A stretch of 64,000 nucleotides of DNA from an uncultured Bacteroidota bacterium (GTDB lineage Bacteria > Bacteroidota > Bacteroidia > Bacteroidales > 4484-276): the NCBI GenBank assembly GCA_903944895.1, contig CAJATL010000021.1:2736-66735 (forward strand), read 5' to 3'. Below, piece after piece: positions 1 through 64,000 of this stretch. Position 1 is the stretch's first letter; each line of letters opens with the position of its first letter. The position numbers and the translations under genes are program-made. Under the pieces are notes generated by a model. The model made no database searches. It was not told the origin of the DNA and saw nothing but the letters and a program-made list of their open reading frames with translations.

Positions 1-488
1 GTTTTATCGAGCTTTTCGGAAGTCCTGCCATGGGTGATTAATTTGAAATCAGCAATAATTGCTTCACCATTTTTCGAAAAAATGTCCCACGAATTATTAA
101 TTTTCAAACAGGGTTCATTGTATTCGAACTGAGTAATTTTTTCGTTCTCGTTTTCGGTGGATGCATCGAGTTCATCGGCATTAATATGTTGTGCGATAAT
201 AGATTCCTCGTTTACAAGTGCTTCATTGGTTTGAAGATTTTTGATCTTGCTGACCAAATCTTCAGTGGGAACTATTGAACCATTTATCAGAATGGTGTCT
301 TTTTCACGGTTGATTGGAAATTTGCCGCTCAGGTAATCTTCGGTTAAGGTTGAGGTTTTTTCATTCAGGAGTTTCTCCCATTTTTCGCGAATGGTTAAAA
401 TGCCAAACCTGATATCGGCAACTGGCCGGGTAAATGTTAATGGTAAAAGATGATTGCGGGAATAATCGTCGAAAAGTACGTAATTCAT
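1..488 (-). CDS. GlmU-like sugar nucleotidyltransferase family protein, N-terminal part (3' end lies beyond the left edge)
   Basis: Absent from the ORF track because it is truncated. My reverse translation from ATG (486-488) reads MNYVLFDDYSRNHLLPLTFTRPVADIRFGILTIREKWEKLLNE... with no stop down to base 3. The N-terminus resembles the Bacteroidota 'putative sugar nucleotidyl transferase / alternative GlmU' family. Confidence 0.6.
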   Translation of the reverse strand, partial: MNYVLFDDYSRNHLLPLTFTRPVADIRFGILTIREKWEKLLNEKTSTLTEDYLSGKFPINREKDTILINGSIVPTEDLVSKIKNLQTNEALVNEESIIAQHINADELDASTENENEKITQFEYNEPCLKINNSWDIFSKNGEAIIADFKLITHGRTSEKLDK

Positions 489-630
489 AATTAATTATTG
501 AAAATAAATTGATAAACAATGACTTAGGATGAAATGTTTTTAAAATCAAAACAATGCAAAGCTATGAAATTAAATGTACGATAAATGGTTTTTTGTTTTG
601 GGTTAAAAAAATGATTTGTTCATGTGGGCT

Positions 631-663
631 CAAAAACAAAAAGACCCTCTGGAATGGAGGGCC
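631..663 (-). terminator. Rho-independent terminator downstream of L31 gene
   Basis: Minus-strand reading is GGCCCTC-cattcca-GAGGGTC followed by TTTTTGTTTTTG, about 25 nt after the rpmE stop. Confidence 0.6.
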
Positions 664-688
664 TGAACATACCTTTTTTAACGAAAGA

Positions 689-961
689 TTATTCTGGTTT
701 TGTCTTGCTTTCGAAGTGTTTAGCATACTTTGTTTTAAACTTATCAACACGACCGGCGGTATCAACAAGTTTCATCTTCCCTGTAAAGAAGGGATGCGAA
801 GTATGCGAAATTTCAAGTTTGATCAATGGGTACTCTTTACCATCTTCAAATTTGATTGTTTCCTTGGTATTAGCAGTCGATTTCGACATAAACGTGTAAC
901 CGTTCGACATGTCCTGGAAAACAACAAATCTATAATCTTTTGGATGAATGTCTTTTTTCAT
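689..961 (-). CDS. rpmE: 50S ribosomal protein L31, type B
   Basis: ORF 689..1126 trimmed to the internal ATG at 959-961. It reads [24 protein letters not shown]...[20 protein letters not shown], a classic L31 N-terminus with no CxxC zinc motif (type B), 90 aa. Confidence 0.9.
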
Positions 962-1043
962 AATAAATATCTTTCTTTTTTCGGGTTGCAAAAATAGTAA
1001 TTTTCGATAATAAACAAACTCCTTCTTTGATTTTTTTTTAAAA

Positions 1044-2096
1044 TCAGATCGAAAGCAGAAATTTGATGGTGTCAACATTGTCAGCGTAATCCCAAAGCTG
1101 GGGCATCTGCGTTTGTCCCGGCGCAATCCGGTTCATTATTTTCTCATCTGCCGAAACCACACATTGTATCTGATCTTTAATGTTTTGGATGGTTTGATTT
1201 ACGTATCTGAAATCTTCATATCGCTCAAAATAAAGTACCGAAATGGGCGAACTCAGCCCCTGATCTTCTTTTAAAATTAAAAACCCGTTATCGAAATGAT
1301 CAGTTTGATTGACCAGATAAATCGCTTTGTTGTATTCGTAATTGTTTTTGTACTTCGAATGGTTAATCACATCAACAAAATCGTTCATGTTTTCGTAAAA
1401 CCTATCTACTTTGAAGTTTTGAGGGACATAAATTTTGGATACATTCCTGCAACCCAGGCCAAAATATTTAAAAATATCCAAACCAAGCAAGTGCAGTTCT
1501 TCATTGGTTTCGCGGCCATTAAGTACGGCAACACTGTTGCGGTTTTTGCGGATAATGTGAGGATATTTTTCAAAATAATATTCAAAATAACGCGCCGTGT
1601 TGTTGCTGCCTGTGGCAATAATTGCATCGAAATTTTCGAGTATTCCTTCGGTAAATCGAATCCTGGTTTTATATTCAGGTTCAATTTTTATGAGAATCTT
1701 ACAAAGCAACGGCAATAGTTTATTGTCGTCGGAGGATAATTTTATCAGGATGTTGTTCCCCGAAATGAGTACGGAAATAAAATCGTGAAAACCGACCAAA
1801 GGTACATTTCCAGCCATGACGACGGCGACAGTGCTGCGTTTTGTTTTCTCGAATTTCTCAAATCTATAGTGATTTATCCATTTCTCAATTTTGTTACGAT
1901 GCAGGCTCTGGCCAAGCGCTAAAAGTGCTGATTTCACATTTTCAGGTGTAAACCAAGGATTGAAGTTTTGGCTGTTAACAAGGATTTCACGCAATTGGTT
2001 GATTTCGCTCACAAAACTCCTGAAACTCTCTAAGTCAGGATTCGTGAGAATTTCCCCTAATTTGGCAAATGCGCTTATTCTGTTGGCTAGGTTCAT
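1044..2096 (-). CDS. LuxC-type acyl-CoA reductase family protein
   Basis: ORF 1044..2129 trimmed to [15 protein letters not shown] (ATG 2094-2096). Length and motifs ([45 protein letters not shown]) fit the LuxC-like acyl-CoA reductase family seen in Bacteroidota. Confidence 0.7.
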
Positions 2097-2269
2097 GAGT
2101 AAAATGGTATTTTTGCCAAAAATAATCATTTCGATTTTTAGTTTAGCAAACTAATCGAAATCATTTCGAATTTTTTAGCACAAGCTTCCAGGTAAAGTTG
2201 TTTTTATTGCAAAATCCGGCACCTAAAAGCCGGGTGTTTTCAAAAACTGAGTTCTCAAAAAATCTATTC

Positions 2270-3184
2270 ATGAACAAAATCATTTTCATAGTTTTCATTT
2301 TATTGACATCTTCTTTTGGCAATGCACAAAATTCCGAAATGGCAAGTCGGAATTCGATTGCCCAACTTGGAAAAATCCTTTATGGAAACGCGAATGATTC
2401 CATAAAGAAAGTCACCAATTTAAAGGTTGAACTACTTTTTGAAGAAATTTTGTCGACGGAAAATTCATTGGTTTTGAACCTTGATTCGCTGATATTTATT
2501 AAGGTAATCTCCACCGATGACGCCGGAATAAAGCTATTTACCTGGGCAGTGCCTTTGAGTGATGGATCGTTTTTGTATTCTGGATTTATTCAGAAATTTG
2601 ATAAAAAAAGGACAATTGGTAAAGTTTTTAGATTGAAAAATAATTCCACCGAAATTGACTTATTTAAGAGTTATCCTCCCGAAAACTGGCCCGGCGCAGT
2701 TTACAGCCGGATTATCGAAACCAAATTTGGAAAACAATCATTTTACACGCTTTTTGGTTGGATTGGTGGAGTTCAGGGTGCAACATACCGAATTATCGAA
2801 ACCATGATTTTTACTGAAGATGGTAATCCGGTTTTTGGACAACCTGTTTTTTCAGGCCTTTCAGGCCGGCTGCAATTCCGTGTAATTTTCAAATATAACA
2901 GCCAGGTTCCGTTTCATTTAGGGTACGAAAAACAACTAATTCCAGGCAGCAAAAAACAGCGGGAATACATGATTGTTTTTAACCGGTTAATTGCCAGCAA
3001 ACCTGAAATGGGCCTGAGTCCTGGGTTAAAAGTTGCTGATTACAGTTTGTTTGATGGATTTATTTCAAAGGATGATCGCTGGGTTTTTGTTGAAAATGTG
3101 GATGTAAGGATGCCTGAACAAAAAAACAGCTCTGCAAGGCCACCCGATGATTTGGAACTTGCTCCTGCAACGAAACGAAAATGA
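2270..3184 (+). CDS. Secreted hypothetical protein
   Basis: Start trimmed from the TTG ORF to ATG 2270. Signal peptide MNKIIFIVFILLTSSFGNAQ. The remaining ~285 aa carry no motif I recognise. Confidence 0.55.
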   Translation: MNKIIFIVFILLTSSFGNAQNSEMASRNSIAQLGKILYGNANDSIKKVTNLKVELLFEEILSTENSLVLNLDSLIFIKVISTDDAGIKLFTWAVPLSDGSFLYSGFIQKFDKKRTIGKVFRLKNNSTEIDLFKSYPPENWPGAVYSRIIETKFGKQSFYTLFGWIGGVQGATYRIIETMIFTEDGNPVFGQPVFSGLSGRLQFRVIFKYNSQVPFHLGYEKQLIPGSKKQREYMIVFNRLIASKPEMGLSPGLKVADYSLFDGFISKDDRWVFVENVDVRMPEQKNSSARPPDDLELAPATKRK

Positions 3185-3357
3185 CAAATTTAAGTTTAAC
3201 CGGATTTTTGCCAACCGAACTGGTCATTTAATGCAGTTGCTTTTTATCTAAAAACACCCTATTCCATTGATTTTAAGCCATGCAGTCCAAATTTTGAGAT
3301 CATCATTTTTGGCTAATTAAAAATTATCAGTAAATCTATTTTTCATTCAAATAGTTT

Positions 3358-3365
3358 TACCTTTG
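3358..3365 (+). promoter_or_regulatory. Bacteroidota -7 promoter box (TAnnTTTG) upstream of serC
   Basis: TACCTTTG lies 48 nt upstream of the serC ATG and matches the established Bacteroides sigma-AB -7 consensus TAnnTTTG. Confidence 0.4.
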
Positions 3366-3412
3366 CCCTTCAAAAACGTTCGTTTTTTATTATCCAAAAA
3401 AATAATTTAGTT

Positions 3413-4483
3413 ATGAAAAAACACAATTTTTACGCCGGACCATCAATCCTGCCACAATTTACACTTGATGAAACCATTAAAGCCATCGAAAATTTCGCCG
3501 GAACAGGCCTCTCACTCATGGAAATTTCTCATCGCAGCAAGGAATTTGTTGCTGTAATGGATGAGGCCGTAGCCTTGTTTAAGGAGTTACTCAGCATTCC
3601 CGAGGGATACTCGGTGATTTTTTTAGGAGGCGGTGCAAGCCTTCAGTTTGCGATGGTTCCTTTTAATCTCATGCGTTCAAAAGCTGCCTATTTAAATACA
3701 GGCGAATGGGCTTCAAAGGCTTTGAAAGAAGCAAGATTTTTTGGTGAAGTTGTTGAAGTGGCTTCATCAAAAGATAAAATGTTCAGTTACATCCCAAAAG
3801 GATGGACTGTTCCTGAAGATGCAGATTATTTCCACATTACCACAAATAATACAATTTACGGAACCGAAATACGGCAGGATTTTGATTGTAAAGTCCCGTT
3901 AGTTGCCGATATGTCGTCAGATATTTTCAGCCGCCCGATTGATGTTTCAAAATATGCGCTGATTTATGGCGGAGCACAGAAAAACCTTGCACCTGCAGGA
4001 GTCACTTTCGTTATCATCCGTAACGATATTCTTGGTAAAGTCGAGCGTCCAATACCTACCATGTTAAAATATCAGACTCACATTGACAAAGAATCGATGT
4101 TTAACACGCCACCATGTGTTCCGGTTTTTGCTGCTCTCCAAACATTAAAATGGCTCAAGAGTAAAGGTGGTGTTGCTGAAATGGAAAAAATCAACATCAA
4201 AAAAGCAGCTTTGCTTTACGATGAAATCGATCGCAACCCATTATTCAAAGGAACAGTAGCAACAGAAGATCGCTCGCTGATGAATATTTGTTTTGTGATG
4301 GAAGAAAAATACATTCAATTCGAAAAAGAGTTTCTCGATTTGGCAGCAGCACGTGGTTTGGTAGGCTTAAAAGGCCACCGGTCGGTTGGAGGATTTCGTG
4401 CCTCAACCTATAACGCGCTTCCAATCGAAAGTGTTCAGGCTCTGGTTGATGCCATGAAGGAATTTGAAAACATGAAAGCATAA
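3413..4483 (+). CDS. serC: Phosphoserine aminotransferase
   Basis: 356 aa, [15 protein letters not shown]... and ...[16 protein letters not shown], typical SerC termini. serA follows 22 nt downstream. Confidence 0.93.
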
Positions 4484-4505
4484 TTTTCTAAAAGGAGAAA
4501 TAGTT

Positions 4506-5429
4506 ATGAAAAAAGTTTTGGTTGCCACAGATAAACCTTTTGCTCCTGTTGCAGTTCAGCAAATCAGGAAAATTGTTGAAGATGCTGGTTATGAGCTTTT
4601 GCTTTTGGAAAAATATGCCGAAAAGAGCGATCTTTTAAATGCCGTCGAAAATGCAGATGCAATGATTATCCGCAGCGATGTTGCCGACAAAGAAGTGATC
4701 GAAGCTGGTAAAAACCTTAAAATTATCGTCAGGGCCGGCGCCGGTTACGATAATATCGACCTTGAAGCAGCAACGGCAAACGGCGTTGTAGCCATGAATA
4801 CTCCAGGTCAGAATTCAAATGCTGTAGCCGAACTTGCCCTCGGAATGATGGTTTACTCAGCCCGTAATTTTTTTAACGGAACTTCTGGAAAAGAACTTCG
4901 TGGAAAATCGCTCGGCATTCATGCTTTTGGCAATGTTGGTAAGTATGTTGCCGAAATTGCTAAAGGATTTGGAATGAAAATTTTTGCATTCGATCCGTTT
5001 GTCTCTGAAGGTGAGATGGTCAAATTTGGAGTAACTGCAATGGCATCGGAAGCCGAATTATACAGCAAATGCCAGTATGTTTCACTTCACATTCCTGCAA
5101 CGGAAAAAACCAAAAAATCCATCGGGTTTGAGCTTCTTTCAAAAATGCCTAAAAATGCAGTTCTTGTAAATACTGCCCGCAAGGAAGTTATTGATGAGCA
5201 GGGTTTGCTTAAAATGTTTGCCGAACGGGAGGATTTTAAGTATCTTTCGGATATCGAACCCGCCTGCAAAGCTGAAATTGAAGCAAATTTCCCGGGAAGA
5301 TACTTTTTTACACCAAAAAAGATGGGTGCTCAAACTTCGGAGGCTAACGTAAATGCAGGGCTTGCGGCAGCCAAACAAATTGTTGCTTTTTTCGAAAAAG
5401 GAGATATAACTTTTAAAGTAAATAAATAA
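4506..5429 (+). CDS. serA: D-3-phosphoglycerate dehydrogenase (short-form D-2-hydroxyacid dehydrogenase)
   Basis: 307 aa with NAD fold GIHAFGNVGKYVA and catalytic-domain region LVNTARKEVID. Its position directly after serC supports the SerA call. Confidence 0.82.
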   Translation: MKKVLVATDKPFAPVAVQQIRKIVEDAGYELLLLEKYAEKSDLLNAVENADAMIIRSDVADKEVIEAGKNLKIIVRAGAGYDNIDLEAATANGVVAMNTPGQNSNAVAELALGMMVYSARNFFNGTSGKELRGKSLGIHAFGNVGKYVAEIAKGFGMKIFAFDPFVSEGEMVKFGVTAMASEAELYSKCQYVSLHIPATEKTKKSIGFELLSKMPKNAVLVNTARKEVIDEQGLLKMFAEREDFKYLSDIEPACKAEIEANFPGRYFFTPKKMGAQTSEANVNAGLAAAKQIVAFFEKGDITFKVNK

Positions 5430-5449
5430 TATATATTTTTGCCATCATT

Positions 5450-5498
5450 CAGACCTGACAGAACAGCGTTGTCAGGTCTGAAAGTTGTTTTTATTTTT
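5450..5498 (+). terminator. Rho-independent terminator after serA
   Basis: Perfect 11-bp stem CAGACCTGACA (5450-5460) / TGTCAGGTCTG (5470-5480), 9-nt loop, then a T-rich tract GTTGTTTTTATTTTT. Confidence 0.7.
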
Positions 5499-5523
5499 AT
5501 TAATCACCCTAAAAATTACAACT

Positions 5524-5931
5524 ATGGATAACGAAACTGATAAAATTTTGACATTCTTCAGATTTGAGGATCTGAGAGTTTATCACAAGGCGCTCGATTA
5601 CATTGAATGGGTTCATTCAAACACGAGCATTTTTCCGGAAAATGAGATTGATAACCTTACCGGGAAATTTGTTAATTCTGCCCAGGCTATTGCACTTCAA
5701 ATTGCTGAAGGGTCGTCCCGAAACAAAACACAGTTTATTTACTACTTAAAGATGGCAAAAAGTTCCATACGTGAGTGTGTGGTTTTTACTGCTGTTTCAC
5801 GTAACCTCAACTACATGACAGATGCTGCGATGGATGAATCGAGAGGACAATTGATGGAACTCACCAAAATGATTGGTGCACTTATTGGTTCATTGCAACG
5901 AAGCAATGGCGGGAACTATGATGAAAAATAG
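5524..5931 (+). CDS. Four-helix-bundle protein (23S rRNA intervening-sequence protein family, TIGR02436-like)
   Basis: 135 aa from ATG 5524. FEDLRVYHKALDY ... AEGSSRNKTQFIYYLKMAKSSIRE is the signature of this family. Confidence 0.8.
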   Translation: MDNETDKILTFFRFEDLRVYHKALDYIEWVHSNTSIFPENEIDNLTGKFVNSAQAIALQIAEGSSRNKTQFIYYLKMAKSSIRECVVFTAVSRNLNYMTDAAMDESRGQLMELTKMIGALIGSLQRSNGGNYDEK

Positions 5932-5981
5932 CCTGAAATCAGGCAAAAACTAAAAAAAACACTTTCAGAAAATTTCTTACT

Positions 5982-7235
5982 ATGGCAATTTTAAAAGCGT
6001 TTAAAGGATTACGCCCTCCAAAGAATATTGCTAAGGCTTTGGCATCCAGGCCTTATGATGTTTTAAATTCAGAAGAAGCCAGAATTGAAGCTGATGGAAA
6101 TCAGTATTCATTATTACACATCATCAAACCTGAAATTGATCTTCCCGAAGATGTCGATCATTACGCACAGGAAGTTTATGACAAAGCCAGAGAGAATTTT
6201 GATTTGTTCAGGGCTAAGGGTTACCTGGTTGCTGATGATGAAGAATATCTTTACATTTATGCTCAGACCATGAATGGAAAAACACAATACGGGCTTGTTG
6301 GCTGTGCGGCTGTGGATGATTATCTGAACAATGTAATCAAAAAACATGAGTTAACACGCAAGGTCAAAGAAGAGGACCGCATGAAGCACGTCCGCGTGAC
6401 AAATGCCAACATGGAACCTGTTTTTTTTACCTATCCTGCCAAAAAGGAAATTGATGAAATTGTCGAAAGATGGGTAAAAGAACACGAGGCTGAGTACGAT
6501 TTTGTAGCTGACGATGGTTTTGGTCATCATTTCTGGGTTATCGACGACAAAAAAATCAACGATAAGCTGACCTCACTTTTTAAAGAAATTCCTTCGACCT
6601 ATGTTGCTGATGGCCACCACCGGACCGCTGCCGCAGCTTTGGTTGGGAATGAGAAAAAAAAGAATAATCCAAACCATACAGGCGACGAAGAATATAACTT
6701 TTTCCTGGCAGTTCACTTTCCCGATAATCAGCTCACAATTATCGATTATAATCGTGTAGTTACCGATTTGAACGGGCTTTCGGGTGAACAATTTATCCGG
6801 AAACTGAATGACAGTTTTGTTGTTGAAGAAAAAGGAGCATCGATTTACAAACCTGAAAAACTCCATAATTTCAGTCTTTATATTGATGGGAAATGGTTTT
6901 CGTTAACTGCAAAACCAAATACTTACAACGATTCTGATCCGATTGGCGTTCTGGATGTGACCATTCTTTCGAACCTGGTTCTGGAACCTCTGCTCGATAT
7001 TAAAGATTTACGAACTTCCGACCGGATCGATTTTGTTGGTGGTATCCGCGGATTAGGCGAACTTAAAAAACGTGTCGATTCCGGCGAAATGAAAGCCGCC
7101 TTTGCGCTTTACCCGGTTTCGATGAAACAGCTTATCGACATTGCCGACACCGGAAATATTATGCCGCCAAAAACCACCTGGTTCGAACCAAAACTGAGAA
7201 GCGGACTCGTTGTTCATCTTTTGGATGAAATTTAA
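5982..7235 (+). CDS. DUF1015 family protein
   Basis: 417 aa. The N-terminus MAILKAFKGLRPP and the ADGHHRTAAA motif are typical of DUF1015. The family is commonly linked to serA/serC in Bacteroidota. Confidence 0.82.
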   Translation: MAILKAFKGLRPPKNIAKALASRPYDVLNSEEARIEADGNQYSLLHIIKPEIDLPEDVDHYAQEVYDKARENFDLFRAKGYLVADDEEYLYIYAQTMNGKTQYGLVGCAAVDDYLNNVIKKHELTRKVKEEDRMKHVRVTNANMEPVFFTYPAKKEIDEIVERWVKEHEAEYDFVADDGFGHHFWVIDDKKINDKLTSLFKEIPSTYVADGHHRTAAAALVGNEKKKNNPNHTGDEEYNFFLAVHFPDNQLTIIDYNRVVTDLNGLSGEQFIRKLNDSFVVEEKGASIYKPEKLHNFSLYIDGKWFSLTAKPNTYNDSDPIGVLDVTILSNLVLEPLLDIKDLRTSDRIDFVGGIRGLGELKKRVDSGEMKAAFALYPVSMKQLIDIADTGNIMPPKTTWFEPKLRSGLVVHLLDEI

Positions 7236-7236
7236 T

Positions 7237-7273
7237 TGATTGATGATTTTTGATTGATGATTTTTGATTGATC
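7237..7273 (+). repeat. Heptad-periodic tandem repeat (TGATTGA TGATTTT)x2.6 starting 2 nt after the DUF1015 stop
   Basis: Direct reading: TGATTGATGATTTT TGATTGATGATTTT TGATTGATC. The 14-nt unit equals two heptads. Confidence 0.9.
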
Positions 7274-7295
7274 AGTTTAATAATAATACAAAAAT

Positions 7296-7472
7296 ATGGA
7301 AGCAAAAGAACTCGTTTTAAAAACTTTAAAAGATTCAACTGCACCTTTAAAAGGTGGGGAAATTGCCGAAAAATCAGGCCTCGATAAAAAGGAAGTTGAT
7401 AAAGCAATTAAAGTATTGGTGAAGGAGGAAAAGATACACTCTCCGATACGATGCTTTTATGCACCAAAATAA
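7296..7472 (+). CDS. Small winged-helix/HTH DNA-binding protein (58 aa)
   Basis: Below the ORF-track size cut-off. Reads MEAKELVLKTLKDSTAPLKGGEIAEKSGLDKKEVDKAIKVLVKEEKIHSPIRCFYAPK, with an HTH-like segment GEIAEKSGLDKKEVDKAIK. A clean hairpin terminator lies 9 nt after the stop. Confidence 0.6.
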   Translation: MEAKELVLKTLKDSTAPLKGGEIAEKSGLDKKEVDKAIKVLVKEEKIHSPIRCFYAPK

Positions 7473-7480
7473 ATATAAAA

Positions 7481-7504
7481 GGAAACCCCCGGGTTTCTTT
7501 TTTC
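7481..7504 (+). terminator. Rho-independent terminator
   Basis: GGAAACC-cccg-GGTTTC followed by TTTTTT. Confidence 0.75.
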
Positions 7505-7608
7505 ATGTTATATTGCTGCAAAATACCTATTTTCAAAGAATATCATAAGTTTTCTTTATTTTGGAAATCAATCGTTACATTTGCTTAACGACTTTTTATA
7601 ATAGCTCC

Positions 7609-8520
7609 ATGAAAAAAAATGTTGTTTTGTTGCTTTTTTTGCTGGCTATGATAATTCAGGAAAACCAGGCTCAAAGTTATCATCCTTTAATTAAAACCAA
7701 TAAATTTTGGGATGTCGTTAACAATTTTGATGATGGCTTTCCTTGTATGTGCCATTGTTCCGGCTTGCGCTATTTCTATGCAGGATACGATACAATTATC
7801 GAAAATGTAAAATACGCAAGATTCAAAGCCTCTCCTTTACGTTCAATTTATGGTTCTATAGGCCCTTTTTGTCCGCCATATTATGCGGATACACTTTCAG
7901 GTTTAAGTGGAATTTTATTGCATGAAGACAGTGTCGCTCAAAAGGTATTCATTTATGATTACTTTTCTCATCAGGATGACTTGCTCTATGATTTTTCATT
8001 GGAAGTAGGGGATACACTGCTTTCAGATTATACTACCGGTGGCTATCCAGCTATTGTTCAATCCATCGAGAACATTATGCTGAATAATGGTGATATCATC
8101 ATAAAATTCAATTTTACTGATTACGATGCATTTTATATCGAAAGCATTGGCGGAAGTCAGGGTTTATCTGGGGGTCTTTTAATGCCAGAGTACCCCGATG
8201 AATTATTTTGTGTGGAAGACCAGGGCGTTGGTTTACTTTCCGATTGTGCCGGTTGGGTAGACATAAGTGAAATCCAGTTTACAAATTCGATACAGATTTT
8301 TCCAAATCCCGCCGTCGATTTCATCCGGATCACTGGTTTAAAAACCAACAGTATTGCCTCAATTAAAATTTACAATGGGTTAGGTACAGAAATCATAAGC
8401 AGAGATTTATCTATAAACACCGAAACCATCGATGTTTCGCAATTGCAAAACGGTTGCTATCTTTTAAGAGTGGGCAATAATGGAAATTATGCTTCCACAA
8501 AATTTATAATCAGGCGTTAA
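7609..8520 (+). CDS. Secreted protein with T9SS type-A C-terminal sorting domain
   Basis: Start trimmed to MKKNVVLLLFLLAMIIQENQAQ (signal peptide). The C-terminus IQIFPNPAVDFIRITGL...NGCYLLRVGNNGNYASTKFIIRR matches the Por secretion tail (TIGR04183-like). Confidence 0.72.
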   Translation: MKKNVVLLLFLLAMIIQENQAQSYHPLIKTNKFWDVVNNFDDGFPCMCHCSGLRYFYAGYDTIIENVKYARFKASPLRSIYGSIGPFCPPYYADTLSGLSGILLHEDSVAQKVFIYDYFSHQDDLLYDFSLEVGDTLLSDYTTGGYPAIVQSIENIMLNNGDIIIKFNFTDYDAFYIESIGGSQGLSGGLLMPEYPDELFCVEDQGVGLLSDCAGWVDISEIQFTNSIQIFPNPAVDFIRITGLKTNSIASIKIYNGLGTEIISRDLSINTETIDVSQLQNGCYLLRVGNNGNYASTKFIIRR

Positions 8521-8676
8521 ATTCTTACTCCTGAGTAAAAAATAAGCGCATTTGCCTGGCTGGGGTTCATATCATCAAAAAATTTGTCGTGGAAACCAGG
8601 AATTCCATACGTTAATTATTCAAAAATTATTCTGTATGCTTCTTTTGGGAACCTGTTTGATTAGCTTCGTTTTGCC

Positions 8677-8684
8677 TAATTTTG
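8677..8684 (+). promoter_or_regulatory. -7 promoter box TAATTTTG
   Basis: Matches TAnnTTTG, 24 nt upstream of ATG 8708. Confidence 0.4.
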
Positions 8685-8707
8685 CGGTTCTATAAAAATA
8701 CAATAAT

Positions 8708-9478
8708 ATGGCAAAATACGGAAAATGGATTGGTGGCGGATTAGGCTGGGTACTTGGCGGACCAATTGGTGGCTTAATTGGTTTTATGTTTGGTTCGATG
8801 TTCGACGGCATCCAAACCAGCGTTTATCAGTATCAATCGCCGGGTGAAGGTGGTGGTACACCTTATGGCTATGGCGGAACAACGGCATCACAGACACAAA
8901 CCGGCGATTTTACCATTAGTCTGCTTGTACTGGCTGCCTCAGTGATGAAAGCCGACGGCCGGGTTGCAAAATCGGAGCTGGAATATGTCAGAACTTTCCT
9001 TAACAGGCAGTTTGGAACAGAAGTAACAAATCAGAATATTCTGATGCTACACGAAATGCTTCAGAAGGACTTCGATGTGCGCGAAGTTTCGCAGCAGATT
9101 GGCCGTTACATGGATTATTCCTCAAAACTGCAGTTGTTACATTTTCTGTTTGGGATTTCACAGGCTGACGGTTTTACGCATGAAGCCGAAATTGATGTAA
9201 TCGAAAATATTTCGCGATACATCAATATCGAAACCGGCGATTTTAACTCGATAAAAGCCATGTTTGTGAAGGATAATTTCAAAAACTATAAAATTCTTGA
9301 AGTAACTCCTGATGCCAACAACGATGAGTTGAAAAAAGCCTATCGCAAAATGGCAACAAAATACCATCCTGATAAGGTGAGCCACCTGGGAGCGGACATT
9401 CAAAATGCTGCAAAAGAAAAATTCCAGGAACTCAATGCTGCTTACGAAGAAATTAAAAAGGAACGAGGGATCGTTTAA
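8708..9478 (+). CDS. TerB-domain / J-domain fusion protein (DjlA-like co-chaperone)
   Basis: Gly-rich membrane-proximal N-terminus, a central TerB-like region (VMKADGRVAKSELEYV, ISQADGFTHEAEIDVI) and a C-terminal J domain (YKILEV...AYRKMATKYHPDK). Confidence 0.8.
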   Translation: MAKYGKWIGGGLGWVLGGPIGGLIGFMFGSMFDGIQTSVYQYQSPGEGGGTPYGYGGTTASQTQTGDFTISLLVLAASVMKADGRVAKSELEYVRTFLNRQFGTEVTNQNILMLHEMLQKDFDVREVSQQIGRYMDYSSKLQLLHFLFGISQADGFTHEAEIDVIENISRYINIETGDFNSIKAMFVKDNFKNYKILEVTPDANNDELKKAYRKMATKYHPDKVSHLGADIQNAAKEKFQELNAAYEEIKKERGIV

Positions 9479-9537
9479 AGGCTTTCTTTGTAGATTATAC
9501 TACTTTTATAAATAACAAAACTCAAAAAACAAAAAGC

Positions 9538-9607
9538 AAATCTCAAATCATTAATCTCAAATCCTATCCCGATAGCTATCGGGACTAAATCCTAAATCTC
9601 AAATCTT
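9538..9607 (+). repeat. Heptad-periodic array (AAATCTC-type) enclosing an 18-nt perfect palindrome
   Basis: AAATCTC AAATCAT TAATCTC AAATCCT ATCCCGA TAGCTAT CGGGACT AAATCCT AAATCTC AAATCTT. The palindrome TCCCGATAGCTATCGGGA lies at 9567-9584. Confidence 0.9.
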
Positions 9608-9634
9608 ATCTTAAAAAAGGGACTTAAAATAGCG

Positions 9635-12600
9635 TTGTACTTCATTACCTTAGTGGTTTCCGTCCCTTTGGTGGCAATGCTTTTGCTACATAATCCCGAT
9701 GTTCAGAAAGTCGCTACCAAATTTGCAGCCGCGATTCTATCACGTCAGGTGGGTTCTGAAGTCTTGGTGGGAAGTGTGCACCTTTCGTTGCGAGGCGGTC
9801 TTTTACTGGAGGATTTGTTAGTAAAAGACAGCAAAGGCATTACCATGCTTAGCGTTAGAAAACTCGAAACCTGGCTGGGGCAGGTCAACTCGAGCGAAAA
9901 AATCATTAGACTTGGAATGCTCCGGATTGAAGGCCTCGAATTCGCATTGCGAAAATACAAGCTGGCAAATATGCTCAACCTTGACGATTTTCTTCAGCAT
10001 TTTGTTTCAGGACAGGTCGATACAACCATCGTTGCTGATAGCACAAAACCCTGGATTCTTGAGTTTTCAAGTCTTCAAATCCGGCAAAGCCATTTTGTTT
10101 ATGAAGACCAGGATTACAAAACTCCAGGCCCTGGCATCGATTTCAGCGATATCGAACTCAATAATTTAGATGTTGATATCGAAAATCTAAGCATCAACGG
10201 TGATACCATTTCGGGAAATGTTGAGAACATTTCATTTGTCGAAAAATCGGGATTTGTGTTGAAGGAGTTTTGTGGGAATATCCAATTTTATCCGAAAAGT
10301 ATCGCCGCGGAGAATTTGATGATCACCACCAACAACTCTAGCCTGGACCTCGATCTCGTTTTTAATTTTGATAGTTTCGACGATTTCAATGATTTTATCA
10401 ATAAAGTTACATTTGACGCAAAAATCCGGAATACAACACTGGAAATGAGTGATATAGGCTATTTTGCGCCTATCATGTTTACCATGACTGATTTGATTAA
10501 TATTGATGGTAATTTCAAAGGCACAGTTGCAAATATCAAAGGAAACGAATTTACCGCTGCTTTTGGTGATAACACCCGATTTGAAGGAACGGTCCGCATG
10601 AATGGTTTACCGGATATCACCGAAACTTTCATTCATGCCAACATTGTTAGTTTTACGACAAGTGATGCAGATCTCAGGAATTTTGCTTTGCCTGGTGATA
10701 GCAGCATGTTTTTGCCCATTCCTGATATCCTGGCAAAAATGGGTCTGATCAGCGTAAGCGGAAAATTTACCGGATTTTATAACGATTTTGTTTCGAGAGC
10801 CAGATTTGAAACCGCTCTTGGCAGGCTTAATACAGATATTACGCTCGTCAGGACCGGCGATAAGCGTGAACTTTCCTACTCAGGAAAACTTGATGGGAGT
10901 GACCTTGATGTTGGTAAACTCTTCAATCTGACCTCAACACTGGGAAAAGCAAGTTTTTCGATAAACGTTGATGGAGCCGGAGTTAAGCTTTCTACCCTCG
11001 ATCTTACAATGGCAGGCAATGTTTCAAGTATTGGAATAAATGGCTACAGTTACGAAAATGTGGTAGTTGACGGTGCACTTGCTAAGCAGGTTTTTAATGG
11101 CAATTTATCGGTGGCTGACGAAAACCTGGATTTTGGCTTTACTGGAATGGTTGATTTTAATAAAGAAACACCGGTCTTTAATTTCTATTCAAGAATAACC
11201 AATGCTGACCTTTTTAAGTTGAATTTATCCACCCGTGATTCCACCATGCGATTGTCAACGGTACTTCGTTTTGATTTTTCGGGCAATACACTGGATGAAC
11301 TGGATGGAAAAATCCAGATCGACAGTACTGTTTATGTCGAAAACAACAGGAAATATCAACTCGAAGCATTAACGCTAGAGAGCTTTCATGAGCCAGACGG
11401 GCAGAAATATCTGAGTCTGCATTCCGATTTCGTAGATGCCGAATTTGTCGGGAAGTTTAAATTCAGCTCATTGTTGTCTTCGGTAAAGCGTTTTGTGGGA
11501 AATTATTCCAAAGTGGTTGCTGCTGTGTTTCCGCCGGACGACCTCAGCATAGATAGGCAGGAGATAAGTTTTGCTGTTAGCCTTAAAGAAACGAGTCAGT
11601 TGACTGATTTGTTTATGCCTCAGCTTAAGGTCGCCAAAAATTCAAGGATTGAAGGTCTGTTCGATACAAAATCGAAAAATCTGAACATTGAAGGATTTTC
11701 TGATTTGGTGGAAGTTTCGGGTGTTGATTTTCAAAATTGCCGGATTGAAGCTAATTCAGGGGATACTGATTTTGACTTTTCGGTGTTCTCAAAACGTGTG
11801 ATGTTTGCTGATGCAAATCAGAATGATAGCCTGGGCATCGGCATCGACAGCCTTTTACTCGAAACAAGTCTGAGAACCGACTCGGTTTTTTACAGGTTGA
11901 GATGGAACGATTTGACTAATACTTCCACCAATACCGCCGATTTTCAAGGTTTTCTGCAACTGCAAAGTATGCATAAAATAAATTCGCGGCTAAGCAATGT
12001 TAATTTGATGGTTGATGGAAATAATTGGAGCGTAAAACCTGAAAACCTCCTGGTTGCCGATACGACAGGAATTTATTTTAAAGATTTTGTTTTTTATAGC
12101 GATAGTTCAAAATTCAGTGTTGCCGGTGGGGTTTCTAATAATTCTGCGGATAGTCTGAAACTTGGTTTTCACGATCTGGATATTTCACATCTCGATTTGC
12201 TGATTCCCGGCACCGACATCGATATTAACGGGTTTTTAAACGGAAATGCAACGTTTGTGAACCTCTACTCAAATCCTAATTTTTTGATAGATATTAAGAT
12301 AAATGATCTGTTTTTTAATGGCCAGGATTTTGGGGTTTTGAGGCTAAACACAAACTGGGACGATAATGCCGGAAGCCTGGGAGTAAATCTTGGTATCATC
12401 GATCAGGGAAATATAGGTTCGAGTGAGATCCTTACAGTCACAGGCGATTACATGCCATCAGATCATAATCAGAATTTTAATTTTGATGTAAAACTGAATA
12501 ATCTGAGCACCGATATTTTTAATCCTTTTGTGAGCGAGTTTGTGGATATTTCTAAAGAAAGCCTGGCAAGTGGCAAACTGAAATTTATTGGAACAAACGA

Positions 12601-14122
12601 AAAACCAGTCGCAATTGGCAGGATCAACCTGACCCGCACACAGGTTTTGGTGAAATATCTGAATGTTTACTATTCGGCAGGAGGTTCGGTTGAGATTGGT
12701 GAAAACTTCATTAATGTAAATGAGTTGAATGTTTTCGATACAAAAGGGCAATCGGCAACATGTACCGGTGAAATTTCACACGATTATTTTAGGGATTTTG
12801 CTTTTGATATTCAGGTAAGGCATGAAAATTTCAATGCTTTAAACACCACATCCAGGGACAATGAATTGTTTTATGGTACTGCTGTTGCAACAGGTACGCT
12901 TGATATTCAGGGGCCAATTGATGATATCAGGATGGATATTAAGGCCCGCACCGAAAAAGGGACGACCATCATCATCCCGATCAGCTCAACAATTTCTGTG
13001 AACGAAAACGACTTCATTATTTTTATCAATAATTCTGATACAACGATTTCATTAGACCAATCATTCAATCTGAATCTTAAAGGATTAACGATTAATTTGG
13101 ATATCCAGGCAACTCCAGATGCTGAAATTCAGTTGTTTTTGCCATACAACATGGGAAATATTAAAGGAAAAGGAAGTGGAGATTTGCGACTGGGAGTTAA
13201 TCCACAAGGCGATTTCACGATGACCGGCGACTATGTGATCAGTGAAGGCCAGTTTTTCTTTACACTCGAAAAGCTTATTGGCAGGGAATTCGAGATTGTC
13301 GAAGGTAGCAAGATTGCATGGACGGGCAGCCCTTATGATGCCACAGTAAAAATTAAAGCCATTCACCCGGTAAAAACAACGCTTAACGGTCTTCGGCTTC
13401 AAACAGATTCCACTTCAGTTTATGAAACGCGTGTTCTTGTGAAATGCATCATCGAACTTCAAAATGAACTTTTCAATCCGGATATAAAATTTTCGATTGA
13501 TTTTGCAAACGTTGCCGAAGATGTAAAACAAATCATTTATGCTTCACTTGATACCACCGACCAGTCGGTGATGAGTCAGCAGATGTTGTCGCTGCTGGTT
13601 TTGAACAGTTTCAGCTATTCCAGTAACAGCGCCAATATCGAATCGACCGGGTTTAAATTGTTATCCAAACAGTTGAGTGGCTGGCTATCAAAAATCAGTA
13701 AGGATTTTGATATTGGGATAAATTACCAGCCCGGTTCAAACATAACCCAGGAAGAACTTGAAGTCGCGCTTCAAACGCAGTTGTTCGACGACAGGCTTTC
13801 GATTGACGGGAACTTTGGTGTAAGAGGAACCACAACCGCTCAAAATACCAGCAGCGTGGTTGGCGACATTAATGTTGAATATAAAATTACCAACGATGGC
13901 CGCTTCAGAGTAAGAGCATTTAACCGGACCAACGATATCAGTTTCCTTGAAGACAATGCGCCTTACACACAGGGGGTCGGAGTTTTTTACAGGAAAGAGT
14001 TTGAGAAATTCGGTAAATTGTTGAAATCAGAAAAGAAACAGAAACGGAAAGAACAACGTAGGAAATCCAAAGAAGAAAAAGCTATCCTTCAGGAATCGGC
14101 CAAACGTGAAGACGACGAATAA
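9635..14122 (+). CDS. tamB: Translocation and assembly module protein TamB (DUF490 C-terminus)
   Basis: 1495 aa with an N-terminal TM helix (ITLVVSVPLVAMLLL), a long beta-rich body and a C-terminal segment IDGNFGVRG...VGDINVEYKITNDGRFRVRAFNR typical of TamB. The start is a TTG and its exact position is uncertain. Confidence 0.8.
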   Translation: MYFITLVVSVPLVAMLLLHNPDVQKVATKFAAAILSRQVGSEVLVGSVHLSLRGGLLLEDLLVKDSKGITMLSVRKLETWLGQVNSSEKIIRLGMLRIEGLEFALRKYKLANMLNLDDFLQHFVSGQVDTTIVADSTKPWILEFSSLQIRQSHFVYEDQDYKTPGPGIDFSDIELNNLDVDIENLSINGDTISGNVENISFVEKSGFVLKEFCGNIQFYPKSIAAENLMITTNNSSLDLDLVFNFDSFDDFNDFINKVTFDAKIRNTTLEMSDIGYFAPIMFTMTDLINIDGNFKGTVANIKGNEFTAAFGDNTRFEGTVRMNGLPDITETFIHANIVSFTTSDADLRNFALPGDSSMFLPIPDILAKMGLISVSGKFTGFYNDFVSRARFETALGRLNTDITLVRTGDKRELSYSGKLDGSDLDVGKLFNLTSTLGKASFSINVDGAGVKLSTLDLTMAGNVSSIGINGYSYENVVVDGALAKQVFNGNLSVADENLDFGFTGMVDFNKETPVFNFYSRITNADLFKLNLSTRDSTMRLSTVLRFDFSGNTLDELDGKIQIDSTVYVENNRKYQLEALTLESFHEPDGQKYLSLHSDFVDAEFVGKFKFSSLLSSVKRFVGNYSKVVAAVFPPDDLSIDRQEISFAVSLKETSQLTDLFMPQLKVAKNSRIEGLFDTKSKNLNIEGFSDLVEVSGVDFQNCRIEANSGDTDFDFSVFSKRVMFADANQNDSLGIGIDSLLLETSLRTDSVFYRLRWNDLTNTSTNTADFQGFLQLQSMHKINSRLSNVNLMVDGNNWSVKPENLLVADTTGIYFKDFVFYSDSSKFSVAGGVSNNSADSLKLGFHDLDISHLDLLIPGTDIDINGFLNGNATFVNLYSNPNFLIDIKINDLFFNGQDFGVLRLNTNWDDNAGSLGVNLGIIDQGNIGSSEILTVTGDYMPSDHNQNFNFDVKLNNLSTDIFNPFVSEFVDISKESLASGKLKFIGTNEKPVAIGRINLTRTQVLVKYLNVYYSAGGSVEIGENFINVNELNVFDTKGQSATCTGEISHDYFRDFAFDIQVRHENFNALNTTSRDNELFYGTAVATGTLDIQGPIDDIRMDIKARTEKGTTIIIPISSTISVNENDFIIFINNSDTTISLDQSFNLNLKGLTINLDIQATPDAEIQLFLPYNMGNIKGKGSGDLRLGVNPQGDFTMTGDYVISEGQFFFTLEKLIGREFEIVEGSKIAWTGSPYDATVKIKAIHPVKTTLNGLRLQTDSTSVYETRVLVKCIIELQNELFNPDIKFSIDFANVAEDVKQIIYASLDTTDQSVMSQQMLSLLVLNSFSYSSNSANIESTGFKLLSKQLSGWLSKISKDFDIGINYQPGSNITQEELEVALQTQLFDDRLSIDGNFGVRGTTTAQNTSSVVGDINVEYKITNDGRFRVRAFNRTNDISFLEDNAPYTQGVGVFYRKEFEKFGKLLKSEKKQKRKEQRRKSKEEKAILQESAKREDDE

Positions 14123-14263
14123 TTCAATTGCAACGAAGGCATTTTGTAATTCCGCTCTTTGATCAGAAAAGTTTCAAAGAATTTATTTCGGTTTCTTGCA
14201 AATTTACTTTGTAAAATCGTTTATGGGTTCATTCTATAAAGGAGCCATAAATTTTATTAATGT

Positions 14264-14351
14264 GGCTAAAGCCCTGAATATCACGTACATCAATTGCCCC
14301 GCCCTTAAGGGCGGGGCAATTGAAAATCAAACACTTACTGGGCTTTAGCCC
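14264..14351. repeat. Nested palindromic (REP-like) element between convergent genes
   Basis: GGCTAAAGCCC (14264-14274) ... 32-nt perfect palindrome CAATTGCCCCGCCCTTAAGGGCGGGGCAATTG (14291-14322) ... GGGCTTTAGCCC (14340-14351), which is the inverted copy of the first box. Confidence 0.85.
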
Positions 14352-14422
14352 AAAATTACAAGTTTTTAGACTGGTCTCATTTATGAAAACGACATTTTTT
14401 TTCAGTCGTTTGTTAAGCATGA

Positions 14423-15610
14423 TTAATCAATTCTCTTTCTCATTTTTCCCATCGCATCGGCAGCAATCATGGCATTCATAACACTTTCCGGAGTAATTTG
14501 TCCTGCCTCGTGATGAATGCTGTCCGCCGGATCGCAGGTTTTGGTGGCTGCTTTTATCAATTTTTCTTTACTGATTTCGGTAATGCCAATATCCGAAAAA
14601 GTGGTTGGCAAGCCTATTTCTTCACAAAATGAATATACAGTTTCCATCTCTTCCGGCGATGCATCAGTAAGATGAAGACCAGTCAATACGCCGAAGGCAA
14701 CTTTTTCGCCATGAAACATCGAATGGGTTTCTTCGAGCATCGTAAGTCCGTTGTGAACTGAATGTGCGGCAGCCAGCCCTGAACTTTCAAATCCGATTCC
14801 GCTTAACAGGATGTTTGCCTCGGTAATGTGATTTAAAGCTGGTGTGATAATATTATTTTCACAGGCAATTTTTGCGGCAGCTCCATATTTCAGAAGTGTG
14901 TCGTAGCAAAGCCTGGCGAGGTTTAAACCCGTCATGGTGCTGTATCCGCCACAGCAATTTTCTGATTTGGTTCGTTCGCAGGATCTTGCCTCGAACCAGG
15001 TTGCAAGCGCGTCGCCCATACCGGCAACCAGAAAGCGGGCAGGAGCGGAGGCAATTACATTCATATCGACGAGAACTACCTGCGGATTCATTTTCTGATA
15101 ATACACATAATCGAAAACTCCCTGTTCGGTGTAAATTACTGCGCAGCCGCTACAGGGTGCATCAGTAGAGGCGATGGTTGGTACGATAATCACGGGGATT
15201 CCGGCCCGGTCGGCGGCAATTTTGGCTGTGTCGATGGTTTTGCCGCCACCCATCCCCACGAGGATGTCGATCTTTTTGTGACTGATCATTTCAGAAATGC
15301 GATTCAACTCTTTTTCGCAGCACTCTCCCCGAAATTCTTCAATATTTATCCAATCCTCAGATTCGCCGAAATTGTATCCGGAAAGTATCTTGTTTTTTGC
15401 TGTGTGAGAAGCTAAGATAAGACCATTTTTCCCCAACAGCCTCACCAGCCCGGGTAATTCGGTAAGTGCATTTTCGCCCTGGATATACTTTCCCGGGAAA
15501 ACGGCTTTTAAGAGCCTGTTTTTTTTAATACCGGAGTTTCCGGGAATATTTGCCTTCAAATCCTGTTTGATATCAAGCGCTGATTTTGATGGTTGTAAAT
15601 TGTCGTTCAT
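14423..15610 (-). CDS. gldA: Glycerol dehydrogenase (iron-containing alcohol dehydrogenase family)
   Basis: 395 aa. GMGGGKTIDTAKIAADRAGIPVIIVPTIASTDAPCS plus His-rich metal-site motifs (AAHSVHNGL, HGEKVAFG). It has a ~30-aa N-terminal extension relative to typical GldA. Confidence 0.8.
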   Translation of the reverse strand: MNDNLQPSKSALDIKQDLKANIPGNSGIKKNRLLKAVFPGKYIQGENALTELPGLVRLLGKNGLILASHTAKNKILSGYNFGESEDWINIEEFRGECCEKELNRISEMISHKKIDILVGMGGGKTIDTAKIAADRAGIPVIIVPTIASTDAPCSGCAVIYTEQGVFDYVYYQKMNPQVVLVDMNVIASAPARFLVAGMGDALATWFEARSCERTKSENCCGGYSTMTGLNLARLCYDTLLKYGAAAKIACENNIITPALNHITEANILLSGIGFESSGLAAAHSVHNGLTMLEETHSMFHGEKVAFGVLTGLHLTDASPEEMETVYSFCEEIGLPTTFSDIGITEISKEKLIKAATKTCDPADSIHHEAGQITPESVMNAMIAADAMGKMRKRID

Positions 15611-15882
15611 GAAGTAATTATTTTTGATTTCTTAAAATTGATGTTTTTCTGTCAAAGATTACCTTAACCCTTGTTAATTTTCATTTCAATCACAAACATA
15701 CCCTTTTTTCTAAAGCCGGAAGGGGCTTTGTAACCGGAATGATTTTCTCATCGGATCATTTTTAGTATGATTGGCATCAGAAGAACCAGATTTTTTTTTG
15801 CCTTGCGCAGATAAATTCCTCAATACTTTTGTGGTTTATGAGTAAGGAAGTCAGACGGCTCAGCTAATCTTGATAATTCCAC

Positions 15883-15890
15883 TACTTTTG
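15883..15890 (+). promoter_or_regulatory. -7 promoter box TACTTTTG upstream of tsaD
   Basis: Matches TAnnTTTG, 40 nt upstream of ATG 15930. Confidence 0.4.
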
Positions 15891-15929
15891 CAGCGGCTTA
15901 AAAAGAATTCATTATTTAAAATTTATTTT

Positions 15930-16946
15930 ATGGCATTGATACTCGGGATCGAATCCTCTTGTGACGATACTTCGGCGGCAGTAATCGCCGATACCACAAT
16001 TTTGTCGAATGTGATAGCAAACCAGTTGGTTCATCAGAAATTTGGTGGCGTGGTTCCCGAACTGGCTTCCCGTGCCCATCAGCAAAATATTATCCCGGTC
16101 ATTCATGAAGCGCTCGAACTTGCCGGAGTCCGAAAACAAAACCTCGATGCCATTGCTTTTACCCGCGGTCCCGGTTTGATGGGGTCGCTTCTTGTGGGTT
16201 CATCTTTTGCCAAAGCCTTTGCCCTTGGGCTCAACATTCCGCTGATCGAGGTTAATCACATGCAGGCGCACATACTTGCTCACTTTATCCTGAAAAAGGG
16301 CGTTTTGGAGCGGGTTCCACGGTTTCCATTTTTGTGCCTCACGGTTTCGGGAGGACATACTCAGATTGTTTTGGTAAAAGATTATTTTGACATGGAAGTC
16401 GTGGGCAAAACCATCGATGATGCTGCCGGCGAAGCTTTTGATAAGGCTGCAAAAATTATGAGCCTGCCATATCCGGGAGGCCCTGTAATTGATAAACTTG
16501 CTGCTGCCGGAAATCCCGCAGCCTTCCATTTTCCGAAACCTCAGGTTGGTGGTTTTGACTATAGTTTTAGTGGTTTGAAGACTTCATTTCTGTACTTTTT
16601 GAGAGATCAGCTTAAAGCCAATCCAGATTTTATCGAAGAAAATAAATGCGATCTGAGTGCTTCAATCCAGGCGTCGATTGTCAGGATTTTGATGAAGAAA
16701 CTTAAACTAGCATCTAAAGAATTTGGCATATATCAGGTCGCCATTGCAGGTGGTGTTTCAGCAAATTCAGGTTTGCGGAAAGCGATGCAGGACGCCAGCA
16801 TCGAACTGGGTTGGGAAACGTTTATCCCGCCTTTCGAATTTACCACCGACAACGCTGCCATGATTGCAGTAACCGGGTATTTTAAATTCATCAAAAATCA
16901 GTTTACCGATCAAAGATCAGCTCCCTATGCACGCGGAGGAATATGA
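15930..16946 (+). CDS. tsaD: tRNA N6-adenosine threonylcarbamoyltransferase
   Basis: Start trimmed to MALILGIESSCDDTSAAV. Further motifs are NHMQAHI, SGGHTQ and AIAGGVSANSGLR. 338 aa. Confidence 0.93.
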   Translation: MALILGIESSCDDTSAAVIADTTILSNVIANQLVHQKFGGVVPELASRAHQQNIIPVIHEALELAGVRKQNLDAIAFTRGPGLMGSLLVGSSFAKAFALGLNIPLIEVNHMQAHILAHFILKKGVLERVPRFPFLCLTVSGGHTQIVLVKDYFDMEVVGKTIDDAAGEAFDKAAKIMSLPYPGGPVIDKLAAAGNPAAFHFPKPQVGGFDYSFSGLKTSFLYFLRDQLKANPDFIEENKCDLSASIQASIVRILMKKLKLASKEFGIYQVAIAGGVSANSGLRKAMQDASIELGWETFIPPFEFTTDNAAMIAVTGYFKFIKNQFTDQRSAPYARGGI

Positions 16947-16952
16947 GAATGA

Positions 16953-17057
16953 GGCGTAAGGCGAGAGGCGTAAGTCGGAAGTCAGGAGCTAGGAGTCGGA
17001 AGTCGGAAGTCAGGAGTCAGGAGCCGGAAGCCGGAAGACGGAAGTCAGGAATTGGAA
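16953..17057 (+). repeat. Heptad array, purine-rich arm (15 in-phase heptamers) starting 6 nt after the tsaD stop
   Basis: GGCGTAA GGCGAGA GGCGTAA GTCGGAA GTCAGGA GCTAGGA GTCGGAA GTCGGAA GTCAGGA GTCAGGA GCCGGAA GCCGGAA GACGGAA GTCAGGA ATTGGAA, with no phase slip. Confidence 0.92.
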
Positions 17058-17109
17058 GTTATATGTTGGGAGAGTTGGTAGTAATGTGGATAATTTATAA
17101 AAGTTTACA

Positions 17110-17290
17110 CTTCCAAACTGCCGACTGTCAACCGCCCACTGCCCACTGCCCACTGGAAACTGCTGACTTACGCCTTACGCCTTACTCCTGTCCAACTGTC
17201 CAACTGCCCATTGGCAACTGCCGATTTACGCCTTATGCCTTACGCCTTACGCCTGTCCAACTGTCCAACTGGCAACTGCCAACTGCCGAC
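17110..17290 (-). repeat. Heptad array in opposite polarity, abutting the archaemetzincin stop codon
   Basis: Read on the minus strand: GTCGGCA GTTGGCA GTTGCCA GTTGGACA GTTGGACA GGCGTAA GGCGTAA GGCATAA GGCGTAA ... GTGGGCA GTGGGCA GTGGGCG GTTGACA GTCGGCA. It uses the same vocabulary as the 47002-47150 array. Confidence 0.9.
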
Positions 17291-17839
17291 TTATTTCCCG
17301 GTGGTTTCGTGTTTCATTAGTTCTGCCTTGCAGGTATTGCAAAAATGATGGTTTTTTTGGTCAATATCCTCAACATAAGTACTCGACCTCATGACGCAGG
17401 TAGGGTTGGAGCAATGAATCAATCCAAAACTATGACCGAGTTCATGAATGATTTCTTTCCGAATACGGTCGACAAATATCTTCTCATCACTCTTTATTCC
17501 ATAACGTTCGTTGCGAAGCCTGTAGAGTGAGGCAATTCCTGAACGCCCGTTTAAAAAAGCCTGTCCGAAAATGTAGGTGAGAATGGGGATGAATAGATCA
17601 ACATCGAAAATCCCGAGTGTTTTGTCCTGATCCAAAGCAAAGGTGGCATCAATTTCCTTTAAAAGTTTGTTGGCATCGTATTGATTGCGGGCGGGATTGT
17701 AATACTCGCTCAAATCCAGGTGGCCTTCTTTAATTCTCACCGGAACCATAAATTCATGTTCAACTTCATGCAGCACCTTTTCAAGAAGATTTGTCTCGAA
17801 ATACCCAATCGAAATCAGCACAATATTTTCTACTTTCAT
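17291..17839 (-). CDS. Archaemetzincin-like zinc metallopeptidase (M54 family)
   Basis: 182 aa. HELGHSFGLIHCSNPTCVMRSS...HHFCNTCK fits the archaemetzincin signature HExxHxxGx3Cx4CxM...CxxC. Confidence 0.8.
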   Translation of the reverse strand: MKVENIVLISIGYFETNLLEKVLHEVEHEFMVPVRIKEGHLDLSEYYNPARNQYDANKLLKEIDATFALDQDKTLGIFDVDLFIPILTYIFGQAFLNGRSGIASLYRLRNERYGIKSDEKIFVDRIRKEIIHELGHSFGLIHCSNPTCVMRSSTYVEDIDQKNHHFCNTCKAELMKHETTGK

Positions 17840-17927
17840 GCGCAGCTATTTTTAACAGAAATCAGGCATTTCATCTTTAAATCCAGAATTTTTGGCTGTT
17901 TTATTAAGTATTCCTTTTTTTTAAAAG

Positions 17928-19271
17928 CTATTTGCCGGCTGGTTTTAAGTCGTATTTCTTTATTTTATTATACAAAGTCACCCTGTCGATTTTGAGTGCT
18001 TTTGCTGTTGCCGAAATGTTCCAATCGTATTTGGAGAGTATTTGAGAGATGTGATGCTTCTCAAGGTCGTCAAGGCTTTCGAAGGTAGGGTTAACAACTT
18101 CTCTTCCCAAAGGAAGGTCTTTAAGACTGATTTTTTTTCCATTTCCAACAACGATTGCCCGTTCGATCATATTTTCGAGTTCGCGGATGTTGCCGGGAAA
18201 CGAAAATTCCTCGAGGCGTTTCAAAGCTGCCGGTTCGATGGTGATGAGTGGCCTGTTCATCGAAGTACAATATTTTTTTATAAAATACTCGACAAGCAGT
18301 GGAATATCGTCGATACGTTCTCTTAAAGGAGGAACATTAATATTTACAACATTAAGCCTGTAGAAAAGGTCTTCACGAAACAATCCTTTTTCGACCATGG
18401 TTTTGAGATCACGGTTTGTAGCGCAAATAACCCTGAAATCGGAGGCGATTTCCTTATTCCCGCCAACCCGGACAAATTTCTTGCTTTCGAGAACGCGTAA
18501 TAACTCAACCTGCATCTTTTGCGAAATCGTGGCAATTTCATCCAGAAAAATAGTGCCGCTATCGGCCATTTCAAACCTGCCTTTACGGTTATAAACAGCG
18601 CCGGTAAAAGCGCCTTTTTCGTGGCCAAATAACTCGCTTTCGAGCAAGCTTTCGCTCAAAGCACCGCAATGAACGCTGACAAGCGGGAAGAATTTACGTG
18701 ATGAGTTTGCGTGAATGGCTCTGGCTACGAGTTCTTTTCCTGTTCCGCTTTCGCCGGTTATGATTACAGAAGCATTCGACTGCGCAACACTTTCGATTTG
18801 ATGGAGGACATTTTTCATGGCTTCACTGCTGCCAATCAGGTCTTCGACGTTTTCCAACGAAATAACTTTAACTTTCAGGATTTCATTTTCTTCAGAAAGG
18901 GTTATTTGCTTAGATGCGTTTCTGATCAAATGCGACAGGTCGTCAGGGTCGAAAGGTTTGGTTACGTAATCGAAAGCCCCGTCTTTTAATGCCTGAACGG
19001 CAGTATCAACAGTTGCAAAAGCCGTCATCATAATTACGATCGAATCTTTGCGAAGTGCTTTAATCCGCTTTAACATTTCTAATCCATCCATACCCGGCAT
19101 TTTTATGTCGGCCAGAATGATGTCAAATTCTTCAGATTCAAGCAATGTCAATGCTTTTCGGGCATCTTCGGCGCATTCTACATGATAACCATCTTCGATA
19201 AACCAGTTAAACAAAGAATCCCTTACCGATTCTTCGTCATCAACAATTAAAATGGAGATTTTTTTTGCCAT
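17928..19271 (-). CDS. Sigma-54-dependent response regulator (NtrC/ZraR class)
   Basis: Receiver domain (ILIVDDE...ILADIKMPGMDG), AAA+ domain with Walker A GESGTGKE and the GAFTGA loop (EKGAFTGAV), and a C-terminal Fis-type HTH (NISATAKALKIDRVTLYNKIKKY). Confidence 0.9.
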   Translation of the reverse strand: MAKKISILIVDDEESVRDSLFNWFIEDGYHVECAEDARKALTLLESEEFDIILADIKMPGMDGLEMLKRIKALRKDSIVIMMTAFATVDTAVQALKDGAFDYVTKPFDPDDLSHLIRNASKQITLSEENEILKVKVISLENVEDLIGSSEAMKNVLHQIESVAQSNASVIITGESGTGKELVARAIHANSSRKFFPLVSVHCGALSESLLESELFGHEKGAFTGAVYNRKGRFEMADSGTIFLDEIATISQKMQVELLRVLESKKFVRVGGNKEIASDFRVICATNRDLKTMVEKGLFREDLFYRLNVVNINVPPLRERIDDIPLLVEYFIKKYCTSMNRPLITIEPAALKRLEEFSFPGNIRELENMIERAIVVGNGKKISLKDLPLGREVVNPTFESLDDLEKHHISQILSKYDWNISATAKALKIDRVTLYNKIKKYDLKPAGK

Positions 19272-19282
19272 AATTTATTTCC

Positions 19283-20953
19283 TTAATTTTTGACCAAGGG
19301 TAAAGTTATCGAAATTGTTGTTTCTTTATCGCGGGCCGATTTTACATCGGTTTTGCCTTTATGGCTTTGAACAATGCCATGAACAATGGCCAGCCCCAGG
19401 CCAATTCCGCTCGCATTTTCTTTGGTTGAGAAAAATGGCTGGAAAATGTGGGGAATGTCCTCTTCGGCAATACCAACGCCATTATCAGTAAATTCGATAC
19501 GAATAGTTTTTTCGTCAGGGTTAACGGTTTTCATCAGTATTTCACCGTTTTCTGATACAGCTTCCGAAGCATTGATAAGAATTGCGATACAGGCTTGTTT
19601 GATCTGATTCGGGCTGCAATAAATCAAATCGTTTTTGGCGTTAAAGTCAGTGAAAAAGCTAATGTTGGCAATTTTCATCGGATGCAACATCAGTTCAAAG
19701 GTGTCGTTCAGGATTTCATGAAGATGTTTTGGCTCAAAGCCTTCCTGATCTTTTCTCGAAAAATCGAGTAATCCTCTAACGATATCGCCGCAACGTTTGG
19801 TTTCATTCTCAATCAATTTCAGGTGTTTTAACATCGTATCTTTACGGGTTGGATCAATATCCTGATTATTTAATTGCTTGTAAACCAATTTTGTGTAAAC
19901 CAATATTCCTGATAATGGATTGTTGATTTCATGGGCAACAGAAAGTGATAATTTTCCAAGTGAAGCAATTCTTTCGATATTGATAAGTTCGTTTTGTGCC
20001 TGCCCCAATTCCTCCGATTTTTTCTGAACTTTATATTCGAGTTGTTGCGACCAGTTTTGAAGTTCGGTATTAGCCTTCTGCAAACTGTTGAGCATATCAT
20101 TAAAAGCATACGAAACCATCTGCATATCTAAAAGTTGATTTGATTTAATTTCGAGCCTGGTGCCTTTATCTCCTTTTGCAACCGCCTCACTTGCCCTGAT
20201 GATCGAATTTAAAGGATGGGCGATTCTTTTATTGGTAAAAATGATTAGAAAAATAACGATTAAAAGAGTCATCGTTGCAGCAAGAAGAAAATAATTGGTT
20301 GTCGATTTTTTTAGTGCTGCATCAAGGCCTTCGAGGGGCATTTTTATGATCAGTGATCCGAGTACTTTGTCGTTCTGGTCGTGAGCATGACAGGAACTTA
20401 CATAGCAGGAAGCGCTGTTTAAGATGGGTGATTTTATCAACAGATGCCTGCTGTCGTTGTTGTTGTGGTTCATGCTACATTCGCTGTTGACGTCGATAAT
20501 CCTGTAAGATTTTTCGGTGGCCGAAAACATGGTGGTAAAATTTTCATGGCAACTGATGCAATCGGGGTCGCTGTGATTGGCAGTGTCGGTCGAAATGGAA
20601 GAAAACACCAGATTATTTTTTACGTCGTACATATTAACATCATCAATTCCCGACATTGTATTAATAATATCCAGTGTGCCCTGCAACGATTTCCGGTCGT
20701 TTTCGAGCATTGAGCGATAAAGTGCTCCTTCAACCAGGAAACCAATATTGTTTCCATTTTCACGAATCACCGATTTCATGTATTCTTCGTTTACCGATCT
20801 GAAAATGATGCCGAAGGACACAAACAGAAAAATGGATGAAATGGTGATAATGAAAATCACCCGCCCATAAATCGAATAACGGAATTTTGTAAACCTGCTA
20901 AGATTCTGATGGATGGGGTTGTTGTTGGAGGGAATTTTGTTAGGCCATTTCAT
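19283..20953 (-). CDS. Sensor histidine kinase with periplasmic CxxCH-containing domain, HAMP, HisKA, HATPase
   Basis: TM helices at about aa 31-53 and 221-240, a periplasmic loop carrying CISCH and CYVSSCH, H-box SVAHEINNPLSGI, and a G-box GIGLGLAIV. The stop is 11 nt before the regulator start. Confidence 0.85.
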   Translation of the reverse strand: MKWPNKIPSNNNPIHQNLSRFTKFRYSIYGRVIFIITISSIFLFVSFGIIFRSVNEEYMKSVIRENGNNIGFLVEGALYRSMLENDRKSLQGTLDIINTMSGIDDVNMYDVKNNLVFSSISTDTANHSDPDCISCHENFTTMFSATEKSYRIIDVNSECSMNHNNNDSRHLLIKSPILNSASCYVSSCHAHDQNDKVLGSLIIKMPLEGLDAALKKSTTNYFLLAATMTLLIVIFLIIFTNKRIAHPLNSIIRASEAVAKGDKGTRLEIKSNQLLDMQMVSYAFNDMLNSLQKANTELQNWSQQLEYKVQKKSEELGQAQNELINIERIASLGKLSLSVAHEINNPLSGILVYTKLVYKQLNNQDIDPTRKDTMLKHLKLIENETKRCGDIVRGLLDFSRKDQEGFEPKHLHEILNDTFELMLHPMKIANISFFTDFNAKNDLIYCSPNQIKQACIAILINASEAVSENGEILMKTVNPDEKTIRIEFTDNGVGIAEEDIPHIFQPFFSTKENASGIGLGLAIVHGIVQSHKGKTDVKSARDKETTISITLPLVKN

Positions 20954-21077
20954 TGTTGATTTATTTATTTAGTGAAGGCTAAATTAGTTTTTATTTTCCA
21001 AAAAGTTGAATCAGGTAATTAATATTTTTTATAGTGGATTAACATGTCTCCGGCGAAATTCCTGTCCGCTTGATTTT

Positions 21078-21107
21078 AAACCAAAAGCGATGTGCTTCGC
21101 ACACCGC
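21078..21107 (-). terminator. Candidate terminator ending the GcvH-like/NrfCD operon
   Basis: Minus-strand reading is GCGGTGTGC-gaa-GCACATCGC (8/9 paired) followed by TTTTGGTTT, about 110 nt after the stop at 21216. Confidence 0.45.
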
Positions 21108-21215
21108 TCAAAGTATTAAACCCCAATTTATCCCGGCAGGAAACCGATTATAAACCAACAAAAAACATAACTTATCTCTTGCCTGATAACCAAAGGGAAA
21201 TCTTTATTTCCGTTT

Positions 21216-21935
21216 TTAGACCTTAAGAGTTAGAAAATTTTTCTGGAAATCCTGCCATACTTCGGCCGGAAGTTCCGAAAGTGTGTTGTCGCGTAATTCG
21301 CCGCCATCCTGTAAAATTACCATTGAAGGTTCTGGAGCATATTTCGGCATTGTGGCCGATAAAAAATCCTTAAATCTTTCAAGCTCATTCGCCGACCATT
21401 GTGTTGCTTCTTCGGCCAGGTGATAAGAATTTGTATCGGAAATCCAATTTAATGGTTTAATCTTAAACATCCAGCCTTTTTCGTACGGATCATCATTTAA
21501 TATTCCCGGATTTTCGATAAGTGCTGAATTAAAGTTGATGATTTCACCTGAAATGGGCGAGCAAATCTGCAGGACTTTTCCCTGATGTTCGATTTCTGCA
21601 AACACTTCTCCCTTCTTAATATTCTCGCCATTTTTTTTAAGGTTGAATAATTTTACTTCACCGGTAATGTGAAGCAGTAAATCATCTAATCCAACTTTTG
21701 CTGTACCCGATTTTCCTAGAAAAGTCCAGGTGTGGTTGTTGCTGTAAAATAATCCCTGTGGAATTCGTAACACTTTGGCCGTTAATATGCCTAAGGTTTT
21801 TTGAATTTGCCTGGTTATTTTTACCTGCTTGTTCAATAGAAGCCAGAAAGGAACCAATATGGCAAAAAATGCAATGATCGCCAGGTATTCGATGCCTTTT
21901 GTTTCAAAAATGTTGTTGTATGTAAATCCATCCAT
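21216..21935 (-). CDS. Membrane-tethered glycine-cleavage-H-fold protein (paralogue 1)
   Basis: 239 aa with one TM helix (IEYLAIIAFFAILVPFWLLL) followed by the basic stretch NKQVKITRQIQK. The core YSNNHTW...VGLDDLL...GEV...SPISGEI...DPYEKGWMFKIKP aligns without gaps to GcvH. The ~75-aa C-terminal extension is shared with the tail of gene 24110-25807. Confidence 0.75.
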   Translation of the reverse strand: MDGFTYNNIFETKGIEYLAIIAFFAILVPFWLLLNKQVKITRQIQKTLGILTAKVLRIPQGLFYSNNHTWTFLGKSGTAKVGLDDLLLHITGEVKLFNLKKNGENIKKGEVFAEIEHQGKVLQICSPISGEIINFNSALIENPGILNDDPYEKGWMFKIKPLNWISDTNSYHLAEEATQWSANELERFKDFLSATMPKYAPEPSMVILQDGGELRDNTLSELPAEVWQDFQKNFLTLKV

Positions 21936-21985
21936 AATTTATATTTTTTGTGCCATCACTTTTATGTTTGTGAAAGCTGGTTACT

Positions 21986-23215
21986 TTATTTTTCTTCCTT
22001 AACCCATTCAGGAGAATCCCCTAAAACAGGCATACGAGTGATTATCCATCTGAAAATCCAGATTTCGGTAAATATCACCGTTAATGTTACAACAATTTCC
22101 ATCCATGATGGATAATAATGAACGGGTGCATCCCATCTGAAGCCGATTACAGTAACATTAAGCCGGTTTATAATTACTCCGAGCATCGTTATAATGGCTG
22201 CAAAACGTATCATAAAAATATTGCCGGTACGATAGCTGTAAAAGAACAGCATCATCGGGAGGAGAACAAAACCAAACATTTCGAGCAAGTACCAATAACC
22301 CATCGGAGTTCCTAATAAAGCCCATTGCTGGCCATGTATAAAAACCAATAGTTGCATGAAAAAGTAGGCAAACATAGCTCCGGCGCAAATTTTTGATAAT
22401 CCTTTAAGAATACCGTTTTGAGCTTTGTGATTCTTTTCGCTGATCTGGTCGAAAAATACTTTGTGGCTGATAGATCCTTCGAAAATTACCATCGAAAGCC
22501 CGGCAAAAACACTCGAGATCAAAAATAGAATCGGGATAAATTCGGAATACCACAAAGGATGTATTTTGTCTTTTGCCATGAGATAAAGTGCACCTAAACC
22601 TGACTGGTGAAGTGTGGATAGGGTTATCCCAAAAATTACTGCGGCGATAGTCATTCCAGAAAGTATTTTACGTGCGCGTTTCGCACCAAGCCATTCGGCA
22701 ATGGCAGGCGAAAACTCGATAAGTTGTGCAAACATGTAAAGTAAAAAATGCCAAGCAACTAAAAATAAAACCGAGCTGGTTCCAAAGTTGTTGCCAATGA
22801 TCGGATTTACAACATTCCATGGGCGACCCAGGTCGAGAAGCAAAGCACCGGCATAAAAAACGTAAGCTAAAAATCCGTTTAACACCGTAACTCTAACTAT
22901 GGAATGATACTTTTTCATGTTAAGGATGTAAACCATAAATGTCAGTACGTAAGCTCCTCCTGCAAATGCAACTCCGGTAACTACATCAAAACCAATCCAA
23001 AGCCCCCACGGAATTTCCTGGGTTAGATTTGTAATTGACCCGATTCCTTTCCAGAAACGAATTACAATTAGCACTATTCCGAGTAGAATAATTGGTATCG
23101 AGATGATATTAAAAACTGTAAACCACTCACCTTTAGGTTTTAGTTCGTGCAGCAGAAACTGCCAGGTCGATTTCTCCTCATTATCTTTTGTGATGGGTAC
23201 GATCAGGTTACTCAT
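21986..23215 (-). CDS. NrfD/PsrC/HybB-family polytopic membrane quinone-interacting subunit
   Basis: 409 aa and about 10 predicted TM helices. The start overlaps the FeS gene stop by 8 nt. Sequence character (WGLWIGFDVVTGVAFAGGAY, LDLGRPWN) fits the NrfD family. Confidence 0.8.
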   Translation of the reverse strand: MSNLIVPITKDNEEKSTWQFLLHELKPKGEWFTVFNIISIPIILLGIVLIVIRFWKGIGSITNLTQEIPWGLWIGFDVVTGVAFAGGAYVLTFMVYILNMKKYHSIVRVTVLNGFLAYVFYAGALLLDLGRPWNVVNPIIGNNFGTSSVLFLVAWHFLLYMFAQLIEFSPAIAEWLGAKRARKILSGMTIAAVIFGITLSTLHQSGLGALYLMAKDKIHPLWYSEFIPILFLISSVFAGLSMVIFEGSISHKVFFDQISEKNHKAQNGILKGLSKICAGAMFAYFFMQLLVFIHGQQWALLGTPMGYWYLLEMFGFVLLPMMLFFYSYRTGNIFMIRFAAIITMLGVIINRLNVTVIGFRWDAPVHYYPSWMEIVVTLTVIFTEIWIFRWIITRMPVLGDSPEWVKEEK

Positions 23216-24068
23216 TTTCTTCTTCTTTAGGTTGGCTATTTTTATTTGCTTCGTAAATTCCTAAAAGGAGTGGTGGTAAAAGGACAAATACAGAAGGAAC
23301 ACTGTAAAGAAATCCTTTAGAAAGTTCAGGATAGGATTTGTTTTGGATTTTTGCATCATAACCCAATTCGGTAAATGGTATTGGAGATAAGGATAAATAG
23401 CCCGTTCCACCGGCTGTACTTTCACCGTAAATCTGGTCAACATACTTTTCCGGATTTTCCGAGATTCTTTTTCGTGCCTCAGCAATCAGTTGTCTGCGTG
23501 TTCCAAAAATCAAGGCATCGCCGCAGGCTTCAGCACATGCTGGTATCCCACCTTCAATAATCCGGTCATAACACATATCGCATTTTTGAATTTTTGGATT
23601 TGCGCTGTGATATTCGAATTTAGGGATATCAAACGGACAGGAAACCATGCAATACCTGCATCCCATGCATTTATCTGCCCTCCAGATTACAGGCCCTTCT
23701 TTGGTTTTAAACATTGCCTGTGTGAGGCATGCTGCAGCACAGGCAGGTTCGTTGCAGTGCATGCAGGCATTTCTCGAAAATACCTCACCAGCCTCCGTGT
23801 TGCGAATGTTTATCACACAGCGTTGGGTTTCGTTGGTTTTTCTTAGGACCCCGGCCACCATTTCGTCCTGAGGTTCTGGAAAATTGTGTGCCTGCGCGCA
23901 GGCGCTTTCACACGATCTGCAGCCTATGCACCGGGAAGCGTCGAATAATAATCCCTGAAATTCAATTTCGCTATTCCCGGATGTTTTTGAGGCTAAGTTC
24001 CTGCCTGCAAGTAGCGTGAATCCTGCGACTCCGATAGTCTTTAGGAAATTTCGTCTGTCCAAAGCCAT
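23208..24068 (-). CDS. Tat-exported four-cluster 4Fe-4S ferredoxin subunit (NrfC/HybA/PsrB-like) with C-terminal TM anchor
   Basis: Twin-arginine signal MALDRRNFLKTIGVAG. Cys groups are CIGCRSCESAC, CMHCNEPACAAAC, CMGCRYCMVSCP and CDMC..CAEAC. The C-terminal helix is FLYSVPSVFVLLPPLLLGIY. Confidence 0.85.
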   Translation of the reverse strand: MALDRRNFLKTIGVAGFTLLAGRNLASKTSGNSEIEFQGLLFDASRCIGCRSCESACAQAHNFPEPQDEMVAGVLRKTNETQRCVINIRNTEAGEVFSRNACMHCNEPACAAACLTQAMFKTKEGPVIWRADKCMGCRYCMVSCPFDIPKFEYHSANPKIQKCDMCYDRIIEGGIPACAEACGDALIFGTRRQLIAEARKRISENPEKYVDQIYGESTAGGTGYLSLSPIPFTELGYDAKIQNKSYPELSKGFLYSVPSVFVLLPPLLLGIYEANKNSQPKEEENE

Positions 24069-24109
24069 AATGATAGTAATTTCAATCGTTTAGATACTTT
24101 TGAAGGTAT

Positions 24110-25807
24110 TTATTTTGAGGTATTAATGAAGTTGGTTTGAAAGTCTTCCCAAACTTCAGGGCCAAGATCAGCTAAAACATTGTCGCTGAGTTCGCCACCA
24201 TCCTGAAGGATGATGTGGTTGTAAACAGCAGTGTTGGATCTGACTGAAGCAGCAAAGAAATCTTTGAGCCTGGTAAATTCGTCTCTGAGCCATTCTTTGT
24301 ATTTATCAGCCATAAACATAAATTGTATCTCCCTCATCCAATTTATGGGTTCAATAGTATAAACCCAACCTTCAGAATATGTTGAAGTATTAATTTTATC
24401 AGATGCTGTTGTTAACAATTGATTCTGTTCTTTTATAGTTCCTGAAACAGGTGAGTAGATGTCTAATTTTTTGCCTTCATGGTTGATAGTCAGTAATTTT
24501 TCTCCTCTTCTGATCTTTTCGCCTGGAACCTTCATAATAATGCGGGTAAGTGTTCCGGTAATATGTTGAAGGAAGTCATCAATCCCGACTTTTACAACCC
24601 CATTTTTTTCCATAAATGCCCAGGTGTGCGTTTTGTCAAAATATAGCCCTTTTGGAGCTTCAATTGAATTCTCATCCAATAAAGGCTTGATTTCGATGTT
24701 TTCGTTTGTAAAAATCGATTTTTTACTCCTTCTGGATAATACCACGGCAGTTACAATAAAACCTACGGTTAAAAACGAAATGAGAATTATTAACCACAAC
24801 CCTGCAGTTTCGGTTTCATTCGGCTGTTTGGTATTAATTTCCGGATTCGCTAATGCGAGTAAATTTGACTGTTTTTCGATATTTGCCAGATCACAAAAGC
24901 CATTTGAACTTAAAAATCTTTGTCCGTCAGTTGTTAACCAGGTTAAAAATGCCAGAGTACTTTCATCGGTTGGTTTAGCCTCAGAAATGGCGTAAAAATC
25001 ACCACATAAAGCAACAGGATATTTTCCGATCCAAACGCCTCTTGTGAACGTACCCAGATTTTCGTAAATGTTTTCAAAGTTATCAATCCGCCCATTTAGG
25101 TTTTTATCGATCGGAATTATTTTAAGACTTGCTGCAATTTCATTCGTGTTAGCATCAATTATTTGGGTGAGATTACAAAATCCAATAGCGTAAATGTCCT
25201 TATTTAATGCCGAAACCAGATCATCTCCACTTTTTAAACTAATTCCGTTTGCAAATAAAGGTTTTGTTTGCAAGAAGTTGGAAATGCCATTTTTTACTGA
25301 TTCATTAGCAGGTAGATAATAATGAACAGGAATGTTTTGGCTGGTGGTGATAAGATTATTCCAGTTTTGATTTTCCGAGCTGGTGAATAGCATAGAAAAC
25401 TTTTCCGGGGAAATCCCCTGACGAGTAATTTCTTCCAGAAGTGGGTTTTTTGAATTAGTTACCGGAACAATAACCTCGCGTCCAACCAAAATTTTCCAGG
25501 CTGTTTCATCGCTGGATAATTCAGAGAATTGGCCCGAAACAAGGCTAACTGATTTTTTTTTACTTATGGAGGGATTGTTAATATCGGTAATTGTGATTTT
25601 TACCTCAGGCTTTAGTTTGCCATATTCGGCTATCAGGTTAGTTGCCAGGTTTTGTAACTCCTGAGTGCAGTTAATGTTAATTGTTCCATTATTGGATTTA
25701 TTTGTTTGGATAGCAGTTTGATTATCTGATGCTTCATTGCTGCAGTAACTTTTGGTGCTTAAAAGCAAAATTGATAATCCGGCGAAAATGAATAAAATCT
25801 TTTTCAT
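24110..25807 (-). CDS. PstS-like periplasmic binding domain - TM - GcvH-fold fusion protein (paralogue 2)
   Basis: ORF trimmed to MKKILFIFAGLSILLL (ATG 25805-25807). It has a PBP-like region of ~270 aa (AIGFCNL, TLAFLTWLTTDGQRFL), the TM helix AGLWLIILISFLTVGFIVTAVVL followed by SRRSKKS, and then the GcvH-like core plus the same C-terminal extension as gene 21216-21935. Confidence 0.75.
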   Translation of the reverse strand: MKKILFIFAGLSILLLSTKSYCSNEASDNQTAIQTNKSNNGTININCTQELQNLATNLIAEYGKLKPEVKITITDINNPSISKKKSVSLVSGQFSELSSDETAWKILVGREVIVPVTNSKNPLLEEITRQGISPEKFSMLFTSSENQNWNNLITTSQNIPVHYYLPANESVKNGISNFLQTKPLFANGISLKSGDDLVSALNKDIYAIGFCNLTQIIDANTNEIAASLKIIPIDKNLNGRIDNFENIYENLGTFTRGVWIGKYPVALCGDFYAISEAKPTDESTLAFLTWLTTDGQRFLSSNGFCDLANIEKQSNLLALANPEINTKQPNETETAGLWLIILISFLTVGFIVTAVVLSRRSKKSIFTNENIEIKPLLDENSIEAPKGLYFDKTHTWAFMEKNGVVKVGIDDFLQHITGTLTRIIMKVPGEKIRRGEKLLTINHEGKKLDIYSPVSGTIKEQNQLLTTASDKINTSTYSEGWVYTIEPINWMREIQFMFMADKYKEWLRDEFTRLKDFFAASVRSNTAVYNHIILQDGGELSDNVLADLGPEVWEDFQTNFINTSK

Positions 25808-25881
25808 AATAGATCGATTTTGAAGTTTAAAAATTTCTTTGAGAACGTGAATTTTAATTGTTGTCAATTCCATTATTACAA

Positions 25882-25898
25882 GTCAATTAAAATGCCAA
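25882..25898 (-). promoter_or_regulatory. Candidate sigma-54 (-24/-12) promoter for the operon
   Basis: Minus-strand reading is TTGGCATTTTAATTGAC. TGGCA and TTG sit at the canonical spacing of TGGCAC-N5-TTGC, but the -12 element reads TTGA instead of TTGC. It lies ~75 nt upstream of ATG 25807, and a sigma54 activator is encoded nearby. Confidence 0.25.
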
Positions 25899-25954
25899 AC
25901 CAAATAATATTTATAATGCATTGTAATATAGTACATTATGAGCTTGGTGAATAA

Positions 25955-25982
25955 TTATTCAACATGCTAATGTGTTGAATAA
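25955..25982. promoter_or_regulatory. 10-bp perfect inverted repeat, candidate activator-binding site
   Basis: TTATTCAACA-tgctaatg-TGTTGAATAA, about 60-100 nt upstream of the candidate -24/-12 element in a divergent intergenic region. Confidence 0.3.
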
Positions 25983-26233
25983 AACAACACCATTATTTTA
26001 GAAGTTATGTAAAAATCTGAATAACAGGTTGCTGATATAATGCTTAATAATTATGCACTGTTTAATAATGCAACACTTTGGAATGATGTGAAAATTGAAT
26101 CAAAAATATGTAATCTAATATATTGAAAAACAGTGGAATATGATTGAGTTCCGTTAATAAATACCAGTTAAATTTTTTTTTACAAAAAATTTACTTTCTC
26201 TTTGTGGAATTGTTCATAAAAAAATCAACCCAA

Positions 26234-28015
26234 ATGAAGCAGCACATTTCTCATATGGTGAGGAACCGGGCAGACCAATTCGGCGAGCGTGAGGTTTTCA
26301 GGTTTCGTCAGAGTAAAAGCAAAATATTTAGTAAATTGAATTGGAATCAATTGATCCCGGAAACTAATCGGGTTTCAAAAGCACTAATTAGTTTAGGCTG
26401 CGAGCACGAATCAATGATTGGGATTTTCAGTGAAAATCGTGTAGAATGGACAATTGCTGACCTGGGAATTCTGGCTATTAGAGGTATTGTTGTTCCTTTT
26501 TATGCAACTTCGTCGGCGCATCAAGCAAAATATATTATCGACGAAACCGGGATAAAAGTACTTTTTGTTGGAAATCAGGAGCAGGTAATTAAAGCAAATT
26601 GGCTTATTGACCATTGCGAAACGCTGAAGAAAATTATAGTTTTTGAAGATGGTGATTGTCCTCGGGATAGTCGCTTTATGAGTTGGCAGGATTTTAAATC
26701 TTTAGGAAATGATTCGGGTCTGAATTCAAAATTGGAGAAATTACTTGAAGATGCACAACCCGAAGATCTGGCAACAGTGATTTACACTTCCGGAACGTCA
26801 GGAGAACCCAAGGGAGTGATGCTTGCTCACGAAAATTTTATGTATGCTTTTAAAATCCATGAATCCCGTCTCAACGTTACCGAAAATGATGTTTCGTTGT
26901 GTTTTTTGCCGTTGAGCCATGTTTTTGAGCGTATTTGGACTTATAACATGCTTTATTGCGGAGCTATCAATACTTTCCTCGAAAACCCACGCGAAGTTAT
27001 CGAAACACTGCCACTTGCAAAACCCACCGTGATGTGCACAGTACCACGTTTTTTTGAGAAAACTTATGATGGTATTCAAAATGAGCTTACCATCTGGCCG
27101 GGATACAAAAAGAAGATTTTTAACTGGAGTATTGATATTGGTCATCAAATGATTGAATTTCGCAAGGATGCTAAGAAAGCACCTACCAACCTCCGGTTTA
27201 AATATAAAATTGCTGACAAATTGGTTTTAAGTAAACTTCGTGGCGTTTTGGGAGGAAATTTCAAGAGTATGCCTTGTGCCGGGGCAGCCATCAATCCAAA
27301 ACTACTTCGGTTTTTCCATGCCACTGGTCTTTTTATTACTTATGGCTATGGCGCCACCGAAACATCTGCAACCGTTTCATGCTTTAGGAGTGATATTTAC
27401 GATTTTGATACCTGTGGTAGCATCATGCCAGGTATTGATGTAAAAATCAGCACTGAAGGCGAGATTTTGATTAAAGGAAAGACAATTTTCAAAGGATATT
27501 TTAAAAAGCCAGAGGCAACCGCAAGCGTTTTAATTGATGGGTGGTATCGCACCGGAGATCAGGGAAGACTTATCAGAAATGAACATTTGGTGATGGTTGA
27601 CCGGATTAAAGATTTGATGAAGACTTCGGTAGGAAAATACATTTCTCCTCAAAAACTTGAACTCCTGCTTGGTCAGGATGCGTTTATCGAACAGATTATT
27701 GTGGCTGGCGATAACAGAAAATATGTTACAGCATTAATTGTTCCTTCATTTGAAAACCTGAGGATTTATTATAAAAATCTTGGTAATGAAGAAGTTAATA
27801 ACGAAACACTTATTGCCATGCCAGAGATTATCGAAATGATTAAAACCCGGATTGACCAACTACAACAGGAACTTACACCATACGAGCGCATTGTTAAGTT
27901 TACACTACTTCCGGAGCCATTTAGTATCCTGAATAATGGTCTGACAAATACCTTAAAAGTGAAAAGAAACTTACTTCTTCAAAAATATAACGACTTGGTC
28001 GAAAAAATGTATTAA
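26234..28015 (+). CDS. Long-chain fatty-acid--CoA ligase (AMP-forming acyl-CoA synthetase)
   Basis: Start trimmed to MKQHISHMVRNRADQFGEREVF. AMP-binding motif YTSGTSGEPKGVML, then YGATE and GWYRTGD. 593 aa. Confidence 0.85.
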   Translation: MKQHISHMVRNRADQFGEREVFRFRQSKSKIFSKLNWNQLIPETNRVSKALISLGCEHESMIGIFSENRVEWTIADLGILAIRGIVVPFYATSSAHQAKYIIDETGIKVLFVGNQEQVIKANWLIDHCETLKKIIVFEDGDCPRDSRFMSWQDFKSLGNDSGLNSKLEKLLEDAQPEDLATVIYTSGTSGEPKGVMLAHENFMYAFKIHESRLNVTENDVSLCFLPLSHVFERIWTYNMLYCGAINTFLENPREVIETLPLAKPTVMCTVPRFFEKTYDGIQNELTIWPGYKKKIFNWSIDIGHQMIEFRKDAKKAPTNLRFKYKIADKLVLSKLRGVLGGNFKSMPCAGAAINPKLLRFFHATGLFITYGYGATETSATVSCFRSDIYDFDTCGSIMPGIDVKISTEGEILIKGKTIFKGYFKKPEATASVLIDGWYRTGDQGRLIRNEHLVMVDRIKDLMKTSVGKYISPQKLELLLGQDAFIEQIIVAGDNRKYVTALIVPSFENLRIYYKNLGNEEVNNETLIAMPEIIEMIKTRIDQLQQELTPYERIVKFTLLPEPFSILNNGLTNTLKVKRNLLLQKYNDLVEKMY

Positions 28016-28878
28016 CGGCTTAATTTCCATCGCCGGTGCGACCATAACCAGTTTTCGGGATGAGCCTTAATTGTAGTTTCCAACCGTTTTCCAAATTTTC
28101 GGGTGATTTCATTTTCAGGCAAATCGGCAGGATTTTCAACTAAACACGAAAGTTCTAAAGTGTAATATCCTCTTTTTTTTCTTTGGATATCTACATAAAA
28201 TATGGGATAATTATTATTAATGGAATGTTTTTCAGGGCCATGTAAAAATGCAGTATCTTTTCCCAGAAAATCAACCCAAATTGCTTTCTCAGCCTTTGCC
28301 GGGCTTTGATCGGCAGCCATTATGAAAATTGTTTTTTTTGACTTAAATTTTTCAAAGGCTGTTGTTGTTTCCGAAATTGAAGCAAGGGTTGTTCCAAATC
28401 TTGATCTGCTCCATCTGAGAAACATATCTATCCATTTGTTGCTTAGAGGTTTGTAGAAGGCAACAATATTATAATTGGTTTGTAGTCCTGCCGATAAACT
28501 TCCCCATTCCCAATTTGCATTATGTCCTGTAACAGCAATTATGCTTTTTCCTTGTTCAAAGTAAGGGTCAAGAATTTCCGGATTTAAAATATGATGACGT
28601 TTATTAATCTGGGTGTGGGACATAGTAAAGCTTTTGATGCCTTCTATTAAAATATCCGAAAGGTTTTTATAGAAAAGCCGGATAAGTTTTTCAATCTCAT
28701 TTTGATTCAGCTCAGGAAAAGTACTGATTAGATTCTGTTTTACTATTTCCTTTCGGTAACGACTGACATGAAGTAAAATGAAATAAACAAGGCCTGAAAA
28801 CAGGTAAAGTAACGAAAACGGGAGAATCCCGATAAAAAGAACAAAAAACAGGAATACAATTGTTAGAATAAGTTTCAT
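28012..28878 (-). CDS. LpxL/HtrB-family lipid A (lysophospholipid) acyltransferase
   Basis: Start trimmed to MKLILTIVFLFFVLF (ATG 28876-28878). It has an N-terminal TM helix, an HxxxxE-type motif (GHNANWEW) and an ENWLWSHRRWK C-terminus typical of the family. Its 3' end overlaps the convergent acyl-CoA ligase gene by 4 nt. Confidence 0.75.
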   Translation of the reverse strand: MKLILTIVFLFFVLFIGILPFSLLYLFSGLVYFILLHVSRYRKEIVKQNLISTFPELNQNEIEKLIRLFYKNLSDILIEGIKSFTMSHTQINKRHHILNPEILDPYFEQGKSIIAVTGHNANWEWGSLSAGLQTNYNIVAFYKPLSNKWIDMFLRWSRSRFGTTLASISETTTAFEKFKSKKTIFIMAADQSPAKAEKAIWVDFLGKDTAFLHGPEKHSINNNYPIFYVDIQRKKRGYYTLELSCLVENPADLPENEITRKFGKRLETTIKAHPENWLWSHRRWKLSR

Positions 28879-28954
28879 GTCAATATTTTTTGGAAGTATT
28901 GCGAGCATAAAAGCGCTACGATTTTACATGTTTGATCCAGGTTTTGTTTTTGGG

Positions 28955-29008
28955 GTAAAGAAAAACCGGAATAATTTTGAAGTAAACTTCTCAAATTATC
29001 CCGGTTTT
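28955..29008 (-). terminator. Long-hairpin terminator downstream of the csp gene
   Basis: Minus-strand reading is AAAACCGGGATAATTTGAGAAGT-ttac-TTCAAAATTATTCCGGTTTTT followed by CTTT, an imperfect stem of ~20 bp. Confidence 0.6.
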
Positions 29009-29100
29009 ACAAATTGTTGTGGTTAGAAAAACCACCTTTTTATGTTCATCATCACTTAAAAAGTGATTGTATTCTCGTGTTTCCTGAAATGAGGAACTAC

Positions 29101-29298
29101 TTATTTAGATTGTCTAACTTTGGTTGCAATTGGGCCTTTATTCCCTTTTTCAACTTCAAACTCAACTGATTGACCAGGCTCTAAGTGCATAAATGAATTT
29201 TCGAGACCTGAACGGTGAACGAAAATATCTTTAGCGTCTTCGGTTTCTATGAAGCCAAAACCTTTGGTTTCATTGTACCATTTTACTTTACCTTTCAT
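29101..29298 (-). CDS. Cold-shock domain protein (CspA family)
   Basis: 65 aa. [28 protein letters not shown] carries the RNP1/RNP2 motifs of the CSD. Confidence 0.92.
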
Positions 29299-29309
29299 GG
29301 TTGTGTTTT

Positions 29310-29660
29310 TTAGTAGTTCGACCTGAAATTGTTACGGCCTCTGCTGTTGTTGTTGTCTTTTCTGAAGTTTCCACCGCCGCCGCTGCCGCCGCCGCCACCT
29401 GGACGTCTGTTGTTGTCTTTTCTCTCTTCTGATTTGTTAACAACAATGGTTCTGCCTTTAAAATCATGACCATTCAATTCTTCAATTGCCTGATTTGCTT
29501 CAGTATCGTCGGCCATTTCTACAAAACCAAAGCCTTTGCTTTTGCCTGAATACTTGTCAATAATGATTTTTGCTGACGTTACTTCGCCATACTCTTCGAA
29601 AATGTCTCTTAATTCTGCCTCGTCTACATTGTAACTAAGGCTACCTACGTAAATGTTCAT
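29310..29660 (-). CDS. RRM-type RNA-binding protein with Gly/Arg-rich tail
   Basis: Start trimmed to [12 protein letters not shown] (RNP2). RNP1 is KGFGFVEM and the tail is [25 protein letters not shown]. It lies 11 nt upstream of csp on the same strand. Confidence 0.87.
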
Positions 29661-29705
29661 TTGTAATGTGTTAAAATTGATATTATTAGTGTTATAAAAA
29701 CGGGG

Positions 29706-29713
29706 CAAAGGTA
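29706..29713 (-). promoter_or_regulatory. -7 promoter box TACCTTTG for the RRM-csp pair
   Basis: The reverse complement of CAAAGGTA gives TACCTTTG, 46 nt upstream of ATG 29660. Confidence 0.4.
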
Positions 29714-29826
29714 AGCTTAAATTTCACACATCAACATTTTACCTTGTAATATTTAACTTTTTAACATTAATTAATCAAATTCAAGGATTTAAATAGCTTT
29801 GGTAAAAACAGTTGAAAAAATTGAGC

Positions 29827-29834
29827 TACTTTTG
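29827..29834 (+). promoter_or_regulatory. -7 promoter box TACTTTTG upstream of typA
   Basis: Matches TAnnTTTG, 37 nt upstream of ATG 29871. Confidence 0.4.
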
Positions 29835-29870
29835 CAAACTTTTTAAGAAAGTAAAATTAATTGATTTTCA

Positions 29871-31685
29871 ATGCAAAATATAAGAAATATTGCTATTATC
29901 GCCCATGTTGACCATGGCAAAACTACGCTGGTTGATCGCATTTTACACCAGGTGAAATTATTCCGTGATAACCAGGAGGTCGAGGAGTTAATTCTTGATT
30001 CCAATGACCTGGAGCGCGAAAGAGGAATTACAATTTTGTCCAAAAACGTTTCGGTACGTTATAAAGGTGTAAAAATTAACATTATCGATACTCCCGGTCA
30101 CTCCGACTTTGGCGGAGAAGTTGAACGTGTTCTTAATATGGCTGATGGAGCCATTTTATTGGTTGATGCCTTTGAAGGTCCAATGCCACAAACCCGCTTT
30201 GTTTTACAGAAGGCTTTGGCTTTAGGATTAAAACCTATTGTGGTTGTAAATAAAGTCGATAAACTCAACTGCTCGCCTGATGAAGTGCACGAAGCAGTTT
30301 TCGACCTGATGTACAGCCTCGATGCTACCGAAGACCAGCTAAGTTTTCCTACCGTTTATGGTTCGTCAAAGCAAGGATGGATGTCATCGGATTGGAAAAT
30401 CCCTGCTACCGATATCAGCTATTTACTCGACACCATTATTGAATACATCCAACCACCAACAAACAATCCTGGCAATTTGCAAATGCAGATCAGTTCGCTT
30501 GATTATTCTTCGTATTTAGGAAGAATTGCTGTAGGCAGGATTCTGAGGGGATCAATAAAAATGGGGATGCCGGTTGCAGTAGTTAAAGGGGATGGTAGCA
30601 TTGTTAAATCAGTCATCAAGGAATTGTACCTTTTTGAAGGATTAAGCAAGGAAAAAATAAAAACAGAGGTTGGTGCCGGCGAAATATGTGCAGTGCTTGG
30701 ACTTGAAACTTTTGACATCGGCGATACGATTGCTGATTTTGATGCTCCAGAAGGACTTGCTCCGCTTAATGTAGATGAGCCTACCATGAGCATGCTTTTT
30801 ACCATCAATAATTCTCCTTTTTTTGGTAAAGAAGGTGTTTTTGTTACTTCACGGCATTTGCGTGATCGCTTGTACCATGAAACCGAGAAAAACCTTGCTT
30901 TGCGAATTGAAGAAACCGATTCTCCAGAAAAGCTCCTTGTGTTCGGCAGAGGGATATTACATCTCTCGATTCTTGTAGAAACCATGCGCCGCGAGGGTTA
31001 CGAATTTCAGTTAGGCCAGCCACAGGTAATTATAAAGGAAATTGACGGGGTTAAACATGAACCAATTGAAATGCTTACCGTGCATGTGGTCGAACAGTTT
31101 TCAGGGAAAGTCATCGAAATTGTTACGAGGCGAAGAGGCGAAATTTTGAATATTTCCACACGGAATGACCGTGTTGTGCTTGAATTTTCGATTCCTGCAA
31201 GGGGAATTATCGGGCTTACAAATCCAATTCTCACAGCAACCGAAGGTGAAGCAATCATGGCGCATCGTTTTAGTGCTTATGAACCCTGGAAAGGCGATAT
31301 TCCAAGCCGCAGAAATGGTTCATTAATTGCCATGGAAACCGGAACTGCAATTGCTTATTCGATTGACAAACTTCAGGATAGGGGAAGATTTTTCATCGAT
31401 CCCAAACAGGAAATTTATGCCGGGCAGATTATCGGAGAAAATACCCGCATGGACGACATTATTGTAAATGTGACAAAAACCAAAAAGCTAACAAATATCA
31501 GGGCTTCCGGTACCGACGATAAAGCTGCAATTACTCCGGCCATTAAATTTTCGCTGGAAGAAGCAATGGAATATATTCGTGGAGACGAATACGTTGAAGT
31601 AACTCCTAAATCAATTCGTATCCGTAAAATCTATCTCGACGAAAACGAAAGAAAACGCCGCTCAAAATCGGAAACAGGGATGTAA
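29871..31685 (+). CDS. typA: Translational GTPase TypA/BipA
   Basis: 604 aa. MQNIRNIAIIAHVDHGKTTLVD, DTPGHSDFGGEVER and NKVD are the GTPase motifs, and the TypA-specific C-terminal region is present. Confidence 0.95.
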   Translation: MQNIRNIAIIAHVDHGKTTLVDRILHQVKLFRDNQEVEELILDSNDLERERGITILSKNVSVRYKGVKINIIDTPGHSDFGGEVERVLNMADGAILLVDAFEGPMPQTRFVLQKALALGLKPIVVVNKVDKLNCSPDEVHEAVFDLMYSLDATEDQLSFPTVYGSSKQGWMSSDWKIPATDISYLLDTIIEYIQPPTNNPGNLQMQISSLDYSSYLGRIAVGRILRGSIKMGMPVAVVKGDGSIVKSVIKELYLFEGLSKEKIKTEVGAGEICAVLGLETFDIGDTIADFDAPEGLAPLNVDEPTMSMLFTINNSPFFGKEGVFVTSRHLRDRLYHETEKNLALRIEETDSPEKLLVFGRGILHLSILVETMRREGYEFQLGQPQVIIKEIDGVKHEPIEMLTVHVVEQFSGKVIEIVTRRRGEILNISTRNDRVVLEFSIPARGIIGLTNPILTATEGEAIMAHRFSAYEPWKGDIPSRRNGSLIAMETGTAIAYSIDKLQDRGRFFIDPKQEIYAGQIIGENTRMDDIIVNVTKTKKLTNIRASGTDDKAAITPAIKFSLEEAMEYIRGDEYVEVTPKSIRIRKIYLDENERKRRSKSETGM

Positions 31686-31733
31686 TTTTAGAATTTGAAA
31701 CCCTGAACTAAACTTTTGAGGATAGAAAATGCA

Positions 31734-33263
31734 TTAATCATTTTCTTCAGAAGTTGGTTTTAAGGATTTAAAGGCATTTCCAAGATTTTTAATAATATCG
31801 CCTGCAATCATCGATTCAGGCGATATTTTTTCAGCAGCAATATCTCCGGCAAGGCCGTGAAGATAAACGCCAAGAATGCAGGCACCAAACGAAGTATAGC
31901 TCTGAGCCAAAAGGCCAAGGATAATCCCGGTAAGCACATCACCACTGCCGGCAGTGGCCATGCCCGGGTTTCCGGTTGAATTGAAAAAGCATTTTCCTTT
32001 TGGTGTCGAAATGCAGGTGTGGGCGCCTTTAACAATCACATAAACATTGTTTTTTATCGAGAATTCACGTTGAAGTGATAACCGTTCAAAATTGTTTTTT
32101 GTCTTTACAGCCAGACGCTCAAATTCCTTTGGATGCGGTGTTAAGATGCTATCGGGGGGCAAAAACGAAATCCAGGTTTTGTTTTCTCCAAGAATATTAA
32201 TTGCATCAGCATCCAAAATTAAGGGCACGGATGAATTTTGAATAATTAGTTTTAAGGCATTCTGTGTTTGTTTTTCCATCCCAATCCCCGGTCCAACTCC
32301 GATTGCATTGTAAAATTCAAGATCAGGCACTGAACCGAAAAAATGTTCATTCTCGTCAATGCTGAGCATACATTCCGGAATGGCAGTTTGTAAAATCTGA
32401 TAACCCAACTTTGGAATATGACAGGTTACAAGTCCGGCTCCAGACCTTAAACAAGCTTTTGAAGATAAAACCGCAGCACCCATTTTTCCGTAACTTCCCG
32501 AAATATTCAAAGCATGTCCAAAAGTCCCTTTATGAGCAAATTTATTTCTGGTTTTGAGTAAAAGACGACAATCCTCTTTTCCGATTAAGTAATCCTGCAC
32601 CGATACCCCGTCAACAAAGGCTTGTGACAGGCCAATCGGCAGAATCTCCCATTGCCCGACATATTGATCGTTCTCGGGGAGTAAAAATGCAAGTTTAGGA
32701 AATTGAAATGTTAAAGTGTAGTCGGCTTCGATAATTGCCCCGTTAGTTGCGGATGAATTTTCATCACAAAAAAGCCCCGAAGGAACATCAATGGATATTG
32801 TAATTGATTCGCCACTGTTTATTTGCCTGATGATTTGCGCAATATAACCTTGCACGGGCTTTGTTAATCCTGACCCAAGAATTGCATCAATGACGAGTTC
32901 ATTTTTGTGAATTTCAGGTATTTTATCGCCTTCGTTAAGTTGAATAATCGAAACTTCCGGGTATTGTTTCAACTGATCCAGGTTGGTAATAAAATCGTTT
33001 GAAAATTTCCCGGAAGGTTGAAAGATGAAAACCTGAACCTCGAAGTAATTTTTGGCCAGCAGGCGTGCAATGGCAAGTCCATCGCCACCATTGTTTCCCG
33101 GGCCGCAAAAAACTTTTACAGGTTGCGATGAATTTGTCCTTTTCTTGATCCATTTAAAACATGCCCGTGCCGCACGTTCCATCAGCTCGATGGATTCGAC
33201 AGGTTCGTTTAAAATGGTAAAGGCATCGGCTTCTCTGATTTTATCGACAGGTAGAATTTTCAT
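31734..33263 (-). CDS. nnr: Bifunctional NAD(P)H-hydrate repair enzyme (epimerase + ADP-dependent dehydratase)
   Basis: Start trimmed to MKILPVDKIREADAFT. The YjeF_N motif is CGPGNNGGDG and the C-terminal kinase-like motifs are GTGDVLTGII-type (GSGDVLTGIILGL). Confidence 0.9.
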   Translation of the reverse strand: MKILPVDKIREADAFTILNEPVESIELMERAARACFKWIKKRTNSSQPVKVFCGPGNNGGDGLAIARLLAKNYFEVQVFIFQPSGKFSNDFITNLDQLKQYPEVSIIQLNEGDKIPEIHKNELVIDAILGSGLTKPVQGYIAQIIRQINSGESITISIDVPSGLFCDENSSATNGAIIEADYTLTFQFPKLAFLLPENDQYVGQWEILPIGLSQAFVDGVSVQDYLIGKEDCRLLLKTRNKFAHKGTFGHALNISGSYGKMGAAVLSSKACLRSGAGLVTCHIPKLGYQILQTAIPECMLSIDENEHFFGSVPDLEFYNAIGVGPGIGMEKQTQNALKLIIQNSSVPLILDADAINILGENKTWISFLPPDSILTPHPKEFERLAVKTKNNFERLSLQREFSIKNNVYVIVKGAHTCISTPKGKCFFNSTGNPGMATAGSGDVLTGIILGLLAQSYTSFGACILGVYLHGLAGDIAAEKISPESMIAGDIIKNLGNAFKSLKPTSEEND

Positions 33264-33378
33264 TTCAGTTAATTTTTTTCGTAAAATTAACCCGAATTTC
33301 TGATAAATGGAAAACCTCAAAAGTATTTTAGGTGAATAATCTCCTATTTCAACAATGAGCCTTTACCGTGGAAATGGT

Positions 33379-33386
33379 TATTTTTG
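33379..33386 (+). promoter_or_regulatory. -7 promoter box TATTTTTG
   Basis: Matches TAnnTTTG, 27 nt upstream of ATG 33413. Confidence 0.4.
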
Positions 33387-33412
33387 CCAAAATTTCTTTA
33401 AATAATGAGTTT

Positions 33413-33925
33413 ATGATTTCATCGTTCAAAAAGATTGATCCAAAGGATTTTGAAGGTAATGTTATTCAAAAAATCGGGTTTGACTGGATGCTCATTACTG
33501 CCGGCAATAGCGAAAAATTCAATACAATGACCGCTTCATGGGGTGGAATGGGCTATTTATGGAATAAACCTGTTGCCTTCATTTTTATCCGGCCCCAGCG
33601 TTTTACTTACGAATTTGCCGAGGCAAACGAATATTTTACCCTTCATTTTTTTGATGAAAGATACCGTGAAATTTTGGATTTCTGTGGAACTAAATCGGGG
33701 CGCGATGTAAATAAAATTGCTCAAACCGGTTTGAAGGTATTTGCCAGTTCACGAAATAATATTTATTACGAACAGTCGTATTTGCAGATGGAGTGCCGGA
33801 AATTGTATTTTGATGACATTAATCCTGAGCATTTTTTAGATGAAAAAATCATCAGGAATTATCCTAAAAATGATTTCCACCGTTTTTATATTGGCGAAAT
33901 AGTCGAATGCATCGAAAGGTATTAG
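33413..33925 (+). CDS. Flavin reductase-like (FMN-binding split-barrel) protein
   Basis: Start trimmed to MISSFKKIDPKDF. WMLITAG...NTMTASWGGMGYLWNKPV is characteristic of the flavin reductase-like domain family. Confidence 0.65.
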   Translation: MISSFKKIDPKDFEGNVIQKIGFDWMLITAGNSEKFNTMTASWGGMGYLWNKPVAFIFIRPQRFTYEFAEANEYFTLHFFDERYREILDFCGTKSGRDVNKIAQTGLKVFASSRNNIYYEQSYLQMECRKLYFDDINPEHFLDEKIIRNYPKNDFHRFYIGEIVECIERY

Positions 33926-33982
33926 TGGCCATCTTTAACATTATTATGTATTAAAATATGGCTTCTGCCGATTTTGTTTGCT

Positions 33983-33990
33983 AATTTTGG
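33983..33990 (+). promoter_or_regulatory. -7 promoter box TAATTTTG
   Basis: Matches TAnnTTTG, 27 nt upstream of ATG 34017. Confidence 0.4.
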
Positions 33991-34016
33991 GCACTTTTTT
34001 AAAATAGCTTTTTTCA

Positions 34017-34565
34017 ATGTTTCAAAACCTACGAATCAGAATTATTCATTATTTCATCAACCGTGAATTAAAGCGTAATGGCAGGGATAAACTGGCTACA
34101 AGCATTACGCAGGCAAAAACAGTGGGGGTATTATTCTCGACTGAAAATGAAAAATACAATGAATTGATCAGCAAATTTATCGAAGACCTTTCATCAACAA
34201 GGAAGTTTGTACACGCTTTAGGATTTGTTCCTGCCACGCATGTCCCTGGTATTTTTTTCTCCACTATGAAAATTGATATTATTACGCCAAAGGATTTTAA
34301 TTTTTTTGGGGTGCCGGTCAGCGGGGTAATAAAGCAATTTATTAGTAAAAAATTTGACATTTTAATTGATCTGACCCTGATTGACCACCTGCCCATCGAA
34401 TACATTGCAAGTGTTTCGCATGCCGGCTTTAAGGCCGGGCGTTATCGCGAAGTTATGGTGAAGCATTATGATTTTTTAGTTGCGAAAAATGAAGACATGA
34501 ACGAATCAGAGTATCTTAAATATTTCCTCGATTATCTGACAAAAATTAATACCTCAGTTTTATGA
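34017..34565 (+). CDS. Hypothetical protein translationally coupled to dapA
   Basis: 182-aa ORF whose stop overlaps the dapA start by 4 nt (ATGA). I recognise no motif. Confidence 0.5.
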   Translation: MFQNLRIRIIHYFINRELKRNGRDKLATSITQAKTVGVLFSTENEKYNELISKFIEDLSSTRKFVHALGFVPATHVPGIFFSTMKIDIITPKDFNFFGVPVSGVIKQFISKKFDILIDLTLIDHLPIEYIASVSHAGFKAGRYREVMVKHYDFLVAKNEDMNESEYLKYFLDYLTKINTSVL

Positions 34566-35449
34566 AAAAAAAGTTCCAGGGAACCGGTGTTGCATTGGTG
34601 ACTCCATTTCACAAGTATAGCACTGTTGATTTTGCTTCGCTTGAGAAAATTGTTGAACACACAGTTGGAAATGGAGTTGACTACCTTGTTGTTTTGGGAA
34701 CCACTGCCGAATCGCCCACATTATCCAAAGATGAAAAAAGAGCAGTGGTCGATTTTGTTGTCGAAACAGTTAATAAACGCGTGCCCATCGTTCAGGGAAT
34801 TGGCGGAAATAATACCCAGGAAATTGTCGATACGATCAAATCTTCATCGTTCGAAGGAATTGATGCAATTTTATCGGTTTGCCCTTATTATAACAAACCT
34901 CAGCAAAAAGGCATTTATTATCACTTCAAAACCATTGCAAGTGTTTCGCCGGTTCCGGTAATTTTGTACAATGTGCCTGGACGATGTGGCGCAAACATTT
35001 CGGCCGATACTACTTTGCAACTTGCCAAAGAACTTAACAACATTATCGGAATCAAGGAAGCTTCGGGCAATTTTGACCAGATCATGCGGATTCTGAAAGA
35101 TAAACCAAAGGACTTTCTAGTAATTTCGGGTGATGATGCCCTTACTTTGCCATTGATGTCATTGGGTGTTGAAGGGGTGATTTCGGTTGTTGCAAATGCT
35201 TTTCCTTCACAATTTTCGAAAATGGTAAACCTTTGCCTTGACGGAAATTTTGCTGAGGCAGCTAAAATTCATTTCGGCTTGTTGGAAATTATTAACACAC
35301 TTTTTGAAGATGGAAGCCCCGCAGGGATTAAAGCAGCGCTGCAAATTCTCGACCTCAATCAGAATAATCTGCGTCTTCCGCTGGTAAAAGCCAACAAATC
35401 CGTTTATCTTCAATTAACCAATCTGATTACTAACTATTTGCATATATAA
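34562..35449 (+). CDS. dapA: 4-hydroxy-tetrahydrodipicolinate synthase
   Basis: 295 aa. GTGVALVTPF, LGTTAES and the catalytic Lys context IIGIKEASGN. Confidence 0.93.
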   Translation: MKKKFQGTGVALVTPFHKYSTVDFASLEKIVEHTVGNGVDYLVVLGTTAESPTLSKDEKRAVVDFVVETVNKRVPIVQGIGGNNTQEIVDTIKSSSFEGIDAILSVCPYYNKPQQKGIYYHFKTIASVSPVPVILYNVPGRCGANISADTTLQLAKELNNIIGIKEASGNFDQIMRILKDKPKDFLVISGDDALTLPLMSLGVEGVISVVANAFPSQFSKMVNLCLDGNFAEAAKIHFGLLEIINTLFEDGSPAGIKAALQILDLNQNNLRLPLVKANKSVYLQLTNLITNYLHI

Positions 35450-35461
35450 TTAATAATAAAA

Positions 35462-38047
35462 ATGAAATTCAGAACATTACTCGTTGTAATCATTACAACA
35501 CTTGCATTTTCTTCGCTCACTGCTCAAAATCTTAATTTTAGGACTGAACCGGCTCAACTTTTCAACGATAAAGGAGAGATTTATTTTAAGTTTGAAGCCT
35601 CCGGTTTGGATGTCAATCACCTAACAAGAATTATTTCGGTTGATAAAATCGAAAACTCCGAAATATGGGCGTATGCGAATTTGAAAGAATTCACTTCTTT
35701 TTTGAAATTGAATGTTGATTTTACGCTGTTGCCTAAACCTGGCGAGGCCCTCAAAGATCCTAAAATGCTTAATTCGGTAAATATCCGTGAGATCACCGAA
35801 TGGGATTTTTACCCTACTTACACGGCTTATGTTGACATGATGAATCAGTTTGAAACTGACTATCCGCAGCTTTGCCAGGTTTCGAGCATCGGAACAACCG
35901 TGGAAGGCAGGCAACTTCTGATGGCTAAGATTTCTGATAATGTTGCTGTTAAGGAAGCAGAACCACAATTTTTGTTCACCGGAACAATCCACGGTGACGA
36001 AACCACCGGCTACATTCTTTTTCTGCGTTTGATCGATTATCTGCTTTCAAATTATGGAATTCTCCCTGATGTAAATTATCTGGTTGATAATGTCGAAATC
36101 TGGATAAACCCGCTTTCCAACCCTGACGGTACATACGCTGGCGGAAATAATACGGTCAACGGAGCCACAAGGTACAATGCCAATTATGTTGACATGAATC
36201 GTAATTACGCTGATCCTGAAGATGGTCAACACCCGGATGGTGAAGAATGGCAGCCAGAAACAGTTGCGTTTATGCAATTTGCCGAGAACAACAATTTTGT
36301 GATGTCGGGGAATACGCATGGCGGCGCTGAAGTGTTGAATTATCCCTGGGATACCTGGTCGAGGCTTGCAGCCGATAATAGCTGGTGGGTTTTTGTGTGT
36401 CGCCAATATGTTGATACAGTGCACCTTTATTCGCCCTCGAATTATTTAAATGAGTTCGAAAATGGAATTACAAACGGCTATGCCTGGTACAGCATCAGCG
36501 GCGGAAGGCAGGATTATATGAATTATTTCCACAATTGCCGTGAGCTAACCATGGAGATATCAAACACAAAATTATTGCCAACGAATCAGCTTCAAAATCA
36601 CTGGAATTACAATTATCGGTCCTTGCTAAACTATATCGAGCAATCGACTTTTGGGATTAAGGGAATTGTTACCGAAATTGGAACAGGTTTACCACTGGAA
36701 GCAAAAGTTTATATCGAAGGCCACGATCTCGACAATTCATTTGTTTTTTCAGAAAGTACTACTGGTTTTTATCAGCGTTTGTTGGATCAAGGAACCTATG
36801 ATCTGACCTTTTCAGCGCCCGGTCATTACCCGGTAACAGTCGAAAATGTTGTGGTTTCGCGATATAATGCAACAACTGTTAATGTTCAACTGGATGCAGG
36901 CACTTTAATTGCTGATTTCTCAGCGTCAGCTACAACGGTTTCTGTTGGCGGGCAGGTCAACTTTACAGATGAATCTTTCGGAGGTCCCGTGTCCTGGCTG
37001 TGGGAATTTGAGGGAGCAACACCATCAACATCTACTCAAAAAGATCCTCAGGGAATAAGTTATCCGCAAACCGGAACTTTTGATGTTTCACTCACTGTGA
37101 CCAACTCAGCCGGAACTTCGGTTGACATCGTTAAAAATAATTACATTTCGGTAAATGCCGAATTTTTGATGAATAATCAGGCAGTAACTACCTGTGAAGG
37201 TTTGTTTCTGGATTCAGGTGGAAACCAGGGAAATTATGGTGATGATGAGGATTTCACCAAGACTTTTTATCCTGGTAATCCGGAAGCGAATATCATCGTC
37301 GAATTCCAGTTGTTTGATGTTGAGTATAACGCTACCTGCAACTACGACTGGCTAAAGATTTACAATGGCACATCCGTAACTGCGCCGTTGATAGGAACAT
37401 TTTGCGGGACAAATTCACCTGGAACCATCCAGGCTGACAACGCTTCCGGTGCACTCACATTTCGGTTTCATTCCGATTATTCAGAAAATTACCAGGGCTG
37501 GAAAGCGTTGATAAGTTGCAGCAGTGTGCCATTACTGCCGGTTGCCAATTTTGAAGCCGACACAACACATATCCGCATGGGTGAAACCATTCATTTTACT
37601 GACCTTACGGCCAACAATCCAACAAACTGGGCATGGGTTTTCGAAGGAGGAACACCAGCATCGTCGAGTGAGCAAAACCCGGCAATTCTGTATGAAGAGC
37701 CAGGAATTTATGATGTTACGCTTATTGTTCAAAACCAGTTTGGTTCCGATACAAAAATTGTTCAGAATTATATAACCGTGGATAGCACCATTGGAATTGA
37801 TGAGTTGCTCAAGGAAGGCATCAGGGTTTTCCCAAATCCGGTAACCGAAGGAATCCTGACCATTTCAGCCCCACAAAATATTTATGAAGTCCGGGTATTT
37901 GATTTCACAGGAAAATCAATCGTTAAAATGTGGCCTGACAGCAAAGAGGTTTTTCTCTCGACAAGTTCCCTCCCAAAAGGAATTTATCTGTTACAGGTTT
38001 TTACGGACAAAGCGTGGGTAACCACCAAAATTAATATTCTCAATTAG
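35462..38047 (+). CDS. Secreted M14 zinc carboxypeptidase with regulatory-like domain, two PKD domains, a CUB-like domain and T9SS type-A sorting tail
   Basis: Signal peptide. M14 motifs are TGTIHGDETTG and the NTHGGAEV region. PKD-like segments are WLWEFEGATPSTS and WAWVFEGGTPASS. The CUB-like block spans 37190-37520. The C-terminus is VFPNPVTEGILTI...KGIYLLQV. Confidence 0.85.
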   Translation: MKFRTLLVVIITTLAFSSLTAQNLNFRTEPAQLFNDKGEIYFKFEASGLDVNHLTRIISVDKIENSEIWAYANLKEFTSFLKLNVDFTLLPKPGEALKDPKMLNSVNIREITEWDFYPTYTAYVDMMNQFETDYPQLCQVSSIGTTVEGRQLLMAKISDNVAVKEAEPQFLFTGTIHGDETTGYILFLRLIDYLLSNYGILPDVNYLVDNVEIWINPLSNPDGTYAGGNNTVNGATRYNANYVDMNRNYADPEDGQHPDGEEWQPETVAFMQFAENNNFVMSGNTHGGAEVLNYPWDTWSRLAADNSWWVFVCRQYVDTVHLYSPSNYLNEFENGITNGYAWYSISGGRQDYMNYFHNCRELTMEISNTKLLPTNQLQNHWNYNYRSLLNYIEQSTFGIKGIVTEIGTGLPLEAKVYIEGHDLDNSFVFSESTTGFYQRLLDQGTYDLTFSAPGHYPVTVENVVVSRYNATTVNVQLDAGTLIADFSASATTVSVGGQVNFTDESFGGPVSWLWEFEGATPSTSTQKDPQGISYPQTGTFDVSLTVTNSAGTSVDIVKNNYISVNAEFLMNNQAVTTCEGLFLDSGGNQGNYGDDEDFTKTFYPGNPEANIIVEFQLFDVEYNATCNYDWLKIYNGTSVTAPLIGTFCGTNSPGTIQADNASGALTFRFHSDYSENYQGWKALISCSSVPLLPVANFEADTTHIRMGETIHFTDLTANNPTNWAWVFEGGTPASSSEQNPAILYEEPGIYDVTLIVQNQFGSDTKIVQNYITVDSTIGIDELLKEGIRVFPNPVTEGILTISAPQNIYEVRVFDFTGKSIVKMWPDSKEVFLSTSSLPKGIYLLQVFTDKAWVTTKINILN

Positions 38048-38075
38048 GCATTTCAACCAGATCAAAGCCCCGCAA

Positions 38076-39578
38076 ATGAAAAAATACCTGCTCGAAGCTA
38101 TTGTTTTTGTTTGCGGGGCTTTGGTGATGGTTTTCGAACTCGTTGGAGCCAGGATTCTTGGCCCATACGCCGGCACTTCACTTTTTGTCTGGACAAGCCT
38201 CATCGGAATCATTCTTGGCAGTTTAAGCCTGGGGTATTTTTTTGGAGGAAAAGTTTCAGACAGGCACCCCGATTACGTCTATTTTGGATTGATCATTCTT
38301 CTGGCAGGAATCGCAATTTTAGCAACTGCCATTTCCAAAGACTTTGTGTTGCGGTATTTGTCGGTAAGAATTTTTGATATCCGCTGGCTTGCAGTAGTTT
38401 CATCAATTGTTTTATTTGCTCCCGGCAGTTTTTTTATGGGGATGGTTTCGCCTTTTGGCGTGAAACTCAAACTCCAGGTTCTCGAAAAAACCGGTTCGAC
38501 TGCGGGAAACCTCTATGCGATTTCGACTATAGGGAGTATCGCCGGGACTTTTGCAGCCGGTTTTTACCTGATTCCTGCTTTCGGTTCCTCAAGCCTGGTT
38601 TATTTTATTTCGTTAGTCCTGATAGCATGCGCGCTGTTGATTTTTGTTTCGATTAAAAAATGGATTGAGGTAATATTCGCAGTCATTTTTTTGGTGGTAA
38701 ATATTTATTTTTATCAGCGGTCGGTTTTAAAAAATCAAAGTTATGTTGATGTCGATACTTCATACAACCGGGTGATGATTTATGACACCAAAGATTCGAA
38801 AACAGGTAAACCTGTGAAGATTATGAGGATTAACGACGAACGCAGCTCAGCCATGTTTTTGGATGATGACGGGCTGGTTTTTCAATATCTGAAATATTAC
38901 GATCTGGTTTCATATTATAACCCTGATTTTCGAAAAACTTTGATGATAGGAGGCTCAGCATACGCTTATCCAAAGCATTTTATCAAAAAATACCCGTCAA
39001 AAGAAATTGATGTTGTCGAAATTGATGCGCAGCTTACTGAGCTGGCAAAAGCACATTTCGGGTTGGTCGAAAATCCGAAGCTTGGAATTTTCCATGAAGA
39101 TGCCCGCACATTCTTCAATCACAACACCAAAAAATATGATGCCATTTTTATTGATGTTTTTAATTCGCAGTTTACGCTGCCATTTCAGCTCACCACCCTC
39201 GAATTTGTTCAACATCAATACAACGCACTAAACGAAAATGGGCTGGTTATCGTAAATATTATCTCTTCAATCAGGCATAAAAGCAACGAATTTCTATTAT
39301 CAGAGGCGAAAACATTCCGGGAGGTTTTTCCAAAAGTTGAATATTTCGCTGTTGCCGATCCAAAAAATGACACGCTGGTTCAGAATATCATGTTGATTGC
39401 TTTCAGGAATAATCAGATCAATACTGCACCAATGAGCCAGGATAGCCTTTTCGGTGCTTTTCTAGCCAATAAAATTGAGTTAAATATTCCCGGTGAAATT
39501 TCATTGCTTACCGACGATTACGCCCCGGTTGAATACTTCGTAAGCAAAATGATCAGTCACTATTATGGGGTTGACTAA
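38076..39578 (+). CDS. Fused polytopic-membrane / spermidine-synthase-like protein
   Basis: About 7 N-terminal TM helices followed by an aminopropyltransferase-like domain (MIGGSAYAYP, VVEIDAQL, DAIFIDVFN). Confidence 0.78.
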   Translation: MKKYLLEAIVFVCGALVMVFELVGARILGPYAGTSLFVWTSLIGIILGSLSLGYFFGGKVSDRHPDYVYFGLIILLAGIAILATAISKDFVLRYLSVRIFDIRWLAVVSSIVLFAPGSFFMGMVSPFGVKLKLQVLEKTGSTAGNLYAISTIGSIAGTFAAGFYLIPAFGSSSLVYFISLVLIACALLIFVSIKKWIEVIFAVIFLVVNIYFYQRSVLKNQSYVDVDTSYNRVMIYDTKDSKTGKPVKIMRINDERSSAMFLDDDGLVFQYLKYYDLVSYYNPDFRKTLMIGGSAYAYPKHFIKKYPSKEIDVVEIDAQLTELAKAHFGLVENPKLGIFHEDARTFFNHNTKKYDAIFIDVFNSQFTLPFQLTTLEFVQHQYNALNENGLVIVNIISSIRHKSNEFLLSEAKTFREVFPKVEYFAVADPKNDTLVQNIMLIAFRNNQINTAPMSQDSLFGAFLANKIELNIPGEISLLTDDYAPVEYFVSKMISHYYGVD

Positions 39579-40411
39579 CCCAGGGGGATTCCGATTTCAA
39601 GCACAACGCGGATTAACACGAGTGCAATTCCAGCCATAAGAATTCCGGTTTTATCTAACGAAATCTTAAATGGAAATTCTTCAAAATACAAAGTTGGAAA
39701 AGTATTATACCTCAAAAGTACCGGTATCATTATCAAAACGTAGGTAAGCAGGATGAATAATTCGTAAAAATTAATTTTAGGGATTTTGGAAAGAATAATG
39801 ATGGCTGTGCCAACGATGAGTGGAACCACTATCTGGGCAAAAACAAAGAAGGTACGGTTATGTTCGTTTAGCTCCATAAAATATGAATTAGCCGAAAACA
39901 GGAAGCCTCTGGTGCTGTAAGCTGCAATAAACAGCATTATTGCAATCGACAGCAGCGAAATAATCAGTTTCCCGGTATCCAGCAGGTAAAAGTACATCAC
40001 CACATAACCAAATCCTTTATCCAGAAGGGTTCCGGCAAGTACAGCGCCAAAAAACCAAACTACTCCATGAATGAAACACCACAAAAAGAAAACTTTAAAT
40101 TTCATGGTATTTTCGGTCATTCCAAAATAAACAAAGAAAAAAATGACACCAACAATCAATGATAAAACTGGGGCAAGGCTGAATAGAAGTTTTACGGCAT
40201 CAGGTGTCCAGGAATAGGTGTCGATGGTATAAACGAGCTTGTGATAATACAGGACACTGGTGTAGTCGAATTGCATGGCAGCAACAGCCACAGCCAGTTG
40301 ACCGAGGAGGTACATGAAGTAAAATGAGAGAATAAAATAGGCGGTCGAATTAAGAATGATGGTGATAAAGTTTGAGACTGTTCGTTTGTTTCTGTCGAGT
40401 AATTCATCCAT
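39575..40411 (-). CDS. Polytopic membrane protein, function unknown
   Basis: 278 aa and about 7-8 hydrophobic helices. Its 3' end overlaps the convergent gene by 4 nt. I recognise no motif. Confidence 0.5.
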   Translation of the reverse strand: MDELLDRNKRTVSNFITIILNSTAYFILSFYFMYLLGQLAVAVAAMQFDYTSVLYYHKLVYTIDTYSWTPDAVKLLFSLAPVLSLIVGVIFFFVYFGMTENTMKFKVFFLWCFIHGVVWFFGAVLAGTLLDKGFGYVVMYFYLLDTGKLIISLLSIAIMLFIAAYSTRGFLFSANSYFMELNEHNRTFFVFAQIVVPLIVGTAIIILSKIPKINFYELFILLTYVLIMIPVLLRYNTFPTLYFEEFPFKISLDKTGILMAGIALVLIRVVLEIGIPLG

Positions 40412-40446
40412 ATTGTTTTGTTACCTGAAAAATGAGTTGCAAATAT

Positions 40447-40479
40447 AGAAAAACCCATGAAGTTGTCATGGGTTTTTCT
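40447..40479 (-). terminator. Bidirectional hairpin terminator
   Basis: AAACCCATGA-agttg-TCATGGGTTT flanked by A-runs and T-runs on both sides. It sits between the start of gene 39575-40411 and the stop of gene 40501-41754. Confidence 0.7.
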
Positions 40480-40500
40480 GATTATCGCAATAAAAGTAAT

Positions 40501-41754
40501 TTACATAAAATCCTGTGCATTCACCATTTCACCTGATGAATATTTACCTTCATCAAGGTTTTTCTTAATTTTTGAGAATGCATCGATGGTGTAATCAACA
40601 TCTTCGAACGAGTGCACGGCTGTTGGGATCAGGCGGAGCATGATCAAACCCTTCGGAATTACCGGATAAGAAACGATTGAACAGAAAATATTAAAGTTCT
40701 CTCTAAGATCAAAAGTAATTTGCATGGCTTCAGGAACACCCCCCTGGAAAAATACAGGCGTTACAGGCGATTCAGTATTTCCAATATCAAAACCTTTTTC
40801 TTTGAGGCCGTTTTGAAGTTTTGCCACGATTTTCCAAAGGTTTTCACGAAGCCCTGTTTCGGTCTGAACCAGTTCGAGCCTTTTAAGCGAACCAATAACC
40901 ATGGCCATTGGCAATGCTTTTGCATAAATCTGCGAACGAAGATTGTATCTCAGATAATCGATAATAACCTTGTTACTGGCAACGAAACCACCGATTCCTG
41001 CCATTGTTTTGGCAAAAGTTCCAAAATAAAGGTCAATGTCGTCCATAACACCCAAATGTTCGGAAGTGCCTCTGCCAGTTGCTCCCATGGTTCCAAAACC
41101 GTGAGCATCGTCTACCAGAATCCTGAAATTGAACTTCTTTTTTAAAGCTACAATTTCTTTCAATTTTCCAAGATCGCCCGACATCCCATAAACGCCTTCG
41201 GTGATCAGTAAAATACCGCCACCGGTCTGGCTGGTCAACTTTTCAGCGCGGGTAAGTTCCTTTTCAAGGTTTTCGATGTTGTTATGAGGATAAACATACC
41301 TTTTTCCGAAATGCAGGCGGCAGCCGTCAATAATGCAGGCATGAGCTTCCGAATCGTAAACAATTACATCTTTCCGGTCAACCAGCGAGTCGATGATCGA
41401 AACCATGCCCTGATATCCGTAATTGAGCAGGAATGCATCTTCTTTTTTCTCGAAAGCTGCAAGTTCGCGCTCCAATTGTTCATGATATTTGGTATGACCC
41501 GACATCATCCTGGCACCCATTGGATAGGCCAGTCCCCATTCTTTTGCTGCTTCGGCATCAACTCTTCTGACTTCAGGATGGTTAGCCAGCCCAAGATAAT
41601 TGTTGATGCTCCAGTTTAACTTTTCTTTACCCAGGAAATTCATGCGTGGGCCTAATTCGCCTTCGAGTTTTGGGAACATAAAATACCCGAACGCTTCCTG
41701 GCTGTATTTGCCTAGTGGGCCAAAATTGGCAGAGATTTTTTCAAAAATATCCAT
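40501..41754 (-). CDS. Alpha-oxoamine synthase family PLP-dependent acyltransferase (BioF/Kbl/serine-palmitoyltransferase-like)
   Basis: 417 aa. NNYLGLANHP, a DDAHG box (VDDAHGFG) and a PLP-lysine context (GTFAKTMAG). The subfamily cannot be assigned by eye. Confidence 0.78.
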   Translation of the reverse strand: MDIFEKISANFGPLGKYSQEAFGYFMFPKLEGELGPRMNFLGKEKLNWSINNYLGLANHPEVRRVDAEAAKEWGLAYPMGARMMSGHTKYHEQLERELAAFEKKEDAFLLNYGYQGMVSIIDSLVDRKDVIVYDSEAHACIIDGCRLHFGKRYVYPHNNIENLEKELTRAEKLTSQTGGGILLITEGVYGMSGDLGKLKEIVALKKKFNFRILVDDAHGFGTMGATGRGTSEHLGVMDDIDLYFGTFAKTMAGIGGFVASNKVIIDYLRYNLRSQIYAKALPMAMVIGSLKRLELVQTETGLRENLWKIVAKLQNGLKEKGFDIGNTESPVTPVFFQGGVPEAMQITFDLRENFNIFCSIVSYPVIPKGLIMLRLIPTAVHSFEDVDYTIDAFSKIKKNLDEGKYSSGEMVNAQDFM

Positions 41755-41929
41755 ATCAATAATTTTTTTTTAAAAAAGTTGTGCAAAACTATAACTAATT
41801 CATTTGATAATAAAATTGAATCAAAATTTAAGTGATTTGGCTGCATCATAACAGAAGGCTTGTGACTGCCGGAAAATATTTGATCAACCCTCACGTTATC
41901 AATTCCATTAAATGTATTAGTTTTGCGCC

Positions 41930-42745
41930 ATGGTTAGAAATTCCTTGTTTTTATTCTCCATTATTGCTTTTATCATGCTGGTTTCGTGTAGTAAGTATCA
42001 AAAAATGCTTAAAAGTACCGACAACGAGTTGAAATATGAAAAAGCTGTCGAATTTTATGAAAAGGGCGATTATTACCGAGCTTTGCAACTTTTCGACGGG
42101 TTAATTCCGGTTTTCAGAGGAACAAATAAAGCTGAGAAATTATATTTTTATTATGCTTACTGTTATTATAATGAGCACGATAACGTGATGGCAAGCTATT
42201 ATTTCGGCAGGTTCGCACAGAGTTTTCCAAACAGTGCATCGGTAGAAGAGGCCATTTTTATGGCTGCGTATTGTAAATATCTCGACAGCCCGCGATACAG
42301 CCTGGACCAGACCATTACCAAAGAAGCAATTAATGAATTGCAGATTTTTATTAACAGATATCCTTACAGTGAGCGTGCAAAGCAGGCAACCTTGCTACTG
42401 GACGAACTCAGGTACAAACTGCAGTTAAAGGATTACAATATTGCTAATATGTATTATAAGATGGAAGACTTTCAGGCTGCTATCGTTTCGTACGAAAATA
42501 TGCTGAAAGCTTATCCTGATACCGATTTCAAAGAAGAAATACTCTACCGGATTATTAAATCGTATTACAATTACGCCATGAAGAGCATCCCCGAAAAGAA
42601 AAAGGAAAGATACGAATCGGCTGTGAAGGCCTATTTCGATTTTATTTCGCTTTATCCCGAAAGTAAGTACTTTAAAGAAGTACAAACGATGAGAGATAAA
42701 GTCGTGAAGGAATTAAAGAATTTTGAACAACAGCAAATACAATAA
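41930..42745 (+). CDS. bamD: Outer-membrane protein assembly factor BamD (TPR lipoprotein)
   Basis: Lipoprotein signal ...IMLVSC followed by YEKAVEFYEKGDYYRALQLFDGLIP and repeated TPR-like helices. 271 aa. Confidence 0.85.
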   Translation: MVRNSLFLFSIIAFIMLVSCSKYQKMLKSTDNELKYEKAVEFYEKGDYYRALQLFDGLIPVFRGTNKAEKLYFYYAYCYYNEHDNVMASYYFGRFAQSFPNSASVEEAIFMAAYCKYLDSPRYSLDQTITKEAINELQIFINRYPYSERAKQATLLLDELRYKLQLKDYNIANMYYKMEDFQAAIVSYENMLKAYPDTDFKEEILYRIIKSYYNYAMKSIPEKKKERYESAVKAYFDFISLYPESKYFKEVQTMRDKVVKELKNFEQQQIQ

Positions 42746-42758
42746 AATTATAAATATC

Positions 42759-43109
42759 ATGGATTACAAAAAACTCAAATCTGACACCACTGCTGTAACT
42801 CGCAGAATGCGTGACTTTAGCAAAGGTACTGGAAACATTTACGAAACATGTGCAGTTTTATCAAAAAGGGCAAACCAGATTTCTTTAGAGGTTAAAGAAG
42901 AACTGAATAAAAAAATCTCTGAGTTTTCTACTTCAAATGATAACCTCGAGGAAGTATTTGAAAACCGTGAACAGATCGAAATTGCCAAATTTTATGAAAA
43001 GTTGTCGAAACCAACTTTAATTGCGGTACATGAATTTTTAAACGACCAGATTTATTACAGGAATCCTTCAAGGGAAGCTGCCAAGCTTGAAGGCAAATCA
43101 TTTGAGTAA
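42759..43109 (+). CDS. rpoZ: DNA-directed RNA polymerase subunit omega (Bacteroidota type)
   Basis: Start trimmed to MDYKKLKSDTTAV. NIYETCAVLSKRANQISLEVKEEL resembles the Bacteroidota omega subunit. The conserved gene order bamD-rpoZ-coaBC supports the call. Confidence 0.7.
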   Translation: MDYKKLKSDTTAVTRRMRDFSKGTGNIYETCAVLSKRANQISLEVKEELNKKISEFSTSNDNLEEVFENREQIEIAKFYEKLSKPTLIAVHEFLNDQIYYRNPSREAAKLEGKSFE

Positions 43110-43112
43110 ACT

Positions 43113-44312
43113 TTGCTTAAAGGAAAAAAAATATTAATCGGGATAACAGGAAGCATTGCTGCTTACAAAATTCCCTTGCTGGTAAGGCTTTTCGTCAGGG
43201 AAGGCGCTGAAGTCCAGGTTGTCATGACCGAAAATGCAAGGGATTTCGTTACTCCGTTAACACTTTCGACCATATCAAAACGACCCGTTTTTACTTTTCC
43301 TTTTAATGAAGTTGACGGGACCTGGAATAGCCATGTTGACATGGGAAATTGGGCTGATCTGATGATTATTGCACCTGCCTCGGCTGCCACTTTAAGTAAG
43401 ATGGCTTCGGGAATGGCTGATAACTTGTTGGTAACAACTTATCTTTCGGCCAAGTGCCCCGTTTTTTTCGCGCCTGCCATGGACCTCGACATGTACAAGC
43501 ATCCAACCACGGCAGCAAATGTTCAGAAATTAGTATCATTTGGACATCAACTCATCGAGCCGCAGGTTGGCGAACTTGCCAGCGGGCTTTGTGGCGCTGG
43601 CAGAATGGAAGAACCCGAGAATATTCTTGACGCAGTTACAAAATACTTTAATAAAAAGCAGCATCTGTCGGGTAAAAATATCCTGATTACGGCTGGTCCA
43701 ACTTACGAATACATCGATCCTGTAAGATTTATCGGTAACTTTTCATCCGGACAAATGGGTTACGCCCTTGCCATCGAAGCTGCAGAGCGCGGCGCTAAAG
43801 TTACATTGGTTTCCGGGCCTGTTAATCTCACAATCAGCCATCCCAATATCAGGTTAATTAATGTTGTTTCTGCATCAGAAATGTACGATGCAGCACTCGC
43901 AGCTTTCGCTGAAAGCCAGATTACGATCATGGCGGCTGCTGTGGCTGATTTTACACCAGAGAAAAAATCTGATCATAAGATTAAGAAGGAGCATGCTTTG
44001 AAGTCCATTATCCTGGTTCCAACAAAAGATATTCTTGCCGCTGCCGGAAAATTGAAACAAGCAGATCAGATTTTAGTTGGGTTTGCCCTGGAAACGGATC
44101 AGGAGATCGAAAACGCCCGTAAGAAGTTGCAAAATAAAAATCTTGATCTTATCGTTTTGAACTCACTAAATAATCCCGGGGCGGGTTTTGGTGTGAATAC
44201 CAACAAAATCAGTATTTTGGATAAATCAGGAAATCAGAATGATTACCCGTTAAAACCCAAAACCGAAGTCGCCAGTGATATTTTAGATAGGATATCGGAA
44301 TTGATTAAATAA
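43113..44312 (+). CDS. coaBC: Bifunctional phosphopantothenoylcysteine decarboxylase / phosphopantothenate-cysteine ligase
   Basis: TTG start. (M)LKGKKILIGITGSIAAYKIP, PAMDLDMY, and in the C-terminal CoaB half ITAGPTYEYIDPVRFIGNFSSGQMG. Confidence 0.93.
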   Translation: MLKGKKILIGITGSIAAYKIPLLVRLFVREGAEVQVVMTENARDFVTPLTLSTISKRPVFTFPFNEVDGTWNSHVDMGNWADLMIIAPASAATLSKMASGMADNLLVTTYLSAKCPVFFAPAMDLDMYKHPTTAANVQKLVSFGHQLIEPQVGELASGLCGAGRMEEPENILDAVTKYFNKKQHLSGKNILITAGPTYEYIDPVRFIGNFSSGQMGYALAIEAAERGAKVTLVSGPVNLTISHPNIRLINVVSASEMYDAALAAFAESQITIMAAAVADFTPEKKSDHKIKKEHALKSIILVPTKDILAAAGKLKQADQILVGFALETDQEIENARKKLQNKNLDLIVLNSLNNPGAGFGVNTNKISILDKSGNQNDYPLKPKTEVASDILDRISELIK

Positions 44313-44353
44313 TTTTAACTCCTGAAATAAGCTTGCAGAAATCAAAATTTAAT

Positions 44354-45265
44354 ATGCGAAACATCATCATTGGAATATGTTTGTTTTTTGTTTTCTCATC
44401 AAACCTAAAACTTAAAGCTCAGGAATTTAACTGCTCGGTTCAGGTTTCGGCTCCGCAAATTCAGCAAACCAACAAGGAAAAGTTTCAGGAACTGCGCAAA
44501 GGATTATACGAATTTATCAACGAAAAACACTGGACGCAGTATTCCTACACCATCGATGAGCGCATCGAATGTACCATTGCCATCACCATAACCGAAGAGA
44601 TTTCGTCGGACGAATTTAAAGGTAAGATTAATCTTGTGTTACGCCGGCCTGTTTACGGCACTTCCTACAATTCGACGCTGCTCAATTATGTTGATAACGA
44701 TTTCGATTTTCAATGGCAGGAGGGGCAATCGCTCGATTTTAATGAAAGCACGTTTTCATCCAACCTTACTTCTACCATAGCTTATTACATTTATATTTTT
44801 CTTGGTTTCGATTTCGATTCATACAGCATGTTGGGGGGATCGCCCTATTTTGAAAAAGCATCGACTATTGTGAATTCAGCTCAGGGCGCACGCGAAAAGG
44901 GATGGAAGGCTTTCGAAGGAATGAAAAACCGTTACTGGCTTAGCGAAAACCTCAACAATTCGTCCTATGCCGACATTCGTCGCGCAATGTACGAGTATCA
45001 CCGTAAAGGCCTCGACCTGATGCAGGGAAATATGGAAAAAGGCCGGCAGGGTGTGATGAATGCGCTGGAGATGTTACAGAAGGCCTATCGCGAAAAGCCA
45101 AGATTGTACCTCCTTCAGTTTGTGATGGACGCCAAGCGCGAAGAGATGATCAACATTTTTTCGCAGGCAGCCCCGATGGATAAAACCAAAGCTGTGAATA
45201 TCCTTTCGGAAATTGATGCTTCAAAAGCCAGCGAATATCAAAAAATTCTAACCACAGGTCAATAA
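44354..45265 (+). CDS. DUF4835 family protein (annotated in some genomes as T9SS protein PorD)
   Basis: Start trimmed to MRNIIIGICLFFVF (signal). FNCSVQV...INEKHWT resembles the typical DUF4835 start, and the gene order coaBC-DUF4835-recN is conserved. The PorD naming is from memory. Confidence 0.65.
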   Translation: MRNIIIGICLFFVFSSNLKLKAQEFNCSVQVSAPQIQQTNKEKFQELRKGLYEFINEKHWTQYSYTIDERIECTIAITITEEISSDEFKGKINLVLRRPVYGTSYNSTLLNYVDNDFDFQWQEGQSLDFNESTFSSNLTSTIAYYIYIFLGFDFDSYSMLGGSPYFEKASTIVNSAQGAREKGWKAFEGMKNRYWLSENLNNSSYADIRRAMYEYHRKGLDLMQGNMEKGRQGVMNALEMLQKAYREKPRLYLLQFVMDAKREEMINIFSQAAPMDKTKAVNILSEIDASKASEYQKILTTGQ

Positions 45266-45306
45266 TTCTGCTGATTTCTCCTTTCGGCTTAATCATCCTT
45301 TTTACC

Positions 45307-45314
45307 TATTTTTG
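45307..45314 (+). promoter_or_regulatory. -7 promoter box TATTTTTG upstream of recN
   Basis: Matches TAnnTTTG, 30 nt upstream of the TTG start at 45344. Confidence 0.4.
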
Positions 45315-45343
45315 CCACCTTTAAAATGCTAAATAGTTAAAAC

Positions 45344-46996
45344 TTGCTCAAACATTTATCAATTACCAATTTTGCACTCATCGAAAACCTTCAGGTTGAT
45401 TTTTTTGAAGGATTTTCGGTAATAACAGGCGAAACCGGTGCCGGAAAATCCATCATTCTTGGCGCCCTGTCATTAATTTTAGGGCAGCGGGCCGACCTTC
45501 AATCCTTGATGGATAAAGAAGCCAAATGCGTTGTTGAAGGCATTTTTGATGTTGTTAATCTGGGTCTTGATGACTTTTTCGTCCAAAATGAACTCGATTT
45601 TCAGGATCATTCCATACTTCGGCGTGAAATATTGCCGGGAGGAAAATCCAGAGCCTTTATCAACGATACCCCCGTTAATCTTAACCTTTTATCCGAACTG
45701 GCCGAAAAACTTCTGGATATTCATTCCCAACACAAAACCATTACCCTTGGCGATGTCGATTTTCAGATGGAAGTTGTGGATGGACTTGCCGGAAATGGGG
45801 ATATTCTTGACCATTATCGTAAAAAATTCGATAACTATAAAAAGCTTGGCTATGAACTCGAAACGTTAAAAGCTGCCGAAGAAAAAGCACGAAAAGAGCA
45901 GGACTTTATACAATTTCAGTTTGATGAATTGCAAACTGCAAGGCTGAAGCAACATGAGCAGGAAGAAATCGAACATGAGCTGGAAATTTTAACACATGCC
46001 GAAGAGATAAAAACCCGCCTCGGTAATGCTGTCGGGATCATGAGTACCGAGGATGGAATTCTTGCTTCGATGAATAACCTCATCAACGAACTAAGAAAAA
46101 TCAAATCGTTTTTTGGCGAAATAGGCGGCCTTTTCGATCGCCTTGAAATCGATACCATCGATTTAAAAGATATTGCCGCCGAACTGGCAAAACTTGAAGA
46201 AAAAGTCGAGGTAAATACCGAACGAACAGCTAAGCTCATCGAGCGCATCAACCTGATTTATCTGCTCCAAACCAAGCACAAAGTGGCTGATATTTCGGGT
46301 TTACTCAGGATAAAAGATAACTATGAGCGCGAACTGCACGATTATTCTTCTTTGGAAAATAAGATTGCAGCAACTGATGAAGCGCTTCAAAAGTTGTCGG
46401 CAGAGCTTCATTCCGATGCCATCATAATTTCAGATAACCGTAAGAATATTGTCGGCATGCTCGAAAAGCAAATCCTTGAAATTATCGAAGGTCTTGGAAT
46501 GCCGAGGGCACAGTTTAGAGTCGAAATCGAAAAATCAGATGCGCTCACGCAGAATGGATTCGATAAAGTCAGGTTTCTTTTCAACGCTAACCAGGGCGGC
46601 GAGTTACGTGAAATCTCCAAAGTTGCTTCCGGCGGCGAATTATCCAGGTTAATGCTTGCCGTGAAATCGCTTGTGGCGACAAAGAAATACCTCTCTTCCA
46701 TTATTTTTGATGAGATCGACAGCGGCGTTTCTGGTGAAATTGCCGGAAAAATGGGCTCGATCATGCAGGACATGGCCAAAAAAATGCAAATTATTGCGAT
46801 CACGCATTTGCCACAGATTGCTGCCCGCGGAAATCATCATTACCTCGTCTATAAAGAGATGAATGAAACAAATACAAAAACCTTTCTGAAAATGCTTCCT
46901 GAAGCTGGCAGGATCAACGAAATAGCCAAAATGCTGAGCGATTCTAAAATCAGTAATTCAGCTTTGGAAACTGCACGGGAACTGTTAAATAATTGA
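45344..46996 (+). CDS. recN: DNA repair protein RecN
   Basis: TTG start. (M)LKHLSITNFALIENL, Walker A GETGAGKS, a coiled-coil middle, a signature ASGGELSRLMLA and Walker B IIFDEIDSG. Confidence 0.95.
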   Translation: MLKHLSITNFALIENLQVDFFEGFSVITGETGAGKSIILGALSLILGQRADLQSLMDKEAKCVVEGIFDVVNLGLDDFFVQNELDFQDHSILRREILPGGKSRAFINDTPVNLNLLSELAEKLLDIHSQHKTITLGDVDFQMEVVDGLAGNGDILDHYRKKFDNYKKLGYELETLKAAEEKARKEQDFIQFQFDELQTARLKQHEQEEIEHELEILTHAEEIKTRLGNAVGIMSTEDGILASMNNLINELRKIKSFFGEIGGLFDRLEIDTIDLKDIAAELAKLEEKVEVNTERTAKLIERINLIYLLQTKHKVADISGLLRIKDNYERELHDYSSLENKIAATDEALQKLSAELHSDAIIISDNRKNIVGMLEKQILEIIEGLGMPRAQFRVEIEKSDALTQNGFDKVRFLFNANQGGELREISKVASGGELSRLMLAVKSLVATKKYLSSIIFDEIDSGVSGEIAGKMGSIMQDMAKKMQIIAITHLPQIAARGNHHYLVYKEMNETNTKTFLKMLPEAGRINEIAKMLSDSKISNSALETARELLNN

Positions 46997-47001
46997 GAAT
47001 A

Positions 47002-47150
47002 GTCGTAAGTCGGAAGTCGGAAGTCGGAAGTCGCCAGGCGTAAGGCGTAAGGCGTAAGGGGGGAGTCAACAGTTGGCAGTCACCAGTCGGCAGTCGTAAG
47101 GTGTAGGGGGGGCAGTTGCCAGTCAGCAGTTGTTGGAGAGTTATGAGTTG
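47002..47150 (+). repeat. Heptad array starting 5 nt after the recN stop
   Basis: GTCGTAA GTCGGAA GTCGGAA GTCGGAA GTCGCCA GGCGTAA GGCGTAA GGCGTAA GGGGGGA GTCAACA GTTGGCA GTCACCA GTCGGCA GTCGTAA GGTGTAG ... GTTGCCA GTCAGCA GTTGTTGGAGAGTT. Confidence 0.92.
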
Positions 47151-47202
47151 GCAGGATTACGATAAACAAAACCTCAGTTAACATATTTAACTAATTAGAT
47201 GT

Positions 47203-47231
47203 GAAAAACGGCATTTCGTTTTCAGGATTTT
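47203..47231 (+). terminator. Weak hairpin terminator candidate after the recN heptad array
   Basis: AAAACG-gcattt-CGTTTT, then CAGGATTTT. Confidence 0.35.
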
Positions 47232-47281
47232 GTTTACTTTGCAGAATATTACAAAAGATAAATAACTAAATAATTGATAAT

Positions 47282-48151
47282 ATGGCATTTAATTTATTAC
47301 AAGGTAAAAAAGGCATCATTTTCGGTGCACTCAACGATTTGTCGATTGCCTGGAAAGTGGCCGAAAGAGCGCATGAAGAAGGTGCGCAATTTGTTTTGAC
47401 AAATACACCTGTGGCCACAAGGTTTGGTGAGATTCATGAACTAGCAAAAGCAACTGGTTCCATCGTTATTTTGGCTGATGCCACCAGCGAAAAAGACCTT
47501 GAACAATTGATTCTTAAAACCATGGAACATTTTGGTGGAAAAATCGATTTCATTCTTCATTCCATCGGTATGTCGATGAACGTTAGAAAGGGAAGGCCAT
47601 ACAATGACCTGAGTTATGAATATTTTTTGAAAACACTGGATGTTTCGGCAGTTTCATTTCATAAGGTGCTTCAGGCGGCCTATAAACATGATGCTATCAA
47701 TGAGTGGGGCTCCGTGCTGGCTTTGTCGTATGTGGCCGCACAGCGTACGCTTTACCGCTACAACGATATGGCTGATGCCAAGGCATTGCTCGAATCGGTT
47801 GCCCGCAGTTTTGGCTACATTTATGGTCGCGAACGTAAAGTCAGGGTTAATACTGTTTCCCAATCACCAACCCGGACAACTGCCGGTAGTGGTGTTAAGG
47901 GCATGGATGGGCTGATGGACTTTACCGAGCGTATGTCGCCACTTGGCAATGCTTCCGCTGATGAATGTGCCGATTACTGCATCACGCTTTTTTCTGATCT
48001 GAGCAAAAAAGTTACCATGCAAAACCTTTTCCACGACGGCGGATTTTCGAGCATGGGTATGAGCAACCGTGCCATGTTGATGTACAACCGCAGCCTCGAA
48101 TGTAAAGATTGTCCGGAAGCCAGCGATGAAGATACTGGATTGACCGACTAA
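47282..48151 (+). CDS. fabI: Enoyl-[acyl-carrier-protein] reductase (NADH), FabI
   Basis: 289 aa. LLQGKKGIIFGALNDLSIAW, LHSIGMS and the Tyr/Lys active-site region YNDMADAKALLES. Confidence 0.9.
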   Translation: MAFNLLQGKKGIIFGALNDLSIAWKVAERAHEEGAQFVLTNTPVATRFGEIHELAKATGSIVILADATSEKDLEQLILKTMEHFGGKIDFILHSIGMSMNVRKGRPYNDLSYEYFLKTLDVSAVSFHKVLQAAYKHDAINEWGSVLALSYVAAQRTLYRYNDMADAKALLESVARSFGYIYGRERKVRVNTVSQSPTRTTAGSGVKGMDGLMDFTERMSPLGNASADECADYCITLFSDLSKKVTMQNLFHDGGFSSMGMSNRAMLMYNRSLECKDCPEASDEDTGLTD

Positions 48152-48175
48152 AATTCATCAGTTTTAATACATTTC

Positions 48176-48208
48176 AAAGGGTAATCGGTGATTCGGTTAC
48201 CTTTTTTT
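48176..48208 (+). terminator. Rho-independent terminator after fabI
   Basis: AAAGGGTAA-tcggtgattcgg-TTACCTTT followed by TTTT. Confidence 0.55.
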
Positions 48209-48266
48209 ATGGATTTCGACCCCCAAATTATTTGGAATCAGAATAAATTTCTGCAAACGCAGAAAC

Positions 48267-48330
48267 ACGTTCCTTCGATATAAGCATACGTTCCTTCGAT
48301 ATAAGCATACGTTCCTTCAAGATATCGTAC
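48267..48330. repeat. 21-bp tandem repeat x2 plus a diverged third copy upstream of the giant-gene locus
   Basis: ACGTTCCTTCGATATAAGCAT occurs at 48267-48287 and identically at 48288-48308, followed by ACGTTCCTTCaagatatcgtac. Confidence 0.9.
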
Positions 48331-48471
48331 ATTTTTGGTTTTTTGAATCTCTCATTTAAATGTGTGCAATTCTCATTGTAATTGGAAATTGTAAAATGAT
48401 AATTTACTTTTAGCCTTTTTATTTTGAGAAATCAAATCTTACACCACAATAAAAATGTTTGGAGAAAGAAT

Positions 48472-48777
48472 ATGAAGAATTTTGTACCCATTTCAATTTT
48501 GGTTTTTATCATATTAGTGGCCGCCGCAAAATCATTCGGACAGGTAACGTTAATTACAGATCCTGCAAATGGCCATTATTGCGCAGGAACAGTACCTCTC
48601 GGAGTTAAAATTAAGATTGAATATTTTGACTGCGTACAAACAGATGGATTAAGTTGGAAAGAGATTAAAAAAAATTGGGCAGTAATATTTTGGAATGAAC
48701 CTGATTCGATTGCAGGCTTCTTCAAACCAAATGCATCTATTATCCATATTGTAAAGATTCAAATAATTAATTGTTGA
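48472..48777 (+). CDS. Small secreted protein resembling one N-terminal module of the downstream giant protein
   Basis: Start trimmed to MKNFVPISILVFIILVAAAKSFGQ (signal). LITDPANGHYCAGTVPLGV parallels LISNPSNFRYCVGNPGLQLGV at the start of the giant protein. 101 aa. Whether it is expressed or a remnant is unknown. Confidence 0.45.
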   Translation: MKNFVPISILVFIILVAAAKSFGQVTLITDPANGHYCAGTVPLGVKIKIEYFDCVQTDGLSWKEIKKNWAVIFWNEPDSIAGFFKPNASIIHIVKIQIINC

Positions 48778-48832
48778 TTTTACAAACAAAGGGTGTAGAT
48801 GCAAATCAAGTAGTTATCAAGACACATTTATC

Positions 48833-51800
48833 ATGACTAAATTTTTGTTTATGAAATATTTAACTTTTATAAGTGCATTAACGATTTTGTTTTTTTTTCA
48901 AGATTTAAATATTCAAGCGCAAAATCCAGGTTTAATTAGTAACCCATCCAATTTCAGATATTGCGTCGGCAATCCAGGGCTTCAATTGGGTGTGACGAAT
49001 ACTTTGGAGGGAACCGAGTATAATCTCCAAAAGCTGATTAATGCGGTATGGCAAACAGTAGCCCCAGTTCAAGGTAACGGAGAAACAGTTTGGTTTAATG
49101 GAATACACACAATAGGTAGTTACAGGTTTATGGTTGAGGCTCCCCCCTTTACCTCCAATCCGACTTCTGTTCAAACTGCTGCTTATCCTGAATTGAAATT
49201 TAATGTAACTGGGGGAGGTGGTTATTGCTCTGGTTTACCTGAAGAATATGAAATTGGCTTAGATGGAAGCCAATCCGGCATTACCTATCGTTTACTCAGA
49301 AATGGAAGTACTGTCGCAACAAAAGTTGGCGATGGTAACCTTATCAGCTTTGGAAGCTTCGATGTCCCTGGCGAATACAAAGCTACAGGTAGTCGCTTTT
49401 CATGTTCAATAGATATGAATGGAAGTGTTTTCATTCAGCAGTTTACAAATCCAGTTGTTGCTTTTACACCAGAGTATTTATTCGGGAATATAGACAATTG
49501 CTCAACAGTAGAGTTTCATAATCAAACCTCGGGAGGAACCTTACCTTACACCTTTAGCTGGAATTTCGGAGATGGGAGTCCTTTTTCTACTGAAGAAAGT
49601 CCCATACATGTTTTTCCGGCTTTTGGAGTTGGTCAGCAAACATTCTCAGTCACTCTCGATGTTACAGACGACAACGGATGCTTGGGATTTTTGACACAGG
49701 ATGTAACTGTGACAAAAAGACCGGATGCAAAAATTTCAGGAAGTGGTCTGTACGGTCCATTTAATAACTGCGACCCTGATCAATCAGCCGTATTCAATCT
49801 GACCATTACAAACACTTCGACTACCATTGCAACTAATGAAAATTATTGGGTGGATTGGGAAGGAACAGGAAACTTCATTGCTTTAGGGCCTGCATTTATG
49901 TCTGCTCAACACACCTATTTATCTAAAGGATCATTTCCTTTGACGATGAGAGTTTTAGGGACAAATGGTTGCGTTGATACAAGAGTTTACAATGTTTATA
50001 ATGGTTCAAACCCTTTAATGAGCATGAATACATCCCAGTTGGAGGGATGTACACCATACCCTGTTCAATTTAAAATGAGCGATAATGTTTATGGAAACAC
50101 TCCAGGAACATTGTACGATTTTACTTTCGGGGATGGGACATGGTTGCAGCTTACGCAGGAAACTTTACCACCACCTGACCCTAATGGATTTTGCGTTGTA
50201 GAACATATTTACGAAACATCGTCTTGTGGGAATCCTAATAACGCATTCGTAATGAATGTTGATGTTGGTAATCCATGTAGCAGTGTGCCCTATACAGTTG
50301 GCGGAATTAAGATTTCAAGAGCTGCGGTAGCCGATTTTGAGCTAATTGATTTTCCACGACCCGGGAATATATATCTCTGTGTTGGGGCGCCTAATACTTT
50401 TGATAATTTCACAAATGTTGGTTGCTTAATCACGGGTAATGTTATTCAAGAAATTACCAATTATTTTTGGGATTTTGGAGATGGAACCACCTCACAACTG
50501 CTGAACCCCACTCACACATATCAAAACCCAGGAGTTTATCAGGTTACTCTGACTGCGCACACAGCTCAGGGGATTAATGGTAATTGCGGAGCAAATGTAT
50601 CTGTTAGGAATGTATGCGTGCAAAATGCTCCAGTAGCTACCTTCACCTTAAACGAAGCTTCCGGTTGCGTTCCTTTCGATTTTACACCAAACAATACATC
50701 AACAGCAATTGGTTGCGCTAATATTCATTATCAATGGATTGTTAGTGGAGGTAATGGTTTTGAATACCTGGATTTAACCGGTCCTAATAGCGCGGAGCCG
50801 CATTTCAATTTTTACGAAACCGGCACTTACACTCTTGAATTAAGAGCCGAGACTTCCAGTAATAATTTATCCTGTGGGGTTAGTTTTTCCGAACCAATTA
50901 CTATTGTAGTTAAAGATGTGCCAGAAGTAGATTTTGTTGTTGGCGAATATAATATGATTTGCGGAACGGGCGTCTTTACGTTAAATGCCAGTCAAATTAA
51001 TTATTTTGACAACCTAAGCCCTATCACACAGTATTTATGGACTTCAAATCCTGTTGGTCCCGTTTTCAATAACAATACTCTTGCCTATCCTACAATAACA
51101 TTTAATGCCCAGGGTACCTTCAACATTACTGTTGTTGCAACAAATGAATGTGGTGTTTCGCTACCAGAGACTTTGCTTTTTACAATAAGTCCGGATGTTG
51201 CTAATAACAACATTGAATATGGCGATGATCTTCAATTGTGTGCAGGAATGACACTAAGTTTACCTTTAACTGGAACTTCTCCAACGACAAATCCTTCGCT
51301 TACTGGCGGAGACAATAATTATGAATACACCTGGCAAATTAATACTATCGGCAATTGGGAATTAATTGGAGGCAACACACCCGATCTGAACTATCTGCAG
51401 TCATTTAGTGCTAACCCGACGAAATTTCGGAGGAAAGTAAAATCGGGAGGCTGCGAGTCTTTTTCAGAAGAAATCGTATTCATTGTGCATCCAGCCATCA
51501 CTAATAATAATATTTTGACACCAACGCAACACATTTGTTCCGGAGAAATACCGGTTTTACTCGATGGAAATCAGCCATCTGGCGGCGATGGTACGTTTGT
51601 TTATCTTTGGCAACAGAGCACCGATTGTGACAATCCCAATTCATGGGGTCCTGCTATTGGTGGTGCAAACGATTTAGAAGATTTTGCTCCTGGAGTTCTA
51701 AATCTTAAAACATGTTACCGAAGGAAAGTTTTTTCAGTTTCTGATTTTTGCGAGGATATCAGCAATTATGTTACTGTAAACGTTTATGGAATAATTGAGA

Positions 51801-54800
51801 ATAATACAATTTCACATCCTGACCCTGAAATTTGTGAAGGTGACTCCCCTGGTGCTTTTATCGGTTCTATTCCAACCCAAACGGGACATTCACTGGCATT
51901 GCAATATTTGTGGCAAAAAGCTGTAGCACCGCTATGGAATTGGGTTGATGCAGGTGGGACAGGTCAAAACTTCATTCCTCCACCACTCAATGAAACAACA
52001 AGGTATCGGAGAATTGTAAATGCTCCATTGCCTGTACCTGCAAATTGTAATCAGGAAATCAGTAACACCATCGAAATTATTGTTAATGAAAACCCAATAG
52101 TCGATGCAGGGTTTAATCAACAGATTTTCAATGGAGGTCATGTAACATTGAATGGTACGGCTTTTGGTGGTTCTGGTGATTTTACTTATTTATGGACTCC
52201 TGCGGATAAAATCGCCTCCGGGCAAGGAACTCCAAGAGTTGAAACTGTCAATCTTTTCGCCCCACCCAATTTGATCACTTTCTGCTTAAAAGTGACAGAT
52301 AATTTGACTAGCTGTTGGAAAGAAGATTGCACCAATGTTACAGTTTTTGGTGAATTACTTGAATGCACTGCCACGGCAAATCAGACAGCAATTTGTCTTG
52401 GTGATCAAATTATCCTCAACGCCAGTGCAACTGGTGGCTCAGGTATTTATGTTTTTACATGGTCACTCCCGGGAGGAGGCACAGTTTCAGGCGCATCTAT
52501 TACACACATTCCGCCAAACTTAGGTGTTAATATTTACAATGTGCAGGTTGATGATGGAGCCAACACTTCAACTTGTAATGTAACGGTGCAGGTTAATGCA
52601 ATGCCTGTTATTAATAGTTCTACATTAAAAATGATTTGTTCAGGGCAATCCGTTGATTACATGCCAACAGCCGATATACCTGGTACGGAGTTTACCTGGA
52701 GTTCTGGAAATAATCCCTTTATTACGGGTAATAATGCCGGAGACGGAATAATTGATAATGTTTTGTTTAACTCGTCCAATACAGTTCAAACAATCATTTA
52801 TTACATTACACCAAAAGGACCCCAACCAACATTATGTCAAGGTTCAACTTTTGAATTAGCGGTTTCAGTTAATCCCATTTCGAATATTACTAACCTAATC
52901 GGTCAGCAAACAGTTGTTTCAGGGCAGTTTAGTGTTGATGTAACTTTTGAATCTGACGTTGCTGGCTCATCATTCTTGTGGAATTCCAGCGATGATTGTC
53001 CCGGATTATTAAGCTACACCACACCCAACAGTGGAAATCTTTTACCTTCTCAGCAAATTGAAATTATTGATCCAAATGGGCCGGAAACCTGCATTATTAC
53101 GTTTTACATTACACCTACAATTAGTGATTGCCCGGGTGTAAGTTTTGAATACAAAATTTATGTTCAGCAACAACCCATTTTATTTAATGTTACAGGTGGG
53201 GGACAGGTTTGTGATGGCGGAACATCCTCTGTTTATTTGTCAGGATCTCAACTTGGGGTAAATTATCAATTACTTAGAAATGGAACAATTCCTGTACAGC
53301 AAGAACAAATTGGTACCGGCAACCCCTTAGAATGGAATGGTGTTTCCGGATCAGGAATTTACTCAATAATCGGAATCAATCAGTCTAATATGGTACAGGC
53401 AATTATGCTTGGGCAGGTAGCAGTTATAGTAAATCCCTTGCCAGAAGTATTTTCACTGGTTCCCCAGGATGACCGATGTGCACCGGTTGTACCCCTATTA
53501 AGCGGTTCAGAAGCAGGTGTTAGATATTACTTACAAAGGGATGGTCAGAATGTTGGGCAACTTGATGGAAACGGGTTGCCTGGTTTTCTAATCTTTGAAG
53601 AGCAGTTAATTGGCGGGACCTATACAATCGAAGCACAAGTTTTAAGCACTCTTTGCGAGAAAATGATGCAAGGATATCTGAATGTTCATGCGCTGCCAGA
53701 AGATTATCCTATTAAACCCGGTGGTATCCTTTGTGTTGGAGTAACGTTGTTTATTGAACACTCACAACCAGGAATCGAGTATCAGCTTTGGCTGAATGAT
53801 GATCCTATCGGGGCATTACATGTTGGCGATGGTGATCCGATTTATTTTGAGCAAACAACTTTACCAGGAAATTATCGTGTTCTTGCCAATGATCCTGTTT
53901 GGCTTTGCGACTCGTTTCTTTCGGATATTGTTGTAGTTAATCCAACACCTTTACAGTTTGAAGTTACTCCAGAAGTTTGTTGCCCCGGACTCTGTGATAT
54001 TATTTTAAATGGTTGGCAACCCGGGGTGAGATATTATCTTTATTTTGAAGACAACGCAAAGCAACCAAAAAGTATTTACTTAGCAGGACCATTTGTTGGA
54101 ATCCCTGGAGAAGTTAATATAAATTTTGGTGCCTGGTGGGATGAGGGAACCTATTCTGTTGTTGCTAAAAATGATAGCGAATGCGAAATCTGGATGCTAA
54201 ATTCAACCATCATCAAAGCAGCACCGGATATTTTTAACCTCACACCTAACGGCACCGGATGCGGTTCCCAGGAGATTATCCTGGATGGTTCTGAATCAGG
54301 GGTTGAATACTTTCTTTACAAAGACCTTCAGGCAGAACCTTCGGTTATAGGAACAGGATTTCCGCTTTCATTCGGAGAAAGAGATGTTACCGGGGTTTAC
54401 ACCGTGAAGGCCAGATTTAATCATCCCGAAGCAGAATGCTGGAGCCAGATGACCGGAAGCTATGAAATTATTTCATATCCAACTGCCTTTATTGTCGCTC
54501 CCTTACCAGGAACTTATTGCCCCTGCGTTAATCCGACACTTAGCAGTTCACAGCTCAACATCAATTATTACATCCGAAATACAACGCTTGGTACCGAAAG
54601 CGCAGCATACCCGGGAACAGGAAACCCAATGTTTTTTGATCCGGTTTGCGATCCGGGATCCTATATTGTTTATGCCCGGCATCCTGATTTTCCTTCTTGC
54701 GAAAAACAAATGACTGGTGGTTTTGCTATCGGTTTGCCCCCACAGAAATACAACCTTTCAGGGCCGCTGCCTTCAGCTTATTGTGAAGGCGAAAATGGCG

Positions 54801-57800
54801 TTACACTAACTTTGGATAATTCTCAGGATGATGTTAAATACCAGCTTTACAAACTCCCAAATATTGCCGAAGGGAATCCAAAAGACGGAATTACCGGTTC
54901 TTCGCTTACCTGGGAGAATATCACCGCTGGTGAATACTTTGTTGAGGCCGTTTTTGCCAATGATCCAAATTGCCCGACAACGATGAATAACATTGTTGCA
55001 GTTGAAGAAATCTCGCTGCCAACGGTTTATGCAGGTGATGACGGCACAATTTGTTTGAGCGAAACTTATCTCATTCCAAATGTTGTGATGACCAATCAGT
55101 CTTCATTTTTGTGGACTGTTGAAACAGGAAATGGAAGCTTATCGAATGCAACCACTCCTAATCCAACTTATTCTCCGGATCAGGCTGATGCAGGAATGAT
55201 CATCATTCTGAAACTTGAGGTAGATGGAATTTCAGTATGTGCAGCTTCATCAGCTTCAGATTTTATTTCAATTCTTATCGAACCACTTCCAGAAATTATT
55301 AGTGCTGGTGACAATGGTTTAATTTGTTTCGATCAAACTTACACAGTTTCCAATGTAACCATGAACCATGTTTCAGATTGGGTTTGGACAATTTCTTCCG
55401 GCAATGGGGCTCTTGATGATCCAGCAATGCTCAATCCAACCTATACAACAGGAGCAGGAGATGCCGGAACAACCATAATCCTTACCCTGGAAACATACGG
55501 AACACTTTCATGCAGCAGTGAAATAGCAACGGGTGATGTGTTTATTCAGATAATTGCAGTGCCAGTGGTAACTTCTATAACAGCGCAAACGATTTGCTCG
55601 GGTGAGGCTGTAAATTATGTGCCACTTTCAGATGTTCCGGGTACAACATTTAATTGGGTATCAACAAACGTAACCGGTGGATGTGTAACAGGAAATTCTC
55701 CAACAGGTTCAGATATTATCAGCAATATCCTGATCAACAATTGTAATACTGTTCAAACGATAAAATATACAATAACTCCTTTTGGTCCGCCTGCAACAAA
55801 CTGTGAAGGGGCTCCGGTCGATTTGACCGTAACCATAAATCCTGTGGCAAATATTACAAACATCGTCAGTAATCAATCTATGAACTCAGGTGAAGCATCA
55901 CTGGAGGTTGTTTTTCAATCGGATGTCACTGGTAGTGTGGTCAATTATACCTGGTCCGGCGTGGCTTCAAATCCCGAATTGCAAGGTTGGATTTTGGATG
56001 GAACAGGCGATTTGCCGCCGATGACAATCATGATTGATGAAACTTCACCAAATCCACCTGATGAGGCATTTGTTACTTACACAGTTATTCCGGAAGTTGG
56101 CGGTTGCGCCGGAAACCCGTTCACTTACACCATTCAGGTTTACCTATTGCCGACGATTTTTGATATTACTGTTGAGGGTAGTGGTGAGTTTTGCAACGAT
56201 GGCCAATCATGCATTGACATTTCGCTAAGTAATTCGCAACCTGGCAAAATTTATAAATTGTTCAAAAATGATGTTTATCAAAATGGGATTGACAAAACCG
56301 GGAATGGAACACCGATACAGTGGTGCGTCGATCAAGCCGGAATCTACACGGTGAAAGCACAAAACCCAAACACAGGTGTCGAAATTCTGATGAATGGAAA
56401 CGCTGAGGTTTTCGCTCGCTCTATTCCCAATAAATATTCATTATCCATACAACAACCCGGCGATTATTGCACGCCCATTACTCCAAGGCTTAACTCATCA
56501 CAGAATGGTGCATTTTACGATTTGTATCGCGATGGAGAGCTTGATCCTGTACAAACAGATGTTCCGGGCACTGGTAATGCTTTGCTTTTTGAATCACAGG
56601 AAATTTCAGGAACCTATTCGGTGAAAGCAAAAATCCAATACAATTCAATAGTTTGCGAAAGACAAATGGATGGTTTGATTATTGCCGAACCACTGCCTGT
56701 CGAATATGAGGTTACTCCTTCGGATCCATTCTGTGAAGGCGAAAATCAGATTTGCCTTGGAAATTCGGAGATTGACGTGATGTATCAACTACGCAAAAAT
56801 GGTAATCCTTTCGGAGAGGTATTAACTGGAACCGGTTCAGCAATCTGTTTTCCGACAATTACTCAAAATGGTAATTACAGGGTTTTTGCTAAAAGAACTT
56901 CAGGATCACTTTGCGAAGTTCTTTTCGACCAGCAAACCATAGTCCGCCCACTTCCTTCAAAATTTATACTGTCTCCAATTAACTCATGTCCTGGAACGGA
57001 GATTGTCCTTAATGGATGTCAGCCGGATGTTGATTATTACTTGTTTCTCGAATCCTCCAAAGGTGGAAACAGGGAATGGGGACAAATATCCGGACCATTG
57101 AATTGTACTTTGGGAGAGGTTAACTTTGGGGTCTGCAACACTCCCGGAATTTATCATGTTAAAGCTGTCGATCAACTTACAAATTGCTTTTCGTGGATGC
57201 AAAATTCCATTACCATTTTTTCTGAACCAACAGCATATCCGGTTCAGCCACAAGGTACAGCCGGGTGTGATCCTATCGAAATCTACCTTAATAGCTTTGA
57301 AACAGATGTTACCTATTATTTGTGGCGTGAATTTCTGGGAACTACTTATCCTGCAGGAATTGACGATGGAATTGATGGTGAGGTAAATTTTGGTTTGAAA
57401 TCCGATCCAGGAACTTACACCATTGAAGCTGTTATTGAACATACATCCGGCATAACCTGCGGAAACTGGATGGAAGGAAGTGTTTTAATAGCCACTCCTC
57501 CAGCAATGTTTGCGCTAAAATATGAAGAATCGTTATGCCTGCCTGTAAAGTTTTATCTGGATGGTTCAGAATCAGGTGTAACCTACACACTGAAGAAAAC
57601 AGCAAGTACATACTCCCAACCAATCATAGGCGATGGGGCTCCTTTATATTTTAACGAGGTGAGTCTTCCGGGTAATTATTATGTGACGGCCGATAATGGT
57701 TGTATCAAGGAAATGATTAATAACTGGACAGTTTTAGATGCCCCGGTTCCATTTTTGTTAACACCCGGAGGCGGTGGATTCCTCTGTGTTGATGACGATA

Positions 57801-60800
57801 TCCAGATCGGAATGAATAACTCAGAAGCAAACGTTGATTATTATTTGTACAAAATGGGTAATCCTCAGTACCTGGCAATGGAAAGCCGATTAATTAGTGG
57901 CCCATTTGTCTTTGCAGTAGTTAATCCACTCGAGCCTGGTACCTATCGGGTTCAGGCAATCAATGCAAATGGTTGTAAAATGTGGATGGCTGATGAAAAA
58001 ATAATTCACCAGGTTCCTGATAAATACAACGTAACAGCCACTAAGAATGGTGTTTTATATCTTTCGGGCGAATATTGTCCGCCAGTTGACATTGGTCTTG
58101 ATTATTCAGAAACCGGTATTACCTATACTTTAATAACTCCCGATAATAATGATGTTATCATCGAAGGAACAGGTTCATCATTTACCTTTGGAACTTTCTC
58201 TTCTCCCGGCGAATATTCAGTAACTGCCAAAAATATTCCTACTTCATGCGATTCCGAAATGAATGGAAATGTCATCATCAGCGATGGACCTGCTGGTTTC
58301 GATTTAGTTTGTGACGATCCCAAATATTGCATCGGTGATGCTGAAGCCGTAACTATAATTCTGGAAGATTCTCAAAATGGAGTTGAATACCAGCTTTATA
58401 AAGACGATTTAAGTAATCCAGTATTTCCGCCACAGCCAGGAACTGGAAGCAATTTAACATGGGCTGAAGTTTCTCAATTAGGACCAGGTAGTTATTTGAT
58501 CAGGGGTAAATTTACAAGCGATCCATTATGTGAAGCCCCTATGAATAATGAGATCGTAGTTCAGGAATTAGCGTTGCCCACAGCGACAATTGGTGGAGAT
58601 TATACAATCTGTGAGCAATCAGAACTCCAAATCCCGATTACACTTACCGGCGATCAATCCTGGGTGGTCGGGTATTCCTGCAACAACGGAATACCCGAAT
58701 CGGTTACTTTCGATTATGAAACTGGTGCACCCTACTTTATTACTGTTTTTCCTATTGAATCACCTTCGGTTTACACACTGGAAACCATTAAATATGCCGA
58801 AGCACCATTTTGTGCTGGATCAGAGGTTGTTGGTACAGTTACTGTTAGCCTCGATACATTGCCTTTTGCTTTTGCAGGAAACCCCGGCACTACCTGTGAA
58901 AATTTGCCTTATTTACTTTTCGAAGCTGATACAACTTTTTCTTCCGCGGTTTTATGGCAGCAAATCAGCGGCCCGGCTGGTGTATTTGAAAATTCATTTG
59001 AACTCAATACTTCATTTCTTTGTACCGACGACATCCAGGATGTTGAAATTGTCGAATTATTGCTTGTTGCTCAAGGAAGAGGTCAATGCTCGCTGCAATC
59101 TGACAGTTCTTTTGTCACGATCGAGATTGTGCCCTTGCCGGAGCCTGATGCTGGTGAAGATGCAACGATCTGTTCATCCCAGTCTTATTTGTTAACAGGT
59201 AATACCAACAATGGGTTTTCAACCTCAGCATTTTGGGAAGACCTGTCAGGTCTTGGCCAGTTTAGTGATCCTAATATTCTGAATCCTACTTACACACTGA
59301 TTTCTCCTGAAAGTATTTCTGCCCCTGTTGATGCAACATTAAAGCTGACTGAAATGGGATTTGGGCCATGTAGTTTGGAGCCGGTCTCTTCGAGCGTAAT
59401 TATTCATCTCGAGCCGCTTCCTGTTTGCAATGCAGGACCAGATACAATAATGTGTGCAAATGGTAATTTTCAATTGTTTAGTCAGTCTTTATACTTTACA
59501 ACACCTCAATGGGTTGACCTTTCAGGACTGGGAGAGTTCAACGATCCAAATATTCCTGATCCGGTTTATTCCCTGCTTGATCCGAGTCAAATCGTCCTAC
59601 CTGTTTCTGTTGCGTTGCAGTTGACTGTACATGGAACCGGATTATGCGCTGATGAAGCTGATATTGACACCATTTACATTCAGATTAATCCACTACCGCA
59701 GGTTTATGCAGGAGTTGATCATACGATCTGCGTGAGCGATACAATTTGGATTACTGATTATACCATGGCTTTTAGCAGTGATACAACCTGGCAAATCCAG
59801 CAAGGTTTTGGCCAATTGTTGCCCCCGGATCAGATAAATCATTATCCGGGATATGTTCCTGCAATAGATGATATTGGCTTGGTTACAGGAGTAATTTTAG
59901 AACTTCAGGGAAGCGGTATTGGTAAATGTACAAATGAGCCAGTTATTGATGAGTTGATAATTTTTGTTAATCCAATGCCATTTGCCGATGCTGGCTCAGA
60001 TGGTATTACTTGTGAAACAGAAGATTATCAATTAATCGAAGCCACCATTTTAAACGCAACGGAAGACGTGCTTTGGGAGGTTGTCGAAGGAAACGGAATT
60101 ATTGGCGACCCTTCGGTGCTTAACACTTACTATCATCCTGTTACAGATGATGCCGGCACAACAGTAAAACTCAGGTTAACGGCCTTTGGAGTTGATGCTT
60201 GTACATCAAAACAGATTTCTGACGAAATGCTCATACAGATTGCTCCGCTGCCAGTTCTCTTTGCTGGCAGCAATGCTGCAATTTGTATGACTGGAAGCCT
60301 GGAAATTTCTGATGCTACAGCCTCACATTATTCAACTCTTTTATGGAGCACATCGGATGGTTTAGGTAATTTTAGTCCACCTGATCAGTTAATTACCACT
60401 TTTACACCCGATCCTTTGCAAGGAGGTAGCACAGTTGAAATCATACTTAGCGCTTTTGGTACAGGAAATTGTCTTTCAGAGGAAGTAATGTCGATTCCTG
60501 CTTTGATTGTTGTTGATTCGGTACCAACAATCTACCCTGGTAATGATATTTCAACATGTCTGTCGTCAGGTCCTGTTGAGATTATTGGTGCATCACTCAA
60601 TAATTACACTTCATTCTGGTGGATGATTCATAACGGACAGGGATTCGGGCAATTGACCAATGAGAATAGCTTATCACCATTTTATATTCCCGATCCACGT
60701 GATACCGAACTTATTGATGGAGTAAAATTAAGGCTTTCGGCTACCGGTGCAGGGCAATGTATTGCAGAAGTTTTTGATAGCATAATGACAATTTACATCG

Positions 60801-62767
60801 ATAGCTTGCCTGCAGTTTTTGCTGGTGCTGATGCTAACATTTGCATGAATAGTCTTTCTTATAACATTAATGACGCAAAAGCAGATTATGGAGCAAATCC
60901 TCAATGGTCAACTGCAAACGGTTCTGGTTCTTTTAGCGCTAATGCCTTAATAACTACCTATACCCTTGGACTTGATGATGGTGGTAAAACAATAGACCTT
61001 AAACTGACTGTTTCAGGCACTGCAAGCTGTAATGGTGAACAGGCCTTTGATGTTTTAAAATTACAAGTTGATTCTTTACCAATGGCTTATGCAGGCCAAA
61101 ATGCCACAACCTGTGAAAACTCACCGTATCTGCTCAGCGAAGCAATGACAAGATACGCATCATCGGTAAAATGGGATGTAGTTACAGGTAATGGATCCTG
61201 TGCAGATGATCTTCAACTAAATACATCTTACATACCTGGACCAGGAGATGAATCAACAACTGTTGTACTTCAACTTACCGCTTTTGGTAAAGGAATGTGC
61301 AACACCGAAATTCACCAATCAAGTGTTTCAGTTTATGTTGATCCATTGCCACAAGTCATCGCCGGTCCAGATGATGCGATTTGTGAAACCGAAACAAATT
61401 ATGTAATCTCGGGTGCTTCGGTTAATAGCTCCGGGAGTTTATTCTGGACTAAAACCGGTGGAAATGGTGTATTTCTTAATCCGGATATTTTAATACCTTC
61501 TTATCAGCCGGCGTTGAACGACGTTGGTCAAACGATTACATTTAATTTGAATGCAATCGGTTTGGGTAAATGCAGTGATACAACAATAATTGATTCACGT
61601 ACACTGAAGATCGGCAAAAAACCTGAAGTCCGCTTCTTTATTATCGAAGATTCGATATCCTGTGCTTTTTCACCAACATGGTTTACTGATTTTTCATACA
61701 CCTATTTTAATGAAGAAATAATAAGCCGGACCTGGGATTTTGGCGATGGAGATCCAATAACAGTTTCTCCTGAAACCGTGATCGTTTCACACAAATATGA
61801 TACTCCCGGAACCAAAACAGTAACGCTCACCATTAATATTGCCATTGATGGAATTCCGCTTCCAGCATGTGAAAACTCAATAACCAAAATCATTGAGGTT
61901 TCGCCACTACCTGATGTAAAGTTCAACTACACCCAAAGTAACTATTGCAATGGTGAGGTGTATTTTGAAGATAAATCGGAGAGCAACATCGAAATCGTCC
62001 ATTGGGATTTTGGAGATAACCAGCATGCGCACGAAAACCCGATTATTCATACTTACGAAACCCCTGGTGATAAGATTATCACGCTTGTTGTTCAGGATCA
62101 GAATGGTTGCCAGGATACACTAACCGAAACTATTAATGTTAAAGAGTTTTTCGACTTTAATATTTTATTCGAATATGCCGGAATTTGCAATGAATACAAG
62201 TTTTGGGCAGACAATATTTTGCCGTCAGGAAATTCGATACAAGACTATTTTTGGACTTTCGGTGATGGCTCCAATGCAGTAAATCAGGATACAGCAGTGC
62301 ACGAATTCAGTAGTCCGGGGCAATATGATTTGGTGCTTAAAGCTATCGATTCATCAGGTTGTCTTCGGATTAAAGACTACATTATTGATATTCCGGAGTG
62401 TCCGGATAACATTGCAGGCCAGTTATTTATTCCAAATGCTTTTGATCCTGAAGAAGTCACTCCCTCAAACCCGGTGTCACCCGATTCAGAATTTAAAGTT
62501 TTCTTGCCAAAAGGCCAGAATATTACAGAGTACCAAATTGAAGTTTATGATTTGTGGGGCAATCTTTTATGGCAGTCATCCATATTACAGCATGGAAGTC
62601 CGTATGAATTTTGGGATGGGAAGTATAAAAACGAACTTGTACCAGCAGGACCATATTTGTGGAAGGCTTATGCGAAATTTGATAATGTGATTTGGCCTGG
62701 GCAAGCTGTCAATTTCGATCCAAATGGCAAAAAATTTACTTCCGGTATAGTTACAGTAATTCGATAA
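48833..62767 (+). CDS. Giant (4644 aa) modular cell-surface protein with T9SS type-B C-terminal domain
   Basis: Single uninterrupted ORF with a signal peptide. My parsing gives ~9 PKD-like domains (WNFGDGS, WDFGDGT motifs), 18 copies of a ~90-aa Cys-framed module A and 12 copies of a ~92-aa module B (AGxDxxIC...). The C-terminus LFIPNAFDP...YEFWDGKYKNELVPAGPYLW...GIVTVIR matches the gliding-motility-associated CTD (TIGR04131-like). Confidence 0.9.
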   Translation: MTKFLFMKYLTFISALTILFFFQDLNIQAQNPGLISNPSNFRYCVGNPGLQLGVTNTLEGTEYNLQKLINAVWQTVAPVQGNGETVWFNGIHTIGSYRFMVEAPPFTSNPTSVQTAAYPELKFNVTGGGGYCSGLPEEYEIGLDGSQSGITYRLLRNGSTVATKVGDGNLISFGSFDVPGEYKATGSRFSCSIDMNGSVFIQQFTNPVVAFTPEYLFGNIDNCSTVEFHNQTSGGTLPYTFSWNFGDGSPFSTEESPIHVFPAFGVGQQTFSVTLDVTDDNGCLGFLTQDVTVTKRPDAKISGSGLYGPFNNCDPDQSAVFNLTITNTSTTIATNENYWVDWEGTGNFIALGPAFMSAQHTYLSKGSFPLTMRVLGTNGCVDTRVYNVYNGSNPLMSMNTSQLEGCTPYPVQFKMSDNVYGNTPGTLYDFTFGDGTWLQLTQETLPPPDPNGFCVVEHIYETSSCGNPNNAFVMNVDVGNPCSSVPYTVGGIKISRAAVADFELIDFPRPGNIYLCVGAPNTFDNFTNVGCLITGNVIQEITNYFWDFGDGTTSQLLNPTHTYQNPGVYQVTLTAHTAQGINGNCGANVSVRNVCVQNAPVATFTLNEASGCVPFDFTPNNTSTAIGCANIHYQWIVSGGNGFEYLDLTGPNSAEPHFNFYETGTYTLELRAETSSNNLSCGVSFSEPITIVVKDVPEVDFVVGEYNMICGTGVFTLNASQINYFDNLSPITQYLWTSNPVGPVFNNNTLAYPTITFNAQGTFNITVVATNECGVSLPETLLFTISPDVANNNIEYGDDLQLCAGMTLSLPLTGTSPTTNPSLTGGDNNYEYTWQINTIGNWELIGGNTPDLNYLQSFSANPTKFRRKVKSGGCESFSEEIVFIVHPAITNNNILTPTQHICSGEIPVLLDGNQPSGGDGTFVYLWQQSTDCDNPNSWGPAIGGANDLEDFAPGVLNLKTCYRRKVFSVSDFCEDISNYVTVNVYGIIENNTISHPDPEICEGDSPGAFIGSIPTQTGHSLALQYLWQKAVAPLWNWVDAGGTGQNFIPPPLNETTRYRRIVNAPLPVPANCNQEISNTIEIIVNENPIVDAGFNQQIFNGGHVTLNGTAFGGSGDFTYLWTPADKIASGQGTPRVETVNLFAPPNLITFCLKVTDNLTSCWKEDCTNVTVFGELLECTATANQTAICLGDQIILNASATGGSGIYVFTWSLPGGGTVSGASITHIPPNLGVNIYNVQVDDGANTSTCNVTVQVNAMPVINSSTLKMICSGQSVDYMPTADIPGTEFTWSSGNNPFITGNNAGDGIIDNVLFNSSNTVQTIIYYITPKGPQPTLCQGSTFELAVSVNPISNITNLIGQQTVVSGQFSVDVTFESDVAGSSFLWNSSDDCPGLLSYTTPNSGNLLPSQQIEIIDPNGPETCIITFYITPTISDCPGVSFEYKIYVQQQPILFNVTGGGQVCDGGTSSVYLSGSQLGVNYQLLRNGTIPVQQEQIGTGNPLEWNGVSGSGIYSIIGINQSNMVQAIMLGQVAVIVNPLPEVFSLVPQDDRCAPVVPLLSGSEAGVRYYLQRDGQNVGQLDGNGLPGFLIFEEQLIGGTYTIEAQVLSTLCEKMMQGYLNVHALPEDYPIKPGGILCVGVTLFIEHSQPGIEYQLWLNDDPIGALHVGDGDPIYFEQTTLPGNYRVLANDPVWLCDSFLSDIVVVNPTPLQFEVTPEVCCPGLCDIILNGWQPGVRYYLYFEDNAKQPKSIYLAGPFVGIPGEVNINFGAWWDEGTYSVVAKNDSECEIWMLNSTIIKAAPDIFNLTPNGTGCGSQEIILDGSESGVEYFLYKDLQAEPSVIGTGFPLSFGERDVTGVYTVKARFNHPEAECWSQMTGSYEIISYPTAFIVAPLPGTYCPCVNPTLSSSQLNINYYIRNTTLGTESAAYPGTGNPMFFDPVCDPGSYIVYARHPDFPSCEKQMTGGFAIGLPPQKYNLSGPLPSAYCEGENGVTLTLDNSQDDVKYQLYKLPNIAEGNPKDGITGSSLTWENITAGEYFVEAVFANDPNCPTTMNNIVAVEEISLPTVYAGDDGTICLSETYLIPNVVMTNQSSFLWTVETGNGSLSNATTPNPTYSPDQADAGMIIILKLEVDGISVCAASSASDFISILIEPLPEIISAGDNGLICFDQTYTVSNVTMNHVSDWVWTISSGNGALDDPAMLNPTYTTGAGDAGTTIILTLETYGTLSCSSEIATGDVFIQIIAVPVVTSITAQTICSGEAVNYVPLSDVPGTTFNWVSTNVTGGCVTGNSPTGSDIISNILINNCNTVQTIKYTITPFGPPATNCEGAPVDLTVTINPVANITNIVSNQSMNSGEASLEVVFQSDVTGSVVNYTWSGVASNPELQGWILDGTGDLPPMTIMIDETSPNPPDEAFVTYTVIPEVGGCAGNPFTYTIQVYLLPTIFDITVEGSGEFCNDGQSCIDISLSNSQPGKIYKLFKNDVYQNGIDKTGNGTPIQWCVDQAGIYTVKAQNPNTGVEILMNGNAEVFARSIPNKYSLSIQQPGDYCTPITPRLNSSQNGAFYDLYRDGELDPVQTDVPGTGNALLFESQEISGTYSVKAKIQYNSIVCERQMDGLIIAEPLPVEYEVTPSDPFCEGENQICLGNSEIDVMYQLRKNGNPFGEVLTGTGSAICFPTITQNGNYRVFAKRTSGSLCEVLFDQQTIVRPLPSKFILSPINSCPGTEIVLNGCQPDVDYYLFLESSKGGNREWGQISGPLNCTLGEVNFGVCNTPGIYHVKAVDQLTNCFSWMQNSITIFSEPTAYPVQPQGTAGCDPIEIYLNSFETDVTYYLWREFLGTTYPAGIDDGIDGEVNFGLKSDPGTYTIEAVIEHTSGITCGNWMEGSVLIATPPAMFALKYEESLCLPVKFYLDGSESGVTYTLKKTASTYSQPIIGDGAPLYFNEVSLPGNYYVTADNGCIKEMINNWTVLDAPVPFLLTPGGGGFLCVDDDIQIGMNNSEANVDYYLYKMGNPQYLAMESRLISGPFVFAVVNPLEPGTYRVQAINANGCKMWMADEKIIHQVPDKYNVTATKNGVLYLSGEYCPPVDIGLDYSETGITYTLITPDNNDVIIEGTGSSFTFGTFSSPGEYSVTAKNIPTSCDSEMNGNVIISDGPAGFDLVCDDPKYCIGDAEAVTIILEDSQNGVEYQLYKDDLSNPVFPPQPGTGSNLTWAEVSQLGPGSYLIRGKFTSDPLCEAPMNNEIVVQELALPTATIGGDYTICEQSELQIPITLTGDQSWVVGYSCNNGIPESVTFDYETGAPYFITVFPIESPSVYTLETIKYAEAPFCAGSEVVGTVTVSLDTLPFAFAGNPGTTCENLPYLLFEADTTFSSAVLWQQISGPAGVFENSFELNTSFLCTDDIQDVEIVELLLVAQGRGQCSLQSDSSFVTIEIVPLPEPDAGEDATICSSQSYLLTGNTNNGFSTSAFWEDLSGLGQFSDPNILNPTYTLISPESISAPVDATLKLTEMGFGPCSLEPVSSSVIIHLEPLPVCNAGPDTIMCANGNFQLFSQSLYFTTPQWVDLSGLGEFNDPNIPDPVYSLLDPSQIVLPVSVALQLTVHGTGLCADEADIDTIYIQINPLPQVYAGVDHTICVSDTIWITDYTMAFSSDTTWQIQQGFGQLLPPDQINHYPGYVPAIDDIGLVTGVILELQGSGIGKCTNEPVIDELIIFVNPMPFADAGSDGITCETEDYQLIEATILNATEDVLWEVVEGNGIIGDPSVLNTYYHPVTDDAGTTVKLRLTAFGVDACTSKQISDEMLIQIAPLPVLFAGSNAAICMTGSLEISDATASHYSTLLWSTSDGLGNFSPPDQLITTFTPDPLQGGSTVEIILSAFGTGNCLSEEVMSIPALIVVDSVPTIYPGNDISTCLSSGPVEIIGASLNNYTSFWWMIHNGQGFGQLTNENSLSPFYIPDPRDTELIDGVKLRLSATGAGQCIAEVFDSIMTIYIDSLPAVFAGADANICMNSLSYNINDAKADYGANPQWSTANGSGSFSANALITTYTLGLDDGGKTIDLKLTVSGTASCNGEQAFDVLKLQVDSLPMAYAGQNATTCENSPYLLSEAMTRYASSVKWDVVTGNGSCADDLQLNTSYIPGPGDESTTVVLQLTAFGKGMCNTEIHQSSVSVYVDPLPQVIAGPDDAICETETNYVISGASVNSSGSLFWTKTGGNGVFLNPDILIPSYQPALNDVGQTITFNLNAIGLGKCSDTTIIDSRTLKIGKKPEVRFFIIEDSISCAFSPTWFTDFSYTYFNEEIISRTWDFGDGDPITVSPETVIVSHKYDTPGTKTVTLTINIAIDGIPLPACENSITKIIEVSPLPDVKFNYTQSNYCNGEVYFEDKSESNIEIVHWDFGDNQHAHENPIIHTYETPGDKIITLVVQDQNGCQDTLTETINVKEFFDFNILFEYAGICNEYKFWADNILPSGNSIQDYFWTFGDGSNAVNQDTAVHEFSSPGQYDLVLKAIDSSGCLRIKDYIIDIPECPDNIAGQLFIPNAFDPEEVTPSNPVSPDSEFKVFLPKGQNITEYQIEVYDLWGNLLWQSSILQHGSPYEFWDGKYKNELVPAGPYLWKAYAKFDNVIWPGQAVNFDPNGKKFTSGIVTVIR
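53185..55030 (+). repeat. Module-A array 1 (7 tandem ~88-aa protein modules) inside the giant gene
   Basis: Each unit starts near F/Y-x-[VL]-[TS] and carries C...L.GS[QE].G[VI].Y.L ... G[TD]G..[LI].[FW] ... G.Y.[VI] ... C ... M. Boundaries come from my parsing of the translation. Confidence 0.75.
56162..58588 (+). repeat. Module-A array 2 (9 tandem ~90-aa modules)
   Basis: Same motif frame as array 1. It is preceded by the same pair of ~95-aa domains that precede array 1. Confidence 0.75.
58874..61636 (+). repeat. Module-B array (10 tandem ~92-aa modules)
   Basis: Each unit begins AG.[DN]..[IT]C and contains W...G.G.F..P..[LI]N[PT].Y.P ... C ... [IV].[IV]...P.P. Two further copies lie at 55031-55564. 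Confidence 0.75.
62423..62764 (+). other. T9SS type-B C-terminal sorting domain of the giant protein
   Basis: LFIPNAFDPEE...EYQIEVYDLWGNLLWQS...WDGKYKNELVPAGPYLWKAYAKF...GIVTVIR. Confidence 0.8.
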
Positions 62768-62788
62768 CAAGCTAAAAATTCTAAAGCT

Positions 62789-63913
62789 ATGAAAATAGAA
62801 AATTTTAAACTTTGCATATTTAGCAAATCATTCATCGCGTTGGTGGTTTTATTTTGTCTCACTTCGCAAAAGTCACCATGCCAGGATGCTACATTTTCTC
62901 AGTTTTATAATAATCCGATTTATTATAACCCAGCCTATACTGGCAGTAACCAGGGATTACGAGCAAAACTAAATTATCGGAACCAATGGAATAATTTGCC
63001 GGCTAATTATGATAATTACACCTTTATTATGGATGTTGCAGAGCCAAATTTGCCTGGCGCAGGCGGTCTTGGAATGATTGTTCAATCCAATTTTGATGGT
63101 TTTGGTAATGTGAAAACTACCTCAGCCACATTAACTGCTTCAGCCAAGGTACATCCTGCCGAAAATTTTCTGACACAGTTTGGCATGGGGCTTTCTTTTG
63201 TTCACAGGTCGATAAATTGGGATGACTTTGTTTTTAGTGATATGCTTGACCCGAGGTATGGTAAAGTAAATAATACTTATTTTAATGATGGTGCATACGA
63301 TAAGGTAAATTACCCCGATTTTTCAGCAGGTATTTTGTTCAGATATTGTGAATCAGCCGAAAATATGGAAAGTATTGTCGGAACAATTTCTTTAGGAGTT
63401 CAGCATGTATTCAACCCTGATATCTCCTTTGAGGGAGAAGAGGCAAAACTTCCTCTTAAACTGGTGATTATGGGTGATATGCTTTTTGATAATAACCGTG
63501 AATCAAGGAACAGAAATCCAAAGAAAAATAAAATGTTTAAACTCAACCCAGCCTTTCTCTTTGAAAAGCAAGGTACGATGAGCAATTTCTCCATTGGAAT
63601 AAACGGGTATAAAAATTATATTTATTCCGGCCTTTGGCTGCGCACTCAGAGTTTTACCTTTTCAACAGTAAACGATTTTATTATGATGATCGGAATTAAT
63701 ATGCCTTTTGGCGAAAGTACCAGAATAAAACTGAGGTATAGCTACGACTATGTTTTATCAGGCTTACGACGTACTGTTGGTGCAACTCATGAAATTTCAC
63801 TGGTTTACGAATTGGATAATTTTGGTTTTTTCGGTTCTTCAACGTCAAAACCATCGGGCAGAGGCAAGCAAAAATACGGCCCGCCGTCATGTAACGAAAC
63901 TTTCCCTTTCTGA
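62789..63913 (+). CDS. PorP/SprF-family type IX secretion system membrane protein
   Basis: 374 aa. After the signal comes QDATFSQFYNNPIYYNPAYTGSNQGLRAKLNYRNQWNNL, the hallmark PorP/SprF N-terminus. It starts 21 nt after the type-B CTD gene. Confidence 0.88.
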   Translation: MKIENFKLCIFSKSFIALVVLFCLTSQKSPCQDATFSQFYNNPIYYNPAYTGSNQGLRAKLNYRNQWNNLPANYDNYTFIMDVAEPNLPGAGGLGMIVQSNFDGFGNVKTTSATLTASAKVHPAENFLTQFGMGLSFVHRSINWDDFVFSDMLDPRYGKVNNTYFNDGAYDKVNYPDFSAGILFRYCESAENMESIVGTISLGVQHVFNPDISFEGEEAKLPLKLVIMGDMLFDNNRESRNRNPKKNKMFKLNPAFLFEKQGTMSNFSIGINGYKNYIYSGLWLRTQSFTFSTVNDFIMMIGINMPFGESTRIKLRYSYDYVLSGLRRTVGATHEISLVYELDNFGFFGSSTSKPSGRGKQKYGPPSCNETFPF

Positions 63914-64000
63914 TTGATGATGAATTAGAACTTGATTTTAATGTTTCTGGCTCTCCAATTCATTTAGTTGATCACTAAGTTTTTGGATTGGATAACCTAA

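Follow-up and report, generated by a model that had tools for sequence, protein, structure and literature searches.

What does an iron-sulfur/NrfD gene pair do when it lies between two genes for membrane-anchored proteins of GcvH fold, with no catalytic subunit of its own? An earlier note on this DNA had described four such genes on one strand, and all four are present as minus-strand open reading frames of the window, by which we mean the whole 64-kb stretch analysed here, with gaps of 41 nt, an 8-nt overlap and 50 nt between them. A sensor kinase with a CxxCH motif and a sigma-54 regulator lie directly 3' of the block, as the note had also said and as the open reading frames and Pfam bear out. 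The four-gene unit stands, but the full unit is larger, comprising seven genes that include the kinase, the regulator and an M54 protease, in the order G1long-FeS-NrfD-G4short-HK-RR-M54:

24110 to 25807, minus strand: G1long, 565 amino acids (Pfam PBP_like_2 and GCV_H, hydrophobicity scan)
23208 to 24068, minus strand: predicted Tat-exported four-cluster [4Fe-4S] protein with a C-terminal transmembrane (TM) anchor, HmcB/HybA-like (Pfam, NCBIfam)
21986 to 23215, minus strand: NrfD-family integral membrane subunit, HmcC/HybB-like (Pfam, NCBIfam)
21216 to 21935, minus strand: G4short, 239 amino acids (Pfam GCV_H, alignment, AlphaFold2, Foldseek)
19283 to 20953, minus strand: sensor histidine kinase (Pfam, alignment, AlphaFold2, Foldseek)
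17928 to 19271, minus strand: NtrC-family response regulator (Pfam, GAFTGA in the translation)
17291 to 17839, minus strand: archaemetzincin-type metalloprotease, Peptidase_M54 (Pfam PF07998)

The four genes appear to form the regulated half of a seven-gene system conserved in the FCB group; it is found in anaerobic Bacteroidota, with variants in Marinimicrobia and Eisenbacteria, and at least 510 loci were counted in species-representative genomes. The co-conservation that the note had proposed to check is clear: the upstream order, GcvH-fold genes with FeS/NrfD, is kept in 66 of 67 testable Bacteroidota loci, and the downstream order, two-component pair with M54 gene, in 62 of 65, the M54 gene also following the regulator in Marinimicrobia and Eisenbacteria loci. 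Since virtually every related locus examined has the arrangement, it is far beyond chance; the genes flanking the seven-gene block differ between loci. Identity between the proteins of the window and their Marinimicrobia orthologues is 62% for the regulator and 56% for the FeS protein, and reaches 72% for NrfD. Full-text literature searching found no published description of the gene set, in keeping with the note's failure to match the unit to any described complex. Each of the three outcomes that the note had named as telling against its view (a known catalytic subunit in homologous clusters, a lack of co-conservation, a prior functional description) was looked for, and none was found.

The Tat four-cluster ferredoxin and roughly ten-helix NrfD protein that the note had recognized are confirmed by Pfam, by the DRRNFLK signal and by hydrophobicity. 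The FeS protein, which begins MALDRRNFLK, matches Fer4_11 and further 4Fe-4S models, contains four Cys groups and a single, C-terminal hydrophobic segment (TM 253-271, Kyte-Doolittle), and has FdnH as its closest solved relative (1kqf_B, E 7e-28). Its partner matches the Pfam NrfD model at 50.3 bits (cut-off 25.8) and has 10 hydrophobic segments on the same scale; sequence search found no solved close relative of it. Among NCBIfam families, HmcB/HmcC score best and HybA/HybB next, all below their equivalog cut-offs: for the FeS protein, HmcB 295.8 bits (cut-off 420), HybA 203.8 (cut-off 263) and NrfC 92.8, and for the NrfD protein, HmcC 400.4 (cut-off 550) and HybB 249.9 (cut-off 450).

The locus is best explained, at a confidence that stops somewhat short of even, as a two-component/sigma-54-induced, HmcBC-type electron module running from menaquinol to the periplasm, with novel accessory subunits. 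A periplasmic redox or ligand signal would act on the kinase/regulator pair, which would switch the operon on; the Tat four-cluster protein and NrfD would form an HmcBC/HybAB-type module through which the menaquinone pool exchanges electrons with the periplasm. As the module has no catalytic subunit of its own, it would work with soluble or periplasmic redox partners in general, as their quinol dehydrogenase or quinone reductase, much as NrfCD and SirCD do. Modules of the NrfCD/SirCD type are quinol dehydrogenases for periplasmic cytochromes, and the functional analogy rests on their use of an FeS and an NrfD protein as an electron gate from quinol to periplasmic redox proteins; they are, however, encoded with their own cytochrome reductases (NrfAB, SirA), and none comes with GcvH-fold accessory proteins. 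The closest likeness is to HmcABCDEF of Desulfovibrio, whose HmcB and HmcC are the top curated families and which shares the Tat signal, the four Cys groups, the C-terminal anchor and a cofactor-less NrfD protein, whereas here the HmcA multihaem cytochrome, the HmcD/E cytochrome b and the HmcF CCG protein are absent from every locus, and the hosts are FCB-group fermenters or anaerobes rather than sulfate reducers. HybA/HybB of Escherichia coli Hydrogenase-2 have the same two-protein architecture linking periplasm to menaquinone, but no HybO/HybC hydrogenase or maturation genes lie nearby here. Two exceptional MAGs count against the favoured explanation, one with two GcvH genes and no FeS/NrfD between them, the other with no two-component genes downstream.

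The missing catalytic partner, the most distinctive claim of the note, was borne out. No molybdopterin, NiFe or multihaem gene occurs among the annotated open reading frames of the 64-kb window, none is co-conserved at about 75 Bacteroidota loci searched to a distance of about 8 kb, and no known catalytic subunit adjoins FeS/NrfD in those loci or in those of Marinimicrobia and Eisenbacteria. The commonest flanking family outside the block appears in only 7 of the approximately 75 loci, and cytochromes lie nearby only at the Marinimicrobia locus, in divergent orientation and without conservation elsewhere, which counts against the favoured explanation. The pair could instead provide the membrane part of a conventional enzyme with its catalytic genes at another locus (a periplasmic hydrogenase, formate dehydrogenase, molybdoenzyme or multihaem reductase), the GcvH-fold genes being unrelated or concerned with maturation. 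We regard this as improbable. The best-scoring families, HmcB/HmcC and HybA/HybB, and likewise FdnH, all work with catalytic partners, and the gene searches covered the surroundings of about 8 kb and the window; the absence of any recurring catalytic gene within that range nevertheless speaks against it, as do scores under every equivalog cut-off and the retention of the pair between GcvH-fold genes across two further phyla as well as Bacteroidota. Split operons of this kind are, moreover, unusual for CISM-type enzymes.

Control of the four genes is suggested by three elements:

25883 to 25897, minus strand: sigma-54-type -24/-12 promoter, TGGCAT-TTTAA-TTGA (motif conservation upstream of the first gene)
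25955 to 25982, minus strand: putative activator-binding site (UAS), inverted repeat TTATTCAACA-N8-TGTTGAATAA (read from sequence)
21085 to 21109, minus strand: terminator-like hairpin 3' of the fourth gene (consensus scan)

In 61 of 65 loci the region 5' of the first gene holds one copy of the motif TGG[CT]A[CT]-N5-TTGN, and a count over a slightly different span gave 65 occurrences there vs about 48 in the rest of 2.3 Mb, both strands included, a strong enrichment. The Marinimicrobia promoter, at locus L087, is the canonical TGGCATGCGGATTGCA (TGGCAT-N5-TTGCA). The strict pattern TGGCAC-N5-TTGC gives no match at the window's promoter, and in Bacteroidota the -12 element is mostly TTGA, not TTGC, a point against the favoured explanation. 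The UAS lies about 80 bp 5' of the -24 element and is the only such site in the window paired with the promoter motif; TTCAACA is found in 53 of 62 upstream regions, clustering at -83 and about -171 relative to the promoter motif, and a related repeat, GTGTTG-N7-CAACAC, lies upstream of the Marinimicrobia operon. Judged by these motifs, the four genes are a predicted operon under sigma-54 control, served by an activator site that is itself conserved. The mechanical open reading frame of the first gene extends to 25873, and because the promoter predicts a transcription start at about 25872, the start at 25807 (MKKILF...) that the note had chosen is likely. At the other end, the note had placed a hairpin and T-tract at 21078-21107; the hairpin is there, with an 11-bp stem including 6 GC pairs and a loop of 3, followed by TTGGTTT, and the T-tract is weak (TTTTGGTTT).

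The kinase consists of TM1, a periplasmic PDC/Cache-like domain, TM2, HAMP, HisKA and HATPase. Sequence search of Pfam and the PDB found no match to its sensor domain, and the AlphaFold2 model (pLDDT 78.5) is matched by Foldseek to WalK, the haem-c sensor GSU0935, KinD and DctB. Invariant in Bacteroidota are C132xxC135H136, C159, M161, C183x4C188H189 and H191; the PDC-type domain carries putative haem-c attachment motifs. Cache sensors that contain haem are already established as a kind (PMC12889525, PMC3460858). The predicted PDC fold, the match to GSU0935 (E 8e-5) and the CxxCH recall haem-c PAS/Cache sensors such as GSU0935/GSU0582 (sCache_haem, DUF3365), whereas this kinase adds CX4CH and the invariant Cys and Met, and its sensor is fused to a HAMP kinase feeding a sigma-54 regulator. 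The regulator has REC, sigma-54 AAA+ with GAFTGA, and HTH_8 domains (Pfam Response_reg, Sigma54_activat at 236.5 bits, HTH_8), and the M54 protein (89.6 bits) carries HELGHSFGLIHC...C...CxxC. In layout the locus resembles zraP-zraSR, where the target operon is likewise adjacent with a -24/-12 promoter and upstream palindrome, and NCBIfam gives AtoS/ZraS and AtoC/ZraR scores; the target there is a periplasmic chaperone, in contrast to the quinone-linked FeS module and GcvH-fold proteins here, and haem motifs set this kinase apart.

These motifs open the main rival, which we consider possible but rather unlikely: FeS/NrfD would be the kinase's input device, a redox sensor rather than a respiratory enzyme. 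Electrons from menaquinol would reach the periplasmic c-type haem or haems of the kinase by way of the four clusters, these haems standing in the place of HmcA, and would let the kinase read the state of the quinone pool, and the GcvH-fold proteins would couple the complex to cytoplasmic signalling parts or the protease. It accords with this that co-conservation extends to the kinase but to no gene for a catalytic subunit or cytochrome, that NrfD is unusually conserved between phyla, and that the kinase keeps haem-c motifs across phyla, among them CX4CH, a motif typical of the c3-type cytochromes with which HmcB naturally pairs. Some related loci have fewer than 80 nt between the fourth gene and the kinase gene, a distance compatible with a single transcript. 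The operon has, however, an inducible sigma-54 promoter of its own and, in the window, a terminator-like hairpin before the kinase gene, a layout typical of a target operon and not of a constitutive sensor part. The Eisenbacteria kinase has both CxxCH and CX4CH, but that of Marinimicrobia lacks the first CxxCH, and a ten-helix NrfD protein with putative proton pathways seems too much for sensing.

All four Pfam models that the note had listed (GCV_H, NrfD, 4Fe-4S, PBP_like_2) are matched, and its claim that the flanking proteins are paralogues holds, at 36% identity across 229 amino acids (E 3e-51) covering TM, GcvH domain and C-terminal extension. G1long (PBP_like_2 30.6 bits, cut-off 27; GCV_H 72.4 bits) comprises a signal peptide, a degenerate PBP_like_2 domain that lies in the periplasm and contains an EF-hand-type loop, one TM at about residues 339-357 (Kyte-Doolittle, which also finds the signal-like segment) and a cytoplasmic GcvH-fold domain continuing into the conserved extension. 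G4short (GCV_H 91.8 bits) has a conserved N-terminal motif, FxYxNIFxTKGxEY, one TM, the cytoplasmic GcvH-fold domain, and a long helix with a small sub-domain (VLQDGGEL...W..FQ..FL). Its AlphaFold2 model (mean pLDDT 84.7) is matched by Foldseek to GcvH structures only (TM-score 0.88-0.90 per target); the matches span about 129 columns and so leave the extension uncovered. This extension, of roughly 70 amino acids, is without Pfam or PDB match, and NCBIfam has no dedicated model for these proteins. Charge distribution and the Tat/Sec signals support the opposite-side topology of the note, with GcvH domains predicted inside and FeS outside.

The note had called this a lipoyl-carrier fold; the fold is upheld by Pfam and Foldseek, the carrier function probably not. 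In HMM alignments with three solved H-proteins the canonical lipoyl Lys aligns to Gly and the hairpin Lys is one residue off. The Gly is present in 108 of 108 long forms, which have Lys in 106 (98%) and Arg in 2, whereas Arg, His or Gln replaces the Lys in 6 of 30 short-form representatives (20%) and Arg does so in Eisenbacteria. Being out of lipoyl register and not invariant, this Lys makes the domains improbable lipoyl carriers. H protein, LbpA of sHdr and GcvH-L share the fold (Pfam GCV_H 72-92 bits for the present pair; rmsd about 1.8 A to H-proteins), but the present proteins are membrane-tethered, extended C-terminally and below the gcvH equivalog cut-offs, with no gcvT/gcvP or sHdr genes nearby. 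That the domains are true lipoyl or swinging-arm carriers, modified on the hairpin Lys and functionally linked to the quinone module while doing dithiol/sulfur or acyl chemistry on the cytoplasmic side of the membrane, like LbpA in sHdr systems, is very improbable to us. The genuine fold, the near-invariant Gly-Lys of long forms and a third paralogue with a Cys4 motif, suggestive of a cofactor, would fit such carriers, and the long paralogue may be lipoylated, given its conserved Lys. Against them stand the displaced and replaceable Lys, a locus without lipoate ligase, gcvT or gcvP, and an NrfD protein lacking any cofactor by which electrons could cross the membrane and reach a lipoyl group in the cytoplasm; Wallis and Perham reportedly found in 1994 that a lipoyl domain is no longer lipoylated once its Lys is moved by one position. 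Under the favoured explanation, the two single-pass paralogues would be accessory subunits with cytoplasmic soluble domains, more likely structural or regulatory adaptors than lipoyl carriers and possibly tied to the protease that is conserved along with them. The PBP domain, missing from the Marinimicrobia form, is lineage-specific and appears to be a Bacteroidota-specific addition outside the core. The third GcvH-like protein, soluble and found in Marinimicrobia and Eisenbacteria, has a conserved CX12CX5CX2C that hints at cytoplasmic metal or redox chemistry beyond the scope of the favoured explanation.

The four genes that the earlier note had read as an orphan FeS/NrfD module bracketed by two membrane-tethered GcvH-fold paralogues are present as minus-strand open reading frames, with 41 nt between the first and second, an 8-nt overlap of the second and third, and 50 nt between the third and fourth, and the terminator-like hairpin reported 3' of the fourth gene is likewise found. 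A Pfam profile check assigned PBP_like_2 and GCV_H to the first product, several 4Fe-4S models to the second, NrfD to the third and GCV_H to the fourth. The genes and sites of the locus in the window are as follows:

25955-25982, inverted repeat, putative activator site
25883-25897, sigma-54-type promoter motif, with GA instead of GC in the -12 element
24110-25807, minus strand, G1long, the 565-aa first product (PBP-like domain, TM helix, GcvH-fold domain)
23208-24068, minus strand, FeS protein
21986-23215, minus strand, NrfD protein
21216-21935, minus strand, G4short, the 239-aa fourth product (TM helix, GcvH-fold domain)
21085-21109, terminator-like hairpin
19283-20953, minus strand, HAMP histidine kinase, directly downstream of the four genes
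17928-19271, minus strand, NtrC-type sigma-54 activator with GAFTGA
17291-17839, minus strand, Peptidase_M54 (archaemetzincin) gene

The middle pair has the features of an NrfD-family quinone module. The FeS protein begins with MALDRRNFLK, which includes the Tat signal DRRNFLK, and contains four groups of cysteines and a single hydrophobic segment at the C-terminus; the NrfD protein has ten hydrophobic segments; the two genes overlap, and both domains exceed their gathering scores (NrfD, 50.3 bits, cut-off 25.8; Fer4_11, 63 bits, cut-off 26.2). Among NCBIfam models, the FeS protein is nearest to HmcB (295.8 bits, cut-off 420) and then HybA (203.8, cut-off 263), and NrfD is nearest to HmcC (400.4 bits, cut-off 550) and then HybB (249.9, cut-off 450), in every case below the equivalog cut-off; a sequence search of NrfD against the PDB returned nothing. 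Unlike the Hmc complex (HmcABCDEF), the window and about 75 related loci lack the multihaem HmcA and also HmcD, HmcE and HmcF, and, in contrast to HybA/HybB of Hydrogenase-2, the pair is accompanied by neither HybO/HybC nor any hydrogenase gene in any of the loci. The absence of a catalytic subunit, noted earlier for the cluster and 5 kb around it, extends to the related loci: none is co-conserved with the pair, inspection of the genes flanking the approximately 75 related loci for a conserved missing catalytic subunit yielded none, and the commonest flanking family is present in no more than 7 of them. Among the annotated ORFs of the 64-kb window there is no cytochrome, hydrogenase or molybdoenzyme. 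That a catalytic partner is encoded elsewhere is an explanation we regard as improbable.

The locus is widespread. G4short has about 2,200 word-indexed relatives. At E <= 1e-30 it matches 304 clusters at 50% identity, which divide into short (~237 aa) and long (~560 aa) forms. Scanning a single genome from each GTDB species recovered at least 510 loci. The best 80 of these all belong to Bacteroidota (Bacteroidales, Prolixibacteraceae, Lentimicrobiaceae, and MAGs assigned to Tangfeifania, Draconibacterium, Mariniphaga and Sunxiuqinia), and the taxonomy of divergent representatives adds little besides Bacteroidales and Marinimicrobia. When the seven window proteins were searched against the ORFs of these best 80 loci, the order G1long-FeS-NrfD-G4short-kinase-regulator-M54 was retained in 66 of the 67 with enough upstream sequence, a count that also gives the co-conservation of the GcvH-fold genes with the FeS/NrfD pair, and in 62 of the 65 with enough downstream sequence, which likewise applies to the two-component pair; two exceptional loci are incomplete downstream. 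In Marinimicrobia, the orthologues share 72% (NrfD), 62% (regulator) and 56% (FeS protein) identity, and the same core occurs in one Candidatus Eisenbacteria MAG. Because gene order is conserved while the flanks vary from locus to locus, and because the core is shared with two other phyla, we regard the locus as a self-contained unit that is vertically stable in FCB-group bacteria.

Several variants of this organization were observed. In a Prolixibacteraceae MAG (L066, 7734-8001), FeS and NrfD are missing between the two GcvH-fold genes, although the close relatives L027 and L011 have both, so that either true loss or an assembly error accounts for it. A Bacteroidota MAG (L052, 2944-9469) carries the four-gene operon followed by unrelated opposite-strand genes, without kinase, regulator or M54. 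Two contigs of one MAG (isolate ELA164; L073 and L086) each bear a copy of the locus, so either the genome has two copies or the bin is mixed. In the Lentimicrobium-like L003 (7288-7875) and L008 (5201-5874), about 590-670 nt separate the first GcvH-fold gene from FeS, where about 40 nt is usual. The Marinimicrobia loci, where it is inserted, and the Eisenbacteria locus contain an extra soluble GcvH-like protein (L087, 10758-11516; L089, 1682-2428) with a conserved N-terminal CX12CX5CX2C and a degenerate 'DGG' extension; this third, Cys4-bearing protein is absent from the Bacteroidota loci. In Marinimicrobia, genes for a cytochrome b (Ni_hydr_CYTB) and for large multihaem cytochromes lie a few hundred bases past M54 on the opposite strand (L087/L088, 15631-20729), an arrangement not seen in the other phyla.

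Comparison of upstream regions revealed a shared promoter motif, TGGCAY-N5-TTG(A/G), located some 50-100 nt ahead of the first gene. This relaxed motif was derived from three loci and then found conserved, occurring once at that position in 61 of 65 loci; over a slightly wider interval it was counted 65 times upstream of the first gene, compared with about 48 occurrences on the two strands of the other 2.3 Mb, an enrichment of more than 100-fold. The strict sigma-54 consensus TGGCAC-N5-TTGC is unmatched in the window, and the Marinimicrobia promoter has the canonical form TGGCATGCGGATTGCA (TTGCA -12). For G1long, the mechanical ORF reaches 25873, and the start at 25807 adopted in the earlier note is favoured because of the promoter at 25883-25897. 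A palindromic site of the type TGTTKAA-N3-TTCAACA recurs at fixed distances, -83 and about -171; its representative in the window is the inverted repeat at 25955-25982, and a related palindrome precedes the Marinimicrobia promoter. The predicted sigma-54 promoter and its putative enhancer sites have the classic layout, and the regulator combines REC, AAA+ and HTH domains by Pfam, with GAFTGA in its translation. We infer that this co-conserved, adjacent NtrC-type regulator is the obvious candidate for the activator at the palindromic site.

The periplasmic domain of the kinase is highly conserved, with invariant C132xxC135H136, C159, M161, C183x4C188H189 and H191. Sequence searches of this sensor domain against Pfam and the PDB gave only chance-level matches (BTF3; Cytochrom_c3_2, E 1.3). 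An AlphaFold2 model, for which the alignment was built from database homologues, showed a PDC/Cache-like fold (pLDDT 78.5) that Foldseek matched to WalK, the haem-c sensor GSU0935, KinD and DctB. The Eisenbacteria kinase keeps both CxxCH and CX4CH, and the Marinimicrobia kinase CX4CH alone. The PDC fold and invariant CxxCH are those of a haem-c periplasmic PDC/Cache sensor, haem attachment itself being predicted. Sensors of the haem-c Cache/PAS type are already established (PMC12889525, PMC3460858), from which the present sensor differs as a separate family with two motifs. The predicted haems would offer an alternative destination for the electrons, in which FeS/NrfD would feed the kinase itself and the entire unit would be a redox sensor. 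The module is strictly linked with the kinase and has no other partner, which speaks for such an arrangement, but an inducible promoter of their own and the hairpin after the fourth gene argue for the four genes being a target operon, and we consider this alternative somewhat unlikely.

G1long and G4short are paralogues with 36% identity over 229 residues, a span that includes the TM helix, the GcvH domain and an extension of about 70 residues. Their Pfam GCV_H scores are 72.4 and 91.8 bits, respectively. The AlphaFold2 model of G4short (mean pLDDT 84.7) consists of these elements, in residue numbers:

15-48, TM helix running into a basic helix
57-170, GcvH domain
175-199, long helix
207-235, C-terminal sub-domain

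Foldseek matched this model to H-proteins only, with TM-scores of 0.88-0.90 per target; it found no structural counterpart of the C-terminal extension in the PDB, and a Pfam search of the extension alone gave no match. The GcvH fold proposed from the sequence stands, by Pfam and by structure comparison, but the lipoyl-carrier role suggested with it is probably incorrect. Against the gcvH equivalog TIGR00527 (cut-off 115.85 bits), G4short and G1long reach just 78.0 and 58.5 bits, and the tip of the hairpin lacks an invariant lipoyl-lysine in the E-S/A-V-K register. Lipoylation needs exact placement of the lysine. In HMM alignments to 1dxm, 1onl and 3a8i, the lipoyl lysine pairs with Gly119, and Lys120 lies one residue later; at the latter position, short-form representatives have K24/R4/H1/Q1, long forms have K106/R2, and Eisenbacteria have Arg. 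Since the conserved basic position is out of register and tolerates Arg, lipoylation is disfavoured: the GcvH-fold proteins are probably non-lipoylated, the long form less surely so, and true lipoyl carriers, for which the fold itself would speak, are very improbable. The most informative annotation among relatives of G4short is 'glycine cleavage system protein H', a pipeline name that, judged by these sequence features, is a systematic misannotation of the GcvH-fold partners.

G4short has an acidic N-tail and a charge of +4 after the TM helix, and G1long has a signal peptide and SRRSKKS after its TM helix. From this charge distribution and the signal peptide, both GcvH domains are predicted to be cytoplasmic, on the side opposite the Tat-exported clusters, in agreement with the topology proposed earlier. 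In G4short, the periplasmic/TM motif F10, G14, E16, Y17 and P29 is invariant, which suggests specific packing within the membrane; in G1long, the TM helix is not conserved.

The periplasmic PBP-like domain of G1long scores 30.6-33.5 bits against PBP_like_2 (gathering score 27) and only 19.1 bits against the PstS-type model TIGR02136 (cut-off 206.6), and has presumably lost the phosphate-binding SGT motif. It is weakly conserved across orthologues, except for an EF-hand-type loop, D-x-N-x-N-G-x-x-D-x-x-E, and a GKYP motif; a sequence search against the PDB found no relative at E <= 10, and the first GcvH-fold protein of Marinimicrobia has no PBP domain. For these reasons, we regard the domain as accessory rather than core. 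In the window, the conserved loop reads D-K-N-L-N-G-R-I-D-N-F-E (residues 234-245, ~25073-25108), which suggests a calcium site.

The M54 protein scores 89.6 bits against PF07998, and its translation contains HELGHSFGLIHCSNPTCVM...CNTC, in accordance with the archaemetzincin motif HEXXHXXGXXHCX4CXM...CXXC (PMC3427221). By its constant place in the gene order, this protease is part of the conserved unit. The biological role of archaemetzincins is still to be established (PMC3427221). A scheme patterned on ubiquitin-like carriers, in which the protease would uncover the extension's invariant Gly-Gly, was set aside because the residues that follow Gly-Gly are themselves conserved and form a packed helix in the model.

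Taken as a whole, the locus is tentatively best explained, with somewhat less than an even chance of being right, as an induced electron gate lacking a catalytic subunit and equipped with non-lipoylated accessory GcvH-fold subunits. The kinase/regulator pair would induce the four-gene operon; FeS/NrfD would gate electrons between menaquinone and periplasmic redox partners without a catalytic subunit; and the GcvH-fold proteins would act as non-lipoylated accessory subunits at the cytoplasmic face. This explanation leaves the M54 protease and the Cys4-bearing third paralogue without a role. A role for the protease would be provided by a bolder reading, which we hold to be unlikely, of a redox-signalling machine of unrecognised kind: an HmcBC-type module would be wired directly to the c-type haems of the kinase instead of to a cytochrome or enzyme, with the lipoate-free, single-pass GcvH-fold proteins and the archaemetzincin forming the cytoplasmic transduction side. 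If true, it would represent a dedicated quinone-pool or periplasmic redox sensor and would place a bacterial archaemetzincin in a physiological context for the first time.

The predicted parts belong to known families, namely an NrfD module, an NtrC-type two-component system, a haem-c PDC sensor, a GcvH fold and an archaemetzincin; by curated cut-offs, gene content and residue criteria, the locus falls outside Hmc, Hyb and GcvH proper. New here are the partner set and the dedicated regulation of an NrfD-family quinone module, and there is a real chance that these constitute a new type of redox-signalling complex. Full-text literature searches found no account of the gene set, consistent with the earlier note's failure to match it to a described complex, and the review of NrfD complexes PMC8076601 does not describe such a group. 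NrfD-family modules are usually understood through the catalytic subunit they serve, whereas this strongly conserved module (72% between phyla) has none and is joined instead by two or three GcvH-fold partners. Its carriers are anaerobic Bacteroidia and relatives, common in sediments, digesters and anoxic lakes, and its role, once worked out, would add a component to their electron-transport or redox-sensing repertoire, reveal how a GcvH fold without lipoate can function at the membrane and correct the prevailing misannotation. The locus also offers a test of ideas on NrfD subunits acting alone and a genetic handle on archaemetzincins.

Outside the locus, the 64-kb window is an ordinary piece of Bacteroidota chromosome, with T9SS cargo, PorP/SprF, TamB-like, tsaD and aminotransferase genes, and an Rfam scan of the window matched zero RNA families. 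A 4644-aa ORF with many PKD repeats (48833-62767), followed by a PorP/SprF gene (62789-63913), resembles an SprB-type locus for a giant adhesin or type IX secretion cargo. In the intergenic region on which tsaD and M54 converge (16950-17295), heptamer tandem repeats (GGCGTAA / GTCGGAA / GTCAGGA) are followed about 130-250 nt further on by their reverse complements (TTACGCC, ACTGCC), together forming an imperfect inverted repeat with arms of 52-56 nt that are 71-73% complementary; the region is GC-richer than its surroundings and is crossed by a spurious 125-aa ORF.
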